Virus record (IMG/VR): IMGVR_UViG_3300037585_001448
Location: 29,141 to 93,140 of that record
Strand: one strand, 5' to 3'
Length of the DNA: 64,000 nucleotides
DNA from: a virus
The notes under the pieces were generated by a model. That model was not told where the DNA came from. It saw nothing but the letters and a program-made list of their open reading frames with translations, and did not search any database. The position numbers and the translations under genes were made by a program. This document shows, one piece after another, positions 1 through 64,000 of this stretch (the stretch's first letter is position 1; each line of letters starts with the position of its first letter).

Positions 1-3000
1 ACAGTTTGCAAATTGCCATCAGCATCAGGCAGACGCCACGCTTGAAACGGTTCGAACAGTCCGTTCGCCCCGCCCTCCACCACACGATTCCCAGCCCCGT
101 CGCTTCTCCCAAAGATGTACGAGTCCACCATGTCTCCACGATCCGTACTCCCAGTCATTATCGACCCTGCCCTGACTGGGACTTGAAGCCTGTCGGCCTC
201 ATACAAAATCATAGAATCCATGTACGCACCCAAAATGCGCTGTATTCTGGGCTGAAAATCGGAGACTTCAATCATTGTGCCAAGGACTCGCGCCGTATCG
301 GAGCGGTTGAACGATCCAAACACCGTAAAGGTCACATCGAACCCGTCGTTCACATACCACGTTGCAGTAAAACCTATGATTTCTTCAAACGGCAACCTGC
401 CCGCTACAGCATCAACGCTTTCTCCCGTCACATCAGCCACCGCTTGAGCAACATCCCTATGTACCGCTTGGAGTCCCCTCAAACTGCTAATCAGTTTTTC
501 GCCGCGCTCCGCCCCTTCCGGGGTGCCCCCCATCCCGGCCCTGATCACCTCTTCGGTCGACCGCAACTCACCACCCGGCGTTGCGGGTGGATACCACTTC
601 TCATCCACGGGATGCCGCATCTGTTCCTCACTGAAACGATGCAAAGCACGGTTATTCCCACCCTCAAAGCCCATGGAAGCAAACTCTGCGTTGACTTGGT
701 CAAAGAAAGTCTGCGTGGGTACACTCTGGGTGCCAGCAGACAACGCTGTCGCCCGACGCAAAGCCTCAGCGGCAACAACCGTCTGATCATGCAACATCGC
801 AGAATCCGACAAAGACGCAGCAAACGGCAACAAGTCAGTCTCCAAGAAATTCAGGCTCGCTTGGATGTCAGCATCCAAAGCCTGAAGCCCCGCAAGAAAC
901 GTCGGATCATCCACTGCCCCCGTAGTCGCATCCACGGTCCGGACCACCAGCCCCGTAGGCCCAGTTGTAGAGCCAATGTTTCGGATGTCCTTGCTCAACT
1001 TGGCGAACTTCGCTACCCCTTCGCTCAGCAGGCGGGCACGAACCATCACCGAATCCAAATCCTCCAAGATGGGTGCCAACTGGCGGATCGCATCTATCGA
1101 AAACGCCACAGGGTTCGCACCCGGCGGTGCAGCAACCAGATCCTCAAACGGAATACCCGAGTTCAACCATCCAAGTGTCGTATCCGTCCCCGGCACACGC
1201 GGCGTAGTAGCCACCCGCCTGTACCCCAAAATGTCCTGCAAATCATCAACAATCGCAGTCACCTCGTTAACCAAAAGTTGCGACTCAACACGCCCCTCAT
1301 GCAACAAATTGGTCAACTCGTCTACACGGGCCTGCGCTTCAGGAAGATCAGCCCCATGACGGGCCACCCACGCCTCAAGATTCTCAATCGTCTGCGCCCG
1401 CGCACCCGCCCCCACAGCCAGAATCGCATCAACAACAGCCTGAGCAGCAGCCTCATCATCCGTCAACCCCTGCAACGCCTCATTGCCAACCCGAACAGCG
1501 TCCTCCAAATCAGCCAACTCGCGGGCATACCCCCTATAGGTATCAGCGTTATAGATCAAACCCTGCGAAGCCGCATACGACTCAATGGACCGCAACCGAA
1601 TATCCGCAGCCAACGAATTGATATGAGCATTCTCGCGGGCCTCAAACCCCCGAACAAACAACGACTCGCCCTCACCCAAGTGACCAGCCTCACGATACGC
1701 AGCCTCAATCTGCTCCGGAACAGACAACCCCTCCGGCTCAGTCGTAAGTTCACGGGCAGGACGGCGACGCCTAGTCGCCAACTCCTCCGGCGTCAGATCA
1801 CGCCGAATAACAGTAGACCGACCATCCGGCCCCTGACCCACCACACGCTGCTGCACATCGGCACGCTGAGGATTACTACGCCTCAACAAACGACGCACAC
1901 TCCCCGACCCATCCGCTCTAGGGACCACCAACTCAGTGCCATCACCAAACGTGCCATCGGCACGGGTACCCGCAGGCCGCATGTTGCGGCGGCGAAGCCG
2001 CCCCGAAGTAGCCCGACGACGCACCTCATCCATAGTCTGAGCGTCCGGCAACACCTCTTCAAACTCGCGGGAAACCCCCTCCATCCACGGCGGCAAACCA
2101 CCACCATGCGCCCCCCGAACAATCTCCAAACCATCAGGAGTCCAAATCTCCGGCGTGTACCCCCCAAAGTCCACCATCACATCATTCATGTCATTAACAA
2201 GTTGCCCCTCAGACCCATACAAATCGCCCCGAGACAAAAACTCTGAATCAGGAGTACGAATCAACTCGTCATAACGCCGAACAACAAACAAGATCTGCTC
2301 ATCCGACAACCCGGGGAAACGACCCCGCACCGCATCCATCACCTGCGGAGAAACAACACCATCAGCGAAATCGTCCACCAACTCCGGCGACAACTCCGTC
2401 AAACGCCCCAACGTCTCATCATCCACGCGCCCAACATTCTGCTGAACCTCATTCAAGAAAATCTTGCGCCGACGCATAGCGCTATCAGCCCAATACCCGC
2501 TCGTCATCGCACCACGGTTGTAACTGTTGCGTATAAAGTTACCGAGAATAATCTTGTCAGGATCCTTCGTGCGAAGAAGACTGTTAGCGACCTTCTTCCG
2601 ATCACGACCCTTCTGCTTAAACGCAATATCCTCGTCCGTAGCGCCCCGACCCCGAGCCAACGTGTCCAAATACTTTTTTTGCGGATCAACAAAGAAATCA
2701 CGGAACGTCTGACCGAAACGAGAAGAAGCCACCTTCTCCCAACCGATACCCGGCGACGACATGATCGATGCCGTCACACCAGAAGCAATCGGAAACACAC
2801 CAAACGGCAACACATCCACAGGCACATTCGCCGCACGCTGCAACACCTGCCTGAACTCTTCAGGGATCTGATCCAACGTTTCACGCTTCTGGGCCTTAAA
2901 GACCAGATCTGCCATATCGGCATCCGGACCCAACACCTTCGCCATGCGTTCCTGAACGAGCCGTGGAATCTGAGACGCACGCTTGCGTGCAATACCAGCA

Positions 3001-3761
3001 GAACCACGGGTCAGCCTGCCCAACACTGGGCCTGTTCCCGGGACACGGAACCTCAGCCCCGTTTCAATCCCAAGATCATCGATAAGTTTCTTGCCGACCT
3101 CGCCATGCTGTCGTGCCAGAACATTTCTGGCACGAGAAACACTGCCACCCTTGGCACCAGCAGCCACCACAGCATCCTGTGCAGCCCGCAACGTAGCCTG
3201 CTGAGTGGCATCCCTGACACCCAACTCCCCCAGATCCTTCACCAACGGTGCCAGATCGTCCACAAGCCCCTTAGCGCCCCTCGCACGGGCAAAAGCACCC
3301 AACCCCCCAGCCCAAGACAACGGATCCAGCAGAACGTCTCCAGCAAGCCCTACAGCCCTGTTACCCCACTTGCCCAGATTGATATCTTCATCATGGAGAA
3401 AGTCGCCAAACCCATAATGTGTACGCGCCTGCTCCGTGAAGTCGCCCCAACTGAAACCCTCACCGTCGAAAGCGTCCTTGATCTCCTTCACACCCGAAGT
3501 GAGAATCGCACGGGGCATATCGATTACACCCAGTGCTTTGCCTAGGAAACCGCCGAAACCCCCGCCACCCTGTTGGGCGCCCTGTTGGGCGGCACGGCCA
3601 CCCGAGGCGGCGAGTGCCGCCGCCATGCCAGCACGGTCAATCCCCCCCACCCCCCTAGGGGTGGTAGGCAGCGTGGGCAGGCCCGTTGGCATGGCGGGTA
3701 GCCGGGTACCACGGTTCTCTACGGCCTTGAAGATGTCTTCAGGAGACAGCCGGACGACCAT
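1..3761 (-). CDS. Giant putative internal-virion/ejection protein, >1250 aa, runs off the left edge (partial)
   Basis: Not in the ORF track. ATG at 3761 (MVVRLSPEDIFKAVENRG...GFLGKALGVIDMPRAILTSG...DVLLDPLSW). No stop in the stretches I read; the + strand ORFs 6..2246 and 2679..3545 are its in-register antisense shadows. Function inferred from size and position. Confidence 0.65.
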   Translation of the reverse strand, partial: MVVRLSPEDIFKAVENRGTRLPAMPTGLPTLPTTPRGVGGIDRAGMAAALAASGGRAAQQGAQQGGGGFGGFLGKALGVIDMPRAILTSGVKEIKDAFDGEGFSWGDFTEQARTHYGFGDFLHDEDINLGKWGNRAVGLAGDVLLDPLSWAGGLGAFARARGAKGLVDDLAPLVKDLGELGVRDATQQATLRAAQDAVVAAGAKGGSVSRARNVLARQHGEVGKKLIDDLGIETGLRFRVPGTGPVLGRLTRGSAGIARKRASQIPRLVQERMAKVLGPDADMADLVFKAQKRETLDQIPEEFRQVLQRAANVPVDVLPFGVFPIASGVTASIMSSPGIGWEKVASSRFGQTFRDFFVDPQKKYLDTLARGRGATDEDIAFKQKGRDRKKVANSLLRTKDPDKIILGNFIRNSYNRGAMTSGYWADSAMRRRKIFLNEVQQNVGRVDDETLGRLTELSPELVDDFADGVVSPQVMDAVRGRFPGLSDEQILFVVRRYDELIRTPDSEFLSRGDLYGSEGQLVNDMNDVMVDFGGYTPEIWTPDGLEIVRGAHGGGLPPWMEGVSREFEEVLPDAQTMDEVRRRATSGRLRRRNMRPAGTRADGTFGDGTELVVPRADGSGSVRRLLRRSNPQRADVQQRVVGQGPDGRSTVIRRDLTPEELATRRRRPARELTTEPEGLSVPEQIEAAYREAGHLGEGESLFVRGFEARENAHINSLAADIRLRSIESYAASQGLIYNADTYRGYARELADLEDAVRVGNEALQGLTDDEAAAQAVVDAILAVGAGARAQTIENLEAWVARHGADLPEAQARVDELTNLLHEGRVESQLLVNEVTAIVDDLQDILGYRRVATTPRVPGTDTTLGWLNSGIPFEDLVAAPPGANPVAFSIDAIRQLAPILEDLDSVMVRARLLSEGVAKFAKLSKDIRNIGSTTGPTGLVVRTVDATTGAVDDPTFLAGLQALDADIQASLNFLETDLLPFAASLSDSAMLHDQTVVAAEALRRATALSAGTQSVPTQTFFDQVNAEFASMGFEGGNNRALHRFSEEQMRHPVDEKWYPPATPGGELRSTEEVIRAGMGGTPEGAERGEKLISSLRGLQAVHRDVAQAVADVTGESVDAVAGRLPFEEIIGFTATWYVNDGFDVTFTVFGSFNRSDTARVLGTMIEVSDFQPRIQRILGAYMDSMILYEADRLQVPVRAGSIMTGSTDRGDMVDSYIFGRSDGAGNRVVEGGANGLFEPFQAWRLPDADGNLQT

Positions 3762-3766
3762 CGGAT

Positions 3767-6385
3767 TTACTTACCCCATCCGGGTTTCCCGTTGGCTTTC
3801 AGCATCCCGAACGTATTGCCACGGCTATGTTGGAACAGAATGTATTCTTCCACAGTGGGATAGTTGGCAGGCAAGATGTCCATCATGGCTTCCAACTCCA
3901 CATCACCGTATTTGGTTCCTGCGCCCTCGTGCCCTGCAGGAACAGTGAAGGAGTCGCCCGATTGGAAGAAGCGACCAACGGCTTTACCAGTAGCAGCCGC
4001 TGCATCACCAACAGCGCCCGAAACGCCTTCACCCCACTCAAAGTTGCCCGTCGTGCCTTTTTCACGCAGTCGCCTCATCTGCTCATTTTTGACGGACAGC
4101 GACGACCCTGCTTCTAGGCTCTCAGATTCCGACAAGTTCCCAGCCCCCGAATCGTACCCACCAGTGGTGGTCCGGGTTTCCTCCAAGGCATCCACGGCAG
4201 CCTCCGCCAACGGCTCAGCAACCTCCTGCGAGGTGCCATCTTCCATAAACTGTTCGGTGTACAGGAACGTCAACACTGGGCCGTAGCCCAAAGCAGCCAG
4301 AGCGTGTGCGTAACCTGTGTTGTCGGCGTTGATGTTGTTGTTATACATGTAGTCAGCGACTTCCTGCATAATCGCAGCACCGCCCTCTACCGAACCAGCG
4401 TGCAGCGACAACTGTGTCCCCAAGTTGAAATCCTGATCGCCCAACTCGGCAATATCCATCGCCTGATCCCACGCAAACTGATCGTCAGCCAGATCAAACT
4501 TGTCTTCAAGCAACTTGAACTGGTTCTTCTCCAACTGGCGGTCTATCACCCCAGCAGCCTGATCGCCGCGGGCCTCCCACCAATCCAAATCCAGCCCCTT
4601 CTGGGCGAAGTCCAACTTGTCAGCAGCCATACCCTCAGTAGAAGCAATCTGGTCAGCGAACTGTTGAGCCGACACCTGCTCCGCAGCAGTCAACCCCGTC
4701 GCCGTATCAAACCCGTACTGGCGCCCAGTCGACGGGTCGATACCCTGAGCAGCCAACGTCGCCGTCTGTCCAGCATCCAACCCAGTCGCAGTGTTAAAGC
4801 CGTACGGAAGACCAGTAGCCGGATCGATCCCCACATCAAACTGGCGGATCTGCTCAGCCAACCTGTCAGTATCGACCGCCCGATCCAAACCGCCCTCACT
4901 GACAGTCAAAGCACGATCCAACGCAGCCTCACTGATACCAGTCGACAAGCCCGGAATATCCACCCCGGAAGCCAACCCGGCAGCAACAGCACGCGGATCC
5001 AAACCCAAGAACGGTGCCAAATCAGCGGCCTGCAACGCCTGCGAACGGGCATCATAATCGGCACCAATCCTGTCCGTCTCAGCGCCATAACCCAACTCGT
5101 TCGTACGGGACCGCAAATCCTGCTTGTACCCCCCGAAGATACCCTCACCCATAAACTTGCGGTCGGCATCAGCCATCTGAGAAACCAAACCCAGATCATC
5201 TAAATAGGCTCCACGCTCCTCAGCGCCCGCCATCGCAACAGCATCAGTCATATCCAACCTGTCACCAACCAACCCCGGGTTCACCCCGGCAGCCCGCAAC
5301 TGCTCCTCCAAAGCCATACGGTCGTCGTACCGTTGCGCCCGCTGAGCATCACTCACATTGCGGAAATCGCTAGTAACAGCGTTCTGTGTGGAAAGAAAAT
5401 CTTTCCACACGCGCTCAGTCTCAGTATCGTACAGTTCCTGCGCCGTCTTAATATCCAACAGACCACTGTTCAACATGCTTGTGATAGCGGTCTTGGTGTC
5501 GTCCAGTCTGGTTTGGGCGACATCGCGGGCGTTCTCACTTAACGTTTCAATAGTGCCTGCGGGGTCGCCCGGAGGAATGTAACCCGCTGGTGGAACATAG
5601 ACGGGGTCATCCACAACAGTGTCATCCACAACGGTGTCATCTACGACGGTGTCATCTACGACGGTATCGTCACCGCCACCCATGTCGCACGCGCCGTTTA
5701 CCCAAGTTCCCCCACCCTCAACACACAACTGCTGGGGAGTTTTAGCAACACCCTTGACTTTAATCTTGCCGTCCACCCACTCGTACTTGCTCGTGGCCGC
5801 AGGCTCTCCCAAACCTCCTTGACCATCCCGCAACATCGTTGCGGCGTCCTCGCTTAAAAACCCTGCAACGCTGCCATCCCCCATGGGATCCAGACCAAAC
5901 TGGACACGAGCCTCGTCGCTACCCAACCCCTCCAACATCTTCAAATACTCGTTCGCATGCTGCTGCGGAGTCTTCTCCACAACAGGCAAATCATCTACTC
6001 CCGATGCTGCGTTGTTGGCGTCGTCAATAGCCTGCATCGCCGTAGCGTTTATATCACCCCACTGGTACTGTGACCCCGTCGGGGCAGCCGTAGTTGCATT
6101 CGCTGCGCCACCCGGCGACTGATCAGGGAGAATCTTAAACGCCGCAGTACCATCCGGCTTCAATGTAACTGTGCCGTTGCCATGGGGCTTCAGCATCGCC
6201 TCCACGATCTGGCGTTGTGCATCAAACCCCGGAGTCACCGTGGGAAGCGGCTTCGCTTCGGAGCCTTGCGCCACAGACGCAAAGAACCGCGCCAACTCAG
6301 GCGAAATAACATCCTTCGTTTTCGTGGGAGTCCCCTGAGAATAACGGTTATTACCTTGACCCGGATCGAAACCAAACCCACCCAT
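3767..6385 (-). CDS. Putative ejection/internal virion protein (872 aa)
   Basis: Long acidic, helical, low-complexity ORF between a 143-aa and a giant ORF, the small-medium-large layout of podovirus ejection genes. Confidence 0.55.
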   Translation of the reverse strand: MGGFGFDPGQGNNRYSQGTPTKTKDVISPELARFFASVAQGSEAKPLPTVTPGFDAQRQIVEAMLKPHGNGTVTLKPDGTAAFKILPDQSPGGAANATTAAPTGSQYQWGDINATAMQAIDDANNAASGVDDLPVVEKTPQQHANEYLKMLEGLGSDEARVQFGLDPMGDGSVAGFLSEDAATMLRDGQGGLGEPAATSKYEWVDGKIKVKGVAKTPQQLCVEGGGTWVNGACDMGGGDDTVVDDTVVDDTVVDDTVVDDPVYVPPAGYIPPGDPAGTIETLSENARDVAQTRLDDTKTAITSMLNSGLLDIKTAQELYDTETERVWKDFLSTQNAVTSDFRNVSDAQRAQRYDDRMALEEQLRAAGVNPGLVGDRLDMTDAVAMAGAEERGAYLDDLGLVSQMADADRKFMGEGIFGGYKQDLRSRTNELGYGAETDRIGADYDARSQALQAADLAPFLGLDPRAVAAGLASGVDIPGLSTGISEAALDRALTVSEGGLDRAVDTDRLAEQIRQFDVGIDPATGLPYGFNTATGLDAGQTATLAAQGIDPSTGRQYGFDTATGLTAAEQVSAQQFADQIASTEGMAADKLDFAQKGLDLDWWEARGDQAAGVIDRQLEKNQFKLLEDKFDLADDQFAWDQAMDIAELGDQDFNLGTQLSLHAGSVEGGAAIMQEVADYMYNNNINADNTGYAHALAALGYGPVLTFLYTEQFMEDGTSQEVAEPLAEAAVDALEETRTTTGGYDSGAGNLSESESLEAGSSLSVKNEQMRRLREKGTTGNFEWGEGVSGAVGDAAAATGKAVGRFFQSGDSFTVPAGHEGAGTKYGDVELEAMMDILPANYPTVEEYILFQHSRGNTFGMLKANGKPGWGK
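5606..5671 (-). repeat. 15-bp tandem repeat encoding (DDTVV)x4
   Basis: gtcatccacaacagt/gtcatccacaacggt/gtcatctacgacggt/gtcatctacgacggt. Confidence 0.85.
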
Positions 6386-6816
6386 TACGCCATAGCCTCC
6401 CGAATCTCAGCCGCCCTCGCAGCACGAGACTCAGCCACCCCCAAAACATCCTCAAACCGCGACCCCTGATAACCCCCATAATCACCCAAACGCTGTACCG
6501 CCAAATTGAACATAGCCTGCTCCAAAGCGCCCCCACGCTCCGCACGACGGCGATCATAATCCGCCCCCGCCTCCGCCAAAGCCAAATTGCGGATACCAGA
6601 ATCCTGCAAACCACGACGAGCCATACCCGCCTCCAACTGGGGTACAGCCTTACTCCACTGCTTCGACATATCAAACTTGTCGCGGTTATACGACGTACGC
6701 GCCTGCTTCTGCCCCATAGAAGACTTAGCCAAAGCAGCAGCCAGACGCGACGAAGGAGAAGTCCCGTACGGATCCGCTATATTGTACTTTGGTGTCTGAT
6801 ACGGGTTGAACGCCAT
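6385..6816 (-). CDS. Small putative ejection/pilot protein (143 aa)
   Basis: Translationally coupled on both sides; helical, ARRGLQDSG motif. Confidence 0.5.
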   Translation of the reverse strand: MAFNPYQTPKYNIADPYGTSPSSRLAAALAKSSMGQKQARTSYNRDKFDMSKQWSKAVPQLEAGMARRGLQDSGIRNLALAEAGADYDRRRAERGGALEQAMFNLAVQRLGDYGGYQGSRFEDVLGVAESRAARAAEIREAMA

Positions 6817-7199
6817 CAGCCGTAAACCTGACCTGCCAACAGCAACGTAGCCGTTTCCACATTCACATTCACAGTCACAGTACCCGACGCACCACCACCA
6901 CTGATGGCTGTGCCAGCCGTCACACCCGTAATGTCACCAGTAGTAGGGGCCGTCCAAGTTAGCCCGCTCGCTGTAGTTGAATCGGCAGTAAGAACATACG
7001 TATTTATTCCCGCCGTCAACTTCGTCGCCGTATCGGCCCCTGTTCCAACGATCAGATCGCCCTTGGCGTCCGTGTCTACAGTAAGGGTCACGGCACCCGT
7101 TGAACCGCCACCCGCTAGACCCGACCCCGCCACGACATCCGTGATGTCGCCCGTCGAAACCTGATCTACGACCCTTTGAGAAATCCGATTCAAACCCAT
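6816..7199 (-). CDS. Short tail-fibre-like protein with GDIT(G/D)V.AG repeats
   Basis: Paralogous to 62850..63200 and 11284..12045. Confidence 0.65.
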   Translation of the reverse strand: MGLNRISQRVVDQVSTGDITDVVAGSGLAGGGSTGAVTLTVDTDAKGDLIVGTGADTATKLTAGINTYVLTADSTTASGLTWTAPTTGDITGVTAGTAISGGGASGTVTVNVNVETATLLLAGQVYG

Positions 7200-7201
7200 T
7201 G

Positions 7202-7495
7202 TTACGCTCCAAAGTACGTTACGAAGATTGTGGAACTAGAACCACCAACACGAATAAACCTGATGACCGACAAATCGTCATTCACCAACTCAGCCGTGCT
7301 GTACGGATTCAAGTAATGACCAACAGACGTAGTGGGCGTACCCCACCTCATCCTGATCGCCTCAGCACCATTCGTAATCATTGCCGCCACAGCACCAGCA
7401 GGGATGGAAGCCAACCCGATAGATGCGTCAGCGACAGTCAAGGACTCGTCGCCCAGTTTGCTCCCCATCTCTGAGGCTGCCTGCCTAATAGCCAT
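7202..7495 (-). CDS. Virion-associated protein, paralogue of 63210..63500
   Basis: Shared ITNGAE.IR.RWGTPT.SVGHYLNPYS...STIFVTYFG. Confidence 0.7.
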   Translation of the reverse strand: MAIRQAASEMGSKLGDESLTVADASIGLASIPAGAVAAMITNGAEAIRMRWGTPTTSVGHYLNPYSTAELVNDDLSVIRFIRVGGSSSTIFVTYFGA

Positions 7496-7503
7496 AACTG
7501 CTC

Positions 7504-7632
7504 CTAACCGCCAAGCGCGGTTACTCGCGCTTCCAAATCGTCCAACTTCTCTTGAATCTTCCGCAACTCGTACTCAATGGGGCGAGCATTAGCGCCCTGC
7601 ATCCGACGAGTAGGTTTGTACACGACCGTCAT
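7504..7632 (-). CDS. Small coiled-coil protein (42 aa, MTVVYKPTRR...ELRKIQEKLDDLEARVTALGG)
   Basis: Below the ORF-track cutoff; TGATG coupling to the upstream gene; fills the gap. Confidence 0.65.
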   Translation of the reverse strand: MTVVYKPTRRMQGANARPIEYELRKIQEKLDDLEARVTALGG

Positions 7633-7982
7633 CATTCCTCCCAGAAAGACTGCTCGTCCTGCATCAACAACACGCCCACAGAGGAAGCCACTCCAGCGAT
7701 CAGTTCCTCCATTGCGTCCACACGGCTACACAGGTCTTCCATCGCTGCCAACCGTGTTTCTAAATCCCGAATGTCTTCCGAAACATCTTCCACTCGCGCA
7801 TAAGCGTGCATATCCATCGAATCTTCAATGGATTCAACCGACTCTTCGAGGCGGTCGATGCGTGACACTGTGCGTGCAGACGACCATGTGATTGTTCCTG
7901 CGATGACCGCTACGGACAGGATGAGCCCGACCGCGATGGTCGGTATCTTTACCTGTCGGATGTCGGTCGGCTCGTTCATCAC
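7632..7982 (-). CDS. Membrane-anchored coiled-coil protein
   Basis: N-terminal hydrophobic helix IAVGLILSVAVIAGTITW followed by heptads. Confidence 0.6.
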   Translation of the reverse strand: MMNEPTDIRQVKIPTIAVGLILSVAVIAGTITWSSARTVSRIDRLEESVESIEDSMDMHAYARVEDVSEDIRDLETRLAAMEDLCSRVDAMEELIAGVASSVGVLLMQDEQSFWEE

Positions 7983-8305
7983 TCAGCAGCGAGCCTTGCC
8001 GCCTCAGCAGCATCCCAAGCAGCCTGTGTTGGTGGGTCCATCGGCCACACAACCTCAGACACACGCGAATACGTCGCAGGTAGATCCCGCAACGACTGGC
8101 GGTACGCAGCCCACTCCTCAGCGGTGTGGTCACCTAACGCGGCGTCAGCCAACTGTGTCCAGTCTGCTGCTGCCAGCATCCCGTTGCGTTGCGATCTGAC
8201 CATGTTCATGTCCAGATCGGCAGCCTCAGCCCGCGCATCCAGTTCCGCTTCTTCTTCCGCGGTCAGGTCGTAGTAGACCCCGTTGACAACCTTCTGTCTT
8301 GCCAT
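7979..8305 (-). CDS. Tail fibre assembly chaperone (Phage_tail_APC-like)
   Basis: RSQRNGMLAAADWTQLAD...WAAYRQSLRDLP motif; paralogue at 63502..63906. Confidence 0.75.
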   Translation of the reverse strand: MARQKVVNGVYYDLTAEEEAELDARAEAADLDMNMVRSQRNGMLAAADWTQLADAALGDHTAEEWAAYRQSLRDLPATYSRVSEVVWPMDPPTQAAWDAAEAARLAAE

Positions 8306-8399
8306 TTCTATGCTCCTGTTACTCCGTAGAGGGTGAACGATGAATACTGCATCAGGTCGCCGTTTTGCGGGTCGATAGTGATTGAGGTGATCGCAGCGG
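8274..8399. repeat. Direct repeat, copy 1 (copy 2 at 63875..64000)
   Basis: 26 bp identical, 1 mismatch (8300/63901), then 99 bp identical up to the window end; offset 55,601. Confidence 0.95.
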
Positions 8400-8838
8400 T
8401 GCTAGACCACAACCCCGCCCCTATGCCCATTGTCCAATAACCGTTTGTGGTGGTAGCCCCTTCGGTGACGAACCCTGCTACTACCTGCTTGAAGTTCGCC
8501 GTGTTCGCATAGTTCGGAATCCAAATGCTTGCGTTACCGAAGGTGTCAGCAGTTGACCCATCGGCGTTTATGAGAAGAACGCGATCCAAACCATCAGCAC
8601 CCGACGTTCGCCACGACCCTGCGGAAGCCTGCCCATAGACTCCCGTTGACGAATAGTTGGTACCCGTATCGCCGTTGAACTGGACATCCACATAGTCGTA
8701 CCAGTTGCTTGTACCCAGCGAGGAGCGGGCCGAGATGGTCAAATACAGGTGGTCGTAGGACGACGGGATGGTTGCCGAAGTCCATGACGCTGCAGCGCCT
8801 GTGAGTTCTTCGTGGTCGATAACAGTGAAAGCAGCCAT
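8308..8838 (-). CDS. Tail/fibre-associated beta-rich protein (paralogue 3 of 3)
   Basis: FNGDTG.NYS / YANT / W.STAAITSI / FTLYG motifs shared with the two upstream genes. Confidence 0.7.
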   Translation of the reverse strand: MAAFTVIDHEELTGAAASWTSATIPSSYDHLYLTISARSSLGTSNWYDYVDVQFNGDTGTNYSSTGVYGQASAGSWRTSGADGLDRVLLINADGSTADTFGNASIWIPNYANTANFKQVVAGFVTEGATTTNGYWTMGIGAGLWSSTAAITSITIDPQNGDLMQYSSFTLYGVTGA

Positions 8839-9353
8839 CAGGAACTATTCAATCCGTAGAGGGTGAACTCAGAACCACGCAGAAAGTTGCTGCCACCAGA
8901 CTGGTCTATCAGGATCGTGTGTACCGCTGCGGTGTCATCCCACAGGCCCGAATCCACCGAAACGAGGTTGGCCTCGTCCCCAATCCCTGAGAGTATTAAA
9001 CAGGTCGTGTTCTTGTTCGTGTTCGCATAGTCCAAGATGTCCCACACCACCCCCCCGAAGAGGGTGGCAAGGACGGCGTTCGCCCATCTCCCCGCATACA
9101 TTTCAGAGTTCCCCGTAACGGCTTGGCCCAATGTGGTTGTGTCGTATCCCATCATTCGGTGAGCGGAGTAGTTGGACCCCGTATCACCGTTGAATCGAAT
9201 CGCACCGTAAGACGGCTGGGAAGCATGGGTGTAGTCAGTTTTGGCGTTGATGCGGAGTTGCAGATGCTCGTACGTCGCAGGAATAGACGAGAACGTCACC
9301 GACGTAGCATTAGCCTCCAAATACGTTGTGGCGATTGCTTCGATCACAGCCAT
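8838..9353 (-). CDS. Tail/fibre-associated beta-rich protein (paralogue 2 of 3)
   Basis: FNGDTGSNYS, DYANTNK, FTLYG motifs. Confidence 0.7.
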   Translation of the reverse strand: MAVIEAIATTYLEANATSVTFSSIPATYEHLQLRINAKTDYTHASQPSYGAIRFNGDTGSNYSAHRMMGYDTTTLGQAVTGNSEMYAGRWANAVLATLFGGVVWDILDYANTNKNTTCLILSGIGDEANLVSVDSGLWDDTAAVHTILIDQSGGSNFLRGSEFTLYGLNSS

Positions 9354-9940
9354 CAGGCCACCATCCTTGGGAGGATGCCGAACAGGTCGATGCGGGTGCC
9401 GATAGCGAAAGTTTCACCTGACCCGATCATGTCGATTTCGGAGATCGGTGCTTGTGACTTCCAAGTAGTCGCACTCAACCATGCTTGCCCGTTGCCGTCC
9501 ATGTCGTTTGCGCTCTGGCTCACACTTGACTTGTATTTGCCGCTGTTGATGTCGAACAGATGAGACACGGTGGCTGAGAAAACATTGGCGGTGTCACCGT
9601 TTCTGGGGGCGTAACCCAGATAAGCGGAGGTCGTAGTGCTTGCGTTCGGGAACAACGAAGGGGATGCCCCGTCGCAGTAGAAGATTTGATATGCGTAGTT
9701 GCTGGCGGTGTCGTTGTTGTATTGAGCGGCCAGATAGTCCCCGTAAGTGGCCCCAGTGGAGTACCGCACATACGAGATAATGACCAGATCCATGTATTGC
9801 GACCAGTCTCCGACCTGACCGTCATCGGTGGATGTGAACGTGATCTCCGAAGCAGTACCCGTCAGCGTCGTGGACGCCAAAGCGACCCATGCCTCACCGT
9901 CCGTGAGAACACCATCAACGATGTATGCGGGATCAGCCAT
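9353..9940 (-). CDS. Tail/fibre-associated beta-rich protein (paralogue 1 of 3)
   Basis: YNNDTASNY, W...APISEI, IDLFG motifs. Confidence 0.7.
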   Translation of the reverse strand: MADPAYIVDGVLTDGEAWVALASTTLTGTASEITFTSTDDGQVGDWSQYMDLVIISYVRYSTGATYGDYLAAQYNNDTASNYAYQIFYCDGASPSLFPNASTTTSAYLGYAPRNGDTANVFSATVSHLFDINSGKYKSSVSQSANDMDGNGQAWLSATTWKSQAPISEIDMIGSGETFAIGTRIDLFGILPRMVA

Positions 9941-10905
9941 TAGACCGCATACCTGATGATGACAATGCCCGCAGCACCGCCGCCCGCCTGTCCACCAACG
10001 CTACCGTCGCCCCCCTTGCCGCCACCGCCGCCGCCCGTATTCGGAACGCCGCTGTGGGCAGGCTCTGTTGTTCTTGTTGCATCGCCGCCGCCACCCTGAC
10101 CGCCGCCTTGTCGGTCGGTTCCTGAGCCGCCCCCGCCACCCGCATAAGTCGGTGTCGTTGCGGTAATCCCATAACCTGCGGCACCAGCACCGCCGTCGCC
10201 TCCGTACTGGTTAGTCCCGCCGCCGTCGCTGCCCACACCCCCAGCGCCACCGCCTCCCCCAGCGGATTCTTTCGACACGTTATCGCCGCCGAGGCCACCG
10301 TCGTATCCTTGACGGGGCGGTCCTGCAACACCAGCCCCGCCAGCGTGTGTGGAATCTGCGGGACCGTTTGTGCCCCCGCCCCCGCCTGAACCGCCAGCCC
10401 CACCCGCATCGTAATCATGTCCACGACCACCACCCGTGCAGGTCACTCCTAAAGCGGAACTGTTAGAACCCGCAACACCCGCAGCGTCGTCACCGCCCGC
10501 TCCACCCGCACCAACAGTGATGGTGTACGGGCTGGAAGCCACATCGACGGTAACAGCCGTACTTGTCAACAGGCCCCCAGCGCCGCCGCCACCAGCGTTG
10601 TAGGTGGCTGAGGCACGCCCGCCTCCACCGCCGCCGCCTGCGACAATCAGATAATCGACATCAGCCGAACCGCTGGCAACATAGAACTTGCCTGAACCAC
10701 GGAACGTATGAACCCGATACGTCGTACCAGAATCCTCATACTGCGTGATGATCCCACCGAACGCCGTCATAGGCGCAGCACCACCGAACAGGCCACCATT
10801 TAGCCAAGTAGACGTAGCCGTCGAAGGCCACGCCTTAGGCGTACTCCTGTTCCCCCGCCAGTTAGAAACAGCGGTGGACGGGTTCGTCCGGTCCTGACGG
10901 AACAT
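9940..10905 (-). CDS. Glycine-rich tail fibre/receptor-binding protein
   Basis: VHTF...YLIVAGGGGGG...NTGGGGGG...GIVIIRY glycine-rich domain. Confidence 0.8.
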   Translation of the reverse strand: MFRQDRTNPSTAVSNWRGNRSTPKAWPSTATSTWLNGGLFGGAAPMTAFGGIITQYEDSGTTYRVHTFRGSGKFYVASGSADVDYLIVAGGGGGGGRASATYNAGGGGAGGLLTSTAVTVDVASSPYTITVGAGGAGGDDAAGVAGSNSSALGVTCTGGGRGHDYDAGGAGGSGGGGGTNGPADSTHAGGAGVAGPPRQGYDGGLGGDNVSKESAGGGGGAGGVGSDGGGTNQYGGDGGAGAAGYGITATTPTYAGGGGGSGTDRQGGGQGGGGDATRTTEPAHSGVPNTGGGGGGKGGDGSVGGQAGGGAAGIVIIRYAV

Positions 10906-10908
10906 CTA

Positions 10909-11274
10909 TCAGGCGGTGATCTGGTTGACGTAGCCGTGAAGCGTGATGACGTTCGTCGTTCCAGCGAACGCCTTGACGATCAGCGCCGTCGAAGCGTTCC
11001 CCTTCAAGAGCAGCCCGGGCGCGACCAGAACCAGCCCGGCCTCCGTACCGATCGTCACTTCGATCAGATCGTTCGGCGACGTTGTGCCACCCCACTCCAA
11101 TGTCAACTTGACATCAGCCGAGTGAGTGTTCATCGCGTACAACCAAATCTCGTCATACGTCGTCGCGGTGCCTGACCCGGTGTGGATCGTGGTCCCGGCG
11201 CTGCTGGTCGCAGCGACAAGCACCGCCCGCCCGTCCGTTGACCCTGACAGTTTGGTCTTTGCAAATGTTGCCAT
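10909..11274 (-). CDS. Virion tail-associated protein (121 aa)
   Basis: Beta-rich ORF with SD (AGGAG) inside the fibre cluster. Confidence 0.65.
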   Translation of the reverse strand: MATFAKTKLSGSTDGRAVLVAATSSAGTTIHTGSGTATTYDEIWLYAMNTHSADVKLTLEWGGTTSPNDLIEVTIGTEAGLVLVAPGLLLKGNASTALIVKAFAGTTNVITLHGYVNQITA

Positions 11275-11283
11275 GTTGTTCTC

Positions 11284-12045
11284 CTAACCAGAGAATACTT
11301 GTCCGGCGAGAACGATGTTTGCATCCGTCCACGCTGTTGCTGGTGCGCTGTCTAAAGTGAGTGTCCCGATCGTAGCCGTATCGGTCACGGACAGATTGCC
11401 GTCATCGACTACGAGGGCATCCTGTCCGTCGGTGCCAGTAATGGTGAGAGATTCTGCACTTGAGTCCCAAACGCATTTATCTCCCGCCGTGTCTGAGAAA
11501 AGCGTTACGTCAACTCCCGACCCGTCAGAGCCGAAGGCCACAGCGGCGTCGATAGCGAGGTTCAACGTGGCTGCCCCGCTCGTCGCACCGCCCGACAGGT
11601 TCGTTCCCGCCACGACCGAAGTGATGTCACCCGCTGACACGACATCGGAGATCAACGCCTTCTTCGTAGCGTTGGAATCGTCAACGTCTGAGATCAGCAT
11701 GTAGTCCGAGGTCGTCGCCGTCGCTGAGGTCGCCCCGTTCACATCCACGTTCACCGTGACCGTGCCCGAAGTCCCACCACCCGACAAGGCCGTACCCGCC
11801 GTGACACCTGTGATGTCTCCGGCGAGATCAACCGCAACCCAAGAGGAACCGTTGTAATACGACAACGTGTCAGCCGGAGTCGTCGTCGTGTACGCGAACA
11901 TTCCATCGCTGGGGCTGGTCAGCGCAGCGTCACGGGCCGTAGCCGTAGCGAACACCATGATGCTCTGTTGCATGACGTAGGTGTTCAGGTCCGATGCCGT
12001 TAGGACATCGCCTGTGCTCCATGTCTTGAAGCCTGCTCCGGCCAT
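11284..12045 (-). CDS. Tail fibre protein
   Basis: N-terminal GFKTWSTGDVLTASDLN anchor and GDIT.V.AG repeats. Confidence 0.75.
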   Translation of the reverse strand: MAGAGFKTWSTGDVLTASDLNTYVMQQSIMVFATATARDAALTSPSDGMFAYTTTTPADTLSYYNGSSWVAVDLAGDITGVTAGTALSGGGTSGTVTVNVDVNGATSATATTSDYMLISDVDDSNATKKALISDVVSAGDITSVVAGTNLSGGATSGAATLNLAIDAAVAFGSDGSGVDVTLFSDTAGDKCVWDSSAESLTITGTDGQDALVVDDGNLSVTDTATIGTLTLDSAPATAWTDANIVLAGQVFSG

Positions 12046-12073
12046 TAGTGCCTCCTGTCGGCTGAGACTATCA

Positions 12074-13309
12074 TCAGTACGAAAGCGCCGAGGTGCCTAG
12101 CACCCCTGAGGTCGCGCTGTCCAAGATGAACCCATCAAGGATCTTCTCTGCGGTCTGGAACGTCGTTTTCCACGACGACGGGGTGATCGTATGTTCGATG
12201 CCCTGAACGGACAGGGTGCGGGTCACCGTGCCGCCGCCCGGCTGCGTTCGGGTGACCTGAATCGGGTCGAACAGTTCGGTGTCCAACGCGGCGATCACCC
12301 GTGCGCTCGTGTCCTGATAGGCGTCAATCGTGATACTGCCGATGCGAAGTTCGGGGTCTTTGCGCTCGTTCAGGATCGCCTTGGCTTGAAGTAACGCATC
12401 TGCGTCGGAGTCCATGAGTAGCCCGGTGCGGGACAGGTCACGAAGGAAGAACGAGTTGATCGAATCCGTGTCGCTGACATTCTGGGCGCTGCCCCCGGTG
12501 CGCTGAACCGTGACATCGTTAGCGAGGATCGTGTCGTCAATGTCGAAGTCGATTGACTCGTAGTAGATCCCCGACCCGGTGTCTACATACACCGTCGGTG
12601 ACGCAGCGTGCGCTTTCACGATCGCGTTGCGGTCCATGAACTTGAGGACACCGTTCGTCTTGGTGAAGAACGCCCCCAACTCCGTGTCGGTGATTGTCTG
12701 GCACGCCGTCAACGTGTCGCGTGTCGTACCGGGGTCCGCTTGACAGGTTGTGAGGCCCGTTGAGAAGTCTCGGCTGGATGTCGGCCAACTGATCTCGTCC
12801 AGTATCTCCCCGAGCCGAATGCCGGTCGTGTCGCCCGCCGATGACCCGGCCACGTTCGTCACGTTCGTCAGGTTCAGGATGCGGAACGCATCGGTCGCTA
12901 CGAGGGTCACGAACGCAGCGTTCTCACCGGGCGTGTATGTGTAGTCCCACTCGTCAATGAACCCCGAGTAAAGCGTGTAAAGCGTCCCCGAGTAGGTGGC
13001 GGTGACTTTCAACTGGCGCATCGGGAGGATCTTGTCGGCGTAGGTGCCGTTGTCAGGATCAAAGACCCCCGTTGTGTCCGTGAACGTCACCGTCGAACGG
13101 CCTGCCTCATGGCGGTCAAGGATTCGATCTCTGCCTCTAGCAATGTTCACCGTGTTCACGAGGCTCGTGATGTCCACCGGGAGGGTCGCCGCATCCGACA
13201 GAACACCCGTACCCAACGGAGACGCAGCGTCACCAAGCACAAGGTCAACACCGAACGACGGCGACGCCGTGAACCGAACCGACACAGCCAGCGTCGCAGC
13301 AGCAGCCAT
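12074..13309 (-). CDS. Minor tail / tail-tip (baseplate hub-like) protein
   Basis: Directly downstream of the tape measure gene; 411 aa, beta-rich. Confidence 0.7.
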   Translation of the reverse strand: MAAAATLAVSVRFTASPSFGVDLVLGDAASPLGTGVLSDAATLPVDITSLVNTVNIARGRDRILDRHEAGRSTVTFTDTTGVFDPDNGTYADKILPMRQLKVTATYSGTLYTLYSGFIDEWDYTYTPGENAAFVTLVATDAFRILNLTNVTNVAGSSAGDTTGIRLGEILDEISWPTSSRDFSTGLTTCQADPGTTRDTLTACQTITDTELGAFFTKTNGVLKFMDRNAIVKAHAASPTVYVDTGSGIYYESIDFDIDDTILANDVTVQRTGGSAQNVSDTDSINSFFLRDLSRTGLLMDSDADALLQAKAILNERKDPELRIGSITIDAYQDTSARVIAALDTELFDPIQVTRTQPGGGTVTRTLSVQGIEHTITPSSWKTTFQTAEKILDGFILDSATSGVLGTSALSY

Positions 13310-16300
13310 TACAACACCACCGCCCTACCGGCCTGCTGCGACCTGAGAAGCCCCCGTCGGATCGACTCCACAAGGTCACGTTCCGACGCCACCGACCCTT
13401 CGACGTTGACAGTGATGTACGTCGCACCGCCACGCGGTGAGATCGTTTCTCCGGCGTGGACGTTGACCAGACCGGCGCTCTTGACGAAGCCACCCTTGGC
13501 AGCAGAAGGGACGCCGAACATATCTTCCAAAATCTTGGCCGCATCATCCGCACCCAACTCCCCAGCGCCAAAAGCCGAGAAGGCACCAACCCCCAACGCA
13601 ACCTCATTGACGGCGTTGAGGATGGCGTTCTTCCCGATGGCGTCTTGACCGGCGTAGTGGGCCGACTGCTGGATGTCGGAGAACCAGTCTCGGTACTCCT
13701 TGGGCTGCTGGCTAAGTGTGTTCAACCATTCGGATTCCAGACCGATACCACCCTGCGAAGGCCCAGCAAAGTTAGTCGTTCCACCACCACCCGTAGCACC
13801 ACCACCACCACCGGTAGTGCCACCGCCTGCGGTGGCTGCGTCGTTGATCTTGTCTTTGAGGTCGGCGAAAGCGCCGCCTGCGTCATAGATCAGGTCGGTC
13901 AACTCACGCCAAAGGTCGTTCTGCGCTGACTGTGCTGCGTTGACTTCATCTTGGACACGCTGCAACCGAACCTCAGCGTATTCCTGCTGCTGGGTTGCCG
14001 CTTCCAGAGCCGACTGCGCTTCCGTTTGCCGTGCCAGAGCGGCGGTCTTCTCTTCCTCAGCGTCCGTCAACGCCTTCGTGATCTGCGCCCTTTCCGTATC
14101 CAGCGCAGCGGATTCCTCACCCAACTTGAGGAGGTCATCTTCCAACCCTGCCTCAACCACCCTGATGCGGTTCAGTTCCTTCGTTCGGGCAGACTCAAAG
14201 TCTGTCGCCTCAGCCTCAGCCAACTTCGCCAACCGCAGATCCTCGGTAGCGATCGCCAACTTGAGGCTGATGTTCTCCTGTTCCTTCTGCAACACCGCGG
14301 CCTCGGTACGCACCTCGTTGAGTGCCCTCTGCGCGGCTCGTAGTTCGTCAGATCCGCTGCGGGCCTCAGCCATCGCCCGGTCGTAGTCCTGCGTCGCCGA
14401 CATGAGAGCAAGGACATCGACTTCGCCGTCCTCGTACTCCTGTTCGACCTTCCGCAACTGGGCTTCCAACCGTTGCAGCGTTTTGGCTTCCCTGACAGTC
14501 AGGTCCATCAACCCGGCGTCCTCACCAGAGATGAGGTTCATGTCGATAAGCGCCTGCTCAACATCGTTGATGGCTGCCTGCTGTGTCTGCAACGCAGCGA
14601 CGTTCGCTTCGGCGCTCGTTACGTCAACTACCGCGTCGCGGGTGCCTTCCAGTTCCTTGACCTTTTCGGCCAGTGTGATCGTCGCCAGTTTCGCTTTGTT
14701 GAGGTTGTGGGCCAGCGACGCCGCGAACTCTGTGTTGTCCAACGCGTACTTGGCACGTTCCGCATCCAACGCGGTGATCTCCGCGGTGACATCGGCTATC
14801 TCATCAACAATGGCTAGTTGCCGGGCGACAATCTCAACGTCGCGGGCATCAAGGGCGGCGATCTCTTCCTTGAGACGCAACTGGTCGCTGATCGCTTCGT
14901 CACGGTCCCGTTCAGCGTCGGCGATGTGACGAACAGTGTCAGCGACATCTTGGTGGGCGTCACGCAGGTCGTTGGCGAGTCGCAGGGCGTCACGTTCAAG
15001 GTCGGCTTGTTCCTGCAACAAGCGGATACGTTCATTTTCGGCGTCGATCACAGCCTGAGCCGCGTCGGCTACCCCCTTGCGGTAAGTGGCCTCCCTTGCT
15101 GTTTCTCTCCCCGCCTTGAAGTCAGCCCCCATCGAATACAACTTGGCGTCACCCGCATCCGAGTACGCCTGAGCAACCCCACGCACCTCGGCTGCTTCTG
15201 CCGCTGCCGCTTCGGCAGCCTCAGTCATTCCCGAAGCCAGCATCGTGACGACGCCAACCGCCCGCTGCCGAACCACGTTCGCTTCACGGGTGGCAAGAAC
15301 GTCGTCCCAAGTCCGTTCGGTTTCTTCCTCTACAGCAGCAGCCACCCCCAACCCGGCTTCACGCAACCGGTTTTCCACACCAACAGCCTGATCCTGAGCA
15401 GCGGCGAGTTCTTCCGTGATTGCTGTCAGTCGCGCCTGCCGCGTCTCCAACGACCGGGTGTAAGCGATCACCATTTCCAACGCCTCTGCGTGCTTGCCCT
15501 CAGCAACAAGGTTGTCAACGGTTGCCCTCTGGCCTGCGTTCAGGGCGTCCGAGTAAGCAAGCACATTCGCGGCGCTCTCGAAGTATTGCTCGGCAGTCTT
15601 CTCCTGAGCCGCCCGATCGTCGTCGTAGGCGTCAGCGGTCTTATCCAACGAAATCAGGATGTTCTTGAGACCTTGGTTGGAAAGTTTGCCCTGTCGCATC
15701 GCTTCGATTACTGCGTCGGTGTCTTCACCTAGGACATCCCGGTGGGCTTCCAAAACCCTGATGTTGTTTTCCTCATGGCCCTTCATGGTGACGATCGACC
15801 CGGCGAGGTCTTGGTAGGCGTCGGACCCTGCCGCGGTCATCGCGTTGTGGTGTTCCATGTCGGTGATGTAGGTATCGAAGACGGCTTTGACATCCCGACC
15901 GATGAGTTCCTGCATCAACACCATGCGCCCGTTGAACTGCTCAACCTCTTCGTCGGCGTCTCCGGTTACGTCAGCGAGTGCTTTGAGGCGTGCCGTCAAC
16001 TCGTCAACATCGGTGGTGAGGATCGTGGATGCTTCACCCGTGTCGATCATTTCTTCGCGCAGCAACTTCATGCGGTCCTGATCGCGTTGCGCTTCCTCAC
16101 GGTTCGCTTTCAACGCCAAGAACAAGCCGCCACCGATAATCGCTGCCGCCCCAACAGCGGCAAACCCGAGGCCACCTGTAGACATCCCCAGTTTCGCAGC
16201 GAGCGTGCCAATGCCCTTCGCCATGCCGCCGCCGCCGGTAATCATCCCGGTGACACCATCACCAACCTTCTTCAACGCCCCAAGGCCACGGGCGACGCTG

Positions 16301-17502
16301 CCGATCCCTATGAGCGCCGGGCCAGCAGCCGCGGCTATCCCCGTAAGGGCAATCACCATCTTCTGCATGAACGGCGACAGGTTGTTGAACTTGTCAGCGA
16401 GATCCTTGATGAACGCAGCCAACTTCTGGATCAACGGAACGACTATCGGGATCAACTTCTGCCCGAGGTCGATCATCACGATTTTCAGGTCGTTCATCGC
16501 CTGTTGCATCTTGAACCCGGCGGTGTCCTCAACCGCTGCCATGCCCCGATTCAACGTCCCCGCCGAACGGGTCATCTCGTCCATGACACCAGCAGCCTCA
16601 GCAGCAGCCGTCCCGGTCAACTGGAGCGCACCCGCTAACGCCTCGGAGTCCTCAAAGACGGCCCCCATTTCCTTGCCGTTGGCTTCCAACTGGGTACGCA
16701 TATCCATCAGAGCGCCCAACAGGTCTTCATCGGCTGCCGACCGGAGGTCTTCGACACTCAGGCCGACATCTTCAAGCGTTTGGCGTGCCATCTGAGACGG
16801 CTTGATGAGGGTACGAAGGATGCCCCGCAACGAACTCGTTGACTGCGAAGCGTTACCTGACGCTCTGGTCAGGAAAGCCAACCCGCCACCAACCTGATCG
16901 AACGAGATACCCAACTCGGCTGCCATCGGGATCAAGCGACCAAACTGTGGGGCGAGGTCTTCGGCAGATGCCTTGCCCTGCTCAACGGTCTTGGCGAGAA
17001 CGTCGGTGGCTTCGGCTGCGGAGATGTTCGCCGCCCCGTAGCCGTTGATAGCGTTCGTGACCGCATCAGCGATCACCTCGGCGTCGCCCATCCCGATCGC
17101 TGCGGCTTTCGCTGAGGCTTCCAACGCCTCAACTGCGGTTGCCCCCCGGAGGCCAGCCGAAGTGATGAAGAACATTGCGTCGGCAAGTTCCCTCGGTGCC
17201 TGCGCTGTTTCCCCCGCCAACCGCAGGACATCTTGCTCAAAGCCCTTGACGGTCTCAGCGGACAAGCCGACCATGCTTTGGATCTTCGTCATCGAAGTCT
17301 CAAAGTCGGACGCTGCTTTGATGGCCCCCGCTGCCGCGCCCGCAATGGGCATCGTCAACGCCATCGTCATCTTCGTTCCGGCCTTCTGGGCCGACGTACC
17401 AAACTTGGTGAGTTTGGACTCAGATTCTTTCAGCGCGGAACTAAAGTTCTTCGCGTCAAGGCGAAGGCTGGCTACGAGTTCAGCAACCTTCGTCCCTGCC
17501 AT
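13309..17502 (-). CDS. Tape measure protein (TP901-like core)
   Basis: 1397 aa, Ala-rich helical; AIKAASDFETSM core; central hydrophobic stretch; follows the tail chaperones. Confidence 0.92.
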   Translation of the reverse strand: MAGTKVAELVASLRLDAKNFSSALKESESKLTKFGTSAQKAGTKMTMALTMPIAGAAAGAIKAASDFETSMTKIQSMVGLSAETVKGFEQDVLRLAGETAQAPRELADAMFFITSAGLRGATAVEALEASAKAAAIGMGDAEVIADAVTNAINGYGAANISAAEATDVLAKTVEQGKASAEDLAPQFGRLIPMAAELGISFDQVGGGLAFLTRASGNASQSTSSLRGILRTLIKPSQMARQTLEDVGLSVEDLRSAADEDLLGALMDMRTQLEANGKEMGAVFEDSEALAGALQLTGTAAAEAAGVMDEMTRSAGTLNRGMAAVEDTAGFKMQQAMNDLKIVMIDLGQKLIPIVVPLIQKLAAFIKDLADKFNNLSPFMQKMVIALTGIAAAAGPALIGIGSVARGLGALKKVGDGVTGMITGGGGMAKGIGTLAAKLGMSTGGLGFAAVGAAAIIGGGLFLALKANREEAQRDQDRMKLLREEMIDTGEASTILTTDVDELTARLKALADVTGDADEEVEQFNGRMVLMQELIGRDVKAVFDTYITDMEHHNAMTAAGSDAYQDLAGSIVTMKGHEENNIRVLEAHRDVLGEDTDAVIEAMRQGKLSNQGLKNILISLDKTADAYDDDRAAQEKTAEQYFESAANVLAYSDALNAGQRATVDNLVAEGKHAEALEMVIAYTRSLETRQARLTAITEELAAAQDQAVGVENRLREAGLGVAAAVEEETERTWDDVLATREANVVRQRAVGVVTMLASGMTEAAEAAAAEAAEVRGVAQAYSDAGDAKLYSMGADFKAGRETAREATYRKGVADAAQAVIDAENERIRLLQEQADLERDALRLANDLRDAHQDVADTVRHIADAERDRDEAISDQLRLKEEIAALDARDVEIVARQLAIVDEIADVTAEITALDAERAKYALDNTEFAASLAHNLNKAKLATITLAEKVKELEGTRDAVVDVTSAEANVAALQTQQAAINDVEQALIDMNLISGEDAGLMDLTVREAKTLQRLEAQLRKVEQEYEDGEVDVLALMSATQDYDRAMAEARSGSDELRAAQRALNEVRTEAAVLQKEQENISLKLAIATEDLRLAKLAEAEATDFESARTKELNRIRVVEAGLEDDLLKLGEESAALDTERAQITKALTDAEEEKTAALARQTEAQSALEAATQQQEYAEVRLQRVQDEVNAAQSAQNDLWRELTDLIYDAGGAFADLKDKINDAATAGGGTTGGGGGATGGGGTTNFAGPSQGGIGLESEWLNTLSQQPKEYRDWFSDIQQSAHYAGQDAIGKNAILNAVNEVALGVGAFSAFGAGELGADDAAKILEDMFGVPSAAKGGFVKSAGLVNVHAGETISPRGGATYITVNVEGSVASERDLVESIRRGLLRSQQAGRAVVL

Positions 17503-17506
17503 GCCT

Positions 17507-17728
17507 CTACCGCCTCACTCTGGATCGGTTGCTCGCCATCTGGCGGCTCTGCTTCGATTCTTCCGCTTCGATCTGAACCAACGCGACCCATTCCGTCATC
17601 TCAGCCGACGACATGCGATCTAGGAGTTCGCCTACCGTCATGCTGAGTTCACGGGCTAGTCGGAAGTAGAAGCGTCGCTCAGGGTTGAGTCGTCCACGGC
17701 TGTCGGGGAAGCCGAGGAATCTTTTCCC
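17507..17728 (-). CDS. -1 frameshift extension of the tail assembly chaperone (gpGT-like)
   Basis: The -1 frame after GGGAAAA reads RFLGFPD...FRLARELSMTVGELLDRMSSAEMTEW. Confidence 0.85.
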   Translation of the reverse strand, partial: GKRFLGFPDSRGRLNPERRFYFRLARELSMTVGELLDRMSSAEMTEWVALVQIEAEESKQSRQMASNRSRVRR

Positions 17729-18093
17729 GCTTCGTCCACCGCCGTTTCTGACAATCCTGACGCCGCCATACAAGCGTTGGCTAGGTCATTGACGATTCGT
17801 GCGTTGCGCTCAAACAGCCACTCTTGGTCGCCTTCCTCAAAGACCAGTTCACCGGATTCCGGGTCGTAACAGGTCTGAGAGATGACATGCCACCACATGC
17901 CTTCGATCCGGTCAGGATCGTTGACGTTGGTGGAACCATCAGGGTTGGCAATCTCCGCGACAAACCGGGCGCGTGCCCGTGCGGTGATCGAACGAATCTC
18001 AACGGTGACACCCCACTCAGGGATCTCATAATCTTCGGTGCTGCTGTCGTCAGCAGCCTGAATCTTCTCGCTCAACTTGGACACGATGGTCAC
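17656..18093 (-). CDS. Tail assembly chaperone (gpG-like)
   Basis: IPEWGVTVEIRSIT motif; lies between tail tube and tape measure genes; has a slippery site. Confidence 0.85.
   Translation of the reverse strand: MTIVSKLSEKIQAADDSSTEDYEIPEWGVTVEIRSITARARARFVAEIANPDGSTNVNDPDRIEGMWWHVISQTCYDPESGELVFEEGDQEWLFERNARIVNDLANACMAASGLSETAVDEAGKDSSASPTAVDDSTLSDASTSD
17722..17728 (-). promoter_or_regulatory. Programmed -1 ribosomal frameshift slippery site G GGA AAA
   Basis: X XXY YYZ heptamer in the correct register (GAA GCG GGA AAA GAT) near the 3' end of the chaperone gene. Confidence 0.85.
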
Positions 18094-18115
18094 TCCTCTT
18101 GTTGTGGGTTATTGC

Positions 18116-18523
18116 TTAGAACGTGGTGCGGGTTACCCCACCTGTGCATTGCAGGTCGATGCTGTATGTCACAACGTCGCCGACCGGGTTGCTGACGGAG
18201 TAGTTGGTGAGAATACATTCGCCCGTGTATTTGACGTAGCCGGAAGTGCTGCCCGCCGGGCCAAAGATGAACGTCCGGGTCGCAGGCTCCGTGCCGATGA
18301 TGTAACCGTCAATGGTTGCATCCCACAGGCCGCTCACCGAAATCGTCGCATCGCGAAGACCAACGATGTACGACTTGGAGGTCGAACCGAAAGCCGTCGT
18401 TTCGGCTGTGTCGATCGTTTCGGGAAAGTCAACACTGGTGAGAGTGTCAGAAATGTCGCGGCTGGTACCACCTGTGTCGTCAAGCGAGAAGTTGGTTGCC
18501 TTGCCGTGTACGAAGGTTGGCAT
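18116..18523 (-). CDS. Major tail (tube) protein
   Basis: 135 aa; AETTAFG...YIVGL...VGDVVTYSIDLQCTG; position. Confidence 0.8.
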   Translation of the reverse strand: MPTFVHGKATNFSLDDTGGTSRDISDTLTSVDFPETIDTAETTAFGSTSKSYIVGLRDATISVSGLWDATIDGYIIGTEPATRTFIFGPAGSTSGYVKYTGECILTNYSVSNPVGDVVTYSIDLQCTGGVTRTTF

Positions 18524-18535
18524 TGTTTGGTCCTC

Positions 18536-19303
18536 CTAGAACCTAGCGAAACTCACCATGAAGGTGATTGAACCGGATGACCCGGCACTGGTAGCGGTCG
18601 CTCGGACGTACCGGTTCACGGTCCCCGAGCAAACCACCATCTCCGATGTCTTGGCTCCTGCCCCGACAGCGGTGAATGAGATGAGATCGGCAGCCGACCC
18701 AAAGTCAGAAGCCGAATCATGTTGAACTTTGATAGTTGTGACGCCCCCGCCGACGCTGTTGACGGGAACGTGGAGCAGCGCGGCCCCGCCTGCGGTAGAG
18801 GCTGCCGAGCCGTCCACACCGGTCAACGCACCAAGGGCGTTGTAGTCGATCGACGTAGCCGTGGTCAACTGAACGCCTGCGGTGATCCCGTAGGTCATCG
18901 TCCCCAGCGTTCCAGAGTTGCTGGTGCCTTGAAAGTCGGCGGTGACCGTCGATACGTCTGCGACCGGGTTAGAGATCGCGTAGTTGGTTTCGTGAGTTCT
19001 GGCGATCGTGGCCCGGTTGCCGATCGTCCCGCCAGCCTCAGCAATCGTGATATTCGGTGCGGTCGCTGAACCGAGGATCGCTTGGAGTTCTTCATCAGAG
19101 CCGTCGGTGTCAGCGGTCCACATCCCGCTCATTGAAAGTGTGCCGTCGGCCAACCCCAAAATGTACGCCTTTGAGGAATCGCCAAACGAAGTCACCTCCG
19201 CTGTCTCGTTCGTGAGCGTCACATCAGCGGTGTTGAAGTACGGCGTCATCACGAACTCGTCCAGATAAACGTCGGTGCCTTTCCCATGTACGAACGTGGG
19301 CAT
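18536..19303 (-). CDS. Second tail-tube-like protein with C-terminal extension
   Basis: Same N-terminus MPTFVHGK and similar AEVTSFG..SKAYILGL, NYAISNPV motifs; ~120 aa extra. Confidence 0.7.
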   Translation of the reverse strand: MPTFVHGKGTDVYLDEFVMTPYFNTADVTLTNETAEVTSFGDSSKAYILGLADGTLSMSGMWTADTDGSDEELQAILGSATAPNITIAEAGGTIGNRATIARTHETNYAISNPVADVSTVTADFQGTSNSGTLGTMTYGITAGVQLTTATSIDYNALGALTGVDGSAASTAGGAALLHVPVNSVGGGVTTIKVQHDSASDFGSAADLISFTAVGAGAKTSEMVVCSGTVNRYVRATATSAGSSGSITFMVSFARF

Positions 19304-19585
19304 TTACTTACCTCCCGATTTCTTGGGGGTGGGTTCTTTTTCGGCGGGTTCTTCCTCGTAAGCCTCGTTGACATCCGGGGTATCCGGGTCGTCGGCTACG
19401 AAATGGCCGTTGTCATCGCGAGCGCGCTTCTTGAACGTGGATTCAAGTTCAAGGTACCCGGCACCGATACGCCAGTCTTTCTTGCCAGCAGCGATGTCTA
19501 CGACATCACCCGGCTCGTACCGTGTGCCAGCGACTTCGATGCCGCTGGTACCGGACTCGCCGCCGGTCACAACATACTTGGGCAC
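19304..19585 (-). CDS. Small virion-associated protein (93 aa)
   Basis: GGAGGAGG SD then GTG at 19585; RARDDNGHFVADDPDTPDVNEAY motif. Confidence 0.65.
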   Translation of the reverse strand: MPKYVVTGGESGTSGIEVAGTRYEPGDVVDIAAGKKDWRIGAGYLELESTFKKRARDDNGHFVADDPDTPDVNEAYEEEPAEKEPTPKKSGGK

Positions 19586-19641
19586 GGTGCCTCCTCCGTA
19601 GGGGCGTGAACCGATGATCCCAAAAGGGCACCGGGCCACGT

Positions 19642-19660
19642 TCCGGCCACAAAGGGCACT
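19642..19660 (-). promoter_or_regulatory. Candidate Com-type RNA operator AGTGCCC-N3-GTGGCCGGA, site 1
   Basis: 16/19 match to 61102..61120; immediately downstream of the Com-like gene. Confidence 0.55.
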
Positions 19661-19685
19661 TGTGTCGTTTGGTCGAACCCTAGCA

Positions 19686-19934
19686 CTACGCCCCCTGATC
19701 GCCTGTCATCTGACGGGCAGCGACAAGACGTTTAGCGGCAGCGTCGCTGAACGGTCGTTCGGTAGCCGCAGGAGGGGCCGACTCGTTGCGGCACTTGCAG
19801 CGAGAACACTTGATCGTCCACGGTGCCGTCACCCGTTCGGCCAGCAACCGTCCACAGTTCCCGCACCGGACCTTGAGGCGCGTTACCCGCTTCGCTTCTG
19901 GTACGAACTGCTCGGCATAGGCGTCGTCGTTCAT
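19686..19934 (-). CDS. Mu Com-like zinc-ribbon regulator
   Basis: VRCGNCGRLLAE...IKCSRCKCRN, typical Com-family C4 finger; start ATG 19934. Confidence 0.75.
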   Translation of the reverse strand: MNDDAYAEQFVPEAKRVTRLKVRCGNCGRLLAERVTAPWTIKCSRCKCRNESAPPAATERPFSDAAAKRLVAARQMTGDQGA

Positions 19935-19941
19935 CAGGCAT

Positions 19942-20349
19942 CTACGAGATCGTCTTCTGGCAGGTGAAGTTGATGGAGAACACCGCCCGGTCCTGACTGT
20001 CCCGCATGATCGGGAACGGCGACTGGATCGCTTGGATGCGTTCATACCGGGTGGAGGACAGGTCTTCGTTCGTGACAAGGTTCATCTTGTCGAACACATC
20101 CTTTGCCAGAGCACGGCCCGTCGAATACGACGACGCCCGGATCAGGGTTTGGACGTTGGGTTGTTCAATGACCGGAGCCGAGTTGTTCGACATGGTGTTG
20201 ATCGGACCCTGACCGCCGGTTTCCTGAACGGAGACACAGGTGTCGGGGTCGTCGGGGAGGCGACCAAGGAACAGGTTGGTGCCGAGCGTCAATGTTACGT
20301 TTGTGACATTTGCTGCGAGGTAGGTGCCGACCTCATCCAGCACGCTCAT
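19942..20349 (-). CDS. Tail terminator / minor capsid-3-like protein
   Basis: LFLGRLPDDPD..VSVQETGG; D...RAVFSINF; position. Confidence 0.75.
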   Translation of the reverse strand: MSVLDEVGTYLAANVTNVTLTLGTNLFLGRLPDDPDTCVSVQETGGQGPINTMSNNSAPVIEQPNVQTLIRASSYSTGRALAKDVFDKMNLVTNEDLSSTRYERIQAIQSPFPIMRDSQDRAVFSINFTCQKTIS

Positions 20350-20789
20350 CGGAGGTCACCTTGGATCTCTCGCATGAGTCGCCGCTCCATGCCTTGGGCA
20401 GCCATGAAGAACGGGAACTCCAAGAACTTGCCTTGCCCGGACTTCTGGTAATACTTCTTCTCCACCGGGTTCCACGCCAACCCCCGGTTCGTTGGAACGC
20501 CCGCTGTTTCGTGGACCTCTTTCGCATACGGCGTGTCGGCGTCTCCGACTGTCACAGCCGTTTCGTACACTCCCCCCACCGGGTTCGTCATGGGAGGAAC
20601 CGTCGGTTCCTGCGCCACCGTGGACCTGAGGTAGCCGGTAGCGACCGGCACCAACCCGGTGACCGCTGTCTCCAACCGGTTGGCTTCCGTCCAGATCGCC
20701 CGCGCTGCCGTCTTCGGCAGGTTCTCAATGTCCTTGACCTTCTTGAAGAAGTCGCTCATGTCCAGATCGAACGAAGCGTTCTTAGCCAC
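20346..20789 (-). CDS. Neck protein (HK97 gp10-like)
   Basis: VPVATGYLRS, PYA..VHE, GQGKFLE motifs. Confidence 0.8.
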   Translation of the reverse strand: MAKNASFDLDMSDFFKKVKDIENLPKTAARAIWTEANRLETAVTGLVPVATGYLRSTVAQEPTVPPMTNPVGGVYETAVTVGDADTPYAKEVHETAGVPTNRGLAWNPVEKKYYQKSGQGKFLEFPFFMAAQGMERRLMREIQGDLR

Positions 20790-21144
20790 GGGTGTTCCTT
20801 CCGCAGAACACGACGACGCACTGTTGGCCGAAGTTGTCGGTGCGGCGCTCCACCTTGATGATCGGGCGTACCGCTGAGATCGGAGCGGGAAGGGTGATCT
20901 CGTCTTCCGGGTTGATGTTCAGCGAATCATCAGGGATGAACACCTTGTATTCGGCGATGCGTTCCTCGTTCTCGTTGCGGATCACATCATCGGACTTCTC
21001 CACATAGGCCGAATACGAAGTGGTGGCCCCCGTGAACGCCCGTTCGCCATAGTTGTTGAGCGACGAAGTAGTACGAATCGCCACCGTGTCTGGCGTCATG
21101 TCGTTCTTGATGTCGGTCATAAACTGGATACTGGAAGCGGTCAT
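20782..21144 (-). CDS. Head closure / stopper protein
   Basis: Position; TGATG-coupled start; NNYGE motif. Confidence 0.65.
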   Translation of the reverse strand: MTASSIQFMTDIKNDMTPDTVAIRTTSSLNNYGERAFTGATTSYSAYVEKSDDVIRNENEERIAEYKVFIPDDSLNINPEDEITLPAPISAVRPIIKVERRTDNFGQQCVVVFCGRNTRG

Positions 21145-21614
21145 CAGTCCGCACCCGGCCAAAACTGGATCGTGCCAGTCGTAGTACCCCTGTCGTCAAA
21201 CTGTCTCTGCCAGAACAACGGTTGCACCATGTCGGAGTTGCCACGGTCGATGTCCTTGTCAGAAATCGTCATGCCACCAAGGTACGGGGTAGGGACCAAC
21301 CCCTCCCGTGATGCCAGTTCCTTCAACTCGGTGGCTTGATCCCGGTAGCCCTTCGCCTTCTGGCTCATATCGACCCGAAGATCACCGACCGCTTTGTCGG
21401 CCATGCGTGAGAACTTTGATGCGATCGTCAGACAGCACCGGTACGAAGCGTCGTACAAACCGGTTGTGGCCGTATCCGACCCTGTGACCTGATTGTTGAC
21501 CCACGCGATCTCTTCGTCACTCACCAACTGGTCAGTCGTGTCGGTGTCGCCGATCAGAAATCGGATGGCGTCACGGGCGTTTGCTGACGGGTCACCGCTG
21601 TAAGTCCAAGTCAT
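21144..21614 (-). CDS. Head-tail adaptor protein
   Basis: MTWTYSGDP...IRFLIGDTD...SDEEI motif; follows the capsid gene. Confidence 0.75.
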   Translation of the reverse strand: MTWTYSGDPSANARDAIRFLIGDTDTTDQLVSDEEIAWVNNQVTGSDTATTGLYDASYRCCLTIASKFSRMADKAVGDLRVDMSQKAKGYRDQATELKELASREGLVPTPYLGGMTISDKDIDRGNSDMVQPLFWQRQFDDRGTTTGTIQFWPGAD

Positions 21615-21634
21615 TTCGTGCCCCTAACTGGCTA

Positions 21635-21669
21635 AGGCCGGGAGCCGGTGTTAGCCGACCCCCGGCCTT
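21635..21669 (-). terminator. GC-rich hairpin after the capsid gene (terminator/attenuator-like)
   Basis: aggccggg...ccggcct inverted repeat in the intergenic gap. Confidence 0.45.
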
Positions 21670-21698
21670 CTAGCCGTTCTTGCTCAACAGGTGAGGGT

Positions 21699-22646
21699 CT
21701 AGGCCACGCAGTTTGAGAAGAAGTAACCCAGAGGCGATGAGACGACCTTGAAGTCCCATGCGCTCTGAATCTCAATGCGGTCGGCCCGCAGGTGATCCAT
21801 GCGGAACCTGCTGACTGCGGTGCTCGTACCCAGACCGCCACCAACTCCGTTCCAAACGAAGTTGTACCCGGCGCTTGGGGTCATCAGACCTGCGCTCGGG
21901 GCGACGTAGGCAAGGAGGGCGTCCTTGTCACCGATCTGCGCGTAGGAGTCAGTTGCCCCCTCCGCAGCGGAATCGTAGACGCCTGCCATGACGAGGACAC
22001 GATCGACACCAAGTACCTTGGCGATCAAGTCCGTGTTGATGGACTCTGCGCTGGTGTATTTGTACCTGTCCACGATGTCGCTGTGGTTACGCAGAATAGA
22101 GAAGACTGCGTAAGACACGATCAACGTGTTCGCGATGTAGCCGGTGTTCGTCAGGATCGTGTTGATCCCGGCCTGAACGTCTGCGATCGGAGTCGAACCC
22201 GAAGCACTCCAAAGAGTGCTAGGGGTGCTGTCCGTTCCCCAAACGCTGGTTGTGAACGCCGACGAGGCCCAATCCCGCTCCTGACGAATCAGCATTTGCT
22301 GAGACAGGAACCGGGTTGCATCCATGTCGGGGTTCAGTGGGCTGTCAGAGTTCTCACGAACCTGATCGCCGATGTCCTTGTGCAACGCGTAGACCGACGT
22401 TGAATAGGACGCCGTGCTCAGGCCGTATCCGCTACCCGCCGACTCCGTTCCATCGGCACGCCGCTGAACAGCGTCCCGCATGAAATCGGACTGGGTGTAT
22501 TGGAAGTAGAGGTCTGACTGCTTGTTGACAGGTACCGTCGGAAAGGCGTTCGGTGCAACGAAGGCGTAAGCCTCCTGCATGTACGCAACCGACATATTGG
22601 TTAGCACGCTGTCAACGTGTACGTCATTTCTGGTTGGCTGTGGCAT
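21699..22646 (-). CDS. Major capsid protein
   Basis: 315 aa; HVDSVLTNMSVAY N-terminus typical of lambda-E/Mu-type capsids; position. Confidence 0.85.
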   Translation of the reverse strand: MPQPTRNDVHVDSVLTNMSVAYMQEAYAFVAPNAFPTVPVNKQSDLYFQYTQSDFMRDAVQRRADGTESAGSGYGLSTASYSTSVYALHKDIGDQVRENSDSPLNPDMDATRFLSQQMLIRQERDWASSAFTTSVWGTDSTPSTLWSASGSTPIADVQAGINTILTNTGYIANTLIVSYAVFSILRNHSDIVDRYKYTSAESINTDLIAKVLGVDRVLVMAGVYDSAAEGATDSYAQIGDKDALLAYVAPSAGLMTPSAGYNFVWNGVGGGLGTSTAVSRFRMDHLRADRIEIQSAWDFKVVSSPLGYFFSNCVA

Positions 22647-22659
22647 TGGTCAGTCCTTC

Positions 22660-23046
22660 CTACTTCGCACGGCCGTTGGTGACGTTGAGAATCATCTCAG
22701 TCGTCTCGCCAGCAGAAGCAGCACCGAGACACTGACCCATCATGTAGACGGTCGTGTCGGTGCCGGGAGAGATTGCGTCAGCCTGAGCGTCAGCAGAAGT
22801 CCCGATGAAGTTACCGGCAGCGAGTGTGCCGTCGGCAACAACCTTGGAAACTCCCGAGACGGCGACAATCGCCGACTCCCCGCTCTCTGGGGCGTTCTGG
22901 AGGATGCCGATTGGAGCGTTCGTGATAGCCGTAGCCACGTTCACCGTGCTGGCCGAAGCCAGAACGACGAAGTGGTACTGCTTGGACGAAAGATCCGCGG
23001 CAGCCGTGAGAGTCCCTATGGTGACTAATCCGGTTTCGTAAGCCAT
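22660..23046 (-). CDS. Capsid decoration/cement protein (DUF2190-like)
   Basis: AAADLS..QYHFV...IGILQNAP; directly upstream of the capsid gene. Confidence 0.75.
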   Translation of the reverse strand: MAYETGLVTIGTLTAAADLSSKQYHFVVLASASTVNVATAITNAPIGILQNAPESGESAIVAVSGVSKVVADGTLAAGNFIGTSADAQADAISPGTDTTVYMMGQCLGAASAGETTEMILNVTNGRAK

Positions 23047-23795
23047 CAGGCGTTCCCCGTTTCAACTCGGTGCTGGTGGTACAGGCCGGGGTTAGCAACC
23101 GTGACACTCTGGAGGGCATCGGTGTACGACGTAAACTGACCGTCGCTTACCGCTGCCTTCGCCAACGAGTCGATCTGCTCCCAAGCCGAATCGGTGGCCG
23201 GTTCGCCATCCGTTCCAATCTGAGCCATTGTGATGTTCTCCGAAAGGAGAGCATTTGCCGCGTCAAGAACCTTCTCAACGGCGGCAGCCTCGTTCGGGGA
23301 ATCGTGACGCAACGACACCAGAGTCTTGGTGAACTCTTCGGTCATCTGCGGGAGATACGACCAACCGCTCACACGGTCGGTGGCCTTCTCCACGGCCCTT
23401 TCATGCTGGAGTGCCTTCGCCAGAGACTCAGCATCGGTGGCCCGCTTGCGTAGATCGTCGATCTGCTTCGTGATCGCTTCGGGAACGGTGTCATCGACGG
23501 ACGCCATTACAGGCTCCCGCTCAACAGCGTCCACGGAGGTTTCGCTCGCATCGACAGTCTCCGGCTCGGTGGCCTCGGATGCCTCATCAGTGGTTTCGGG
23601 CTGCTCCACGCTGGTCTCTTCGCTCACGGTTATTCCTCCCGTGTCGTCGGTTGAGTCAACATCTGACATTAGCGAATCTGCTTCGTCCAGAACTTCGTCA
23701 AGGCTCTTCATCAGAAGCCACCCCTCGTGGAGATGGGCCGGATGGTCAACACCCGACGCTTCGATGATTTCTAGGTCTGTCAGTTTTTTCGCCAT
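23046..23795 (-). CDS. Scaffold-like protein
   Basis: MAKKLTDLEIIEASGVDHPA start, acidic linker, coiled coil; between protease and capsid. Confidence 0.65.
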   Translation of the reverse strand: MAKKLTDLEIIEASGVDHPAHLHEGWLLMKSLDEVLDEADSLMSDVDSTDDTGGITVSEETSVEQPETTDEASEATEPETVDASETSVDAVEREPVMASVDDTVPEAITKQIDDLRKRATDAESLAKALQHERAVEKATDRVSGWSYLPQMTEEFTKTLVSLRHDSPNEAAAVEKVLDAANALLSENITMAQIGTDGEPATDSAWEQIDSLAKAAVSDGQFTSYTDALQSVTVANPGLYHQHRVETGNA

Positions 23796-23805
23796 AATGC
23801 AGAAA

Positions 23806-23830
23806 GGCCACACCCTTTTCAGATGTGGCC
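23806..23830 (-). terminator. Hairpin followed by a short U-tract just upstream of the scaffold start
   Basis: GGCCACA...TGTGGCC then TTTCT on the minus strand. Confidence 0.4.
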
Positions 23831-23863
23831 CGTGGGCTTGCCTCTATTTTCCAGACCGTGGGT

Positions 23864-24079
23864 TCACGGCCTAGTCGGAACCATAGCACTTCCCTCTGGT
23901 GTAACAACGGTTACGACTTCTACCGGTTGAGGGCCACCGTTGAGCACGATGGTCGGGCGTTTGCGTACCGCACCCCGGTTGGCATACAACCGGACCTCAA
24001 CCTGACCATCGAACGATGCGACAAGAGCCGCTATGCGAGCGAGTTGCTGCTCCCACGAGTCAATGACTGGATGGCTCAC
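23864..24079 (-). CDS. Hypothetical protein (71 aa)
   Basis: GTGA overlap with the protease stop codon. Confidence 0.55.
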   Translation of the reverse strand: MSHPVIDSWEQQLARIAALVASFDGQVEVRLYANRGAVRKRPTIVLNGGPQPVEVVTVVTPEGSAMVPTRP

Positions 24080-25386
24080 ACCAAAGCCGGTTCGCCCAAG
24101 GCGGCTTCCATGCGTCGGGCGCTGCCACCGATCGAATACCCGCGGAGGTCGCCGTTCTGGACTAGATCCCACGCCCACGGTTCCCAGATGACACCCATGA
24201 ACGGGGTGTTGGCAGGGAAGTCGAACGCTCTGTCGTCTTCGCCGGGGAGGCTCATCGCTGCGGTGATCGGGAACGGCCAAGTCAGGAGTTCAACGAACTC
24301 TCCGGCTTTCGTATCGGAGTGCTGGAGGTAGATGGACCGGTCGTCCTTCTTCATCCACCCCCACAACGCTTGCTGCAATGTGTCGTCGTCAGTGAACTCA
24401 CCGTGGGCGTCCAACACACCGGGGACGTAAACCGGGCCGAGGGTGTACCGCTTCGCGTCGGCCTTCTCCACAACCATTGTCCCCGACTTGGAAATGCGGG
24501 TTTGGATCTCGGCACGAACGAACTGGCGCATCGCTTCGACGTTCGGCGTGTTGCCCATCATGTCAAAGCCGTTCATCCACTGGGTCAACTGGCTCAACGA
24601 CGCACGGCTCACGCGCTGCAACGAGATTTCGGCGTCTCGGCGGTACTCGCGACGACGCTTGCCCTTGCCCTGCTCCACGTTGGCGTAGGTGCCGCCCGGC
24701 GTGAAGTTCAGTTCGTCGTCCACGACCTCCATGCCGAGCATGTCAAGCATGATCTCCTGCTTGGCGTGGATGAGTTCCATCAACGGGCCAAGCAACGGTT
24801 CGCACTCTGGGCTGTCCAGCATCGTGCGGTACGCCATCAACAGGAGAGTCATGGCGTCCTGCTCGTAGCCGCCACCGCCGTGGTCCTTGTCCATGATGCG
24901 CTTCCCTACCTCGTCGGCTGGAGTGTGAGTCGTTGTGCGGCTGGCGAGCAAAACCCGCGGGGCATCGGAGCGTTCCATCTCTGGGTGCATGTCCAGCCAC
25001 GCTCGGAGCACCTTCGCTTTCACCGCGGGAAGGTCCGCTGCCGGGATGCGGACACGCTGCCCCCGGTAGCCCTTCCCTAGAGCAGCGACAGCCAAACCGA
25101 CTTGCCGTCGGGTGACCTTCATCTCTGGTGTCTGCCAGAGCCGCAACTTCCACGTTGACGGCTTCTCAGGATCAGGGACGTAGGCGTAAGCCACGGCGGG
25201 GTATTCCTCACCGCTGTCCGTCTTGGTTGCCTTCTGCATGTCGGCCCCCTCTGATGCGTACAGCGCAGCGATCTGACGGCGGGCCGCAGCGCGGGTCTTG
25301 TGGCAGCCCATCAACTGGTCGGTGCCGTCCTTGACGACGCCGAAGCCGGAACAATCGCTTCGGTTGGCAGCGACCGAGTAGGGCAT
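24076..25386 (-). CDS. Prohead protease (XkdF/S78-like C-terminal domain) with long N-terminal extension
   Basis: RYTLGPVYVP...DAHGEF...LQH...GDLRGYSIGG; TACGCT 7 nt before the ATG (leaderless). Confidence 0.8.
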   Translation of the reverse strand: MPYSVAANRSDCSGFGVVKDGTDQLMGCHKTRAAARRQIAALYASEGADMQKATKTDSGEEYPAVAYAYVPDPEKPSTWKLRLWQTPEMKVTRRQVGLAVAALGKGYRGQRVRIPAADLPAVKAKVLRAWLDMHPEMERSDAPRVLLASRTTTHTPADEVGKRIMDKDHGGGGYEQDAMTLLLMAYRTMLDSPECEPLLGPLMELIHAKQEIMLDMLGMEVVDDELNFTPGGTYANVEQGKGKRRREYRRDAEISLQRVSRASLSQLTQWMNGFDMMGNTPNVEAMRQFVRAEIQTRISKSGTMVVEKADAKRYTLGPVYVPGVLDAHGEFTDDDTLQQALWGWMKKDDRSIYLQHSDTKAGEFVELLTWPFPITAAMSLPGEDDRAFDFPANTPFMGVIWEPWAWDLVQNGDLRGYSIGGSARRMEAALGEPALV

Positions 25387-25413
25387 GGCCCGCAGCGTAG
25401 CAAGCCCGGTGGG

Positions 25414-25665
25414 TTACTTGATGAACCGCCTGACACCCCACTCGGTAGCAAGCCTCTTCGCTTCCTTTCGGGTGATGATGTCAACACTGTTGGCTTCGCC
25501 GAACCGCCAGTCGTTCAACGTCAGGGTCGGCACCCAACCATCTGGGTGAAGCACCATGTCTTGCAGATACGACGGCCCTTCTTCACTCATGTAAAGAACA
25601 GTGTGCGTCCCATCAGGTGCCGTCCTCGCGTAGTAGGTGCGGGTGACGGTGGACCGTCGGGCCAT
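25414..25665 (-). CDS. Small protein, candidate antitoxin (83 aa)
   Basis: TGATG coupled; TYY...W...DIITRKEAKRL. Confidence 0.55.
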   Translation of the reverse strand: MARRSTVTRTYYARTAPDGTHTVLYMSEEGPSYLQDMVLHPDGWVPTLTLNDWRFGEANSVDIITRKEAKRLATEWGVRRFIK

Positions 25666-25916
25666 CAGGCAGCGCCTACGTCGCGTGGCCCTACGTCTGG
25701 TGAGCCGACGAACCCGGTGAGGTCGGGCCACTCGCCGGGGATCTCCACGATGCCGCCCTCGTCGGCGATCTCCTTCATCTGCCGGGAGATGATCTTCCAA
25801 CGACCTTCCATCATCGGCGACTTCGGCAACTCAGACCGAGGGTCGCCGTACTTCCACCCGGCTGAGATTTCCACCATCATCCGGTTGAGTTCTTCGCTGG
25901 TTGGTACTGCCATCAT
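25665..25916 (-). CDS. Small protein, candidate antitoxin (83 aa)
   Basis: Own TACACT box and AAGGAG SD upstream. Confidence 0.6.
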   Translation of the reverse strand: MMAVPTSEELNRMMVEISAGWKYGDPRSELPKSPMMEGRWKIISRQMKEIADEGGIVEIPGEWPDLTGFVGSPDVGPRDVGAA

Positions 25917-25955
25917 CGTCTCCTTCGTTGCTTCGTAGTGTAGCCGGTTCTAGCG

Positions 25956-26501
25956 TCACAGGGCGATGGCCCCGGCGATCCGTTCAGTGATCGCAAAGTC
26001 GAACGGTGCAGCATCCCACCCGGTTGGGTCGTGGTCTACGCCCAGCCCGTCGGCGTCGAACTCCTTGACCAACTGTGCTGCGAGATCCGGGGCGACGTAC
26101 CGAAGCAGCGACAGGTACTCGGTGCGGAACGGTCGGGTGTGCCCCTTCGGGAGATCGTGCCGCCAGAACGACATCACATGGGCGAGTTCGTGGCAGATGA
26201 TCTGGACGTTCCAGTGTTGCCTGTTGAGTCGGATCGCCCAACCCGCGTGGTAGTGACCACCCCGGCTGGCCGAGTCCGACCGCTGCCGGAAACAGTGGAC
26301 TGGTTCGATCATGGCAGCGTCGCCGCCCCGTGCGTACCAGTACGGCGACTCGGTGATTGCATCGACCAGCGCCTTACACGAATCGAACTCGGTGAACGAC
26401 TGGTAGGGCTTCAACACGACCCGGCTTTCCGCGGCGTACACCAGTTCGGCCTCAACGTCAGAGACAACATCCACGGTCGGATCAGCAGACCACGCGCTCA
26501 C
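25956..26501 (-). CDS. SprT-like HExxH metallopeptidase (TIGR04338-like)
   Basis: ICHELAH...HTRPFRTEYLSLL; GTGA-coupled to the DUF2786 gene. Confidence 0.75.
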   Translation of the reverse strand: MSAWSADPTVDVVSDVEAELVYAAESRVVLKPYQSFTEFDSCKALVDAITESPYWYARGGDAAMIEPVHCFRQRSDSASRGGHYHAGWAIRLNRQHWNVQIICHELAHVMSFWRHDLPKGHTRPFRTEYLSLLRYVAPDLAAQLVKEFDADGLGVDHDPTGWDAAPFDFAITERIAGAIAL

Positions 26502-27358
26502 CGGGACAGCGCCCCTACCGCACCGCTCTTGACGGCTGAACCGCCAAGGCGTGCCCGTCCACCGGCAGCCTGTCCAGCCGACCGGCCCGACCCGCCGAAA
26601 GACCCGGCAGATGATCCCCGCCCGGCGCACACCTTCGGGTACTTCGTGTCGAAGACGCTCTTGACCGCTTGGTCCTTGTCACGCAACGCCACCTCAACCG
26701 ACGTACTGACGACCATTTCGGCTTCGGCCTGTTCGGCAGCGAACGCCTCTTCGGCTTCGCGTGTCGCTTCCAGCCGGGCTTGCCTGATCCGGCCCGCCAC
26801 CCGGTCGGTGAACCCAAGCAGGAACGCGTTCTTCCAAGCGATGACATGGCCCGGCGCGTATGTCTCCGACCGCATCTGAGCGACCATCTCTGGTGCATGG
26901 ACCGCTTCGGCGGCTTGAAGGCTCAACGAGGTGACGAGCATGTCCACATAGTCAAGGTCGGACTCAAAGCCGCAGACCTCAATCCACTTGACGTACTGCC
27001 GCTTCGGACGCGGACCCCGGTCGGCAACATCAACCTCGTACCAGTCGTTCAACTCTGGGGAGAACTGCTTGCGGCCCGCTTGGATGATCTGCGTCAACCC
27101 GTGAGCACGGGCGATCTGGGAAACCAGATTCATCCGTGGACTCTCGTACTTCCCGGCATCGACGTAGAACCGTCGAAACCCGATCGTGTCTTCGACCGGT
27201 TTGCCAGCAGCGAGCACCAGCGCCTCTTCGATGCCGTACTTCGCCATCAGGCGTTCGGCACCGCTGATGAAAGCGTGGGCCTCTTCCTCGTAGTCGGTGG
27301 CTTCGGCCTGATCCAGCAACGCCCGGACCTTGGCGAGCACCTTGTCATGGTTGCTCAT
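26498..27358 (-). CDS. DUF2786-domain protein
   Basis: KVLAKVRALLDQAE...EEEAHAF...AERLMAKYGI N-terminus. Confidence 0.8.
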   Translation of the reverse strand: MSNHDKVLAKVRALLDQAEATDYEEEAHAFISGAERLMAKYGIEEALVLAAGKPVEDTIGFRRFYVDAGKYESPRMNLVSQIARAHGLTQIIQAGRKQFSPELNDWYEVDVADRGPRPKRQYVKWIEVCGFESDLDYVDMLVTSLSLQAAEAVHAPEMVAQMRSETYAPGHVIAWKNAFLLGFTDRVAGRIRQARLEATREAEEAFAAEQAEAEMVVSTSVEVALRDKDQAVKSVFDTKYPKVCAGRGSSAGSFGGSGRSAGQAAGGRARLGGSAVKSGAVGALSR

Positions 27359-27723
27359 TAGATGATCCCCGCCTTGTCCAAGTAGTCGGCTGCGAACTTC
27401 ATCGCCTCGTTGAAGGCTCCGGCGTCTAGCGACCATGCAGGTACGCCGCCGTGGAGGTTGAGTCCAGCGGTCTGGCACCGGTCCTCGTCCAGCAAGGTTG
27501 ATGCGTAGTACCGGCTGGCGAACTGGCCGTGGCCGGGGAACGTCGGGTCGCAGTTCGGACGGGTGTAGTCGTAGAACTCAACCATCGCGCCGTATGGCTT
27601 GCCGTCCGGGTCAACGCTGTCGTTGACCAGACATCCGTCGCGACCGTAGGTCTCTCCCTGTCGGACGATCTTGACGAGGAACACCTTGCCCTCGTCGTTG
27701 GTCACCTTGTGGAACTTGTTCAC
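27358..27723 (-). CDS. Hypothetical protein
   Basis: GTG start after the start-associated sequence CCGACAACCAACAAGGAGAGACA. Confidence 0.7.
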   Translation of the reverse strand: MNKFHKVTNDEGKVFLVKIVRQGETYGRDGCLVNDSVDPDGKPYGAMVEFYDYTRPNCDPTFPGHGQFASRYYASTLLDEDRCQTAGLNLHGGVPAWSLDAGAFNEAMKFAADYLDKAGII

Positions 27724-27778
27724 TGTCTCTCCTTGTTGGTTGTCGGTTGGAACTCGTGGGCACCGGGGCAGCAAGCCT

Positions 27779-28234
27779 TCATTCGACGTACTCCCATTCG
27801 CCTAGACAATCCTGAATGAACAGGTCGTGGTTGAAGCACTTGGCGCAATCGCAACCCGCCTCGTACTCCCACTTCCCCTTGAACGGTTCGCCGGTCATGG
27901 TGTGCTGGTTGCGCCAACCCTTGACGGGCCGGTCCTTGGGGCGGGTCACCGCTGCCCGCTCACGGGCGTTGGCCTCTTCCCTCTCGCGCTGCTCCTGCTC
28001 CCGCTCTGCGATCAGCGCCTTGTCCTGCCGGTAAGCCGCGGCAACGTCAGCGGGATCGCCACCGCCGTGAACCCAACTCATACCGAACTCTGCGTAATCC
28101 TCGGCTGCGTGCTGTGCATCCATGTATTCGTCACAGGCCGGGCACCGCTCTGGTCCCATGTGGACCTCGGTCTGGCTTTCCGAAAACTCTGTGGCCTCCG
28201 GTTCCGTCGTGCAGGTTGCGATGTGCTCGCTCAT
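27779..28234 (-). CDS. Hypothetical protein with CxxC motifs
   Basis: GTGATG coupling; CPAC, CDCAKC. Confidence 0.65.
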   Translation of the reverse strand: MSEHIATCTTEPEATEFSESQTEVHMGPERCPACDEYMDAQHAAEDYAEFGMSWVHGGGDPADVAAAYRQDKALIAEREQEQREREEANARERAAVTRPKDRPVKGWRNQHTMTGEPFKGKWEYEAGCDCAKCFNHDLFIQDCLGEWEYVE

Positions 28235-28392
28235 CACTCGGCCTCCTTGATGTCGATGGTCGCCTTGGCTGCTGCCACCGTTGTCCACCGGGACTCACGG
28301 GGGAGCAGGGACAGGTACGGAGCATGAACAGTCACAACGCCATCGTCATCAGTTGTGATCTCATAGCCCTTGTAGGTGGTGGCGCTCATCAC
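28234..28392 (-). CDS. Hypothetical protein (alternative leaderless start at 28422)
   Basis: Follows a promoter + SAS cassette. Confidence 0.6.
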   Translation of the reverse strand: MMSATTYKGYEITTDDDGVVTVHAPYLSLLPRESRWTTVAAAKATIDIKEAE

Positions 28393-28422
28393 TGTCTCTC
28401 CTTGGTAGCCGGTCTCTGTCAT

Positions 28423-28458
28423 GACCCCAGTGTAGCCTGATGTAGCGCCTTGACGCAA
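28423..28458 (-). promoter_or_regulatory. Early-type promoter TTGCGT-N18-TACACT
   Basis: Member of the 7-copy family; ATG 6 nt downstream of the -10. Confidence 0.7.
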
Positions 28459-28463
28459 CATGG

Positions 28464-28862
28464 TCACGCTGCCTTCCTCTTCCGACTGGCGAGGATCTCC
28501 CCCACCCGCTCTTCGTGTTCGGACTCCCCGACCCGCCGGGCCACCTTCGCCACCCGATCAGCCTTGAACACCCGCGTCCCGCAGCCCACCTTGTCCACGC
28601 CGTTCTTCGTGTACGGGCCGTAGCACTCCACGAGTTCCCCATCGTGGGGACTCACGATGAACCGCCGGAACTTGAACCAGCCCGGCTTGCCGTACACCCG
28701 GAACCGTCGTCCCTTCACCAGCGGGAGGGTCGCCCCGTCGTACTGGTCGTGGAACTCCCAGCCCTCTGCTTCACGCTCGGCCTGCACCTCGGCGTAATGC
28801 TGCTGGTTGATCTTGACCCACTTCGCTGCGAGCGGTCGTGGGGCCGCTATCGGTTGTGCCAT
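28464..28862 (-). CDS. Hypothetical protein
   Basis: AAGGAGAGACGAC ATG. Confidence 0.65.
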   Translation of the reverse strand: MAQPIAAPRPLAAKWVKINQQHYAEVQAEREAEGWEFHDQYDGATLPLVKGRRFRVYGKPGWFKFRRFIVSPHDGELVECYGPYTKNGVDKVGCGTRVFKADRVAKVARRVGESEHEERVGEILASRKRKAA

Positions 28863-28954
28863 GTCGTCTCTCCTTTTGGCTGGTGACTTCCTTCCACAAA
28901 CACATTCTAGCATCTTGAAGCACGCTGCATTTTCGGGGTTCACCCCACCAAAAC

Positions 28955-28970
28955 CTGACCTGCGGTTATG
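28955..28970. repeat. 16-bp element CTGACCTGCGGTTATG, copy 1 (copy 2 at 54984..54999)
   Basis: Exact match; both copies intergenic. Confidence 0.8.
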
Positions 28971-29048
28971 CCCGCGCGCGAAAACTGAACATGCAGGTCA
29001 CAGCGTTACGAAAAAACTTTCAGAAAGTTTGCGGCTAGACTGGGCTAC

Positions 29049-29306
29049 ATGGCAACTCTGCTGAGGCCAGACCTCCCCACACCACAACTCTCCCGCGTGT
29101 TCGGGCATCTCAAAGACGACGCCCCATACGCCGACCTTGACGACGCCACCCGGACTGCGCTGGTCGATCGCGCCATGTCCCAAGGGGTTGCCTCGTTGAC
29201 ACCCTCAGAGCGTCAGATGATCGAAGACACCAACACCAACAGGCTCAAGAGGCTTCGACGCGGTGGGGTCAACTACGACATGCTCACCCAGCAACGAATC
29301 GACTAG
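29049..29306 (+). CDS. Small helical protein, candidate immunity protein
   Basis: TAGACT 7 nt before the ATG (leaderless); convergent with the MuF gene. Confidence 0.65.
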   Translation: MATLLRPDLPTPQLSRVFGHLKDDAPYADLDDATRTALVDRAMSQGVASLTPSERQMIEDTNTNRLKRLRRGGVNYDMLTQQRID

Positions 29307-29309
29307 CAG

Positions 29310-29549
29310 ATGGCTACCGACCCGATCACGCTGGACCGGCAAGCAGGACGCCTCGCAGCGTTTCTTCAACCCCAGCATCGCGGTGCGCTCGCCAAGACGG
29401 TTCTCGCCACCCCACCCGGCGACGACATCGCCGAGCCGTACCGGGGATGGTTGGAAGACCCCACGACCGTTCCTGTGATCGACCTTCTCAAGCCCTCAGA
29501 GTTGACGGCAGCCGACGCCGAGTGGATTCACGACGGAACCCGCGACTAG
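29310..29549 (+). CDS. Small helical protein, candidate immunity protein
   Basis: Stop overlaps the MuF stop in a CTAG palindrome (29546-29549). Confidence 0.65.
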   Translation: MATDPITLDRQAGRLAAFLQPQHRGALAKTVLATPPGDDIAEPYRGWLEDPTTVPVIDLLKPSELTAADAEWIHDGTRD

Positions 29550-32500
29550 CCGACACTGACCCCGACGGCGCTGCGATTGAGAATGACGTAGTAGTTGCCG
29601 GGGACTTCGGTGGTCGTCACCCCGGTACTAAAGTTGTACCCCGTCAACGTGGGCTTCACTACTTCGATGATGTCCACCCCCTGCGACGCCGCATACCTGC
29701 CGACATCCGTGTAGAGCAGTTCAACAGTCTCTCCTAGACGCTTGAGTTCGGCCATTGCCTCCTTCACCGCTGGTTCGCTGAACCACGGATGGTCTGCCCC
29801 CGCTATGTCCTTCATACTTTCAACGGGCCAGTTCCTCATGTAGTCAGGGCCGAGGATCGTGTTGCCACGCTGGATGTCGATGTCGTCATACCTTTGCATC
29901 GCTTCCGTGACGCTCAGTGTCGTCTTCTTGATTTCTTCGATCTGGCTGTTGAGCGGTTGGGCTGCTTGAAGCATTTCTTGTTCTAACGGTTCGTACAGGG
30001 CGATCTTGGCGTCAGCCTCAACAACCATTTCAACAACGGTCCCGTGTTCCCAGTCTCCGCTACCGGTACCGATCCCGAACTTTTTTGTTGCGAAGTCATC
30101 AGCGATGTCCTCAACGTCGCTGGCGTAAGTACCGTTGCCGAACAGCCCTTGTCCCACATAGGTGGTGTCGCCGGGGTCGATGAACTCTTGGACGAACTGA
30201 TCGACCTCCGCTCGCTCATTGGCACCGAAGCCGCGGTACAGAACTGTGCGCCCCTCTGCTATGGCGTCTTCCATTTCCCCAACTGTCAACTGTTGGACGC
30301 CCGCGTCAGGCCACTGGGTTTTGATGATCTCCCGCAACGCCGGGTCGTTCGATACCTTTGGGTCGTTCCAACTGAGCCGGTTGTCGCCCGTCTTCGGCAT
30401 GGACTCTATGACTTCTTCTACGTTGGCTACTTCGTCAAACCACTTCTCGGGCTTCGTCGCTTCGACCACACGCCCAACCGGCTGCTGTCCTTCGTTGATG
30501 AGCCGAGCGAACTCCTCAAGATCGTCAATCGTTTCCGATAAAGCCGAGGGATCGACAACCGGTGGTCTACCCGCTGCCCGCTGCCTGATCTCGGTGAGTG
30601 TGAAGTCCAACACCTCCGGCGATTCGGCTTGGGTGACGCGAGCCGCACGGATCATGTCGTTGACTCTCCCAACCTCAGGAAAGTCTAAGAGTTCGTCGGC
30701 CATGACAACAGCGTTCCGGTTCAAGAGAAGAACCTGACTGCTGTACGCTTCATCACCAGACGAAATAAGCGTGTCAACAACAGCGTCGTAGCCGAGCAAC
30801 GTCGCGATCGCCCCATCGTCGGCACGCGAAACCTTGACACCCTTGAAGCGGCCTTGCGCCCCCTGCATTTTGTCATTGACGACCAGCCGGTAGATCGACT
30901 GGAACGCCGGGTCGTCTATCGGGTCGCCGGTTTGTTTCGCTAAAGCAACCAGACCGAACGGGTCGTCACCCGTGTACCCCAACCGGTCCAGCGATGTGCC
31001 AACAGTTTCAATACTTGCCGAAGACGGCAGCCTGCCCGAGATATGTCCCGGTAGCACATCGTCAATCGTCCGGCCCCGGATGTCTCGTAGCGCCGACACC
31101 GCAGCGGTGGACGCATCATCTATCGCAAGGTCAGCGGCAACCTCAACGATCTCTTTCGCTTGGGCACCCATCGCCTGTTCGATAAGAGCAAGGTCGCTGC
31201 CCGTGACGGTCTTTGCGTCTGGTTGGAGCGCCGCACGAAGCACACCACCCGCCTCGTCCCCGCTCCAACCCTTTGAGTACGCCGCCGCCATGTCCATCGC
31301 GGTGTCCAACCCATCGCCATCGCCAAGGGTTCGCAAACCAGCCTCCGCGGAGGTCTCGCCAGCGTTGGAGAAGAAATAGGTACCGTCGCCGTAGTGGCCG
31401 GTCCCGGTGTGGAAGTCCCCGGATTGGAGTTCTTCAAGGAACTGGATGTTCTCGTCGCCGCGCAGCAACTCCAAGCCGCCTGATTCCAACACCTCGTCCA
31501 GTTCAGCGTCGGTTACCAGTTCAGGGAGGTCGTCAAACCCTCTGGCCCTGCGAAGATCCTCCAGTTGCGCCTTGACAGCGATCGTGTTGTCAGGGTCGGT
31601 GGGGTCAACTTTGACGCGGTATCTGACCCTTGTCGGGTCAGCGCGCGCATCGTCCAGCGTCGCCAAACCGCTATCAGTGACCATCCGTTTCGCCTTGTAA
31701 TAGTCACGGTCGATCATCTCTTCTAACGCTTCGCGGGCTTGGGCCTCCCACGCAACCGCTACCTGATCCAAGTTCGCACTCGTACCGAACGGGTCCACGA
31801 GATCAACGATGTCTTCAACATCCACGACCGGGCGCACAAAGTCCGGGTTCTTAGCAAGGAAGTCGTCGTACAGGTCCGGTCGAACAATGCGTTCCGATTC
31901 CCCGGCGATCTTCTCGTACACAAGGATCGGCTTTTCGCCCTGCGCGACGTTGTTGTCCCACAACCTGATCTCATCGAACAGGTCGTCGGCTGCCGCTTGG
32001 GGGAACACTTCCGACACGCCAGCATGGGTGTCGCGTATCACCTGCTCTGGGACACGACGACCGCTTCGCGCCCCTCGGGCTGCTGAACGGGCCACCGCTT
32101 CTTCGGTTTCGATCGTGACGTACTCGGCTGTCACTCGGGTGGAACTGGCACGGGCCTCAGCGACCTTCTTCTGCAACTTGGCGTAAGACGAATCGCCGGT
32201 ACCGTCCAAGACAATGTTGTTGCTGCCGTCCAACGCTTCGCTCATCAACTGCTTGCCCATGTACGACGACTCTTCATGCACATACGCCGCAGCGTTCACA
32301 GACCAGTCGCCGCGCTGGTCGATGATCTGGACGTATTCGGGAATCATGTCTTTGGCTTCGTCGGCGTTGACGAGCACATGACGATCAGGTAACACAATCG
32401 TGTCGGTGTTTGTGAGGCTGGACTTACCGGACGCCGGGCCACCCCCCATGAACACAACCTCGTTGGATTCGGTGTAGCCGCCCTTCGCTAACTCTGCTTC

Positions 32501-35236
32501 GATATATGGACGGTGAACGCCCTCAACACGCGACTCAATCCACTTGCCGTCCACGGTGTTGCGGGCCATTGTGTCGATCTCTGGCACAACGTCGTAGTCG
32601 GCTTTGCGAAGAAACTTGGCGTAAGCGTCCTCGTCGTAGATTTCCAGCAAGCCATCCTTCTTGCGGAGGATCAACTGGGGTGGATCAAAGTTCGTGTCCC
32701 ACAGTTTGATGTCGTCAAAGATGTTCTCGTCCAGAATGTCGGGAAAGATCCGGCTGATACTGGAATGGGTGTCTCGCACCACCTGTTCAGGGACGTACCG
32801 GCCTGTCCTGCGGCCACGGGCTGCCGCCCGGCGTACCGCCTCTTCGGTATCGACAGTCACATAGTCGGCGATGACGCGCTCACCGCTGCTGTTTGCCCGC
32901 GCTGACGACACCTTGCCCCGAAGTTTCTCAATGGACGAATCCCCGGTGCCGTCAAGCATCGTGTCGCGACCCGACTGAACCGACTCGGCCATGATCTCCT
33001 TGGAAAGCATGGATGACTCTTCGTGAACGTAGGCGGCAGCCTTCGTGTTGCTTTCCTTGGAAAGCACCTTGTATTCGGGAAGGTGTCCCTTGATTTCGTC
33101 GGCGTCAACGACGACCATCGTGTCCGGGTCGAAGTCGATCAACTTTTGCCTGATCGCTGTTCCCTTCCCTGACGCTGGACCGCCACCCATGAAGTGAACG
33201 ACCTGTTCGCCCGGCTCGGCAACAGGAACGTCGCCGATGATGTCGGCTGCGATGTCCCGGTGAAGTTGCCTTCGGAGTTCCCAGTATTCGCCGTCGATCT
33301 GCGTGTACGCGTCTTCGGTGCCTCCCGGTAAGCGACCCCCGAACCGGTTGTAGAGGTCGTCGTCTGTTGCCAGCCGGTACGGGTTGGGTTCTTCGGGGAA
33401 CCACTCAAGGTCCGTGACACGTTTCGGATGAGGGAGGTCGTCGGCGATGTCGGCAGCGGCCCGAACCAGACGCTTCTTCTCAATGTCGTCGATGCCTATT
33501 TGCCGGGACTTCTCGTAGTAGCCCCAAATCTTGTCTTTGACATCAAGGCTGTCTGGGGTGTGGAACTGGATTTCGATGATTACGCCGTCTGGGCCTCGGA
33601 AGTTTGCGTTGATGCCGTTGTACGGGTTCTTGGCGTTGGGTTGACGCCAGTAGTTCTTCGGTCCCTTGGTGAGTTCGTAGCCTCGGTCACGCAGGTCACG
33701 CATCGCTGCGGCGACATCATCGTTGTACCGGGCTTCGTCTATGACCATCGTGTACCGAACAGAGTCGCTTACCTCGTCGGCGACCTCGGTTACCGTTCGT
33801 AGCCGCTGCGGGAACGCTGCCGTTTCGTCTACGAAGTCGGTGGCGATCTTGCGGGCCAGCGACGCTTCTTCCTTGACGTTGAACTGGAGGCCGTACAGGT
33901 CCGCTCCGATGTCGGACGCGGTGCCCTGCACCTGAGCGGTGATGTTGCCCTGCGCCGCGAACGCCTTCTTGTGGATTCGGGTTGCTTCCCGCCACGCCTG
34001 CTCGCGTACCGCAGCAGGGATGTCCGGTGGTGCCATGACCTGACCGGGTAGCCCCGTGGACGGTGGAACGATCGTGTCGTACACCACGGTCCAAGTGCAA
34101 CGGCAGTTCGGGTGCGCTGGGGGCAGGTCTCGGGGTTCGACCACCCAGTTGCCGCCCCTTGGGTACGCAGCGTTGAACGATCCCCCCTCAAAGGCGACGA
34201 CCTTGCCGTGAAGCGGTTCACAAATCTGGCACACCTCAAACGATGAGGTGATCCACTGACGGCCAGCACGCTGCGGGTTGAACATTCCTGCTTCGGCTGC
34301 CTGCCGGGCTGCGACCATCTTGCCTTGGTTGGAGGCTTCCATCATCTCGGTGCGGGAGATGACACGGGTTCGATGCTCGCGGAGTTTCTTGCCGTACTTG
34401 GATGCCTCACGTTCAACGGCTTCCAACGCCTGCTCGGTGGTCTTGCCTGCTGCGACCGCTTCCGCGAACACGGTGCGGCCCCGGTTCAAGACGGCGTTGT
34501 GTTGCGGCAGCGTCAACCCGGCTACCGAAGGAGCGAGTCGTTCACCGAACTCTGCTAGGTCACCCAGCGACGGTGCCGTCTCCAACACCTCGCCGAGCAT
34601 GTTCATCATGGCTTGCCTGCCGCCCTTGCCGGTTGTGCCACCGATGATGTCTTGCAGGTTCGCTCGGGTGTCCTCAGCGATGTTGGTAATCAGCCGGGCT
34701 GATTTGTTTTCGGCCCACTGTTTCCCCGCCGGGGTTTTGGTGGAGAACCCGACAGAGAACGACGACCCCACAGGTGGCATCAACGTCACCGTCTTCGGGG
34801 TTGCTGCCTTCTGGATCTGGTTGATGGCTGTCGGGTCTGGTTTGCGTTCCAGTTGCCCTACCAGTTCGTCCCAGAACACCGCCCCGGATTCGTCTATCTG
34901 GTTGAGTAGTTCGGTAGCCAACTCTTGGCGGGCTGGTTCCAGATACTCCAACAGGGGGCTGAGAGGCCCGTCGGCACGCGCCGGGTACAGGTCGGTTCCC
35001 AACTGGCGGGCGTTGCCGGGCAGGTACGAAACGTCGTCGGTGAGGTTGAAGTCAGCGATCACCGACGGTGGCATCGTCAACGCTTCGTTGAAGGTGCGTG
35101 CTACCCGACGTTCCCTCGGTGTGAGCGGAGCACCAATCGGTTCCAAGCCGGGCTGCCCCGGTACCCGCTTGCGGGGAACCTTGACGGTTGTCTTAGCGAA
35201 CCCTGACCTTGCGCCCCGTCCGGTCGTGACGGGCAT
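29546..35236 (-). CDS. Polyvalent MuF (head morphogenesis) protein: MuF + RelA/SpoT-like + 2x zeta-toxin-like kinase + 2x ART-like domains (1896 aa)
   Basis: RVISRTE...CQIC...PPAHPNCRC; VKEEASLARK/DSVRY/YNGIN/EIQFHT; GGGPASGK x2 with DADEIK/NADEAK, HEESS, LDGTG; LLRG..GHYGDGTY and LYRG..GLFGNGTY; directly downstream of the portal. Confidence 0.85.
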   Translation of the reverse strand: MPVTTGRGARSGFAKTTVKVPRKRVPGQPGLEPIGAPLTPRERRVARTFNEALTMPPSVIADFNLTDDVSYLPGNARQLGTDLYPARADGPLSPLLEYLEPARQELATELLNQIDESGAVFWDELVGQLERKPDPTAINQIQKAATPKTVTLMPPVGSSFSVGFSTKTPAGKQWAENKSARLITNIAEDTRANLQDIIGGTTGKGGRQAMMNMLGEVLETAPSLGDLAEFGERLAPSVAGLTLPQHNAVLNRGRTVFAEAVAAGKTTEQALEAVEREASKYGKKLREHRTRVISRTEMMEASNQGKMVAARQAAEAGMFNPQRAGRQWITSSFEVCQICEPLHGKVVAFEGGSFNAAYPRGGNWVVEPRDLPPAHPNCRCTWTVVYDTIVPPSTGLPGQVMAPPDIPAAVREQAWREATRIHKKAFAAQGNITAQVQGTASDIGADLYGLQFNVKEEASLARKIATDFVDETAAFPQRLRTVTEVADEVSDSVRYTMVIDEARYNDDVAAAMRDLRDRGYELTKGPKNYWRQPNAKNPYNGINANFRGPDGVIIEIQFHTPDSLDVKDKIWGYYEKSRQIGIDDIEKKRLVRAAADIADDLPHPKRVTDLEWFPEEPNPYRLATDDDLYNRFGGRLPGGTEDAYTQIDGEYWELRRQLHRDIAADIIGDVPVAEPGEQVVHFMGGGPASGKGTAIRQKLIDFDPDTMVVVDADEIKGHLPEYKVLSKESNTKAAAYVHEESSMLSKEIMAESVQSGRDTMLDGTGDSSIEKLRGKVSSARANSSGERVIADYVTVDTEEAVRRAAARGRRTGRYVPEQVVRDTHSSISRIFPDILDENIFDDIKLWDTNFDPPQLILRKKDGLLEIYDEDAYAKFLRKADYDVVPEIDTMARNTVDGKWIESRVEGVHRPYIEAELAKGGYTESNEVVFMGGGPASGKSSLTNTDTIVLPDRHVLVNADEAKDMIPEYVQIIDQRGDWSVNAAAYVHEESSYMGKQLMSEALDGSNNIVLDGTGDSSYAKLQKKVAEARASSTRVTAEYVTIETEEAVARSAARGARSGRRVPEQVIRDTHAGVSEVFPQAAADDLFDEIRLWDNNVAQGEKPILVYEKIAGESERIVRPDLYDDFLAKNPDFVRPVVDVEDIVDLVDPFGTSANLDQVAVAWEAQAREALEEMIDRDYYKAKRMVTDSGLATLDDARADPTRVRYRVKVDPTDPDNTIAVKAQLEDLRRARGFDDLPELVTDAELDEVLESGGLELLRGDENIQFLEELQSGDFHTGTGHYGDGTYFFSNAGETSAEAGLRTLGDGDGLDTAMDMAAAYSKGWSGDEAGGVLRAALQPDAKTVTGSDLALIEQAMGAQAKEIVEVAADLAIDDASTAAVSALRDIRGRTIDDVLPGHISGRLPSSASIETVGTSLDRLGYTGDDPFGLVALAKQTGDPIDDPAFQSIYRLVVNDKMQGAQGRFKGVKVSRADDGAIATLLGYDAVVDTLISSGDEAYSSQVLLLNRNAVVMADELLDFPEVGRVNDMIRAARVTQAESPEVLDFTLTEIRQRAAGRPPVVDPSALSETIDDLEEFARLINEGQQPVGRVVEATKPEKWFDEVANVEEVIESMPKTGDNRLSWNDPKVSNDPALREIIKTQWPDAGVQQLTVGEMEDAIAEGRTVLYRGFGANERAEVDQFVQEFIDPGDTTYVGQGLFGNGTYASDVEDIADDFATKKFGIGTGSGDWEHGTVVEMVVEADAKIALYEPLEQEMLQAAQPLNSQIEEIKKTTLSVTEAMQRYDDIDIQRGNTILGPDYMRNWPVESMKDIAGADHPWFSEPAVKEAMAELKRLGETVELLYTDVGRYAASQGVDIIEVVKPTLTGYNFSTGVTTTEVPGNYYVILNRSAVGVSVG

Positions 35237-36564
35237 CAGTCAACCGATTCAGCCTCGGTGCTGACCGGCAGGCCACCTACCTCCCGCAAATACGCCTCCA
35301 AGTTGTCGTCGGGGAAGAGTTCAGCCCCAGCGCCAGTGAGTTTCGCAACGTATTCGCCGAGTTCTTTCAAGTCCACGTTCCTGACTGGGGCGTGGGTCAA
35401 GTTCGGGGTCAGGTTCGCGTCGATGCCGTTGACCTTGAGTAGCCGTGGGAACGCATGGTTTTGGAACACCGACGCGATGCCGTCCAGATACGCGTTGAGA
35501 GACTGGGAGAACAGGGCGACCTTCGACACCGACAGGGCTTGCGTGCCGACCTTTTCATGGCCGAGGAGGATGAAGTCCGCGAGCATCGTCATCGCTATCC
35601 GCTGGTCGTAGCGGGCAATGATGGCGTCAGTATCGAACTGGCGGTCACCACCTGTGCTTAGGAGTTTCAGGTCGTAGGCAAGGTTGTTGGTTTCTGGGTC
35701 GTAAGCCAGAGGGAACACGACACCCTCTTGCTCGTCGCGTCGGATGTTGCGAATGATCTGCTTGATCTCGTTGAGAGCCGACGTTTCCTCAGAGGTGGCG
35801 TTGTTCGATAAGAGTTGCGGAGGGACATACGCGATTGGCAGCCCAGCCAAATCGCGTTCAATGCCGATCGCTTCGATCTCTTGGATGCGCTTCTTGAAGT
35901 AGTAGGAGGTGTACGCGTTGCGAAGCACCGACTTGCCTTCGGGGTTGTTCAACGCGCTGGAGGTGCGGAACAGGAGAGCCTTCTCAATCGGGATCTCAAC
36001 GAGACCCTTTCCTGAGACCGGGTTCAACTGGTACATGCCCTTCACGCCGCCAGACTCGTCAAGGTTCCAGCGTTCCAGCGTGTCCTGCGACCGGGGTGCG
36101 AGTTTGCGCCAACCGATCATCCCGTCGTTGTAGCGGGATCGTTCACCGTCGTCTGTCCAACCCTTGCGGTACTTGTAGACGATCTCAAAGTACGACCAGC
36201 CGTAAGTCAGGTAGGACATGATCTGAGCGAGCATGTCTTCCCAAGTGGTCGTCATGTCGGTCATGCACTGGCCGCAGAACGTCGCGATGTCGGAGGCTTG
36301 TTCGTTGTCTGGGTCGGATGGTTCGACCTGCCATTCGACAGCGCGCATCAGCATGGAGATGGCTTGGATGACTGCGCCGACCACCGGGTCGTTGTCGCGC
36401 ATCTCCCGGTAGGTGCGATAGGCGGTACGCCCCCGGAGGGCGGTCAGGAACTCTTCGCGAACCTGACCGTCGTAAACTTGGAGGCCGGTTGATCCGATCT
36501 CCATGAAGTCCGTGGACGTTGCCTTCTTCGTTTCAGCAAACGTATCGGCAGCAACGTCGGTCAT
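35236..36564 (-). CDS. Portal protein (Mu gp29/DUF935-like)
   Basis: YREMRDND.V, YGWSYFEIVY, NPEGKSVLR, IERDLAGLP motifs; TAGAGT 6 nt before the ATG. Confidence 0.9.
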   Translation of the reverse strand: MTDVAADTFAETKKATSTDFMEIGSTGLQVYDGQVREEFLTALRGRTAYRTYREMRDNDPVVGAVIQAISMLMRAVEWQVEPSDPDNEQASDIATFCGQCMTDMTTTWEDMLAQIMSYLTYGWSYFEIVYKYRKGWTDDGERSRYNDGMIGWRKLAPRSQDTLERWNLDESGGVKGMYQLNPVSGKGLVEIPIEKALLFRTSSALNNPEGKSVLRNAYTSYYFKKRIQEIEAIGIERDLAGLPIAYVPPQLLSNNATSEETSALNEIKQIIRNIRRDEQEGVVFPLAYDPETNNLAYDLKLLSTGGDRQFDTDAIIARYDQRIAMTMLADFILLGHEKVGTQALSVSKVALFSQSLNAYLDGIASVFQNHAFPRLLKVNGIDANLTPNLTHAPVRNVDLKELGEYVAKLTGAGAELFPDDNLEAYLREVGGLPVSTEAESVD

Positions 36565-36699
36565 GGTGCGACTCTACTCCTAAGCGCCAGCAGTCAGGAC
36601 GACCGTGAAAGGAGAGTATCACGATCGCCCTGACCGGGCTGGTGGTGCCATGCCGTGGAAGGCGTGACGGGACTCTAACAGGGAGAGTCCGTTGGAGTG

Positions 36700-36891
36700 C
36701 TAATCCTCTTTCTCCCAGTCGTAGGGAGGATGGATCAGTCGAACGTGGGAAGCCTGCTTGAACGGTTCCGGTTCTGGTTCGTCGCCGATGCTGCGGATGT
36801 ACCACCCGGCTGCGACACCGATCAGGAACAGGGACATGGGGATCAGCAGGTATTCCCAGAACGGGTTGGTGACACCCATCAACGCAATCAT
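36700..36891 (-). CDS. Small membrane protein
   Basis: Hydrophobic helix; ATGA overlap. Confidence 0.55.
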   Translation of the reverse strand: MIALMGVTNPFWEYLLIPMSLFLIGVAAGWYIRSIGDEPEPEPFKQASHVRLIHPPYDWEKED

Positions 36892-37079
36892 GCTGCCAGC
36901 CCTTCGTTCAACCAGATGACATCGCCGCCCTCTTCGGTTGCAACACTGACCTCGCCGGTGTCATAACTCCTGATCCACAACCTGATCGGGTTCTCCCCGT
37001 CACGGTCGGTGATGTTCAGCACGGCTAGTTGGACGCCTGCATGTTCGTATGACCTCATGTGTTCAATGGCGACGCTCAC
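36888..37079 (-). CDS. Hypothetical protein
   Basis: Coupled overlaps on both sides. Confidence 0.6.
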   Translation of the reverse strand: MSVAIEHMRSYEHAGVQLAVLNITDRDGENPIRLWIRSYDTGEVSVATEEGGDVIWLNEGLAA

Positions 37080-37642
37080 GCTGCCTCCTTCAAGAGTGTG
37101 ACGAGAGCGTTGACCTCTTCGACCTGAGCCAAGGTCAGTTCGACCTTGACGCCGTTCTGGCCCGTTTCAGCGACGCTGGTGTAAGACTCACCGCCGGGCC
37201 GATCCGAGTGGTAGACGTTGAGCAGGTCGTAGGTGTCGGTGTCGATCGCAGCCCACCGGACCTTGTTGGCCTCCCGCTCGGCCTTCCGCTCTTCGGCAAC
37301 GTAGAGGTCGTGCTTCTGCCTGTCCAGTTCAGCCTCGGTGATCTCGTCCAAGGTGTATTCGTTGGACCAGTTGGCGATGTCCTTCGTCGCGATCAGCGTC
37401 GTACCGGCTTCGTTGCGGGCCGTCAGCACCGTCTCGTACTGGTTGGTTTCGTAGTTCCACTTGACGGCGAACACTTCGACGTACCGCTTGATCGTCTGGT
37501 CCCGGTAGGACCGGTCGTCACCAACCGGGACGATCTCGTCGCCAGTGAGCAGCCACTTGTCGAACCCGCTCGGCGAGAAGCCGTGCCTGCGTGACCGTTC
37601 AACGTGGTACACGGTGTTCGGTTTCAGATCCTTCGCTTTCAT
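37076..37642 (-). CDS. Hypothetical protein
   Basis: SAS + strong SD. Confidence 0.7.
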   Translation of the reverse strand: MKAKDLKPNTVYHVERSRRHGFSPSGFDKWLLTGDEIVPVGDDRSYRDQTIKRYVEVFAVKWNYETNQYETVLTARNEAGTTLIATKDIANWSNEYTLDEITEAELDRQKHDLYVAEERKAEREANKVRWAAIDTDTYDLLNVYHSDRPGGESYTSVAETGQNGVKVELTLAQVEEVNALVTLLKEAA

Positions 37643-37666
37643 TCTCTCTCCTTATTGGTTGTCGAA

Positions 37667-37807
37667 CTAGAGGGTGATGGTGATGGCCGTTACACCCGAC
37701 GCCTCTTCAACGGCGGTGTCGATGTAGCCAAGCAAGCAGGGGCCGCACACGGCACCTAGTTGGAGTGTGGGGATCTGGACCCCGCAGTCTTCGCAAGCCT
37801 TCGTCAT
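37667..37807 (-). CDS. Small zinc-finger protein (CEDC...CGPC)
   Basis: ATG after SAS CGACAACCAACAAGGAGAGAGAC. Confidence 0.6.
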   Translation of the reverse strand: MTKACEDCGVQIPTLQLGAVCGPCLLGYIDTAVEEASGVTAITITL

Positions 37808-37832
37808 GTCTCTCTCCTTGTTGGTTGTCGAA

Positions 37833-38093
37833 CTAGCCATTGAGGTAATGCGTCCAGTCGGAATCGGCGTTGGAGTCGGCAGCACTAGCCAAGTCTTCGG
37901 CGTTCCAACCGACGTAGAACACTGGCGACTCCCGCACGTTGTCCAAGTAGCCCTCGTAGGCGTGGTACTTGGCAGCCTGTTCCGGGTCTTCCGGGGCATT
38001 AGCCCAGCCGTTCCGCTCTTCGGCGTAAGGGTTCTGGGCGCTGGCCTCGCTCACCCGGTCACACACTTCTTGGAAGGTCTCGGTCTCGGTCAC
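37833..38093 (-). CDS. Hypothetical acidic protein (leaderless)
   Basis: GTG 6 nt after TATGAT. Confidence 0.65.
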   Translation of the reverse strand: MTETETFQEVCDRVSEASAQNPYAEERNGWANAPEDPEQAAKYHAYEGYLDNVRESPVFYVGWNAEDLASAADSNADSDWTHYLNG

Positions 38094-38128
38094 GAACTAA
38101 TCATAGCCCGTGTGGAGCGTGGATGCAA
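38094..38128 (-). promoter_or_regulatory. Promoter TTGCAT-N17-TATGAT
   Basis: Family member. Confidence 0.75.
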
Positions 38129-38165
38129 CGCTTTGTAGCGTTACCTGACATGGTGTCAGAAACAC

Positions 38166-38471
38166 TCACGACCAGACACGAGGCGAACCATCCGATCTCA
38201 TCGTGGAGTCATCCGGCAACGCCAACCGATCCGCACAAGCCCCACACAACCCATCCCACGGCTCACCATCCTCATCCAACCGCTGAGGCTCAATAGGAGC
38301 CACGCACAAGCCACACAGACATTCCTCTTCGACATCCACCGCCGGGAACCCCTCCAACACATCCAGCACAGCCTCCGTGGTCACATGCATCAGGTCGGCT
38401 TCCCGGTTCGCCGGGACATCCTCAACCTTGATGTCGATGATGAGACGCCGACGCATCGGAGGCTTGTCCAT
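38166..38471 (-). CDS. Hypothetical protein with CxxC pairs
   Basis: TGATG coupled to ssb. Confidence 0.6.
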   Translation of the reverse strand: MDKPPMRRRLIIDIKVEDVPANREADLMHVTTEAVLDVLEGFPAVDVEEECLCGLCVAPIEPQRLDEDGEPWDGLCGACADRLALPDDSTMRSDGSPRVWS

Positions 38472-38878
38472 CAGAACGGCTCTTCGTTGGGGTACTCCGG
38501 CTTCGGCATCGACGGCTTCGACACCGACGACACCCGGTCGATCTTGTCGATCGTCGCGAACATCAACGACGCAGCAACATCCTCAGCGACGACTTCCACG
38601 GTGCGCTTCTCGTTGCCCTCGTTGTCGGTCCAAGTGTTCTCCTTGAGACGGCCCCTGACGACCACCCGGTCTCCCTTGGACACAGACTCGGCGACATGCG
38701 ACGCCAGATCCTTCCAGCAGATCACCGTGAAGAACGACGGATCGTCCACCCAGTCGTCGCCCTGCTTGCGACGGTCGTTGACCGCGATGCGGAACCGGGT
38801 CAGCACCGAGTTCTTAGTCGGTTTGATCTCCGGGTCCGTTGCCAAGTTCCCGCACAACGTCACTTCCGAGTTCGCCAT
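38471..38878 (-). CDS. ssb: Single-stranded DNA-binding protein
   Basis: GNLATDPE...KGDRVVVRGRL...acidic PF C-terminus. Confidence 0.92.
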   Translation of the reverse strand: MANSEVTLCGNLATDPEIKPTKNSVLTRFRIAVNDRRKQGDDWVDDPSFFTVICWKDLASHVAESVSKGDRVVVRGRLKENTWTDNEGNEKRTVEVVAEDVAASLMFATIDKIDRVSSVSKPSMPKPEYPNEEPF

Positions 38879-39305
38879 CTTGCTGGTCTCCTTCTCCGAG
38901 AATCACCTCGGCTCTAGCGATCATCCTGTCGATGACCCCTTCATTGTCGCCCCCTGCCACGGCTGCGGCTTGGGCTGCGATGTTGATGTTCGGTCGGCGC
39001 TTGTCTACCCACCGGTCAGGTGACCGGTTCGTTAGGAAGAAGATCGCCGCTGAGACGTTGCCGTTGGTTGCCGAATCGAACAGCGCCGATTCGACCTGTT
39101 CCACAGCCTCGGCTTCGGCTTCGTCTCGGTCCCCTTCCCAGTCGGGGTTCTGGTTCACGAACCGTTGAACAGTTCGGATGCCTACCCCTGTCGCTCGGGC
39201 TGCCTGCTTGCGTCCCATGCCGTTGCGAATGTGGGCGAGGTACACCTGACGTTTGTCGCCTCGGAAGGCTTTGCTTCCGAACTCTGGTTCCAGAATGTCT
39301 CCCAC
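38814..39305 (-). CDS. Probable terminase small subunit (HTH)
   Basis: N-terminal HTH, VESALFDSA..GNVSAAIFFLTNR..DRW. Confidence 0.65.
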   Translation of the reverse strand: MGDILEPEFGSKAFRGDKRQVYLAHIRNGMGRKQAARATGVGIRTVQRFVNQNPDWEGDRDEAEAEAVEQVESALFDSATNGNVSAAIFFLTNRSPDRWVDKRRPNINIAAQAAAVAGGDNEGVIDRMIARAEVILGEGDQQDGELGSDVVRELGNGPGDQTD

Positions 39306-39349
39306 CTTCTAAGGGTACGTCACAGGCGTCAAGTCGCAGGCCCGAATGG

Positions 39350-39985
39350 TCACAGCGAAAGCACTTCCTGTGCCAACCGAGCAACCGCGGCTTCGCAGTA
39401 CCGTTCCTCAATCTCAATGCCGACCGCTCGCCGCCCAAGGTCTTTCGCGGCTCGCAGCGTGGACCCTGCGCCCATGAACGGGTCAGCAATCACGCCAGTC
39501 GGGAAGTGGTCGGCGACGATTCGTTTCATCAGCGTGACCGGCTTCTGCGTGGGATGTGTTCGCCTCAGATTGCCCTTGTCGGCGTTGACTACCCCGCCAT
39601 GTTGGATGCGGTACATGAACCCGGCCTTGTCGGGACCGTTCATCCACGCCAACTCAAACGGTGACCCGAGCATCCGGTCAGCCGCCTCAACGACCCGCTT
39701 GTCCCAGCAGACCCACCGACCCGGTTCGGGTAGCGCCGACGGGAAGTGGTTGGCTCCGAACACCAGCATCGGGGTCGGGTGGACGGCTTCGATCACCCAC
39801 CGAGCCAGAGCATCGGACTCGTCGCCGGGAATCGTCCCCCAGTCCCGCGCAGTCTTGATCGTCTGCTGGTAGTCGATGCCGTAGGGCGGGTCCGTCACCA
39901 CCACATCAAACGTCAATGTCGGCAGGATCTCGCGAGCGTCGCCGTGGTAGATCGTCACCGCGTCGTCCTCGTAATAGGGCTTCAC
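39350..39985 (-). CDS. DNA N6-adenine/N4-cytosine methyltransferase (beta class)
   Basis: DPPY, HPTQKP, DPFMGAGST motifs. Confidence 0.9.
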   Translation of the reverse strand: MKPYYEDDAVTIYHGDAREILPTLTFDVVVTDPPYGIDYQQTIKTARDWGTIPGDESDALARWVIEAVHPTPMLVFGANHFPSALPEPGRWVCWDKRVVEAADRMLGSPFELAWMNGPDKAGFMYRIQHGGVVNADKGNLRRTHPTQKPVTLMKRIVADHFPTGVIADPFMGAGSTLRAAKDLGRRAVGIEIEERYCEAAVARLAQEVLSL

Positions 39986-40473
39986 ACCGCAGGTTGGAAC
40001 TGCTGCACCCCGAGGCGTTCAAGGAACGTGACGTACACCGGGAGTTTCGGATGGCCGACCATGACAGCCGGTGGAACCCAACCGGGTTCGCCGTACCTAC
40101 CCTCGGCCCCACGCCCCTCTTCAACGTGGTCTAGGAGATCGTACCGTTTGACTGTGACAGCGAGTTCGTTGGCTAGCACCTGTTCGGTGTAGACCGGGTA
40201 CTCCATGCTCTTGGGCCGGGTAATGGCGACCACCGCTTCGACCACCCGATCGGAGAAGCCCAGATCCCGTAGGTCTGTGGCAGTCACCGGGGTGTCTTCG
40301 ATGATGTCGTGGAGCCAAGCGACCGTCGATTCCTCAGCGGTTGCTGTCTGGCGGGAGACCCTGCGAAGGTGATTGACGTAGGGCCGACCAACAAGGTCGG
40401 TCTGTTTGGCGTGGTACTTGGCTGCGAGCATCGCGGCTCGCACGCTCTGTGGTACCAGTTTCATCCACTTCAC
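39982..40473 (-). CDS. HD-domain small alarmone hydrolase-like protein (SpoT-HD/Mesh1-like)
   Basis: AAKYHAKQ....PYVNHL...AWLHDIIEDT...VKRYD. Confidence 0.8.
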   Translation of the reverse strand: MKWMKLVPQSVRAAMLAAKYHAKQTDLVGRPYVNHLRRVSRQTATAEESTVAWLHDIIEDTPVTATDLRDLGFSDRVVEAVVAITRPKSMEYPVYTEQVLANELAVTVKRYDLLDHVEEGRGAEGRYGEPGWVPPAVMVGHPKLPVYVTFLERLGVQQFQPAV

Positions 40474-40492
40474 TTGGTTCTCCTTTCCACCC

Positions 40493-40780
40493 TCAGTCTA
40501 GCGTGATCGAACTCGCTTTAGCGATTGTGCTCCAGTTGGGATCAGGCTCGTCAGCAGCCACTTCGGCATCCGTCCATCGACGCTGAATCGACAACACGCC
40601 GCCTTCGACCATCGTGCGAACCCGAATCCCTCGGCGCTTCGCAGCCCGGTACACCGTCACCCGCATCGACGCGACATCGGTATCGAAATCGGCACCACGT
40701 TTCAGGCCATACGGTTTGCCGTCTAGCCACTCTTCCCACGGGTAGTCCCGTGCAGGGAACTTGTCTAATAGTTGCGCCAT
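40493..40780 (-). CDS. Small basic, probably DNA-binding protein
   Basis: YPWEEW...; own TACACT box upstream. Confidence 0.6.
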   Translation of the reverse strand: MAQLLDKFPARDYPWEEWLDGKPYGLKRGADFDTDVASMRVTVYRAAKRRGIRVRTMVEGGVLSIQRRWTDAEVAADEPDPNWSTIAKASSITLD

Positions 40781-40839
40781 AGTCTGCCTCCGAACTTGGC
40801 CTAGCGATCGTTGGATCTAGTGTAGCGGATTCCAGCGCG

Positions 40840-41271
40840 CTAACCATTCCACCTTTCGACAGTGACCTTGTAGGTGTGATGGCGCGAACCGCCAAGGGGA
40901 ATGATGAACGAAGCGGTCTGGTCGCCGGGACCGTTCATCTCAACCTCACCGACGAAGAGGTTCGTACGCGGGTTGATGACCTTCTGGCTGAGGCGGCGAG
41001 CAAGTGCTTCTGTCTCGTCCTGCTGAACGAGGTGGTCGATCTGACCGAGCGCCCACTCGCGAGCGTCGGCCATAGTCTCGAAGTCGTGCCAGTTTGACGT
41101 TGTGCGGACCCTGCCGGACGGCGAAGCCGCCGAAGCGGACCACGCGGTTTCCCATCGGTCTTTGCGGACGATCGCCGTGTAGCGGTCGTCGGTGGTCAGG
41201 ACGTAATGCCCGGCCTCAACCTTCTGCCACGACCAGAACTCGGTCGGGTCAATCATCTGCGTGTACGTCAC
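40840..41271 (-). CDS. Hypothetical protein
   Basis: GTGA overlap. Confidence 0.65.
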   Translation of the reverse strand: MTYTQMIDPTEFWSWQKVEAGHYVLTTDDRYTAIVRKDRWETAWSASAASPSGRVRTTSNWHDFETMADAREWALGQIDHLVQQDETEALARRLSQKVINPRTNLFVGEVEMNGPGDQTASFIIPLGGSRHHTYKVTVERWNG

Positions 41272-41495
41272 TTGCTTCCCTCCCCATCGAAACCAGCCTC
41301 AACGGCCATCTCATGTAGTTGTACGAAGGCGACCATCTTCTTCAAGGCCATCTCCGGCGAACCCAGTTGCGTATCCGATTCGTTGATCGCCGCCTGAATC
41401 TGGATGATCCGCTTGGCAATCTGGATGGCCTGTTCAGCCTTGACTGTGTAGGCCGCGAAAGCCGCCTCCCAGTCCGAGTCGTTGATCTTTGTCAC
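41268..41495 (-). CDS. Hypothetical protein
   Basis: SAS-like CCGACAACAGAAGGAGAGAGCAA GTG. Confidence 0.65.
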   Translation of the reverse strand: MTKINDSDWEAAFAAYTVKAEQAIQIAKRIIQIQAAINESDTQLGSPEMALKKMVAFVQLHEMAVEAGFDGEGSK

Positions 41496-41722
41496 TTGCT
41501 CTCTCCTTCTGTTGTCGGATTCGTTTCGGGGGAAGTTGACGAGAGACAGAGGATGATCTCATCCTCAGGCGTGTCGAAGGACGCCGCCGAATACGGCGAG
41601 TCGTTGTCGCACCCGACACAGATCGTGCCGAACTCCGCGCCTTCGGTCTTGGGGAACAGCGGGAACTGGACGCCGTGGCCTCCATCCCCGCAGACCCCGC
41701 ATGTCGGAACCGTGCTACTCAT
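41492..41722 (-). CDS. Small zinc-finger protein
   Basis: CGVC...CVGC; coupled. Confidence 0.55.
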   Translation of the reverse strand: MSSTVPTCGVCGDGGHGVQFPLFPKTEGAEFGTICVGCDNDSPYSAASFDTPEDEIILCLSSTSPETNPTTEGESK

Positions 41723-42165
41723 CAGTCCAACCTTTCTGAGACCCAGACGAACGCGTCTTCACCGGCCTCGGTGAGCGCCGCTTCGGCACTCTTGGCGTAG
41801 GCACCCGCGTAGGCGACCTTCCGACCATGACTCTGGCCGAAGGACGAAACCCAGATGTAGGCACCACCGTGGTACGAGTCGGTCTTGCCGACTCCAGAGG
41901 CGACGACCCACTTGCCGTAGCCCTTGTTTGCGCCCTTGATCTGGACACTGGCGAAGCCGCACAACTCAAACGGCTGCTCCCAGACCTTGACGACCTCAGA
42001 CGAGTCGTCCAGTGGGTTCGCGTGCTGGACAGCGACGTACTGGGGAAGCACCGCCGCTTGGGCAGCCTCCCGGCCAGCAGCGTCAGCCGCAGCGTGGACG
42101 TTCGCGTAGAACGCCTTCTTCTCCGCAGGCTTCAATGCTGAAACCTGCTTGGACACAACAACCAT
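41722..42165 (-). CDS. Hypothetical protein (alternative leaderless start at 42201)
   Basis: Promoter + SAS cassette. Confidence 0.7.
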   Translation of the reverse strand: MVVVSKQVSALKPAEKKAFYANVHAAADAAGREAAQAAVLPQYVAVQHANPLDDSSEVVKVWEQPFELCGFASVQIKGANKGYGKWVVASGVGKTDSYHGGAYIWVSSFGQSHGRKVAYAGAYAKSAEAALTEAGEDAFVWVSERLD

Positions 42166-42201
42166 GTTCTCTCCTTGGTCGGTGGTTGGGGACTCACTCA
42201 C

Positions 42202-42237
42202 GAACCCCATCATAGCCGCCCTAGAACATGAGTGCAA
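42202..42237 (-). promoter_or_regulatory. Promoter TTGCAC-N17-TATGAT
   Basis: Family member. Confidence 0.75.
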
Positions 42238-42254
42238 CACCATCTAGCATGACG

Positions 42255-42608
42255 CTACGTCTGTGCCCTCACGTTCGCCGACAAAGTACGCAACGCATCC
42301 ATCCGAGCACGCAGGCTCGTCAACTTCTCACGAATCGCCCGCTCCTTCGCGCCCATGATCCGAGCCACCGCCATCTCGTCAATCGCCTTCTGCGTCGCCT
42401 TCGCCTCCCTCACGGCAACCGTCATCTTCGGATCATCCGCAGCCAACGTCACCAGATGACGAGTGAACGCACGCTTGTGAGCGACATCGGCACGCGCCGC
42501 CTCTTCACAAACCGTCGCATACGCATCGGTGTATTCCTCCAACTCGTAAACCAAAGAAAGGATCTGAGATTCAATCCCACCCTGAGTCACCATCTCACGC
42601 ACGCCCAA
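42255..42608 (-). CDS. Coiled-coil protein
   Basis: KMTVAVREAKA...LRTLSANVR helical pattern. Confidence 0.65.
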   Translation of the reverse strand: MGVREMVTQGGIESQILSLVYELEEYTDAYATVCEEAARADVAHKRAFTRHLVTLAADDPKMTVAVREAKATQKAIDEMAVARIMGAKERAIREKLTSLRARMDALRTLSANVRAQT

Positions 42609-42738
42609 TCACCTCCATAGGAACCAACACTTCCTTCGCCGCGCACCCACTCGCACACTGGGCACACAACCTCAACCAACCACCAACCCGACGCCTGATC
42701 CCATAGTCGGCCTGCTCACCACAAGAACACCGGCTCAC
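42595..42738 (-). CDS. Small zinc-finger protein
   Basis: CSCG...CAQC; GTGA overlap. Confidence 0.5.
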   Translation of the reverse strand: MSRCSCGEQADYGIRRRVGGWLRLCAQCASGCAAKEVLVPMEVIGRA

Positions 42739-43058
42739 GACGACACCAACAACCCGAGACCAGTAGCAGCAGCCGGGTTGACATGAATCCAATCATGGCA
42801 AGATCGACAGATCGCCACGGTGTTCGCCGGGTCAAGTATCGACCCGCCTCGCGCACGGGTCAGCGGTTCATGGAGTTCGACCGCTAGACCGTGGCACCGG
42901 GCGTCATACCCTGCTTGCGTAATGCGTGCCCCGGCCTCGCAGAGTTCCCGCTTGGAGAGTTCGTCACAAACCATCTCCCGGCGTTGACGTTGAACCTTGG
43001 CACGCTTTGGACTCACCGACCGAAGCCGGGTCTTGCGCTTCAACGGGGTGCGCTTCAT
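42735..43058 (-). CDS. HNH endonuclease
   Basis: LHEPLTRARGG...NTVAICRSCHDWIH. Confidence 0.8.
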   Translation of the reverse strand: MKRTPLKRKTRLRSVSPKRAKVQRQRREMVCDELSKRELCEAGARITQAGYDARCHGLAVELHEPLTRARGGSILDPANTVAICRSCHDWIHVNPAAATGLGLLVSS

Positions 43059-43234
43059 TCCGATTCCTCCACCATGCACACCCTGACCGCAGCCACATCA
43101 CTGTCAGGAGCATGGTCAACGTGAGACACCGACACGTTCACCCCACCATCCATGCCGCTCAAAGAAATCAGGTCTTCGATCGTGAGGTAAAGCCGAACCT
43201 CGCGGCGTGCTGGCCCTCGCACCGTGCTACTCAT
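43055..43234 (-). CDS. Hypothetical protein (59 aa)
   Basis: Below track cutoff; ATGA overlaps at both ends. Confidence 0.55.
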   Translation of the reverse strand: MSSTVRGPARREVRLYLTIEDLISLSGMDGGVNVSVSHVDHAPDSDVAAVRVCMVEESE

Positions 43235-43377
43235 GCAGCCTCCTGTCTACACAAACGACGCTCCTGCAAAGTGTGATCCAACGTCGCCTTCCCACAACCA
43301 CAGACCACCGCAACGGGGGCTTCATACCGCCGCTCTTTGAGGTGTGCCGAACCGAACCGCATCTGGTCGATACTCAC
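43231..43377 (-). CDS. Hypothetical protein (48 aa)
   Basis: Below track cutoff; GTGA/ATGA overlaps. Confidence 0.5.
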   Translation of the reverse strand: MSIDQMRFGSAHLKERRYEAPVAVVCGCGKATLDHTLQERRLCRQEAA

Positions 43378-44006
43378 GACCCTGATTCCCACAAGTTATC
43401 CAGACCCTTCACCATGCCTCCTTGTCGCAAGAACTCCACAGCAACCGACAGTCGAAAGTGGAACCGGTCCGGTGTGCCCGGCGGGTACCGCTCTTCCAGC
43501 AGCAGGATGGTCTGCTCAAACGGGTAGCCGTCCCATTCGGCGTCGAACAGGTCGTAGCCGTCGGGGGTGTCCACTGACGGAAGTGGCTCAGGGGATGGTT
43601 GTGGCTCGTCCTCGGGTGGTGCTGGTTGTGGCGCGACTGTGGTCGTGGGCGGGGCCGTGGTTGTGGTTGTGGGCGGCGCTGCTTGTATGGCGTCTCGGCT
43701 CTCAACCGTGTGGGTCGGCGGGTGCGGCAGCGGGAGGATCGGTGCGGCCTGCCAGACCCCGGTCATGCCGAGTCGGCATTGGTGCCGCCAGTTCGTGTAC
43801 GCACTTGGCCGTTCACCCCACCACGGGTCGTCAAACCGCAGCATGTCACCAGACTGGTAGTCGATGAACCAGACCTGCTCATCAACCGGGCGGGTGTCCT
43901 CCGGGTCGCACGGTGCGTAAACCATGTCGTGTTCGGCCCCCGCCGAGGTCGTCGGCAACCCGGCGAAGATGACAGCGGCGATGGCTATGACTCTCAGCAC
44001 CGGCAA
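43374..44006 (-). CDS. Secreted protein with Pro/Thr linker
   Basis: Signal-peptide-like N-terminus (..SAGA/EH), PPTTTTTAPP. Confidence 0.65.
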   Translation of the reverse strand: MPVLRVIAIAAVIFAGLPTTSAGAEHDMVYAPCDPEDTRPVDEQVWFIDYQSGDMLRFDDPWWGERPSAYTNWRHQCRLGMTGVWQAAPILPLPHPPTHTVESRDAIQAAPPTTTTTAPPTTTVAPQPAPPEDEPQPSPEPLPSVDTPDGYDLFDAEWDGYPFEQTILLLEERYPPGTPDRFHFRLSVAVEFLRQGGMVKGLDNLWESGS

Positions 44007-44170
44007 TCACCAACCGTTCCGCTGCACACAGGACAGACACCCGTGCGGGTGTTGACGAGATGGTCGCCATAGTCGGTGAAGTCCAGCCCAGAACAGAGTT
44101 CAAGGTGTCGCTTCCGCAGATACTCGGCTTCGGTCATCGTTGAGGCTTGAGCCTCAGTAGTGTCTGTCAT
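43994..44170 (-). CDS. Small Cys-rich protein
   Basis: ATGA overlap; CPVC. Confidence 0.5.
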   Translation of the reverse strand: MTDTTEAQASTMTEAEYLRKRHLELCSGLDFTDYGDHLVNTRTGVCPVCSGTVGDCRC

Positions 44171-44982
44171 TCCTTCTCCCAGCATGTTCGCGACGGATTC
44201 CAATGTCGGGCACCGCCGCCTTCGTAGAACAGCCACGCAGCGACAGCGACGTTGGCTTCACTATCGAATGGGCTGGCACCGGACACCCCGGCTTTCTCGG
44301 ATCGTTCATCCCAGAACTTGGCTAGGTGTTGGAACCACCCAACCGCCAACGCTGAGGACACCACCTCCGACCCGGTGTGATGCGTTTGCGCGCTTGATTC
44401 ACAGAACGCAACCTGTCGTGCCCATGCCCGGTCGGCGGGCAGGAAGTACCAGTCGATGAGTTCACCAAGGGTCTTGGCGCTGGCCTGAACCGGGTAGTCG
44501 ATCTTCGGGTGGAACACGGCTAGAGCCGCGAGCGGGCCACCCAACGCGCTGATGTGGGCCTTGCGTGTCTGTGGTCCGTACACGCCGTCCACACTTTTCA
44601 ACCCGAGGTGCATCTGGAGGGCTACAACATCGCCACCCCGTCCATACATCGGATAACGACGATACAACAGGTCGTCAGGCAAGGAGGGTACTATGGCGGT
44701 CGATGTCGTCATGGACTGAATGGAGTTCACGCTCCCGCTGCTCGGACCCGCAGGAACGCTGCTCGTGCTGCTCGTGTTCACAGTCACGCTGTCAATGCTC
44801 GCGATGTTCTGAGCACGACGCACAGGCTCAGAGACGGCTTGCTGGACTACCACGGTGGTCACCACCGTCTCCGAAGTGGGCACGACCACAGGGGGAATAC
44901 CGGCCACCGTGCCGTTGCCTCCAGCCGAGCAGGTAACCATCACCACCGAAGTAACCACAGCAGCACCGACCCGGTAGATCAT
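44167..44982 (-). CDS. Exported cell-wall hydrolase: PG-binding + lytic transglycosylase-like domain
   Basis: DVVALQ..LG...DGVYGPQT; VAFCESS...GWFQH...NVAVAAWL....GARHW. Confidence 0.75.
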   Translation of the reverse strand: MIYRVGAAVVTSVVMVTCSAGGNGTVAGIPPVVVPTSETVVTTVVVQQAVSEPVRRAQNIASIDSVTVNTSSTSSVPAGPSSGSVNSIQSMTTSTAIVPSLPDDLLYRRYPMYGRGGDVVALQMHLGLKSVDGVYGPQTRKAHISALGGPLAALAVFHPKIDYPVQASAKTLGELIDWYFLPADRAWARQVAFCESSAQTHHTGSEVVSSALAVGWFQHLAKFWDERSEKAGVSGASPFDSEANVAVAAWLFYEGGGARHWNPSRTCWEKE

Positions 44983-45401
44983 GTCTTCGACTTATGGAGC
45001 GACCCGTCTTTCCACCGGGCAAACAGGTCAGGGCGACACTCGGAACACGGTGTCGCCGTCTCCACGATTCGGACCTCCAGCACCTCGCCATCGCCATTGA
45101 CCACAGGCTGCTCGCTTTCTTTGAGCCACCACCCCTGACATCCGTTGGGGTTGGTGCAGTCGTCACGGACAGGACCACGCTTGCTGAGGTCTACCGCGTG
45201 CCTGATCTCACTAGCGAACTTCGCGATGGACGGCATGAACTCGTCTCGTTGGATGACTTGACGAGCCGCTGCCACGGCAATATCGAAATCGGATCTGCTA
45301 AGAGATTCGCCCCACATCCGCACCCCGTTGTCATCCAACCCATGCCTAGGGAAAGCCCCGAGCAGCATTTGGAGAACCTGCTTCGCTTCGTCCTTAGTCA
45401 T
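44979..45401 (-). CDS. Replicative helicase loader/inhibitor-like protein
   Basis: MTKDEA..L..L.GAFP...W...L...FMPSIA; directly after the initiator. Confidence 0.65.
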   Translation of the reverse strand: MTKDEAKQVLQMLLGAFPRHGLDDNGVRMWGESLSRSDFDIAVAAARQVIQRDEFMPSIAKFASEIRHAVDLSKRGPVRDDCTNPNGCQGWWLKESEQPVVNGDGEVLEVRIVETATPCSECRPDLFARWKDGSLHKSKT

Positions 45402-46158
45402 CAAGCACCGCCAACAACCGGTCAGTACGCCCAGTGGCGACCGAACCATTCACACGCCGCCGCTGCTTTATCAGCCGGGGGTAATGCTTTCGTAACTTCT
45501 GCGGAGAGAGAATGTTGGACGACCAGAAGTCGTCGGTTGTCACCCAGTCGATCATCTCTGATACCGCCGCCATGTCGTAGCCGTCGATTCGGACGAGGCG
45601 ATCCATTTCTTCGATCCACCGTTTCGTCACGGTCGGCCTGCTGGAACCGTCGGCTGCTATCAGGTCAGCAAGTCGATCACAGAGAACAGACGCTTCCGGT
45701 TTCGCAGCGCGCGCGTCTGGTTCTATTGGTTCTAGTTCTTGGCTCTCGTTCAGGGCGACAACAGTGTCCCCACCTAGAGACATCACTGTCGCCACCGTAG
45801 GGACATGAGTGTCGCTAGGTAGGGACAACTGTGTCCCTACCCCCTGTGGGTCTACACGCTTGAGGTGATAGATGTTCGACCGGTGAAACCTGTTCCCCGT
45901 CGGACTCTCAGCGAGGCGATGCTCCACAGCAAGTGCCCCAGCCTTCACCAGTTCAGCGATCCGACGGTCCACCGACTTTGTGGTGGTACGCATCCTCTTT
46001 GCCAGCAGACCACGCGACGGCCACGCTGCGTCTTCTTCGTTGGAGTACCGGCCAAGTATCCCGTACAACCGGACAGCACCGTCGCTGATGGGGTAATCCA
46101 ACAGCCATTCAGGGATGATTGTGAACGGGCCGGTGTCGCTCCATAGGCGACTAGGCAC
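45394..46158 (-). CDS. Replication initiator (wHTH, lambda O-like organisation)
   Basis: FTIIPEWL...AVRLYG.L...AWPSR..LA; C-terminal DDFWSSNILSP.KLRK; internal iterons. Confidence 0.8.
   Translation of the reverse strand: MPSRLWSDTGPFTIIPEWLLDYPISDGAVRLYGILGRYSNEEDAAWPSRGLLAKRMRTTTKSVDRRIAELVKAGALAVEHRLAESPTGNRFHRSNIYHLKRVDPQGVGTQLSLPSDTHVPTVATVMSLGGDTVVALNESQELEPIEPDARAAKPEASVLCDRLADLIAADGSSRPTVTKRWIEEMDRLVRIDGYDMAAVSEMIDWVTTDDFWSSNILSPQKLRKHYPRLIKQRRRVNGSVATGRTDRLLAVLDD
45757..45835. repeat. Putative replication origin: four GACA-N4-TGTC iterons
   Basis: Starts at 45757, 45779, 45802, 45824 (spacing 22/23/22) inside the initiator gene. Confidence 0.75.
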
Positions 46159-46795
46159 TCTGCTTCTCCTTCGTCTCTTCCACGGCTAGCACCTGCCCCG
46201 CCCAATCGTAGAAGTCGCTCATCAAGCGGGAAGGCAACTCTACTGGAGGACACCCGTACCTGTCCATGAAGTCCTTCTTGAGTGCCTTTCTTCGTTCACC
46301 GTCAGCGATCTGCACGAACCACTTCTGGATCTGGTTTGCTTCTTCGTCGCTGATCGTCGGTTCCGAAGCGATCTCGTAGGTCTGGGAATCAGGGTCGGCT
46401 TCTTCGGTGGGGATCATCAACGTCTGGAACAAGGCGTACTTCAACGCCATCGACATGGCTTTCGATGTGGCCTTGTCTCCGTAGTCGATGCCCTCCGACG
46501 CGACCGTTGCCGACACCTCGTCGCCTTTCGGGCCGACGAACCGGTACCGGACCGTCAACTCCACACGCTGCGCCGGGTTGCCGTTCTTGGTGGCAATCCG
46601 TTCGCTGGACTTCTCCACGATTTCCGGGGCGACGATCACGCCGTGGAGGGTCAGCGCCTTGTGCGCTGCGTTCATGGCGTCGTCAATGGTTCGGAAGTTG
46701 AACTGTTGGGACTGGTTGCGTCCGGTCTTTTCCACCGCGCCGATGTCGGTCATCACGCGATGCAGAAGGATTTCGACTGGCTGGTACTCATCCAC
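46151..46795 (-). CDS. ERF-family ssDNA annealing protein
   Basis: KTGRN..Q.FNFR.IDD; DYGDKATSKAMSMALKYALFQTL.IPT. Confidence 0.85.
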   Translation of the reverse strand: MDEYQPVEILLHRVMTDIGAVEKTGRNQSQQFNFRTIDDAMNAAHKALTLHGVIVAPEIVEKSSERIATKNGNPAQRVELTVRYRFVGPKGDEVSATVASEGIDYGDKATSKAMSMALKYALFQTLMIPTEEADPDSQTYEIASEPTISDEEANQIQKWFVQIADGERRKALKKDFMDRYGCPPVELPSRLMSDFYDWAGQVLAVEETKEKQSA

Positions 46796-46811
46796 GGCTT
46801 GCTCTCTTTCG

Positions 46812-47234
46812 CTACTTTGTGTCGTTTCTGTATCTTACCGCTAGAAAGGCGTCGGTCCCCCCTAGCGTGATCTCATGCACAATGCCTCGGTTGCCCGGTG
46901 TTGTAGCCCGTTCCAACACGGGTCCATCAGGGAACTGGCGTGATCGAACCACCAAACCAAGGTCGCGCAACTCGCCCAACCGCGTCGCTATCTGGTTCGC
47001 CGCGATCGCCCGACCGTCGTCATGGGTCACTTGCTTCGACAACTCAAACGCTGTCTGGCCTCCCAAGTCGTACAAGGAGTGAAGCACCTTGTACCGCTGC
47101 GACCCCGACCGAACCTTCGCCGCAGCCCGCTTAGAAGTGTCGGGATGGTCACGGCCTACCGGGCCACCCATCGCATCGCCAGTGATCTGGTCCTCGGTGT
47201 AGTCCGACCAGAACGAAGGTTGCTGCCCGCTCAT
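46812..47234 (-). CDS. Winged-helix DNA-binding protein
   Basis: HPDTSKRAA...TAFEL...TRLGEL.D.GLV. Confidence 0.65.
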   Translation of the reverse strand: MSGQQPSFWSDYTEDQITGDAMGGPVGRDHPDTSKRAAAKVRSGSQRYKVLHSLYDLGGQTAFELSKQVTHDDGRAIAANQIATRLGELRDLGLVVRSRQFPDGPVLERATTPGNRGIVHEITLGGTDAFLAVRYRNDTK

Positions 47235-47821
47235 GTGAACTGGACCCGCGGTTTCGCTTCGCCCCGAGCGCAGTATTCGTCAGGGTCAATGTCCAACTCC
47301 CTGAGCGCCGTCAACCGGACATTCGACCCGGCCAACCGATAGATGCGACCCAGTTGCGTGATCGTCGTGTTCAAGATGGAGACAGCGCCCTCATCCAACC
47401 CGGCATCCTGAGCCTCGGACACCAGCCCCTTGCGGACTGCCCCCTCAAGAGCCTCGTTGTCCCACTGGGTGGAAGCCTTCGACCACTTCACAACCGGGGT
47501 AGATGGTACGTCCACCTGAGGCTCGTTCGACTTGACCTGCTTCGCTATCGCCGCCGCGATGTCAGGAGCATGAAAAGCCAAAGAGCGACGGATCGCTTCG
47601 ATCGTCTCTAACCATGTGAACAGGCACCGGGCACTCGGGGGATCTTCCAACTCAACACCGACCAGTTTGTCTAACGTCTCCAGTCCAGCCAAAATGTTCG
47701 TCAACGCAAAGTCGATCTGCGACGCGACGCCCTTGCGGAGACCACCGGGATTGGTGTCGTCTTCGGTCAGGTGTTCGCCGGTACGAAAGCGGTTGTGGAG
47801 ATCCGCTGTTGTGCTGCTCAT
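47231..47821 (-). CDS. Hypothetical protein
   Basis: AGGAG SD; ATGA overlaps. Confidence 0.65.
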   Translation of the reverse strand: MSSTTADLHNRFRTGEHLTEDDTNPGGLRKGVASQIDFALTNILAGLETLDKLVGVELEDPPSARCLFTWLETIEAIRRSLAFHAPDIAAAIAKQVKSNEPQVDVPSTPVVKWSKASTQWDNEALEGAVRKGLVSEAQDAGLDEGAVSILNTTITQLGRIYRLAGSNVRLTALRELDIDPDEYCARGEAKPRVQFT

Positions 47822-48039
47822 GGTCGTCTCCTGCCGCACTCGCCGCATGTGGGACGACTGTCGATCACCTTGATGCCCATTTTCTTCTCCCGCCACATCG
47901 GGTCGGCCTCATCCAGACATCCCATACACAGGTTGCGTGGATCTAGTGGGTACTCATACACAAGCGAACCGCCACACTCGTCGCATGGTGGCCCCATCGG
48001 CAGGAATCCGGGGGATGTGGGCTTGGTATCTATGCTCAT
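47818..48039 (-). CDS. Small zinc-finger protein
   Basis: CDEC, CMGC, CGEC. Confidence 0.55.
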   Translation of the reverse strand: MSIDTKPTSPGFLPMGPPCDECGGSLVYEYPLDPRNLCMGCLDEADPMWREKKMGIKVIDSRPTCGECGRRRP

Positions 48040-48305
48040 AGGGTTCCCTCCTTGGAACTCAGAGTAGTAAGCGCATGTGACAGCCACCCCCGAAACGAAG
48101 GCGGGTCAGGTAGGACACCGAGCAGAGCAGCCAACCGCTCCTTGTTTTCCGGCGTCAACGGCTGCCCCTCTTCGCCACCCCTCAACAGGACAGCCAGTTC
48201 AAGACGGAACGCCGCGCCGAGGCTGCTGCGTTCGTTCAGGACAAGGTGCGAGATGCCGTGCCAGATGTTCTTGTAAAGCGTCTCGTAATCAGGATCGGTC
48301 GTCAT
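48036..48305 (-). CDS. Hypothetical protein
   Basis: ATGA overlaps. Confidence 0.6.
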   Translation of the reverse strand: MTTDPDYETLYKNIWHGISHLVLNERSSLGAAFRLELAVLLRGGEEGQPLTPENKERLAALLGVLPDPPSFRGWLSHALTTLSSKEGTL

Positions 48306-48508
48306 GCAGCCACCAGACTGTTGACCAAGACCAGCCCATAGAACTTGCCGGTCTCAGCATCCTTGACGTAACAGTGACCCATCGTGCCGTTCCTCGGGCA
48401 TCCGTGTGGCTGCGTCTTCACAACCACCGTCCCTGTTTCCGGCGCGTGCCCGGTCGGGCTGAACAGGTCGTAGCCGACCGGCTCAAACGTGTATCGCTTG
48501 GCAGCCAT
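48302..48508 (-). CDS. Hypothetical protein
   Basis: TAATG coupling. Confidence 0.6.
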   Translation of the reverse strand: MAAKRYTFEPVGYDLFSPTGHAPETGTVVVKTQPHGCPRNGTMGHCYVKDAETGKFYGLVLVNSLVAA

Positions 48509-48861
48509 TATCGACCGTACCCCCAGCCTGTGACAGTCCATTGGCCGTCCCAGTCGCCCGAGTAGGCGTGCGAGTAACTGTTCACCTTGAAGGCGTACTT
48601 GACCTCGCTGCCCCAAGTCGCATCCTTGATCCGGTAGGTCTTGGCCTCGCCCCATGCGCTGCCCTTGACAGGAGCCACGGTTTCAGACGGCCCCGGTGCG
48701 CTGGTTCGGACCTGCTGGACCGGCTTGACCTTGACGCTCTTGCCCGAAGGCGTCAACCCGACGACCTCGTAGAAGTCAACCTGAGTCTGGTCGTAACCCC
48801 ACGAACAGGCGAAGAGGTCTCCGACCTGAACGCCTTGCTCTTGAACAACTGCTGTCTCCAC
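48508..48861 (-). CDS. Hypothetical protein (alternative leaderless start at 48894)
   Basis: Promoter + SAS cassette; SWGYDQTQVDFYEVV. Confidence 0.7.
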   Translation of the reverse strand: METAVVQEQGVQVGDLFACSWGYDQTQVDFYEVVGLTPSGKSVKVKPVQQVRTSAPGPSETVAPVKGSAWGEAKTYRIKDATWGSEVKYAFKVNSYSHAYSGDWDGQWTVTGWGYGR

Positions 48862-48894
48862 TGTCTTCTCTCCTTGGTAGTCGGTCCCTGTCAC

Positions 48895-48930
48895 GAACTC
48901 CAGCATAGCGCCCCGTGTAGCGTCGTGCAA
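48895..48930 (-). promoter_or_regulatory. Promoter TTGCAC-N17-TATGCT
   Basis: Family member. Confidence 0.75.
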
Positions 48931-48962
48931 CTCTATCGGGTTGGGTGGTCTTCCTTCCAACC

Positions 48963-50102
48963 TTAGGCGGCGTGCTCAAACTGTTCCAGATAGTCGGCCA
49001 TCTGCCGGAGCGTCGTTGGGTCTTCATCGGAAAGACCTAGTGCTGAGTTACAGGTGCTACAAGCCAGTGCCCTAACGACACCCGTGGCATGGTTGTGATC
49101 GACGTAGAGCGACGACATCTTGTACCGCTCCTGCCACTCGCCGGGGCCGTCGCACATGGCGCACAGGCCCTTCTGCTCGGTCCACATCTGGCACCAATCA
49201 TCGACGGTCATGCGTCGTAGTTCACCCGTGGCCTTGTCCTTGACGGTGTATTTCTTCCACTGGTTCTTCCACCTGAGGTACTCGTACCAATAGGGCCTTT
49301 CGGCATAGAGCCTGTCCTTGCGTCGCTTCTCACACTTACGGCAAATCTCGTTCAGCCCATCTCCGTTGCGTGCCCGGTACGCCACGTTCTTGGCGAACTC
49401 GGTTTTCGGAAGCACCTGTAGGCACCCGTATGACCTCTTGAGGTTTCGACCGCACATCTTGAGGCCCTGCTTGCGGAGGTCTAGGGCCTCCTGCTTCTCG
49501 GCTGCCCGTGCTGCCTGCCGGGCTAGGAACTCCGGGGTGCGGGTGGCTTTCAGGTACTTCGCCTTGGCACAGTCCAGACAACGGGTACATTTGTAGCCCC
49601 TTGCTGCTTCCTTGCTGGCGGCACCGAAGAACTTGGCTAGCCGGTACTTGTCACAGTCGTAACAGCGCAGCCTGCCCTTCTCCATGTGGCGAGCGTCCTT
49701 GGCTGCCCGTAGATCGTTGGCCTTCTTGCGTGCTGCTACGTCGGCCTTGTTGCCCTTGGTCCGACCACACCACTGGCACCAACACGACATGCCTTCGTGC
49801 TTGCCCTTGGCTTCGTTCTGGCTGTCCTTGTAGAAATGGCTCAGAGGGTGAGGACCGGGATCTGGGCAGTTCTTGTTAGTGCAGAACTTCTTCTTGGCCC
49901 CCGTGGACTCATGGGCTGGCCGATGTGTGTTGCGAGCGTAGGTCAGGGTCTTGCCTGAACGACGCTGGTCGTTGTGGAACTTGCAGAGGCCATGCTTGAT
50001 GCTGCCTCCCTCGCCACCGTTGTACCTAGACGACACGGCGTTCTTGCATCGGCGTCCTTTGGCTGTGAGGTTCCGGCACCTGTCGGCGTCAGTAACAGTC
50101 AC
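48963..50102 (-). CDS. Endonuclease VII-domain protein with multiple zinc fingers (homing-endonuclease-like)
   Basis: QKGLCAMC...LYVDHNHATGVVRALACSTCNSALG. Confidence 0.85.
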   Translation of the reverse strand: MTVTDADRCRNLTAKGRRCKNAVSSRYNGGEGGSIKHGLCKFHNDQRRSGKTLTYARNTHRPAHESTGAKKKFCTNKNCPDPGPHPLSHFYKDSQNEAKGKHEGMSCWCQWCGRTKGNKADVAARKKANDLRAAKDARHMEKGRLRCYDCDKYRLAKFFGAASKEAARGYKCTRCLDCAKAKYLKATRTPEFLARQAARAAEKQEALDLRKQGLKMCGRNLKRSYGCLQVLPKTEFAKNVAYRARNGDGLNEICRKCEKRRKDRLYAERPYWYEYLRWKNQWKKYTVKDKATGELRRMTVDDWCQMWTEQKGLCAMCDGPGEWQERYKMSSLYVDHNHATGVVRALACSTCNSALGLSDEDPTTLRQMADYLEQFEHAA

Positions 50103-50854
50103 GGGGTGCCCACCAGTTCCGCACCTGTCGGGCGCTTACCGAAAGCGAACGTCGCATCGTCGTCGCTCTGCTCCAGCGTCGCGGTGAACCGAACCCGGTC
50201 ACCCTTGCGAGGGTTGAACCCTCGGGGCATAGTGACCCAGACCCGCCAACCAGCGTCGGCCTTGACCATCATCTTCCATGTCGGAAACTGACCCGTGGTC
50301 TTCTTCATGGCGAGAACCTCGCCGTCAACTTCGACCTTGCCGGTCGGGGCATCAACCGCGGCTGCCTTCTCGGCATCCCACACGGCCTGCTTGGCTGCCC
50401 ACTTGGCGTCGTGTTCGACTGCCCGCTCGGCAGCGTCAATCTGCTTGTCGCTGAGATCACCGTTCCGGGCGACCTGATCGGCAAGGCTGAACAGGAACCC
50501 GGCCTCGGCAGCGGCCATCGCCGCCCACAGTTCAGGATAGGCAGCAGCGAACCGGTCCTTGTTGGCTTGCGCCTTGGCCTGCTGCGCGGCGACCTTCTTG
50601 TCGGCTCGGGCTTGCCGTTGGGCTTCCTTCTTCGCGAGGAACTCTTCGACCTGAGCGTCGGTCCACCCGGTTGGGAACTGCCAGTCTTTGCCGTCCACCG
50701 GATCGCTGCCGAAGCCACCGCATCGGAAACAGGTGAAGCCGGGCCAGCCCTTCCAACCGCCTGCGCCACCACAACGGGTGCAGTCCCGTCGAACGGGAAC
50801 CTTGCGCGGCTTCGGGATGTCACCCCGGAGATAAGTCACGGTCTCGGTCATCAC
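50099..50854 (-). CDS. Zn-finger + OB-fold-like protein
   Basis: CTRCGG/CFRCGG; C-terminal KGDRVRFTATL...FGKRP. Confidence 0.6.
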   Translation of the reverse strand: MMTETVTYLRGDIPKPRKVPVRRDCTRCGGAGGWKGWPGFTCFRCGGFGSDPVDGKDWQFPTGWTDAQVEEFLAKKEAQRQARADKKVAAQQAKAQANKDRFAAAYPELWAAMAAAEAGFLFSLADQVARNGDLSDKQIDAAERAVEHDAKWAAKQAVWDAEKAAAVDAPTGKVEVDGEVLAMKKTTGQFPTWKMMVKADAGWRVWVTMPRGFNPRKGDRVRFTATLEQSDDDATFAFGKRPTGAELVGTP

Positions 50855-51252
50855 TTGACCTCACACCGGGCGATCAACTCAGCGAGCCGGTCCCGGTTCA
50901 CTTTCAACGACCGGCCCTGCTGCTGCCATGCGAACCGGTACTGCTGCCGCTCCGACGGGTACGTCCAATCGGCGTCCCAGTCCTCGCCCTCCCAGAGTGC
51001 GATCAAGAACTCAATCTCGTCGTGGACACCGACCAGTTCGATCGTGGACACTTCCACCGCTTTGCCTTTCTTGCGGAGCGGCTCGGTGAACAACTCTTCG
51101 CCGGTCTCAACCCACCACTCCGACCGCTGCTCGGCCATCGCGTTGATTGCTGCGTCGGTCAGTCGAACCGGGACGCATGTCCCGTCCATCTCAAAGCCGT
51201 CCTCGTTGACATAGACGAGGTGTTTCACGTTGGTCTTTGCGGTCTCGGTCAC
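50851..51252 (-). CDS. Hypothetical protein (leaderless)
   Basis: GTG 6 nt after TAAGAT. Confidence 0.65.
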   Translation of the reverse strand: MTETAKTNVKHLVYVNEDGFEMDGTCVPVRLTDAAINAMAEQRSEWWVETGEELFTEPLRKKGKAVEVSTIELVGVHDEIEFLIALWEGEDWDADWTYPSERQQYRFAWQQQGRSLKVNRDRLAELIARCEVK

Positions 51253-51287
51253 GAGGACATCTTAGTACCCCGTCAAACCTGATGCAA
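51253..51287 (-). promoter_or_regulatory. Promoter TTGCAT-N17-TAAGAT
   Basis: Family member. Confidence 0.75.
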
Positions 51288-51306
51288 CTCCATCTAGCGT
51301 CAGGGG

Positions 51307-52866
51307 CTAGTTGCCGTCCATCTTCCAAGGATTCGCCTGCTCAATCCCCGTCGGCCCCACCACCGGGACACGCCCCCTCGGCGTCTCATACAAAGCCAAC
51401 AGGATCGCCTCAGCCCGATCAGGCGACGGCACCCCACGCTTCCGCATCGCGTCCTTCTTCTCTATCGCGATACGCCCCGACGAATCCGACCCATACCGCG
51501 GCACCGACAACTGGGCAGCAGTCTTCCTGTCGATGTCCAACCGGATCTCCTGACGGCCCCCACTATCCGGCTGGAGCAACGTCCGAGCGTTCCACCACAT
51601 CTCAGCCCGCTGATTAGCGAACTGCTGAGGCGACCCCGACCGCTCACCAACATTGACCCGAACAATCTCAGCCGAATGGCGACGCTCCGACTTCCACGTT
51701 TCCAGAATCGAAGACACCCCCCAACCGACACCCACCGAGTCGATCTTCACCCTGACCGGTTTGAGCCACGGCCCTGTCGCCGCCAACCGCTCTGCGTCTT
51801 CGATCTGGCGAAGCACCTGACCGGCAACATCGACAGCGTTGAGGTTCGCCGACCCACCTTGGCTGTAAACGATACGCACGGTGAACCCCTCAGCGCGAGC
51901 CACAGCAACCTCATCGCCGCCGCCCGCTGCGACATCCACCCCGAGGCGAATCTGGTCGGAAGCCGACGGGTCTTCGTTCTCCATCGCCCGTTCAATCCAG
52001 TCGATCGGGATGACCCGGTTGCCGCTGTCCCTCGGAAAGCGGGCATGAACACGGGCTTCGACGTAGGACGAATCCTCTCCGAACTCGCGAACCACATCGT
52101 CCACCCACTCAGGGCCAATCAACTGGCGGGCGATTTCCGGCGGGCACTCTTCCCCGGTGAAGTTCGGGGTGTCGTGAGCGCCGATACGAATGATCTCGTA
52201 GTTGCCGGATTCGACAGCCCGCTCAAACCAAGTGTCCGAATCATCCGACGGTGGGTTGCCGATCGCCAGCAGCCGGGTGTGACCCCCGGTCATCAGCGAC
52301 TCAAAACTGCGTCCCAGTGTCGGGCTGATACCCCCGGCTTCGTCAACGATGATGAGTAGGTGCGGAACGTGGATGCCCTGCACCGCGGACTCGTCGTGGT
52401 CCGACGGTGAGAACCCGAACGCCACGAGGTCGCGTCCAACCTTCCATTCGGTGGTCGTCATCTCTCCCAGCAGACCGTTCATGGCGTGGACCCGTCGGAT
52501 GTGCGGCCACAGGATGGTTCGCACCTGACGGAACGTAGGAGCGGTCGTGATGACCAAGGCCGTACCGGGAGGGTGGACTGCGCCCCACCATGCAGCGGCC
52601 CGTGCTGCGATGTGGGACTTGCCGGGGGCGTGGCACGCCGGGACGGCTGTCCTCTTGTTGTCCACCAGTGATCGGAGGATGTCGCGTTGCTTCGACCAGA
52701 GGAACTCGCCGAGGGCGATCTCTACGAACCCTTCGGGCCAGTCGGCGAACGCCGCCCACTTGGTGCCGCGTTCGGCTTCGATGGCTTCCCACGCGTGTGG
52801 GCCTTCGGCTATCAGGAGCCGGATGCGTTCCTCGGGTGGGAGGTCGAACAGGAGATCCAGTGTCAC
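51307..52866 (-). CDS. terL: Terminase large subunit
   Basis: ACHAPGKS Walker A, LIIVDEA Walker B, IGNP, GVDVA nuclease, SPDRAEA. Confidence 0.92.
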   Translation of the reverse strand: MTLDLLFDLPPEERIRLLIAEGPHAWEAIEAERGTKWAAFADWPEGFVEIALGEFLWSKQRDILRSLVDNKRTAVPACHAPGKSHIAARAAAWWGAVHPPGTALVITTAPTFRQVRTILWPHIRRVHAMNGLLGEMTTTEWKVGRDLVAFGFSPSDHDESAVQGIHVPHLLIIVDEAGGISPTLGRSFESLMTGGHTRLLAIGNPPSDDSDTWFERAVESGNYEIIRIGAHDTPNFTGEECPPEIARQLIGPEWVDDVVREFGEDSSYVEARVHARFPRDSGNRVIPIDWIERAMENEDPSASDQIRLGVDVAAGGGDEVAVARAEGFTVRIVYSQGGSANLNAVDVAGQVLRQIEDAERLAATGPWLKPVRVKIDSVGVGWGVSSILETWKSERRHSAEIVRVNVGERSGSPQQFANQRAEMWWNARTLLQPDSGGRQEIRLDIDRKTAAQLSVPRYGSDSSGRIAIEKKDAMRKRGVPSPDRAEAILLALYETPRGRVPVVGPTGIEQANPWKMDGN

Positions 52867-52898
52867 AGGGGAAGACTAGACCGTACTTCGACAACAAG

Positions 52899-52935
52899 TT
52901 GCACCATGAGTGCTAGATGGTGCTACACTGAGTTC
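52899..52935 (+). promoter_or_regulatory. Promoter TTGCAC-N19-TACACT (divergent from terL)
   Basis: Family member with a longer spacer; GTG 6 nt downstream. Confidence 0.65.
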
Positions 52936-52965
52936 GTGACAGAGACCAACCACCAAGGAGAGACA

Positions 52966-53184
52966 ATGGAAACCCAGCGATACCGGTTCAGGTTCGCCGG
53001 ACGGACCCGTGTGATAACGGCCCCGAACAAACTTGACGCATACAACCAAGCGAACGCATGGGTACAAAACACGCCCACAAACCCGCCCTTCTATGCGTGG
53101 CAGGAGACGAAGACCTACAACTTCGACGGCAGCCCAGACCACACCGTGACCGAGTTCTACGGAATGACGGGAGTGTGGGACTGA
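52966..53184 (+). CDS. Hypothetical protein (alternative leaderless start at 52936)
   Basis: SAS ACCAACCACCAAGGAGAGACA ATG. Confidence 0.7.
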   Translation: METQRYRFRFAGRTRVITAPNKLDAYNQANAWVQNTPTNPPFYAWQETKTYNFDGSPDHTVTEFYGMTGVWD

Positions 53185-53231
53185 TCGTGGACGAGCAAGT
53201 AACGACCGAAACCAACCACCAAGGAGAGACA

Positions 53232-53510
53232 GTGGGAACCACCGAATACACCGTCGTCAACCACATGGAGCAGGACTACTGCCTCCACAAAGTCGGCTGC
53301 CGCGACATCACACGAGCCGAACGACAAGGACTCGTCAACCAGACCTACAACATCACCGTCACCGACGGCGATGATCTTGTCCGGGCCGTTGACCTTGACC
53401 TGTTCGCCTGTGGGATCTCTTCTGACCACGGCATGACCCCGGAAGAATACGCCGATGCCGGAAACAGTTTCGGCGCTCGGGTCTTCCCATGCACCAAGGA
53501 GGTCAAGTAA
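53232..53510 (+). CDS. Hypothetical protein
   Basis: SAS ACCAACCACCAAGGAGAGACA GTG. Confidence 0.7.
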   Translation: MGTTEYTVVNHMEQDYCLHKVGCRDITRAERQGLVNQTYNITVTDGDDLVRAVDLDLFACGISSDHGMTPEEYADAGNSFGARVFPCTKEVK

Positions 53511-53941
53511 TGGCCGATTCTGTCTACCTAGTTGTCACCCCCGGCGGTGACGCGTTCCTCGCGGAAACCACCGACAACACCTACGCGGACCTCTCCACTC
53601 TGGTGGACGGCATGATCGAATGTGTCGCCCTCCCCGGACAGGTAGACGCATGGGTCAACGAAGAGGGCCTGTACCGCGACGACCTTGAATACAACTTGCT
53701 CGGCACCTACATGGTCCGCGGCTGGACCGGGAACCCCGGTTACCACCTAGTCGGCCCGGTCGTGTTCGCAGCACACGATGACGAAGGCAACACGCTGCCC
53801 TGCCCGGCAGGGTTCATCGCCGACACCGTGCAAAAGGGTGTGGAGTTGACCCCACGGTTCCAGTCCGACAACGCGCTCCTGCTCGTCCACACGATCGAAG
53901 AGATCAAGGCCCGCATGGACGCTGCGAAGGAAACGGCATGA
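53510..53941 (+). CDS. DUF3846-like protein
   Basis: L..LVDGMIECV...WVNEEG...N...LVGPVVF. Confidence 0.7.
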   Translation: MADSVYLVVTPGGDAFLAETTDNTYADLSTLVDGMIECVALPGQVDAWVNEEGLYRDDLEYNLLGTYMVRGWTGNPGYHLVGPVVFAAHDDEGNTLPCPAGFIADTVQKGVELTPRFQSDNALLLVHTIEEIKARMDAAKETA

Positions 53942-54372
53942 GCGACTACTTCGTACCTGACGGAACGACGTACATGGCTCCGACAAGCCGGGCGCTGTAC
54001 CACGCGACATGGCCGACCCACCTCGGGTCGATCATGCAGAAGGGTCTCCAACCCGGCAGCGACGGCTGCGTCTACTTGGCGGGACCGAAGCCCGCTCACG
54101 CCGCGACGTTCATCGCCATCAGGGGGGGCGAGTTCGACGGGTACACCGAAGTAGAGGTCGATGGCAAAACGGCGACCATCCCAAACTTCGTCCAGCATGA
54201 CCACATCTACGTCATCGAAATCCCGGTCGATGAACTGGACCCGACGAAACTCGGCGAGTCTGGCGACCACAGCCCGGCAGCGTTTCCCGCCGACACCGAG
54301 TCGTACACCTACGACGGAGAGATCCCGTACAACTTCGACTGGAACGTCTACCAGTTGGACATGCCAAAGTAG
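53938..54372 (+). CDS. ADP-ribosyltransferase-fold protein (Tpt1/DUF952/DarT-like)
   Basis: LYHAT...SIMQKGL.P....VYLA...VIEI...Y.GEIP. Confidence 0.6.
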   Translation: MSDYFVPDGTTYMAPTSRALYHATWPTHLGSIMQKGLQPGSDGCVYLAGPKPAHAATFIAIRGGEFDGYTEVEVDGKTATIPNFVQHDHIYVIEIPVDELDPTKLGESGDHSPAAFPADTESYTYDGEIPYNFDWNVYQLDMPK

Positions 54373-54384
54373 GAGACTAGACAC

Positions 54385-54600
54385 ATGACAGAAGGAGACA
54401 CGATGGGGCACCTAGAGCACCGAGCAATCTGCTACGACGACGAGGGTTCGTTGGTGTGCGTCTGCGAACTCCGCGAGGGATTGGATCACCGGCAGGCCGA
54501 ACTCCTGAGCCGGGCCGAAGCCGACCGGCTCGTCAACGACTATGCGGTCGAATCGACCGCTTGGGTACTGAACACGATCAACGACATGGTGAAACGATGA
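54385..54600 (+). CDS. Hypothetical protein
   Basis: AGGAG SD. Confidence 0.55.
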   Translation: MTEGDTMGHLEHRAICYDDEGSLVCVCELREGLDHRQAELLSRAEADRLVNDYAVESTAWVLNTINDMVKR

Positions 54601-54926
54601 GCGCCCTCAACGGGCAGATGCCCCACACCTACGACCACCAGCCCGGCGACGGTTGGTCCTACTCGGTCCTGATCTCTGAACTCCCCCACTACGGTTTCAT
54701 GGGAGGCGGCAGCCCCGACGATTTCGTAGTGGTCACCGTCTGGCGACCGTTTGACCGGGGCGTTGGCCGCACCTACGTCATGCGGAAGCACGGGACGCTG
54801 ACCGACAGGTACGTCCAAGAGAAGTTCTGCGACGGTCTCAACGACCGGGACATGATTCGCAACATCGCCGACGCGATCCGGCAGACGCTAGGCCGACCGC
54901 CGCTGGACGACGAAAACTGGCTGTGA
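54597..54926 (+). CDS. Hypothetical protein
   Basis: ATGA overlap. Confidence 0.6.
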   Translation: MSALNGQMPHTYDHQPGDGWSYSVLISELPHYGFMGGGSPDDFVVVTVWRPFDRGVGRTYVMRKHGTLTDRYVQEKFCDGLNDRDMIRNIADAIRQTLGRPPLDDENWL

Positions 54927-54983
54927 TCTGGGAGCCTCGTCAGGATTTCTTTGGGATTTCTTGAAGGCTTCTAAATACCCCCT

Positions 54984-54999
54984 CTGACCTGCGGTTATG
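54984..54999. repeat. 16-bp element CTGACCTGCGGTTATG, copy 2
   Basis: Exact match to 28955..28970. Confidence 0.8.
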
Positions 55000-55033
55000 T
55001 GGGGGTCATTACCTACCCTTGGGCTACATGACG

Positions 55034-55068
55034 TTGCATGGCGCTACACGGGGGACTACGATTAGTTC
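55034..55068 (+). promoter_or_regulatory. Promoter TTGCAT-N17-TACGAT
   Basis: Family member; GTG 6 nt downstream. Confidence 0.75.
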
Positions 55069-55344
55069 GTGAGTGAGCAGCGGGTTCATCAGGTTCGGGA
55101 GTGGGTCGCCGAGGCCCGGTACGTCCACCAGTGGGAGCGGGAGCGGTACGGCTGGTACCGGGTCAACGTCGTCTTCACTTGGAGGCGGGCCAAGAAGGTC
55201 GTCAGAGAAGCGGCCCAAGACGCCGCCGTCGCTTGGTTTGCCCACCACCAGCGGGTCGCCGCCGCGAGGGCCGAAGCCGCTGCTGAGTCGTTCCACGCCG
55301 TTGAGGAAAGTCTCCGGTTGTGGGGCGCGACGGTGGGTGTCTGA
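55069..55344 (+). CDS. Hypothetical protein (leaderless)
   Basis: Directly follows the promoter. Confidence 0.6.
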   Translation: MSEQRVHQVREWVAEARYVHQWERERYGWYRVNVVFTWRRAKKVVREAAQDAAVAWFAHHQRVAAARAEAAAESFHAVEESLRLWGATVGV

Positions 55345-55526
55345 TGAGCGCCCGGTTCGTCGTCGCCGCCGCCTTCCTCGTGGCTGCCGTGTTCGCCGGT
55401 AGTCAACTCGGCTGCGCGGTCGCCAGTCATCAGGCTGCCCGGTACAGCCAGTTGGCTCACGCAGCATTGGTCGTTGAGAGTTCGCAAAGCGCCGCGGTGA
55501 CCGCGGCAGAAGGAGAGAGCAAGTGA
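55344..55526 (+). CDS. Small membrane/secreted protein
   Basis: TGATG coupling; hydrophobic N-terminus. Confidence 0.5.
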   Translation: MSARFVVAAAFLVAAVFAGSQLGCAVASHQAARYSQLAHAALVVESSQSAAVTAAEGESK

Positions 55527-55669
55527 AAACCCAAAGCAAGAATGTGACTGCCCTTGAAGCGGAGAACGCCGAGTTGTGGGACTTCGTGGAGGCTGTGGCA
55601 AAAGCGAACGTGGCTGGCTTCGCCTCCACGCAGGCTCAGGAAATGGTGCGGAATCGGGAGGTCAAGTGA
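55523..55669 (+). CDS. Hypothetical protein (48 aa)
   Basis: AAGGAGAGAGCAA GTG; below track cutoff. Confidence 0.6.
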   Translation: MKTQSKNVTALEAENAELWDFVEAVAKANVAGFASTQAQEMVRNREVK

Positions 55670-55917
55670 TGACCGAGTTTGTACCGACCAAGGCCCAGTG
55701 TCAGTACGTCAGCAACGCTGGCGACGACGACCGGGCGAGCGGCGGGAACACCAACTACGGCTTGTACGAGGGCAACCTCTACGCGCTTGGCAAGTACGGC
55801 TACCTCGCCGGGGCGGTGTGGGGCACCGACCGGGGTTCGTTCCTCGTAGCGATCAACGCCGCCGAGGAAGAGATGGCCTACCTGATGGCCGAAGCCAAAG
55901 CAGAGTTCGGCTTCTAA
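55669..55917 (+). CDS. Hypothetical protein
   Basis: GTGATG coupling. Confidence 0.6.
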   Translation: MTEFVPTKAQCQYVSNAGDDDRASGGNTNYGLYEGNLYALGKYGYLAGAVWGTDRGSFLVAINAAEEEMAYLMAEAKAEFGF

Positions 55918-55930
55918 CCACCAGCGGTTG

Positions 55931-55954
55931 GCCCCGGCTTCGGTCGGGGCTTTC
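55931..55954 (+). terminator. Intrinsic terminator between convergent operons
   Basis: gccccggc-ttcg-gtcggggc-ttt. Confidence 0.75.
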
Positions 55955-55956
55955 TG

Positions 55957-56184
55957 CTACCCGGCGAGCGTTTCGCCACCATCCACGACGAACTGCTGCT
56001 TCCCACACCGGGAACAACCATCCCAGAACAGTCGCTTCGATCCAACGATCATCTCTTCAACGTCAGACACAAGGTCGGTTCGGTGCCAATCGTGTTCGAC
56101 ACAAGGTTCCTGCACCCGAGGCGGGGGCGGGATGGGCCGACCAGACGCCGACAACGGGACAGTGCCCAAACGACTATTGGTCAT
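55957..56184 (-). CDS. Small zinc-binding protein
   Basis: CVEHDW...CSRCG; ATGA overlap. Confidence 0.55.
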   Translation of the reverse strand: MTNSRLGTVPLSASGRPIPPPPRVQEPCVEHDWHRTDLVSDVEEMIVGSKRLFWDGCSRCGKQQFVVDGGETLAG

Positions 56185-56420
56185 ACATCGGAGTCGCCAC
56201 GGCCCCGATGCCACGCCTGATGCGCTGCGATCTGTTCACCGTGCATATCCAACTTGAGATCCATCATCACCGTGCGCCGGTCGATTGAATCCAGAACCCG
56301 GCGGTTTGATTCGTGCGCTGCATCATTTGATGCCCGCATCCGATGAGCAAGCATTGACAACGAGCCACCGATCGTCGCCGTCGCGACAGCACCGATAGCG
56401 GTCACGACCTCAGCGGTCAC
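56181..56420 (-). CDS. Small membrane protein (holin-like TM + coiled coil)
   Basis: N-terminal TM helix then helical tail. Confidence 0.55.
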   Translation of the reverse strand: MTAEVVTAIGAVATATIGGSLSMLAHRMRASNDAAHESNRRVLDSIDRRTVMMDLKLDMHGEQIAAHQAWHRGRGDSDV

Positions 56421-56785
56421 CGCTTCCCACCGTCATACGGAGTCGCATGACCAAGGCTGACCATCTCATCATTCAGGCACTCGCCGTCTGCGTTGAGAAT
56501 ACGACCGAGGATGCGCCCGTACTTACCCTTGTCATCAAGGCTGGTCTGGATGATGACCCGATTTTCCAGCCCGCTGATCCAGTCTTCGACATACCGCTTC
56601 GCAGCGAGGCCCGCCTGCTTCTCTACGGCGTCTCTGGTCCTTGACTCTGGGGCGTTCACCCCGTGGAACCGAACCCGGCCCTTCATCTGGATGTCGAAAC
56701 CAAGATCCAGAGTTACGTCGATGGTGTCGCCATCCACGACACGATCTACTGCTGCTCGGTAATGAAACAGGTTGCTGCTACTCAC
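56417..56785 (-). CDS. Thermonuclease (SNase-like)
   Basis: RVVDGDTIDV...RVRFHGVNAPE...GKYGRILG; GGAGG SD then GTG at 56785. Confidence 0.85.
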   Translation of the reverse strand: MSSSNLFHYRAAVDRVVDGDTIDVTLDLGFDIQMKGRVRFHGVNAPESRTRDAVEKQAGLAAKRYVEDWISGLENRVIIQTSLDDKGKYGRILGRILNADGECLNDEMVSLGHATPYDGGKR

Positions 56786-56907
56786 GCTTTGACCTCCGGT
56801 TAGTCGTTGAGTGTAGACGGGTGGATCAGCCGCGATGGACTTCTCCAACGCGACACGGGCCTGACTGGATTGGTAGCGCAGGTTACGCCACGACCCACGG
56901 AGACCGA

Positions 56908-59900
56908 TTATTCGACCTCTTCGATGGTGAGTCGGTACCACCCGGCATTTGCGTTGTTGTAGACGGAGGCACGCACCACATAGTCGCCCGCAGCCTGATT
57001 CGTGCGTTCGATGCGGCTGTCCCACTGATCGCTCACGTTGTCGATCACCGGGACGCCATCAGAGCAAGCGCCCCCGGTGTCGCAGTAGGTGATCGTCGGG
57101 GTTTCGTCCACATCCACGGCGGTACTCGGCGGGCTGATGCAAGCCGAGTTTGGTGAGCAGTCTCGCCCACCGTCATCGTCTAGTTCGATGAGGGTGCCAA
57201 CCGTGATCTGGCTTTGGTCTGCCGAATGGTCTCCCTCGTCAGAGTCCGTGTCGTAGTTCAGATAGATGTACGGGTCGGCAGCCTCGTTGTTCGTATTGAA
57301 CTGGGCACGGGTCAGGTTTGTTTCAGCGTCGATACGGATGCTCGTGGGTTCGTCCAGAGTGAACTGGATGTAGTCATAGTTGGTGCGGCTAGTAGACGAG
57401 ACGATGCACCAGTCGCCCATGCCCCTCCAACCACCCTCAGCGCAGCCTTCCTCAGTACCTACGGTTGCTGTCGTCGTGGACGCTTCCGTGTAGGGGTCTC
57501 CGACCGTGACCGTTGTCGCTTCGGGACTCCAACCGCGCACCGTTGAGCAACCCGCCTGTACCCCGTCAGAGAACGTGCAGGTCGTCATGTCCGACCCGGT
57601 GCGCCCCACGGCAGTCGTCGTGTCAACGAACGTATTGGTGACCGTCGTGGCAGTCGTGGTGTCCAGATGCCAGTGCCCGTCGTTGCTGTTGTGGGTCAGG
57701 ATTCCTGACTCGCTGGTCGTGGTCGCGGTTCCGGTCTGGGCGGTAACGGTGTTCGTGGAGATCGTCTCAGACAAGGGAGTGTCCGAGTAGGTGTAGGTAA
57801 TCGTCGGGACATGGACCGGTGCCACATACACCTCCACTATTCCTTGCTCAACTACGAAGTCGGGCAGCACCTCACCCGCGACATCGGCGTCAACGTCCCC
57901 TGCTTCTACGGCCACGACAACCGCGGCCCACCCGGTGAACCCCACCGGGACTACGCCCCAGTCGTCGTAGTAGGTCGGATCGTTCGCTGCGTCGTAGTCG
58001 TCCCATGTGCCGAAACCAGCAGGTGGATCTTCACAGGCTGATGTGCCCCTGCACTCAGCGAACCGATCCCATGATGGAACGGTCGTGGTTGGCGGCGGTG
58101 GCAGGGTCGTCGGCGGCGGCGGCACCGTGGTTGTGGGAGGCGGCACCGTGGTCGTCGGAGGCGGCTCGGTCGTTGTCGGCGGCGGGGCGGTAGTTGTGGG
58201 AGCGGGCGGCTCGGTTGTCGTAGGCGGTGGAGCAGCCGTGGTGGTCGGCGGCGCAACTGTAGTTGTCGGTGGTGGGGTCGTCGTCGTCGGTGGGGCCTGT
58301 GTCGTAGTCGGTGGGGGAAGAGTCGTCGGAGGGGCAACGGTCGTCGTCGGTGGCGGGAGGGTTGTCGGAGGGGCAGCCGTCGTTGTCGGCGGCGGGAGAG
58401 TCGTCGGAGGCGACGGCTCATCTATCACCTCAGGCTGAAGGTCTGGTTCCCAAGCGGCAACCACCACCCGGTCGTCTGCCTGTTCTTCGATGAACACCTC
58501 AGTCCAACCCTGAGGCTCCTCGTCCCACCACTCCTCCTCCTCAACAACGGCGAACGTCTCCACCACGGCTTCGGCCTGTTCCTCAAACCACTCGTCGTCG
58601 TAGTCAACCTCGTCCCACTGTTCGTCTTCCCAGTAGTCGTCTTCGACTATGAGCATTTCGGCGAGATCAGGGGCGTCGTCAAACTCGGCGGGAGGTTCCC
58701 ACTCGTTACGTTCTTCGATCTCTTCGACATACGACTCGCCTAGCACTTCTTCCACGCGGTCTTCGGCTACCGCTTGAAAGTATTCGGCGTCCGACGCAAC
58801 CCACGCTTCGACCTCTTCTTCCTGCTGGTCGATCACTCCGGTGTCTTCATCGAAGGTGAGTTCCAACACGACAGGTGCTTCCGGCACCGGAGGTGTGGTG
58901 GGTTCCGGCGCTGCCGGGTCGGTGGGCACCGTCGGGGCCGGGGCGTCCACTTGGTAGGCGGTCATGTCTACTTCGACTGCCGCTAACTCCACTCCAGCGT
59001 TGTCGGCTATGGCGATGGACAGCACCGAAGGCTGTTCAACCACAACCGGTTCGTCTGGGGTTGGTTCCCCGGCTGGCGGCTCAACGGGGGGAGCCGCGAC
59101 GAACTGGACGGCGACCTGTTGGCCCTGCTCTATCTCTATCTCAATCTCAAGGGCGTCCACCGCAATCGCGACAGTTGCTTCTTCGATGTCGGCAACCGCG
59201 ACGGCTTCCTCGGAGAACTGAATCAGCGACGTTGATTCACGCTCCGGTTCCGGTTCGCCCGGTACCACCGGTTCAGGTTCAGGCTCCGGTTCGGTGGGAA
59301 CTTCCGCTTCGATCTGGACAGATCGCTCGTCGTCAAGGATGAGAAGCGAGAACGCCTGCGTGGTATCTTCGTCGGGTTCCTGCTCCAGCGGGGCTTCGGT
59401 ACTTGAGGGGCTACTTGGGCGGCTTGGTTCGACCTCCGCTGGCGCGGGAACGTCAATAACGTCAACGTCGGCGGTGAAGTCTTCAACACCCGGCGGTAGG
59501 AACACCAGCACCGGATCAGCGGTGCTTGGCCCTGAGATCAGGTACCGGTACGTCGCCCCTTCGATCTCGTTGACGAACGTCCCGTCGTAGTAGCCGAGCC
59601 GGTCACCGTCCTCGGTTTCGACCTGAATGGACATCTGCTTGTCGCCTGATGCGGCGACGGTGAGCATCGTTCCGGCTTCCTTGTCTTCGGTAGGGCAGAA
59701 CCCGCATGTGAATGGTCCTGACCGTGAGGTCATCGGGGTCAACTCCATCGTTCCTGCGCCACCACCCCACGCCTCAGACGCTTCGGTCGGGTTGGTTGCT
59801 GCTAGGGCGTAGGCCCAACCGTTCTCGTCTACGTCGATCCACCGATCCGAGGTCGGCCAGTTGGAGTCGTAGATGTAGATGCGCCACCGGTCGCCGTCAG

Positions 59901-60654
59901 TGGTGACCTTGTATGGGGTGACCGCGTGGCCTCCGTGCTCCGAGTAGATGCCGACGGTGTAGCCAACAGTTGGTTCCCCGGCTTCGGCTGCTGCGAAGTC
60001 TTCGTACAGGATGCGAGCCAGCGCCAGCGGGGACAGTTCAAGGAACACTGACGCCTGCTCCTGTACCTCGGTGGCGAACTGGGTGACGTACCAGTAGGCG
60101 ATCTCCGACAGGAGCGCCGGGTCGGTCTTGACCAGAGCGGCAACCTCTTCGACGTTCTGGAACGACGACAGGGTGGCTGGGTCGTTGGCGAGTCGTAGCG
60201 ACAGGACGGTGAGACCTTCACACAGGCCACCGCGCATCGACCGGTTGGCCTGCTGGATCAACTGGAGGATCACCGGGTACGGCGTACATTCGTTGTCCAC
60301 CACGCTGGAACAGACCTGCGTGTCGCCGTAGAAGCGGCGGGCCATGTTGACGGTCAGTTCGGCGGGTGCTTCGCCGCCTCCGAAGTTCTCAAATGAGAAG
60401 CCGTCCCGGTCTGGGGTGTACCGCAGCGACGCCCCCACCGCTGTGGCTTCCGGGGTCGGCTCGGCAACCGTCGGCGTAGTCGAAAGCGGGGTGTCCGCGG
60501 GCACCGCTGGGACGCTGGTTGTTGAAGTGCCCTGAGCCGGTTCTGGAGCGGTCGTAGTAGCCGCCTGAGGGGTCTCAGCAGGGGTAGCGGCTTTCCCCCC
60601 GCAGGAGGCTGCCAGAAGCGCCGTAAGGACGGCTAGCCATAGACGCCGGGTCAA
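56908..60654 (-). CDS. Large lipoprotein (1248 aa): papain-like C-H-D domain, Pro/Thr stalk, C-terminal PPC-like domain
   Basis: Lipobox LAASC; GLCEG / GGHAV / YDSN; PPTTT repeats; ADPYIYL...DDDGG...GDYVVRAS...YRLTI. Confidence 0.75.
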   Translation of the reverse strand: MTRRLWLAVLTALLAASCGGKAATPAETPQAATTTAPEPAQGTSTTSVPAVPADTPLSTTPTVAEPTPEATAVGASLRYTPDRDGFSFENFGGGEAPAELTVNMARRFYGDTQVCSSVVDNECTPYPVILQLIQQANRSMRGGLCEGLTVLSLRLANDPATLSSFQNVEEVAALVKTDPALLSEIAYWYVTQFATEVQEQASVFLELSPLALARILYEDFAAAEAGEPTVGYTVGIYSEHGGHAVTPYKVTTDGDRWRIYIYDSNWPTSDRWIDVDENGWAYALAATNPTEASEAWGGGAGTMELTPMTSRSGPFTCGFCPTEDKEAGTMLTVAASGDKQMSIQVETEDGDRLGYYDGTFVNEIEGATYRYLISGPSTADPVLVFLPPGVEDFTADVDVIDVPAPAEVEPSRPSSPSSTEAPLEQEPDEDTTQAFSLLILDDERSVQIEAEVPTEPEPEPEPVVPGEPEPERESTSLIQFSEEAVAVADIEEATVAIAVDALEIEIEIEQGQQVAVQFVAAPPVEPPAGEPTPDEPVVVEQPSVLSIAIADNAGVELAAVEVDMTAYQVDAPAPTVPTDPAAPEPTTPPVPEAPVVLELTFDEDTGVIDQQEEEVEAWVASDAEYFQAVAEDRVEEVLGESYVEEIEERNEWEPPAEFDDAPDLAEMLIVEDDYWEDEQWDEVDYDDEWFEEQAEAVVETFAVVEEEEWWDEEPQGWTEVFIEEQADDRVVVAAWEPDLQPEVIDEPSPPTTLPPPTTTAAPPTTLPPPTTTVAPPTTLPPPTTTQAPPTTTTPPPTTTVAPPTTTAAPPPTTTEPPAPTTTAPPPTTTEPPPTTTVPPPTTTVPPPPTTLPPPPTTTVPSWDRFAECRGTSACEDPPAGFGTWDDYDAANDPTYYDDWGVVPVGFTGWAAVVVAVEAGDVDADVAGEVLPDFVVEQGIVEVYVAPVHVPTITYTYSDTPLSETISTNTVTAQTGTATTTSESGILTHNSNDGHWHLDTTTATTVTNTFVDTTTAVGRTGSDMTTCTFSDGVQAGCSTVRGWSPEATTVTVGDPYTEASTTTATVGTEEGCAEGGWRGMGDWCIVSSTSRTNYDYIQFTLDEPTSIRIDAETNLTRAQFNTNNEAADPYIYLNYDTDSDEGDHSADQSQITVGTLIELDDDGGRDCSPNSACISPPSTAVDVDETPTITYCDTGGACSDGVPVIDNVSDQWDSRIERTNQAAGDYVVRASVYNNANAGWYRLTIEEVE
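58082..58415 (-). repeat. Pro/Thr low-complexity repeats (PPTTTxx)n
   Basis: Degenerate ~21-24 bp units in the lipoprotein stalk. Confidence 0.85.
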
Positions 60655-61091
60655 CGACGGCGACGGGATTGGTACCAGAACAAGAAGCCGACCACCACGA
60701 CCAGAACCGCAGCGACGACGACGACGGTCATGGACCCGCCGGGTGCTCCACTCATGTCGATGGAGAAGTTCTTGGTGCCCCCGCCGAGCAGATCGCCTTC
60801 GGCTTTCATATCGGCGACGGCTTCTTCAAGTTGCGCGACTTGGAACTCCAGTTGGGCTTTGGAGTCAGAGTGGTCGCTGAGGAATCCGAACGCACCTCCG
60901 AAGGTCGCAGGCAACCCGACGATGTACGCGATGTTGTCCTTGATCTTGTCGATCAGGCTGCTGGCGTGTTCAACGCGGGCCGTGATCCCCGGAGGGGGAG
61001 GCGGTGGAAGCGGCGCAGAAGATGTTGCGAAGTGCTCTTCGATGGTTCGCTGGATGCTCCGCAGGGCTTCCGTTGTTTGATCGTTGTCCAT
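60651..61091 (-). CDS. Membrane protein (2 hydrophobic segments)
   Basis: Overlaps the lipoprotein start; C-terminal TM + RRRR. Confidence 0.65.
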   Translation of the reverse strand: MDNDQTTEALRSIQRTIEEHFATSSAPLPPPPPPGITARVEHASSLIDKIKDNIAYIVGLPATFGGAFGFLSDHSDSKAQLEFQVAQLEEAVADMKAEGDLLGGGTKNFSIDMSGAPGGSMTVVVVAAVLVVVVGFLFWYQSRRRR

Positions 61092-61101
61092 CGTGGCTCC
61101 A

Positions 61102-61120
61102 TCCGGCCACGACGGGCACT
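61102..61120 (-). promoter_or_regulatory. Candidate Com-type RNA operator AGTGCCC-N3-GTGGCCGGA, site 2
   Basis: Matches 19642..19660; overlaps a stem abutting the ATG at 61091. Confidence 0.55.
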
Positions 61121-61148
61121 ACATCTGCTGGTACTTAGTGGTCGTGCA

Positions 61149-61406
61149 TTAGTCTTCTGGCAACTCTGCCGGGTCTGCTGAGGTCTTGACTAGCGAACCG
61201 CTAGCATCCCCAAACGGAAGGATGCTCGCAGCATACGACTTGAGAATCGACAGCGCAGCCGGAGCCGCGGAAACCGCGATCATTTTCATCGTGGACAGGT
61301 CAAGGTCAGCCATCCCAGACGCCGCTATCAGCCCGGCGGCACACTGAAAATACGTGGACAACGCCCTCTCACAAACGTCGAAAAGTTGGGAGCGGTCTAG
61401 TTTCAT
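61149..61406 (-). CDS. Holin (r1t-like)
   Basis: ERALSTYFQ...AAPAALSILKS; in the lysis cassette. Confidence 0.75.
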   Translation of the reverse strand: MKLDRSQLFDVCERALSTYFQCAAGLIAASGMADLDLSTMKMIAVSAAPAALSILKSYAASILPFGDASGSLVKTSADPAELPED

Positions 61407-61771
61407 GTGGTCACCGACGGCTTCTTCGCTGCGGGCTTCTTAGCCGCAGGCTTCTTCGCGGGGGCCTTCTTCGCGGCAGGCTTCTCAACCTCCGGCTCAG
61501 GTTCCTTCTCGGCAGCCTTCGCCTTCGGCTTGGCCGCTGCTGGGTGCGCTGCCTTGGCTAACGCCTCCCAAGTCACCGGACCGACGTTCCCGTCGGCAGC
61601 AAGGTGCTTCGCGTTCTGGAAGTCCACAACAGCACGCTGCGTACCAAGAGCAAACCGACCATCGACCAGCATCGGGTACCCAAGGTCACGCAAGGACTCC
61701 TGTAATGCCCTGACATCATGTGTGTTTGTGGCTGTCGTAACCGACAACCAAGATCGTTCGCTCATCATCAC
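61403..61771 (-). CDS. Stand-alone peptidoglycan-binding protein with PAAKK tail
   Basis: DVRALQ..L..LGY...DG.F...T..AV..FQ....L.ADG.VGP.TW. Confidence 0.8.
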   Translation of the reverse strand: MMMSERSWLSVTTATNTHDVRALQESLRDLGYPMLVDGRFALGTQRAVVDFQNAKHLAADGNVGPVTWEALAKAAHPAAAKPKAKAAEKEPEPEVEKPAAKKAPAKKPAAKKPAAKKPSVTT

Positions 61772-61773
61772 TC

Positions 61774-62514
61774 CTAACTGGTGAACAGGGCGTCGAACGT
61801 CTTGACATCAACGACGCCTGTGGCGGTCAACCCTTCCTTCTTCTGGAAAGACCGAACGCCTGTTTGTGTCTTCCTACCGTAGATCCCGTCGGCAGCGCCG
61901 ACACGGATGCCCTTGTTGCCAAGCAACGTCTGGACAGTCTTGACTGCTGCGCCCCGCGACCCGCGCTTCAACGGTGTTGAAATCACCGTCTGGCGTTGCG
62001 CGTGGATTGCCGCGGCGATTCCCTTCCAGTCCATCTTGTGCTTGGGTGCGTCGTGGCGTTCGTAGGGTTCGCCGGTCAGGGCCGGAGCCGGGAACCAGTC
62101 GGTGGACTTGCGTGGCTGGTGATGCCACCATTCGCTAGCCACCGTTGGTCGGCATCCGAACTCTGTGGCGATCTTGTTGATGTCAGGCTTCGGGAGTTTC
62201 TTGTCCAACTGTTGGAGATCAACGGCGTAGCACCAGCCGTCCAACTGCTGTTGATGCCAACTTCCCCGCCAGATCCCGAGGCCATCCAAAGCCTTCTCAC
62301 CAAACCGACGGTCAGGGTTGGCCGCAAGTATCTTGGACCGACCCGACTTGTACCGGTCATAGAAATACTTCTGGTCGGCGTAGGACCGGCACCCCGACGA
62401 CACAGCCACCCGACCCTCAATACGGGAATCAGAGAAGAACGCCTCAAGGCGCTGAACAAACTTCGGGTGCAACAAATCCACCCGAACGGTGCTCTTCGTG
62501 GTTGGAATGTCCAT
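61774..62514 (-). CDS. Endolysin (M15 peptidase + PG-binding domain)
   Basis: SGCRS, SWH, AVD, EWWH zinc-peptidase motifs; C-terminal PG_binding_1. Confidence 0.85.
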   Translation of the reverse strand: MDIPTTKSTVRVDLLHPKFVQRLEAFFSDSRIEGRVAVSSGCRSYADQKYFYDRYKSGRSKILAANPDRRFGEKALDGLGIWRGSWHQQQLDGWCYAVDLQQLDKKLPKPDINKIATEFGCRPTVASEWWHHQPRKSTDWFPAPALTGEPYERHDAPKHKMDWKGIAAAIHAQRQTVISTPLKRGSRGAAVKTVQTLLGNKGIRVGAADGIYGRKTQTGVRSFQKKEGLTATGVVDVKTFDALFTS

Positions 62515-62822
62515 CAGTCGGCGTCAAGAAACTGGACGGTGGACTCAAGAAACGTATAGACCTCGCTCATCGGCATGTTCAACTGCTGAATCGAAGCGCA
62601 AATCCCGTTGGCTTCCATGATGGCTTCCAACGGAGGGTTCACCCACTGAGGCTTGTCAGGATTCGGGTTGACATAGCCGGGATTGAAATGGGCGGTGATC
62701 TCATCAGCGACCGCCTGAGCCTCAGCCTCCGTAGCGTAAGGGCCGACAGCCGTCGTCGCCAGCAACTTGCCGGGATGCGGGTTGTGCGTAAGCACGCAGT
62801 AGATCATCGTGGCAGATGGCAT
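62514..62822 (-). CDS. Hypothetical protein
   Basis: AGGAG SD; TGATG coupling to the endolysin. Confidence 0.6.
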   Translation of the reverse strand: MPSATMIYCVLTHNPHPGKLLATTAVGPYATEAEAQAVADEITAHFNPGYVNPNPDKPQWVNPPLEAIMEANGICASIQQLNMPMSEVYTFLESTVQFLDAD

Positions 62823-62849
62823 GTCAGTCTCCTGTCGGTGTCTCTGTCC

Positions 62850-63200
62850 TTAGGTGAACACTGAGGCGGCTAGAAGAAGCGTTGCCGTGTCAACCACGAC
62901 ATTCACGGTCACCGTGCCACTCGTTCCACCACCCGAGATAGCCGTACCCGCCGTCACCCCGGTGATGTCGCCGAGCGAAACGATGTCCGAGATCAAAGCC
63001 TTCTTCGTCGTGTTGTCGGTGACATCCTCAATGGCGACGTAATCCGTCGCAACGGCGGTCGCCGAAGTCAGTTCGTTGACATCCATCGCCAACGAAACTG
63101 CGCCTGCGGACCCTCCACCGGACAGGCCGTCCCCGGCTACGACGGAGGTGATGTCTCCGGTCGGTACCTGATCGACCCTCTGGTTGATGCGCCCGCCCAT
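62850..63200 (-). CDS. Short tail-fibre-like protein, paralogue of 6816..7199
   Basis: QRVDQVPTGDIT...GDITGVTAGTAISGGG. Confidence 0.7.
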   Translation of the reverse strand: MGGRINQRVDQVPTGDITSVVAGDGLSGGGSAGAVSLAMDVNELTSATAVATDYVAIEDVTDNTTKKALISDIVSLGDITGVTAGTAISGGGTSGTVTVNVVVDTATLLLAASVFT

Positions 63201-63209
63201 GTCAGCCTC

Positions 63210-63500
63210 CTAGCCGAAATACGTTACGAAGATTGTGCTGTCCGACGACCCGGTACGAATGAACTTGATGTCAGCCATACTGTTGAATACCTCCAAAACT
63301 GAGTACGGGTTCAGATAGTGACCCACACTCGCGGTCGGGGTACCCCAACGGACACGGATCGGTTCCGCACCGTTCGTAATCAGTCCCGTCAACGCCCCCG
63401 AAGCGACCGACGCCAAAGGGACAGCGGTGCTGGACACGACAAGTTGCTCATCGCCTTTCAGCACCCCGTAAGCGGACGCTGCTGCTTTCTGCATACTCAT
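63210..63500 (-). CDS. Virion-associated protein, paralogue of 7202..7495
   Basis: Shared motifs. Confidence 0.7.
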   Translation of the reverse strand: MSMQKAAASAYGVLKGDEQLVVSSTAVPLASVASGALTGLITNGAEPIRVRWGTPTASVGHYLNPYSVLEVFNSMADIKFIRTGSSDSTIFVTYFG

Positions 63501-63501
63501 G

Positions 63502-63906
63502 TCAGACCCCCGGTCCCGGATAGCCAGCGTTCTGCTCGGCTGCCGTTCGTGCTGCCTCGCCTGCTGCCGGGCCTGACCCGTCCTTCGCTACTTCGGCGTC
63601 GTATGCGGCCTGCCCGATGCGGGTGATGGGCGGCGACTTCGGCCAGACGACGTTGCTGTTCCGCAACCCGCTAGTAGCCAGCAGGTCACGCAACTCCTCC
63701 CGGTACGTCTGCCAGTCGGCCAGCGAGTCGGAGCCGAGCGGGAAGTCTGCGACCTGTGTCCGGTCGGTGCGGTCAAGGAAACCGTTGCGCCGGTTACGGA
63801 TCGGCGACAGGTCCAGATCAAACGCCTCAGCCTGTGCGTCCTGCGCTGCTTCTTCTTCTGCCGTCAGGTCTGAATAGACCCCGTTGACAACCTTCTGTCT
63901 AGCCAT
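63502..63906 (-). CDS. Tail fibre assembly chaperone, paralogue of 7979..8305
   Basis: MARQKVVNGVY.DLTAEEEA; WQTYREELRDL. Confidence 0.75.
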   Translation of the reverse strand: MARQKVVNGVYSDLTAEEEAAQDAQAEAFDLDLSPIRNRRNGFLDRTDRTQVADFPLGSDSLADWQTYREELRDLLATSGLRNSNVVWPKSPPITRIGQAAYDAEVAKDGSGPAAGEAARTAAEQNAGYPGPGV

Positions 63907-64000
63907 TTCTATGCTCCTGTTACTCCGTAGAGGGTGAACGATGAATACTGCATCAGGTCGCCGTTTTGCGGGTCGATAGTGATTGAGGTGATCGCAGCGG
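63875..64000. repeat. Direct repeat, copy 2 (includes the 3' end of a second copy of 8308..8838 at 63909..>64000)
   Basis: Identity with 8274..8399; truncated by the window end. Confidence 0.95.

Follow-up and report, generated by a model that had tools for sequence, protein, structure and literature searches.

A conserved GUGNCC repeat at three late gene starts of a siphovirus lineage as a candidate operator for a Com-like zinc-ribbon protein

Introduction

To our knowledge, Com has been studied almost only as an activator of one accessory gene, mom. Com-hairpin pairs already serve as tools for recruiting proteins to RNA, and a second, orthogonal Com-RNA pair would be useful in that role. 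In vitro selection (SELEX) with a Com zinc finger yielded GAG(N)2CC, mostly in the tandem form NGAGNNCC(N)2-3GAGNNCC, and the element proposed to be read by Com is CC(N)2-3GAG, presented in a hexaloop adjoining the hairpin that holds the GUG start codon of mom (PMC6483171). In Proteobacteria, Com-like mini-genes precede genes for llpA bacteriocins, tailocin lysis enzymes, levansucrases and hin1523-type DNA adenine methyltransferases (PMC6240691, PMC3299994), and there are many other PF10122 genes without an assigned role or operator (PMC6240691). A literature search gave no published account of an operator of the Com type on tail genes, and Com-type control of tail genes through a GUGNCC operator at three late units, as considered below, would be previously undescribed.

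Here we analysed a 64,000-nt stretch of viral DNA (hereafter the window; positions 29,141 to 93,140 of the IMG/VR record IMGVR_UViG_3300037585_001448) in which a Com-like gene is followed by a cluster of GUGNCC hexamers. The locus resembles Mu Com/mom in that a small CxxC...CxxC ribbon of the PF10122 family is encoded in a late phage operon and the candidate target occupies the 5' region of a late gene that begins with GUG; hairpins are also predicted over the Shine-Dalgarno sequence (SD) or start codon in several clades of relatives. The repeats share with the Com SELEX motif a triplet, a short gap and CC, in tandem and with spacers of 2-3 nt (PMC6483171), but they read GUG-N-CC and not GAG-NN-CC, with U for A and a gap of one base instead of two. 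Unlike in Mu, the targets would be tail and membrane-protein genes and not a DNA-modification gene, each genome would have three sites and not one, and the motif occurs in 2-5 mostly unstructured copies, whereas in Mu it sits in one hexaloop (C-G closed). In addition, regulator and target often appear to be transcribed separately, and the position of one site on an SD and start codon suggests repression. The protein itself is extended by a further conserved segment at the N-terminus and by a C-terminal helix.

The Proteobacterial pairs are similar in that a PF10122 mini-gene stands beside the gene that it is presumed to control (PMC6240691, PMC3299994). However, the regulator there lies directly upstream of a single cargo gene and has no defined operator, whereas in these phages of Actinomycetota a multi-copy candidate operator is found at several core virion genes. 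TRAP, HutP and CsrA-type regulators also use several short repeats with 2-3 nt spacers in a 5' leader or on the SD, and one of the sites described here resembles CsrA-style SD occlusion, although those proteins have unrelated folds and are ring or dimer oligomers of known structure.

Results

The window is contained in a 93-kb virus record, and its minus strand, on which all of the following features lie, carries a siphovirus structural block. At the head end is the major capsid gene (21699-22646), followed by connector genes, a tail terminator gene encoding 135 aa (19942-20349; PF12691, E 7e-16) and the Com-like zinc-ribbon gene encoding 82 aa (19686-19934; PF10122 and phrog_6417). An intergenic gap of 100 nt separates the Com-like gene from a small conserved gene of 93 aa (19304-19585) with a weak DUF7210-like N-terminal beta domain, which is the first gene of the tail-tube operon. 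It is followed by the gene for the major tail protein (255 aa, 18536-19303; phrog_9522, E 3e-43) and by a second, paralogous major tail (tube) protein gene (135 aa, 18116-18523; PF06199; phrog_10528, E 1e-42). The next gene (17656-18093 as the ORF is listed, with the true start probably at 18084) was assigned to a tail-assembly chaperone because it lies between the tube genes and the tape measure, overlaps a downstream ORF and has a conserved N-terminus; the tape measure, of 1397 aa, lies 3' of the chaperones. Elsewhere in the window, a gene for a 146-aa protein with a C-terminal membrane helix (60651-61091) has on its 3' side a 1248-aa lipoprotein-like gene (56908-60654). The closest cultured relatives of the window phage are, weakly, Arthrobacter phages. 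The tube gene also recurs in metagenome-assembled genomes labelled Ilumatobacteraceae, Acidimicrobiaceae and Acidimicrobiales, and the hosts of the lineage are therefore probably aquatic Acidimicrobiia.

The zinc finger of the Com type that was originally predicted was borne out by profile searches. Against PF10122 (Zn_ribbon_Com) the 82-aa protein scored 24.6 bits over residues 20-50 (E 1.7e-5), exceeding the gathering cut-off of 22.9 by a small margin, and a whole-genome search returned the same score; the protein also matches phrog_6417, annotated as 'translational regulator'. Judged from these matches, it is a member of the Com zinc-ribbon family. Its cysteines C24, C27, C43 and C46 form two CxxC knuckles that are invariant in 10 homologues, and homologues are 59-94% identical. 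In the AF2 model, residues 18-51 have a pLDDT of ~90 and form strands at 18-23, 30-36, 40-42 and 49-51, with a C-terminal helix at 64-77, so that the ribbon, whose cysteines would bind zinc, is modelled with confidence. PDB fold searches with the Com-like and the small protein gave no significant match for either, a profile search of PDB sequences gave generic zinc-ribbon matches only, and a profile search of genome contigs with the Com-like alignment gave no match. The gene order from tail terminator to Com-like gene was constant in all loci compared.

The leader of the tail-tube operon carries four tandem GUGNCC hexamers (site 1; 19626-19659, minus strand; N = C, G, G, C). These are GTGCCC at 19659-19654, GTGGCC at 19650-19645, GTGGCC at 19639-19634 and GTGCCC at 19631-19626, separated by TTT, GGAAC and CG (3, 5 and 2 nt). 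The four GTG(C/G)CC hexamers had been noted after the Com-like gene in the original prediction, and all of their coordinates proved correct base for base on the minus strand. A fifth GTGCCC copy is made up of the GTG start and second codon of the small gene (19585-19580). Counting both strands, the motif occurs 93 times across the window against 110 expected; since it shows no overall enrichment, it is the local cluster that constitutes the signal. From the observed counts, the expectation per window is ~2e-4 for clusters with four copies in 34 nt, and runs of at least three GTGNCC at steps of at most 14 nt were found in this leader alone when the window and 527 kb of fetched loci were searched.

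About 90 loci were gathered through homologues of the Com-like and small genes. An array of 2-5 sense-strand GUGNC(C/U) hexamers with spacers of 1-5 nt (mostly 2-3) lies upstream of every small-gene homologue except in the most distant clade, L037/L039, in which one hexamer and a degenerate copy precede the gene. Across homologues the last hexamer ends 29-51 nt upstream of the small-gene start codon. The motif is thus conserved at homologues, as the original prediction would have it, with the array kept before the small gene in at least 13 leader types that range from 43 to 69% G+C and are otherwise hard to align. When 12 leader types were compared, GTGNCC was the top gapped 6-mer, with at least two copies in 11 of them and 36 copies in total (the runner-up reached 3 of 12), and its reverse complement occurred once, a bias towards one strand. 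A MAFFT alignment showed the leaders to be homologous, with an ancestral hexamer order of N = A, U, C, G, and in the two-hexamer clades the first two array positions are degenerate (GUGCGC, GUCGCC). Because of this homology, the copies did not arise as independent inventions, and the informative part is their persistence while the flanks diverge. The sequence comparison bears out the hexamers as a genuine conserved cis-element, one that in every case accompanies the first gene of the tail-tube operon.

Other readings of the repeats were tried and rejected. They do not behave as part of an upstream ORF, since the 1-5 nt spacers shift the frame both between and within clades, and pairing of the hexamers with the 3' tail of 16S rRNA as an extended SD (e.g. 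GUGAUCC), assessed by eye, required bulges. An Rfam scan of 19300-20000 at E <= 10 returned only a chance match (E = 8).

Two further sites were found by a genome-wide doublet search. Site 2 (GUGACC-AUC-GUGUCC; 18079-18093, minus strand) covers the SD and the likely true GTG start (18084) of the chaperone gene. Among 22 distinct sequences drawn from all main clades, AT-rich and GC-rich alike, neither hexamer changes; the 3-nt spacer differs (atc, att, acc, gaa, caa, aga, taa), and divergence of the protein begins immediately afterwards. In L083 the inter-hexamer bases are TAA, so the second GTG must be the start codon, and hexamer 1, which overlaps the SD AGGAG, is consequently non-coding. Hexamer 2 joins the start codon to a serine codon that keeps its third base even in AT-rich genomes. 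The site lies inside the operon, 22-28 nt downstream of the previous gene, and no -10-like element was seen at it. This placement offers what we regard as the strongest argument for translational control over control of transcription initiation, and repression looks more natural here than activation. In 168 kb of representative loci, every doublet fell at site 1 or site 2, bar two in an Arthrobacter phage.

Site 3 is a doublet, GUGCCC-GUC-GUGGCC (61105-61119, minus strand), located 13 nt before the ATG of the 146-aa membrane-protein gene and 41 kb from the Com-like gene in the 93-kb record. It is kept before the homologous gene in five clades (L090, L092, L093, L094/L122 and G001). GCCAC, immediately 5' of the start codon, is a possible pairing partner for hexamer 2, whose base N co-varies with the partner (GUGGC/GCCAC, GUGAC/GUCAC, GUGGCC/GGCCAC and GUGUCC/GGGCAU). 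Against shuffles these pairings are individually marginal (p 0.04-0.25), and we consider the pairing of hexamer 2 with start-proximal bases to be suggestive. More distant homologues of the gene had no doublet, and their records, which are 24-82% complete, had no PF10122 gene. In G001 and G014, which have terminal repeats, all sites lie within one genome. We also observed that the 1248-aa lipoprotein-like protein has long Pro/Thr-rich and acidic repeats, and that its gene and that of the 146-aa membrane protein are kept as a unit in G001.

At site 1, the translation initiation region of the small gene (19583-19597, minus strand) is composed of the SD GGAGGAGG, GGCAC, which is the complement of GUGCC, and the GTG start. 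The original prediction had proposed that CGGTGCC (19633-19627) pairs with GGCACCG (19591-19585), the last G of which is the first base of the GTG. The complementarity is exact, but the pairing is absent from the minimum-energy fold and confined to the window clade, and we rejected it as a conserved feature. In the minimum-energy fold, hexamer 4 is used in a predicted hairpin, CCGGUG-CCC-UUUU-GGG-AU-CAUCGG (19611-19634, minus strand), which competes with the hexamer-4/SD pairing and which near relatives retain via one-sided changes only. When 101 nt were folded, hexamer 1 paired with GGCAC upstream of the GTG start, in competition with hexamer 4 of the original prediction for these bases.

Folding of the leader as a whole, a check put forward together with the prediction, did not favour it: stability was not unusual (z = 0.03), which rules out an unusually stable riboswitch-like fold in the window leader. 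Start regions lie in local hairpins that exceed shuffles at z = 2-3.9 in seven leader types (eight sequences) and at z = 1.4 in another; in the window clade the start region is no more structured than shuffles (z = 0.7). With the hexamers forced to be single-stranded in 18 leaders, the change in SD accessibility ranged from -5 to +8 kcal/mol with no consistent sign, so that this simple test of a thermodynamic switch, in which freeing the hexamers would open the SD, showed no uniform direction. Some clades have a hairpin with a GUGAYU loop that hexamer 4 opens, and it is retained through compensatory changes between L059 and L062. No single structure common to the leaders of all clades was conserved, and most GUGNCC copies are outside hairpin loops in the predicted folds. 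Within the small gene itself, the window, L059 and L012 clades have GUGACC, one more sense hexamer, at codons 4-5 of VVTGG (19570-19575, minus strand). The remaining clades have GUCACC there; this is the complement of hexamer 1 (GUGAC), and the two are paired in the folds of L058, L060 and L066.

The last codons of the small gene are GGA GGU AAG, followed by UAA, and these codons provide the SD for the major tail gene, whose ATG is abutted or overlapped by the small-gene stop in all loci. Because of this arrangement, control of the small gene should carry over to the tube protein through translational coupling, which supports the description of the element as gating the tail-tube operon. The small protein has a weak DUF7210-like match and a disordered tail, and its N-terminal 50 residues are modelled as a small beta domain. 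Its invariant C-terminal GGK is encoded by GGAGGUAAG (19304-19320, minus strand, and all related loci), which is the SD of the major tail gene. Since GGAGGUAAG doubles as an SD and the stop abuts or overlaps the ATG, part of the conservation of the small protein appears to be a nucleotide-level constraint.

That the Com-like gene stands directly before the operator is true of some clades only, the window clade among them. Elsewhere the two are parted by 1-3 kb of opposite-strand genes or, in L086, by a terminator with a 16-bp stem and then a -10-like TACACT, and sites 2 and 3 are distant from the Com-like gene in every genome. The arrangement of com and mom, in which the regulator is immediately upstream of its target on the same transcript, is thus not general among the relatives. 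Four of five records with the Com gene more than 3 kb away still contain one, and in each of the complete genomes G000, G001 and G014 a single PF10122 gene accompanies the repeats. Such co-occurrence does not count as independent evidence, as the loci represent one related lineage with conserved gene order. The small DUF7210-like gene is linked to site 1 more tightly than is the Com-like gene. In Arthrobacter phages with a Com-like gene after a terminator-like gene, the small gene is absent and there are no repeats nearby. The Com-like ORF of Arthrobacter phage Shrooms (L001, 4001-4117) falls in an unannotated gap (genes 31/32 of the deposited record), and that of Kovu (gene 37) and Ottawa (gene 5) is annotated as hypothetical.

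A possible extended -10, TGcTAGGGT, overlaps the stop codon of the Com-like gene (19677-19685, minus strand); it was read from the sequence and is weak. A single TAnnnT hexamer is present 7-20 nt upstream of hexamer 1 in 17 of the 18 site-1 and site-3 instances, and a consensus sigma-70 promoter scan of the window returned nothing at the site 1 leader. No terminator-like site was found on the gene strand 3' of the hexamers in the window or in L062, and the terminator of L086 lies upstream of the promoter, not 3' of the repeats. Since opposite-strand genes or a terminator intervene and TAnnnT precedes hexamer 1, the array probably forms the extreme 5' end of a distinct tail-operon transcript, and any action of the protein would be in trans. 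A strong intrinsic terminator directly 3' of the Com-like gene was seen in L086 (1218-1255), with equivalents in L077/L087, and is followed by a TAC(C/A)(A/C)T -10-like hexamer, so that in these loci the Com-like gene is the last gene of the head-connector transcript. The opposite-strand cassette of small genes, 1-3 kb in length (L059 800-2950; L067 495-2870; L014-L032) always occupies the same junction, and its content differs between clades.

Discussion

We see an even chance that the Com-like protein is a trans-acting, RNA-level regulator of initiation that reads tandem GUGNCC in late mRNAs and so ties the tail genes to the head block. What at present best connects the protein with the repeats is the match of the array layout to the Com SELEX motif; we infer that the Com-like protein is the binder, that it acts on RNA and in which direction it acts at each site. 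According to this model, the protein, made from the last gene of the head-connector block, would read the GUGNCC repeats in trans. Site 1 would lie at or near the 5' end of the tail-tube leader, 30-50 nt before the small gene that is coupled to the major tail gene, and site 3 at the 5' end of the membrane-protein/lipoprotein leader. At both of these, binding may reshape start-proximal hairpins and thereby alter initiation, as Mu Com does at mom, with activation the likeliest effect. At site 2, the bound protein would be in competition with the ribosome and would keep chaperone production low, and the outcome would be that tail-gene output is tied to expression of the head block. The Com-type translational switch on tail genes that was first proposed therefore retains its Com-family protein, its conserved cis-element, its SELEX-like layout and predicted start-occluding hairpins in several clades, but its specific pairing and a consistent effect on the SD were not supported. 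We are more doubtful of the wider proposition that Com-family zinc ribbons are widespread post-transcriptional regulators of late genes that read tandem G(A/U)G-N(0-2)-CC, with one protein here activating the tail-tube and membrane-protein operons and throttling the chaperone.

P2 Ogr and P4 Delta are zinc-finger activators of late genes, and it might be supposed that a phage or host transcription factor, possibly a zinc ribbon of that kind, binds the direct GTGNCC repeats as a DNA operator in the initially transcribed region of late promoters. We consider this unlikely. The TAnnnT hexamers at 17 of 18 instances fit it, a promoter at this point is required in relatives whose upstream region has opposite-strand cassettes or a terminator, and direct repeats at ~8-9 bp spacing are compatible with a DNA-binding oligomer. 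However, the distance from the -10 to hexamer 1 is variable (7-20 nt), the Ogr/Delta family (PF04606) is absent among the Pfam matches of the Com-like protein at E <= 0.1, and the covariation of base N at site 3 with a downstream partner is an RNA-level feature. Site 2 is again difficult to accommodate, being intra-operon, 22-28 nt after the previous gene, without a -10-like element and aligned exactly on the SD and start codon. The same position of site 2 on the SD and start codon also argues against protein-controlled antitermination, in which the zinc ribbon would read the repeats in nascent RNA and allow the polymerase to pass a terminator. The order of promoter, sense tandem hexamers and hairpin is what such a system would have, including the GUGAYU-loop hairpin after hexamer 4 with its compensatory changes between L059 and L062, yet the hairpins are of 4-6 bp and have no U tract, and no terminator-like site follows the hexamers in the window or L062; we hold this to be very improbable.

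An RNA operator might also serve another protein, either the small DUF7210-like protein in autoregulation or a host RNA-binding protein, with the Com-like gene as a mere syntenic neighbour. This would explain why the array always accompanies the small gene when 1-3 kb can separate it from the Com-like gene, and the N-terminal beta domain of the small protein weakly matches SH3/KOW-like folds, a class in which RNA binders occur. Those matches fall short of significance, though (best E = 0.5), an autoregulator explains sites 2 and 3 no better, and the wide range of host G+C makes a single conserved host factor less likely; taken with the agreement between the repeat layout and in vitro selection by the Com zinc finger, these points lead us to think another binder improbable. 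If there were no trans factor at all, and the hexamers were a self-contained leader structure or inherited non-regulatory sequence, the homology of the leaders with their ancestral N = A, U, C, G would account for part of the conservation, and some hexamers do pair with SD-proximal complements. It would not account for the survival of the hexamers across flank divergence in leaders of 43-69% G+C, for the same word at three unrelated gene starts, or for a non-coding hexamer and a synonymous position that are both invariant at site 2, and no single structure is conserved across clades. We regard this as the least probable of the explanations.

Returning to regulation of initiation by the Com-like protein, GUGNCC represents a short, tractable operator word at three gene starts, with natural variation across relatives of 43-69% G+C. 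It makes testable whether Com-type control extends to core virion genes, whether it includes repression besides activation, and how a zinc ribbon might read tandem repeats. If true, the model would explain the coupling of head and tail synthesis in siphoviruses of aquatic Actinomycetota and the level of the chaperone relative to the tube protein.

Apart from the question of regulation, the tail-tube operon contains tandem paralogous tail/tube genes (18116-19303, minus strand) whose products of 255 aa and 135 aa begin with a common N-terminus, MPTFVHGK. The 135-aa tube protein is 63-95% identical across all clades, and its 255-aa paralogue varies far more.

Follow-up and report, generated by a model that had tools for sequence, protein, structure and literature searches.

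Can a single phage head protein carry as many as five enzymatic, toxin-like domains, and in which cell would they act? The question is raised by one gene in a window of 64,000 nucleotides (positions 29,141 to 93,140 of the IMG/VR virus record IMGVR_UViG_3300037585_001448), for which the original prediction, made from the letters of the sequence, had proposed a MuF protein followed by five such domains, packaged in the virion and delivered with the DNA. The gene is indeed a single uninterrupted open reading frame on the minus strand, encoding, in this order, a MuF domain, a RelA/SpoT-type synthetase (RSH), two zeta-toxin-like kinases and two domains, C1 and C2, with an ADP-ribosyltransferase (ART) fold in their structural models (Table 1). 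We conclude that its source is probably a marine siphovirus-like phage, and its product the polyvalent MuF head protein of that phage, serving as a virion-delivered effector. The 1896-aa protein adds a rich example to the "polyvalent" phage effectors already described and is not a new kind of system, and each of its fusion types has been reported before (Iyer 2017; Jamet 2017; the Apk2 work).

Architecture of the gene and its position beside the portal

All motifs quoted in the original prediction occur in the reading frame where they had been placed: HPNCRC at residue 375 (nt ~34114), YNGIN at 539, EIQFHT at 555, GGGPASGK at 684 and 931, HEESS at 738 and 987, LDGTG at 761 and 1010, and LNR at 1505 and 1886. 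The MuF call and all five module calls were upheld as well: MuF and both kinases by Pfam, the synthetase by a homologue of solved structure and by Apk2, and the ART-like domains by models and fold searches. The MuF core around HPNCRC scores 33.2 bits against Phage_Mu_F, the family of SPP1 gp7 head morphogenesis proteins, above the curated cut-off of 29.6, and several MuF-type PHROGs also match; the N-terminal region (aa 1-140) matched no known family. In the head module, within the late structural operon, the gene comes straight after that of the portal; its start codon overlaps the stop codon of the portal gene (TGATG), and the two genes are translationally coupled.

Table 1. Features of the polyvalent MuF locus (coordinates within the window)
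Feature	Position	Strand	Residues	Evidence
orfA, first of convergent pair; candidate immunity/accessory gene of C2 cassette	29049..29306	+	85 aa	co-variation with C2
orfB, convergent to MuF gene; candidate immunity/accessory gene of C2 cassette	29310..29549	+	79 aa	co-variation with C2
Polyvalent MuF gene (P0001)	29546..35236	-	1896 aa	single uninterrupted ORF
ART-fold domain C2, terminal swappable module; triad positions R-Y-Y	29549..30319	-	aa 1640-1896	model pLDDT 86; fold searches; family alignment
ART-fold domain C1, helical insert; triad positions R-Y-Q	30692..31564	-	aa ~1225-1515	model pLDDT 82; Foldseek, VIA; family alignment
Zeta-toxin-like P-loop kinase 2	31850..32545	-	aa ~898-1129	Pfam Zeta_toxin; likeness to kinase 1
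Zeta-toxin-like P-loop kinase 1	32597..33274	-	aa ~655-880	Pfam Zeta_toxin; ζ toxin 1gvn_B alignments
RelA/SpoT-type synthetase, Apk2/SaEAS kind	33425..33967	-	aa ~424-604	PDB 8vx3; IPP46 Apk2; phrog_7625/2859
Phage_Mu_F (PF04233) core, including HPNCRC	34091..34474	-	aa 255-382	Pfam
N-terminal region	34817..35236	-	aa 1-140	conserved among relatives
Portal protein, immediately upstream of MuF gene	35236..36564	-		phrog_113, E 1.8e-84
Aph1-like small alarmone ((p)ppApp) hydrolase	39982..40473	-	163 aa	PDB 7smg; IPP46 HD gene; phrog_990

An alarmone synthetase of the Apk2 kind and a linked hydrolase

The Pfam search, which included the RelA_SpoT model, gave no match in the RSH segment; the RelA/SpoT call is borne out instead by the solved alarmone synthetase SaEAS (PDB 8vx3; E 4.8e-12) and by the MuF-Apk2 toxin of pneumophage IPP46, whose Apk2 domain is 28% identical over a stretch spanning all Syn motifs (E 5e-22). 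The motifs S-L-x-R-K, D-x-x-R-Y, Y-x-G-[IV]-N and E-x-Q-[FY]-H-T are all aligned and conserved with respect to both proteins: the Asp mutated in the 8vx3 crystal (D121A) is an Asp here, and E-x-Q-F-H-T is retained. SaEAS makes (p)ppApp and (p)ppGpp (PMC12691689), and Apk2 domains, which are partnered with Aph1 hydrolases, produce only (p)ppApp (PMC12226406). From this homology and from the linked hydrolase described below, we infer that the product is (p)ppApp. The original prediction had read the domain as a RelA/SpoT-type synthetase and had described toxSAS enzymes as making alarmones or pyrophosphorylating tRNA; with a module of the Apk2/(p)ppApp type, one should presume neither the synthesis of (p)ppGpp nor the modification of tRNA.

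The same phage encodes an Aph1-like protein that matches a structure annotated as a (p)ppApp hydrolase (PDB 7smg; E 9e-16) and is 44% identical to the HD gene product encoded downstream of apk2 in phage IPP46. The RSH module is genetically linked with this hydrolase, as Apk2 domains are with theirs, and the hydrolase is its probable antidote. Like the Apk2 polymorphic toxins from prophages of Streptococcus pneumoniae, of M. haemolytica and of P. multocida (PMC12226406), the protein has a MuF domain followed by an RSH of the (p)ppApp-synthetase type; in those toxins, however, the RSH is C-terminal, whereas here it is internal and followed by four further modules. Likewise, aph1 lies immediately downstream in the Apk2 systems, while here 4.7 kb separate it from the toxin gene, and those systems carry IapK/Aph1 immunity, whereas a search of this phage found no IapK homologue.

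Two zeta-toxin-like kinases

Zeta_toxin (PF06414) matches the protein in two stretches (E 1.1e-40; 139.6 bits against a cut-off of 22.3), in agreement with the predicted pair of P-loop kinases, and the two copies share 45% identity (E 1e-60). A zeta profile aligns with ζ toxin 1gvn_B (E 1.5e-6), and the equivalents of ζ K46, D67, E116 (a D here), T118 and R171 do not vary between the two copies or in those of cyanophage P-SS2 and locus L005; the equivalent of R158 is placed only to within about 2 positions. The likeness to the UDP-GlcNAc kinases ζ toxin and PezT (PDB 1gvn) thus lies in Pfam membership, the Walker A Lys, the catalytic Asp, the GTG motif and the Arg, but here there are two copies of the domain, both built into a head protein. 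We identified no candidate for an epsilon-type antitoxin to the zeta modules. Other kinases of the zeta family act on other nucleotides, and the substrate here may be UDP-GlcNAc or another nucleotide.

Two ART-fold domains with an altered catalytic position

For C1 and C2, neither PHROG nor Pfam, with PF18760 (ART-PolyVal) among its ART families, gave a match. Aligned with each other, the domains show little likeness (27% identity, E 0.006), yet a single family of 244 representative clusters takes in both, and the AlphaFold models of both are predicted to have the split beta-sheet core of the ART fold. For C2, the VIA matches range from Z 8.3 to 6.0: the closest solved structure is chain 9k3a_B of the cyanophage A4 pre-ejectosome (residues ~1275-1600; Z 8.3, rmsd 4.0 Å over 123 residues, 21% identity; Foldseek E 7e-4), followed by diphtheria toxin (7.4) and, at 6-7, MbcT, exotoxin A, cholix, ParT, tankyrase and PARPs, with SAIP and PARP1/2 also among the matches; Foldseek gave probabilities of 0.9-1.0 to PARP1/2. 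For C1, 9k3a_B is again the top Foldseek match, and the top 20 VIA matches are all ART domains (Z 7.2-5.7). Values of Z 6-8 are middling by the tool's own scale, and the fold assignment is made because the matches are consistent, not because of the values themselves. By sequence, a search of the PDB with the family profile found no ART, and no significant sequence match to 9k3a_B was found.

In comparison with curated ART sequence families, hhalign gave E 0.014, and the nearest Atlas cluster is 22% ART-PolyVal. Two of 52 short members weakly match PARP (E 6e-4), and of 54 long members two match ART-PolyVal, three ADPrib_exo_Tox and one DRAT, possibly as separate domains; 28 of the 54 carry MuF. 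The triad motif aligns with Y-H-G ... F-G-R-G-F-Y-F within the PF18760 domain of another protein, P0034. The first two triad positions (R on strand 1, and the Y of G-x-G-x-Y on strand 2) are invariant in all 52 members aligned, and the family keeps the invariant polar residues R, Y, D and N-R. At the position of the catalytic Glu, mapped by motif alignment without coordinate superposition, C1 has Q and C2 has Y, and the family as a whole varies (Y in 26, E in 9, Q in 7, H in 4 and F in 3 of 52). The canonical Glu, expected where the last core strand begins, thus appears to be absent from both domains, and with the position variable across the family, ADP-ribosyltransferase activity may be absent as well. 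The prediction of two related, ART-resembling domains stands as to fold and shared family, the apparent lack of the canonical Glu being the one correction to it; among the five modules, catalytic signatures are kept in the RSH and zeta domains.

A terminal cassette

Two small genes, orfA and orfB, converge on the 3' end of the MuF gene, where the stop codons of orfB and MuF share CTAG. Both are under purifying selection (pN/pS 0.13), lie outside the late operon and may have their own promoter, a box TAGACT 7 nt upstream of the orfA start codon. C2, orfB and orfA (small genes at 29049-29549) are replaced as a unit in locus L005 and kept together in loci L007 and L008; thus, across four loci, of which three carry C2 and one does not, the last ART-like domain and the two convergent genes behave as one swappable cassette. 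The small genes match no known immunity family, and may neutralise C2.

Relatives, virion homologues and described classes

One metagenomic relative, P0003 (1888 aa), is 88% identical and has an identical architecture, and the full-length polypeptide is conserved in P0003, P0004 and P0007-P0011. In the domain maps, relatives retain the core of N-terminal region, MuF, RSH and zeta, while the C-terminus varies; the protein shares with the MuF polymorphic toxins of Jamet 2017 a variable C-terminus on a conserved MuF N-terminus. Other giant proteins bearing zeta domains join portal or MuF with ART-PolyVal, ADPrib_exo_Tox or NUDIX.

Cyanophage P-SS2 ORF030 (GQ334450, 1500 aa) resembles our protein in having MuF, a zeta domain 40% identical to both of the zeta modules here, and one copy of the same ART-like domain; it differs in its single zeta, the lack of an RSH module and a large unrelated portion, and its annotation, as a capsid or minor head protein, names no effector domains. 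Mass spectrometry found ORF030 in purified virions, with 96.5 peptides on average, the highest count among the rows of the virion proteome table that were covered (PMC2784084). The A4 chain 9k3a_B, judged by residue numbering, is probably gp27, which sits in an outer, DNA-binding layer of the pre-ejectosome; the domain bears no ART-like annotation in that paper (PMC12002296). Unlike the MuF protein, this podovirus ejection protein has no MuF.

The protein joins at least two effector-type domains and a packaging or transfer domain in one polypeptide, and so belongs to the polyvalent proteins. Iyer, Burroughs, Anand, de Souza and Aravind (2017; PMC5512222) described fusions of MuF with zeta kinase and with RelA/SpoT, as well as ART modules, and predicted delivery with the DNA; the exact combination of RSH, two zeta and two ART-like domains was not found in that paper. 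The earlier view that MuF proteins usually carry a single toxin was correspondingly an understatement, polyvalent proteins with 2-15 domains having been described. Our protein shares with them the giant polypeptide with a MuF head-packaging domain and several effector domains, but the two small convergent genes beside its terminal module are more typical of polymorphic toxin cassettes.

A probable delivered effector and the alternatives

Virion-packaged effectors delivered with the DNA are the published reading for polyvalent proteins (PMC5512222) and for MuF toxins (PMC5576092), and it is the reading that we consider probable here. The MuF part would draw the polypeptide into the procapsid beside the portal, and upon infection the whole protein or fragments of it would exit the capsid with the DNA and act in the cytoplasm of the new host. 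There, the Apk2-like module would pyrophosphorylate ATP and ADP to (p)ppApp, so that the pool of adenine nucleotides is drained. Each zeta-like kinase would transfer phosphate to a nucleotide or nucleotide-sugar, which in classical zeta toxins is UDP-GlcNAc. C1 and C2 would either bind or use NAD+ on targets in the host, or act as structural modules of the internal core. The effect of the protein would presumably be toxic. Inside a lysogen or the cell that makes the virus, (p)ppApp would be cleared by the Aph1-like hydrolase that the phage itself encodes, and the last ART-like domain would travel with its two possible neutralisers. This reading is favoured by the coupling to the portal gene and the MuF match, by the intact Apk2/SaEAS motifs and the linked hydrolase, by the invariant ζ equivalents, by the consistent ART-fold matches, indirectly by the virion location of ORF030 and the A4 pre-ejectosome match, and by the modular C-terminus and frequent MuF fusion within a described class. 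Against it stand the altered and variable Glu position, the middling Z values and a family profile without an ART in the PDB by sequence, the distance of the Aph1-like gene together with the missing IapK homologue, and the lifestyle of the phage: MuF toxins are reported almost only from temperate phages (PMC5576092), whereas no integrase or repressor was detected among the genes scanned, many of which have no matches.

The same lifestyle evidence bears on the proposal that the protein is a polymorphic toxin for competition between bacteria (the 'high-toxicity' model of Jamet, PMC5576092), in which virions would hit non-immune neighbours while lysogens would be guarded by the Aph1-like hydrolase and orfA/orfB. 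The variable C-terminus on a conserved core, the exchange of C2 with both small genes, the selection, orientation and possible promoter of that pair, and the encoded hydrolase all fit such a role, but a search of GTDB (one genome per species) found no prophage copies, the co-variation comes from few loci and the small genes resemble no immunity family, and we regard the proposal as unlikely. Quite unlikely, in our judgement, is a structural internal-head or ejection protein whose ART-fold (and perhaps other) modules are non-catalytic blocks of the internal core aiding genome delivery, as in cyanophage A4. It would account for 9k3a_B being the best structural match of both C1 and C2, for the place of gp27 in the pre-ejectosome, for the unconserved Glu and for the abundance of ORF030 peptides among the rows covered; yet the RSH and zeta modules keep full catalytic signatures, the ART-like family has invariant polar residues of the sort that a ligand-binding site would show, and there would be little point in encoding a dedicated (p)ppApp hydrolase unless (p)ppApp is actually produced. 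That the enzymes act undelivered, in the producing cell late in infection, as metabolic takeover before lysis, with the MuF fusion incidental or serving co-regulation, agrees with the position in the late structural operon. We hold it very unlikely, however, as the MuF fusion is conserved in many relatives and preferred by the ART-like family (28/54), the P-SS2 homologue is found in virions, and late toxicity in a cell close to lysis brings little obvious benefit.

Beyond the delivered-effector reading, we tentatively advance a more specific and rather doubtful hypothesis: that C1 and C2 represent an uncurated clade of mostly MuF-fused ART-fold domains (with invariant R, G-x-G-x-Y, G-Y-D and L-N-R, and no fixed Glu), shared with the pre-ejectosome chain of cyanopodovirus A4, which may be non-canonical NAD+-using enzymes or dual structural and effector modules, and whose terminal copy may, in this phage group, be exchanged along with a two-gene convergent immunity cassette. 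If this is true, the logic of polyvalent effectors and that of polymorphic toxins and their immunity would be merged in one marine phage protein.

Results

A single giant reading frame beside the portal gene

P0001, the polyvalent MuF protein, is encoded by one uninterrupted ORF of 1896 aa, with its start ATG overlapping the stop of the gene before it (TGATG); this upstream gene encodes the portal protein (phrog_113, E 1.8e-84), and the genes around P0001 form a siphovirus-type late module, all on the same strand (table). Public gene calls begin the protein 54 residues downstream (P0002, 1842 aa), and the 1896-aa form is favoured because the first 54 residues are kept in relatives and because of the start/stop overlap. 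The motifs quoted in the original prediction were all found in place within the ORF. An assembly artefact as the source of the giant ORF was considered and rejected, since independent contigs show the same architecture. Megablast of the P0001 region against 50,697 phage records gave 0 matches, and a search for P0001 in GTDB genomes found none.

Features of the window discussed in the text (window positions)
Feature	Position	Strand	Remark
2432-aa ORF	3..3761	-	contig 25603-32901; runs past the window start
872-aa ORF	3767-6385	-	follows the 2432-aa ORF
Tape measure protein	13309-17502	-	
Major head protein	21699-22646	-	
436-aa protein with C-terminal XkdF-type serine protease domain (XkdF-type protease fusion)	24076-25386	-	between MuF and major head protein genes
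DUF2786/DUF7168 protein	26498-27478	-	between MuF and major head protein genes
orfA	29049-29306	+	
orfB	29310-29549	+	
P0001	29546..35236	-	1896 aa
Small-terminase-like gene	38814-39305	-	
Aph1-like hydrolase	39982-40473		163 aa
Erf-type recombinase	46151-46795		
Endonuclease VII	48963-50102		
Large terminase	51307-52866		more distant from rest of late module
1248-aa ORF	56908-60654	-	without Pfam or PHROG match
Endolysin	61774-62514		

The record is one viral contig of 93,140 bp, of which the window covers bases 29141-93140. Portal, major head protein and large terminase each occur once more in its first 29 kb, and its ends (1-2268 and 92948-93140) match an internal tail-gene block of 2.7 kb (contig 37347-40077; window 8207-10937) at 85-93% identity. 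Two structural sets and similar ends are the pattern expected of two joined circular phage genomes; on these grounds the MuF gene may belong to a ~55.6-kb genome that the assembler joined to a ~37.8-kb phage sharing the tail-gene block, the alternative being a real duplication. Whether there is one genome or two matters for genome-level statements and leaves the finding on the MuF protein unaffected.

The 2432-aa and 872-aa ORFs are part of the other structural set; matches to podovirus-like internal virion proteins occur in this set. The large terminase gene lies ~15 kb from the portal gene, an unusual separation for packaging genes, and the stretch from portal to large terminase (36564-51307) holds many ORFs that lack matches besides the Erf recombinase, endonuclease VII and the Aph1-like hydrolase. 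The 1248-aa ORF contains an internal direct repeat with a 42-bp offset (contig 87224-87550, 73% identity). An integrase or repressor was sought among ~40 ORFs and none was found. The nearest portal relative sits in a Nanopelagicales MAG, but at 54% identity it is too distant to support a host assignment.

MuF, alarmone synthetase and zeta kinase modules

Five enzymatic domains had been predicted behind a MuF core, and the core and the first three of them are borne out by database matches. Phage_Mu_F is found at aa 255-382 above its curated Pfam threshold, and aa 140-400 matches head morphogenesis families in PHROGs. The RelA/SpoT-type synthetase module (RSH, aa ~424-604), without a Pfam match, matches the solved chain 8vx3 (E 4.8e-12). 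This chain is SaEAS, an alarmone synthetase that Streptomyces albidoflavus exports and that produces (p)ppApp and (p)ppGpp; MuF-fused Apk2 proteins have been placed in the same family (PMC12691689). The synthetase motifs are kept in this alignment (S-L-x-R-K, the Asp of D-x-V-R-Y, Y-x-G-[IL]-N and E-[IV]-Q-F-H-T), that Asp being the position mutated to Ala in the 8vx3 crystal. RSH is also 28% identical to the Apk2 of pneumophage IPP46 (E 5e-22), in an alignment that spans the whole toxin domain; Apk2 toxin domains convert ATP to (p)ppApp only and are toxic in E. coli (PMC12226406).

The zeta part gives two Zeta_toxin stretches in Pfam (E 1.1e-40) and matches phrog_16619, ‘minor head protein’; the two copies share 45% identity (E 1e-60). 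A profile built from both P0001 modules, the copy of cyanophage P-SS2 and the copies of the IMG/VR locus L005 matches residues 18-205 of the ζ toxin 1gvn_B (E 1.5e-6). This profile shows no variation at the positions that correspond to K46 (Walker A), D67, E116 (Asp here), T118 and R171, and both copies therefore look catalytically competent.

Two C-terminal domains with a predicted ART fold

The last two domains are C1 (aa ~1225-1515) and C2 (aa 1640-1896). Neither has a family match in Pfam or PHROG, and compared directly they show weak similarity only; isolated RSH, C1, C2 and linker segments returned nothing meaningful from Pfam at E up to 10. Exhaustive searching of 1.84 billion representatives with HMMER (E ≤ 0.001) gathered 244 relatives (representative clusters) matching either copy. 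Most of the family is fused to MuF, with Phage_Mu_F present in 28 of the 54 longer members; a search for C2 alone in IMG/VR returned none. Near- or fully invariant in alignments of 50-54 members are R-G on the first strand, G-x-G-x-x-G-x-G-x-Y, P-D-A, G-Y-D-A and [VI]-L-N-R-x-A.

AlphaFold2 models from the family alignments are confident (pLDDT 86 and pTM 0.80 for C2; 82 and 0.79 for C1). The first Foldseek match of C2 is 9k3a_B, a pre-ejectosome protein chain of cyanophage A4 (E 7e-4, probability 1.00); PARP2/1/3/16 catalytic domains (probability 0.6-0.96) fill a long stretch of the list after it. A Foldseek-independent aligner gave 9k3a_B at Z 8.3 (123 residues, rmsd 4.0 Å, 21% identity), along with diphtheria toxin (7.4), SAIP (7.2), MbcT (7.1), exotoxin A (6.9), cholix (6.8), ParT (6.5), tankyrase (6.5) and RES toxins (6.4). 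For C1, 9k3a_B is again first by Foldseek, and the top 20 matches of the fold search are all ART-superfamily domains (Z 7.2-5.7). These Z values alone are middling by the tool's scale, and the call of an ART fold comes from the uniformity of the match lists together with the correspondence of motifs, Y-R-G with the [HR]-G strand and F-G-x-G-x-Y with the PARP-type G-x-G-x-Y-F.

Sequence links to curated ART families point weakly in the same direction: two of 52 short family members match PARP (E 6e-4), PF18760 (ART-PolyVal) is found in 22% of the members of the nearest ESM-Atlas cluster, a viral one, and in the 1908-residue protein P0034 the best hhalign segment with the family lies within the PF18760 domain. 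A profile of the C2-side alignment found no ART match among PDB sequences. Its one match there, to a peptidoglycan-binding motif, is at chance level (E 0.23) and finds no support in the beta-rich model.

The predicted resemblance to the ADP-ribosyltransferase fold is thus supported for C1 and C2. At the position that aligns by motif with the canonical catalytic Glu, C1 has Q and C2 has Y, and the residue varies across 52 family members (Y26/E9/Q7/H4/F3). Several PARPs that lack the catalytic Glu still act as mono-ADP-ribosyltransferases, and some ART-fold toxins degrade NAD+ with no transfer of ADP-ribose.

Relatives and homologues found in virions

The architecture varies among relatives. P0003 has the identical seven-part arrangement at 88% identity; P0005 stops after C1; P0006 has a single zeta domain; P0014 combines MuF, one zeta and two ART-like domains without RSH; P0013 has MuF, two zeta domains and 1700 further residues; and P0007, P0009 and P0010 have different C-termini, in which HExxH motifs were spotted by eye. 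Remoter zeta-bearing giants join a portal or MuF to ART-PolyVal, ADPrib_exo_Tox or NUDIX, and bacterial-genome loci with distant portal relatives encode ordinary MuF proteins of 296-642 aa.

ORF030 of cyanophage P-SS2 (GQ334450 17648-22147, 1500 aa) contains MuF together with one copy each of a zeta domain (40% identical to both P0001 zetas) and of the same ART-like domain. In purified virions it gave a mean of 96.5 peptides, the highest among the rows listed of the proteome table (PMC2784084). It was labelled ‘major capsid protein’ in 2009 and is ‘minor head protein’ in GenBank. The A4 chain 9k3a_B, residues ~1275-1600 of which are the best structural match for both C1 and C2, is part of a pre-ejectosome resolved within the capsid, and its residue numbering suggests gp27, an outer-layer protein of >1700 residues; the A4 paper makes no mention of an ART-like domain (PMC12002296).

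A candidate hydrolase partner and an exchangeable terminal cassette

In Apk2 systems the apk2 gene is followed by two immunity genes, iapK, whose product is an inhibitor acting by binding, and aph1, encoding a (p)ppApp hydrolase (PMC12226406). The product of the 39982-40473 gene matches the ‘(p)ppApp hydrolase’ 7smg (E 9e-16), with weaker matches to hydrolase domains in Rel enzymes and Mesh1, and is 44% identical (E 2e-23) to the IPP46 HD gene product at the aph1 position downstream of apk2. Together with the matches of RSH, this indicates that the phage has the pairing of synthetase and hydrolase seen in Apk2 systems, although 4.7 kb lies between the two genes here. A search with IPP46 IapK gave no match among all ORFs of the window.

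The L005 homologue (2123 aa) shares the part from the N-terminus through MuF, RSH and both zetas to C1; similarity to the window ends just past the L-L-L-N-R of C1 (window ~30692) and returns at 29030 with 92% DNA identity. The 1.65 kb of the window in between (linker, C2, orfB and orfA) is replaced in L005 by 2.55 kb of unrelated sequence (7358-9906), comprising ~590 aa of protein and a 550-bp tail; this cassette has no match among PDB sequences, and has small convergent ORFs of its own, for example 9574-9915.

In two Tara contigs with C2 (L007 and L008), orfA and orfB follow C2 at 95% amino-acid identity and a pN/pS of 0.13, which argues that they are real genes travelling with C2; in this small sample, the arrangement fits a candidate immunity pair for C2. 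A complex prediction for C2, orfB and orfA, run with no controls, scored 0.04 and speaks neither for nor against binding. No Pfam families were found in orfA, orfB and three downstream genes, and orfB had no usable match in the ESM Atlas.

Discussion

Domain identities, conserved residues, fold, genetic linkage and modularity are shown here for P0001, and the original prediction, a virion-packaged effector with several enzymatic domains, is supported in substance. [quoted passage not shown] P0001 fits this published class and also the family of MuF polymorphic toxins (PMC5576092), and it broadens the Apk2 subfamily.

We infer the enzyme activities and the delivery of P0001, and by analogy with its homologues it is probably packaged. 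The most likely mechanism is incorporation, ejection and enzyme action in sequence: MuF would bring P0001 into the particle near the portal, and ejection would follow; RSH would make (p)ppApp and so deplete ATP, the zeta pair would phosphorylate a nucleotide-sugar or nucleotide, and the ART-fold pair might have an NAD+-linked or structural role, while the Aph1-like hydrolase, and possibly orfA and orfB too, would shield the producer.

P0001 is an unusually rich example of an already known class, and since the general concept is already published, its value lies in added detail. Beyond the literature covered are the combination of modules, an uncurated MuF-associated family of predicted ART fold with its tie to a pre-ejectosome, the unlinked Aph1-like hydrolase, and C2 with its two-gene cassette. 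P-SS2 ORF030 could be re-annotated as a MuF-zeta-ART-like polyvalent protein, and A4 9k3a_B, judging from the models, as bearing an unannotated ART-like domain. P0001 offers a compact, testable case of several putative host-directed enzymes in the capsid on one polypeptide, with two predicted ART-fold copies overlooked by current domain libraries, tandem zeta kinases, and a putative (p)ppApp synthetase matched by a hydrolase in the same genome. The ART-like family and its resemblance to a pre-ejectosome protein bring together two views of internal head proteins, as ‘effector’ and as ‘ejection protein’.
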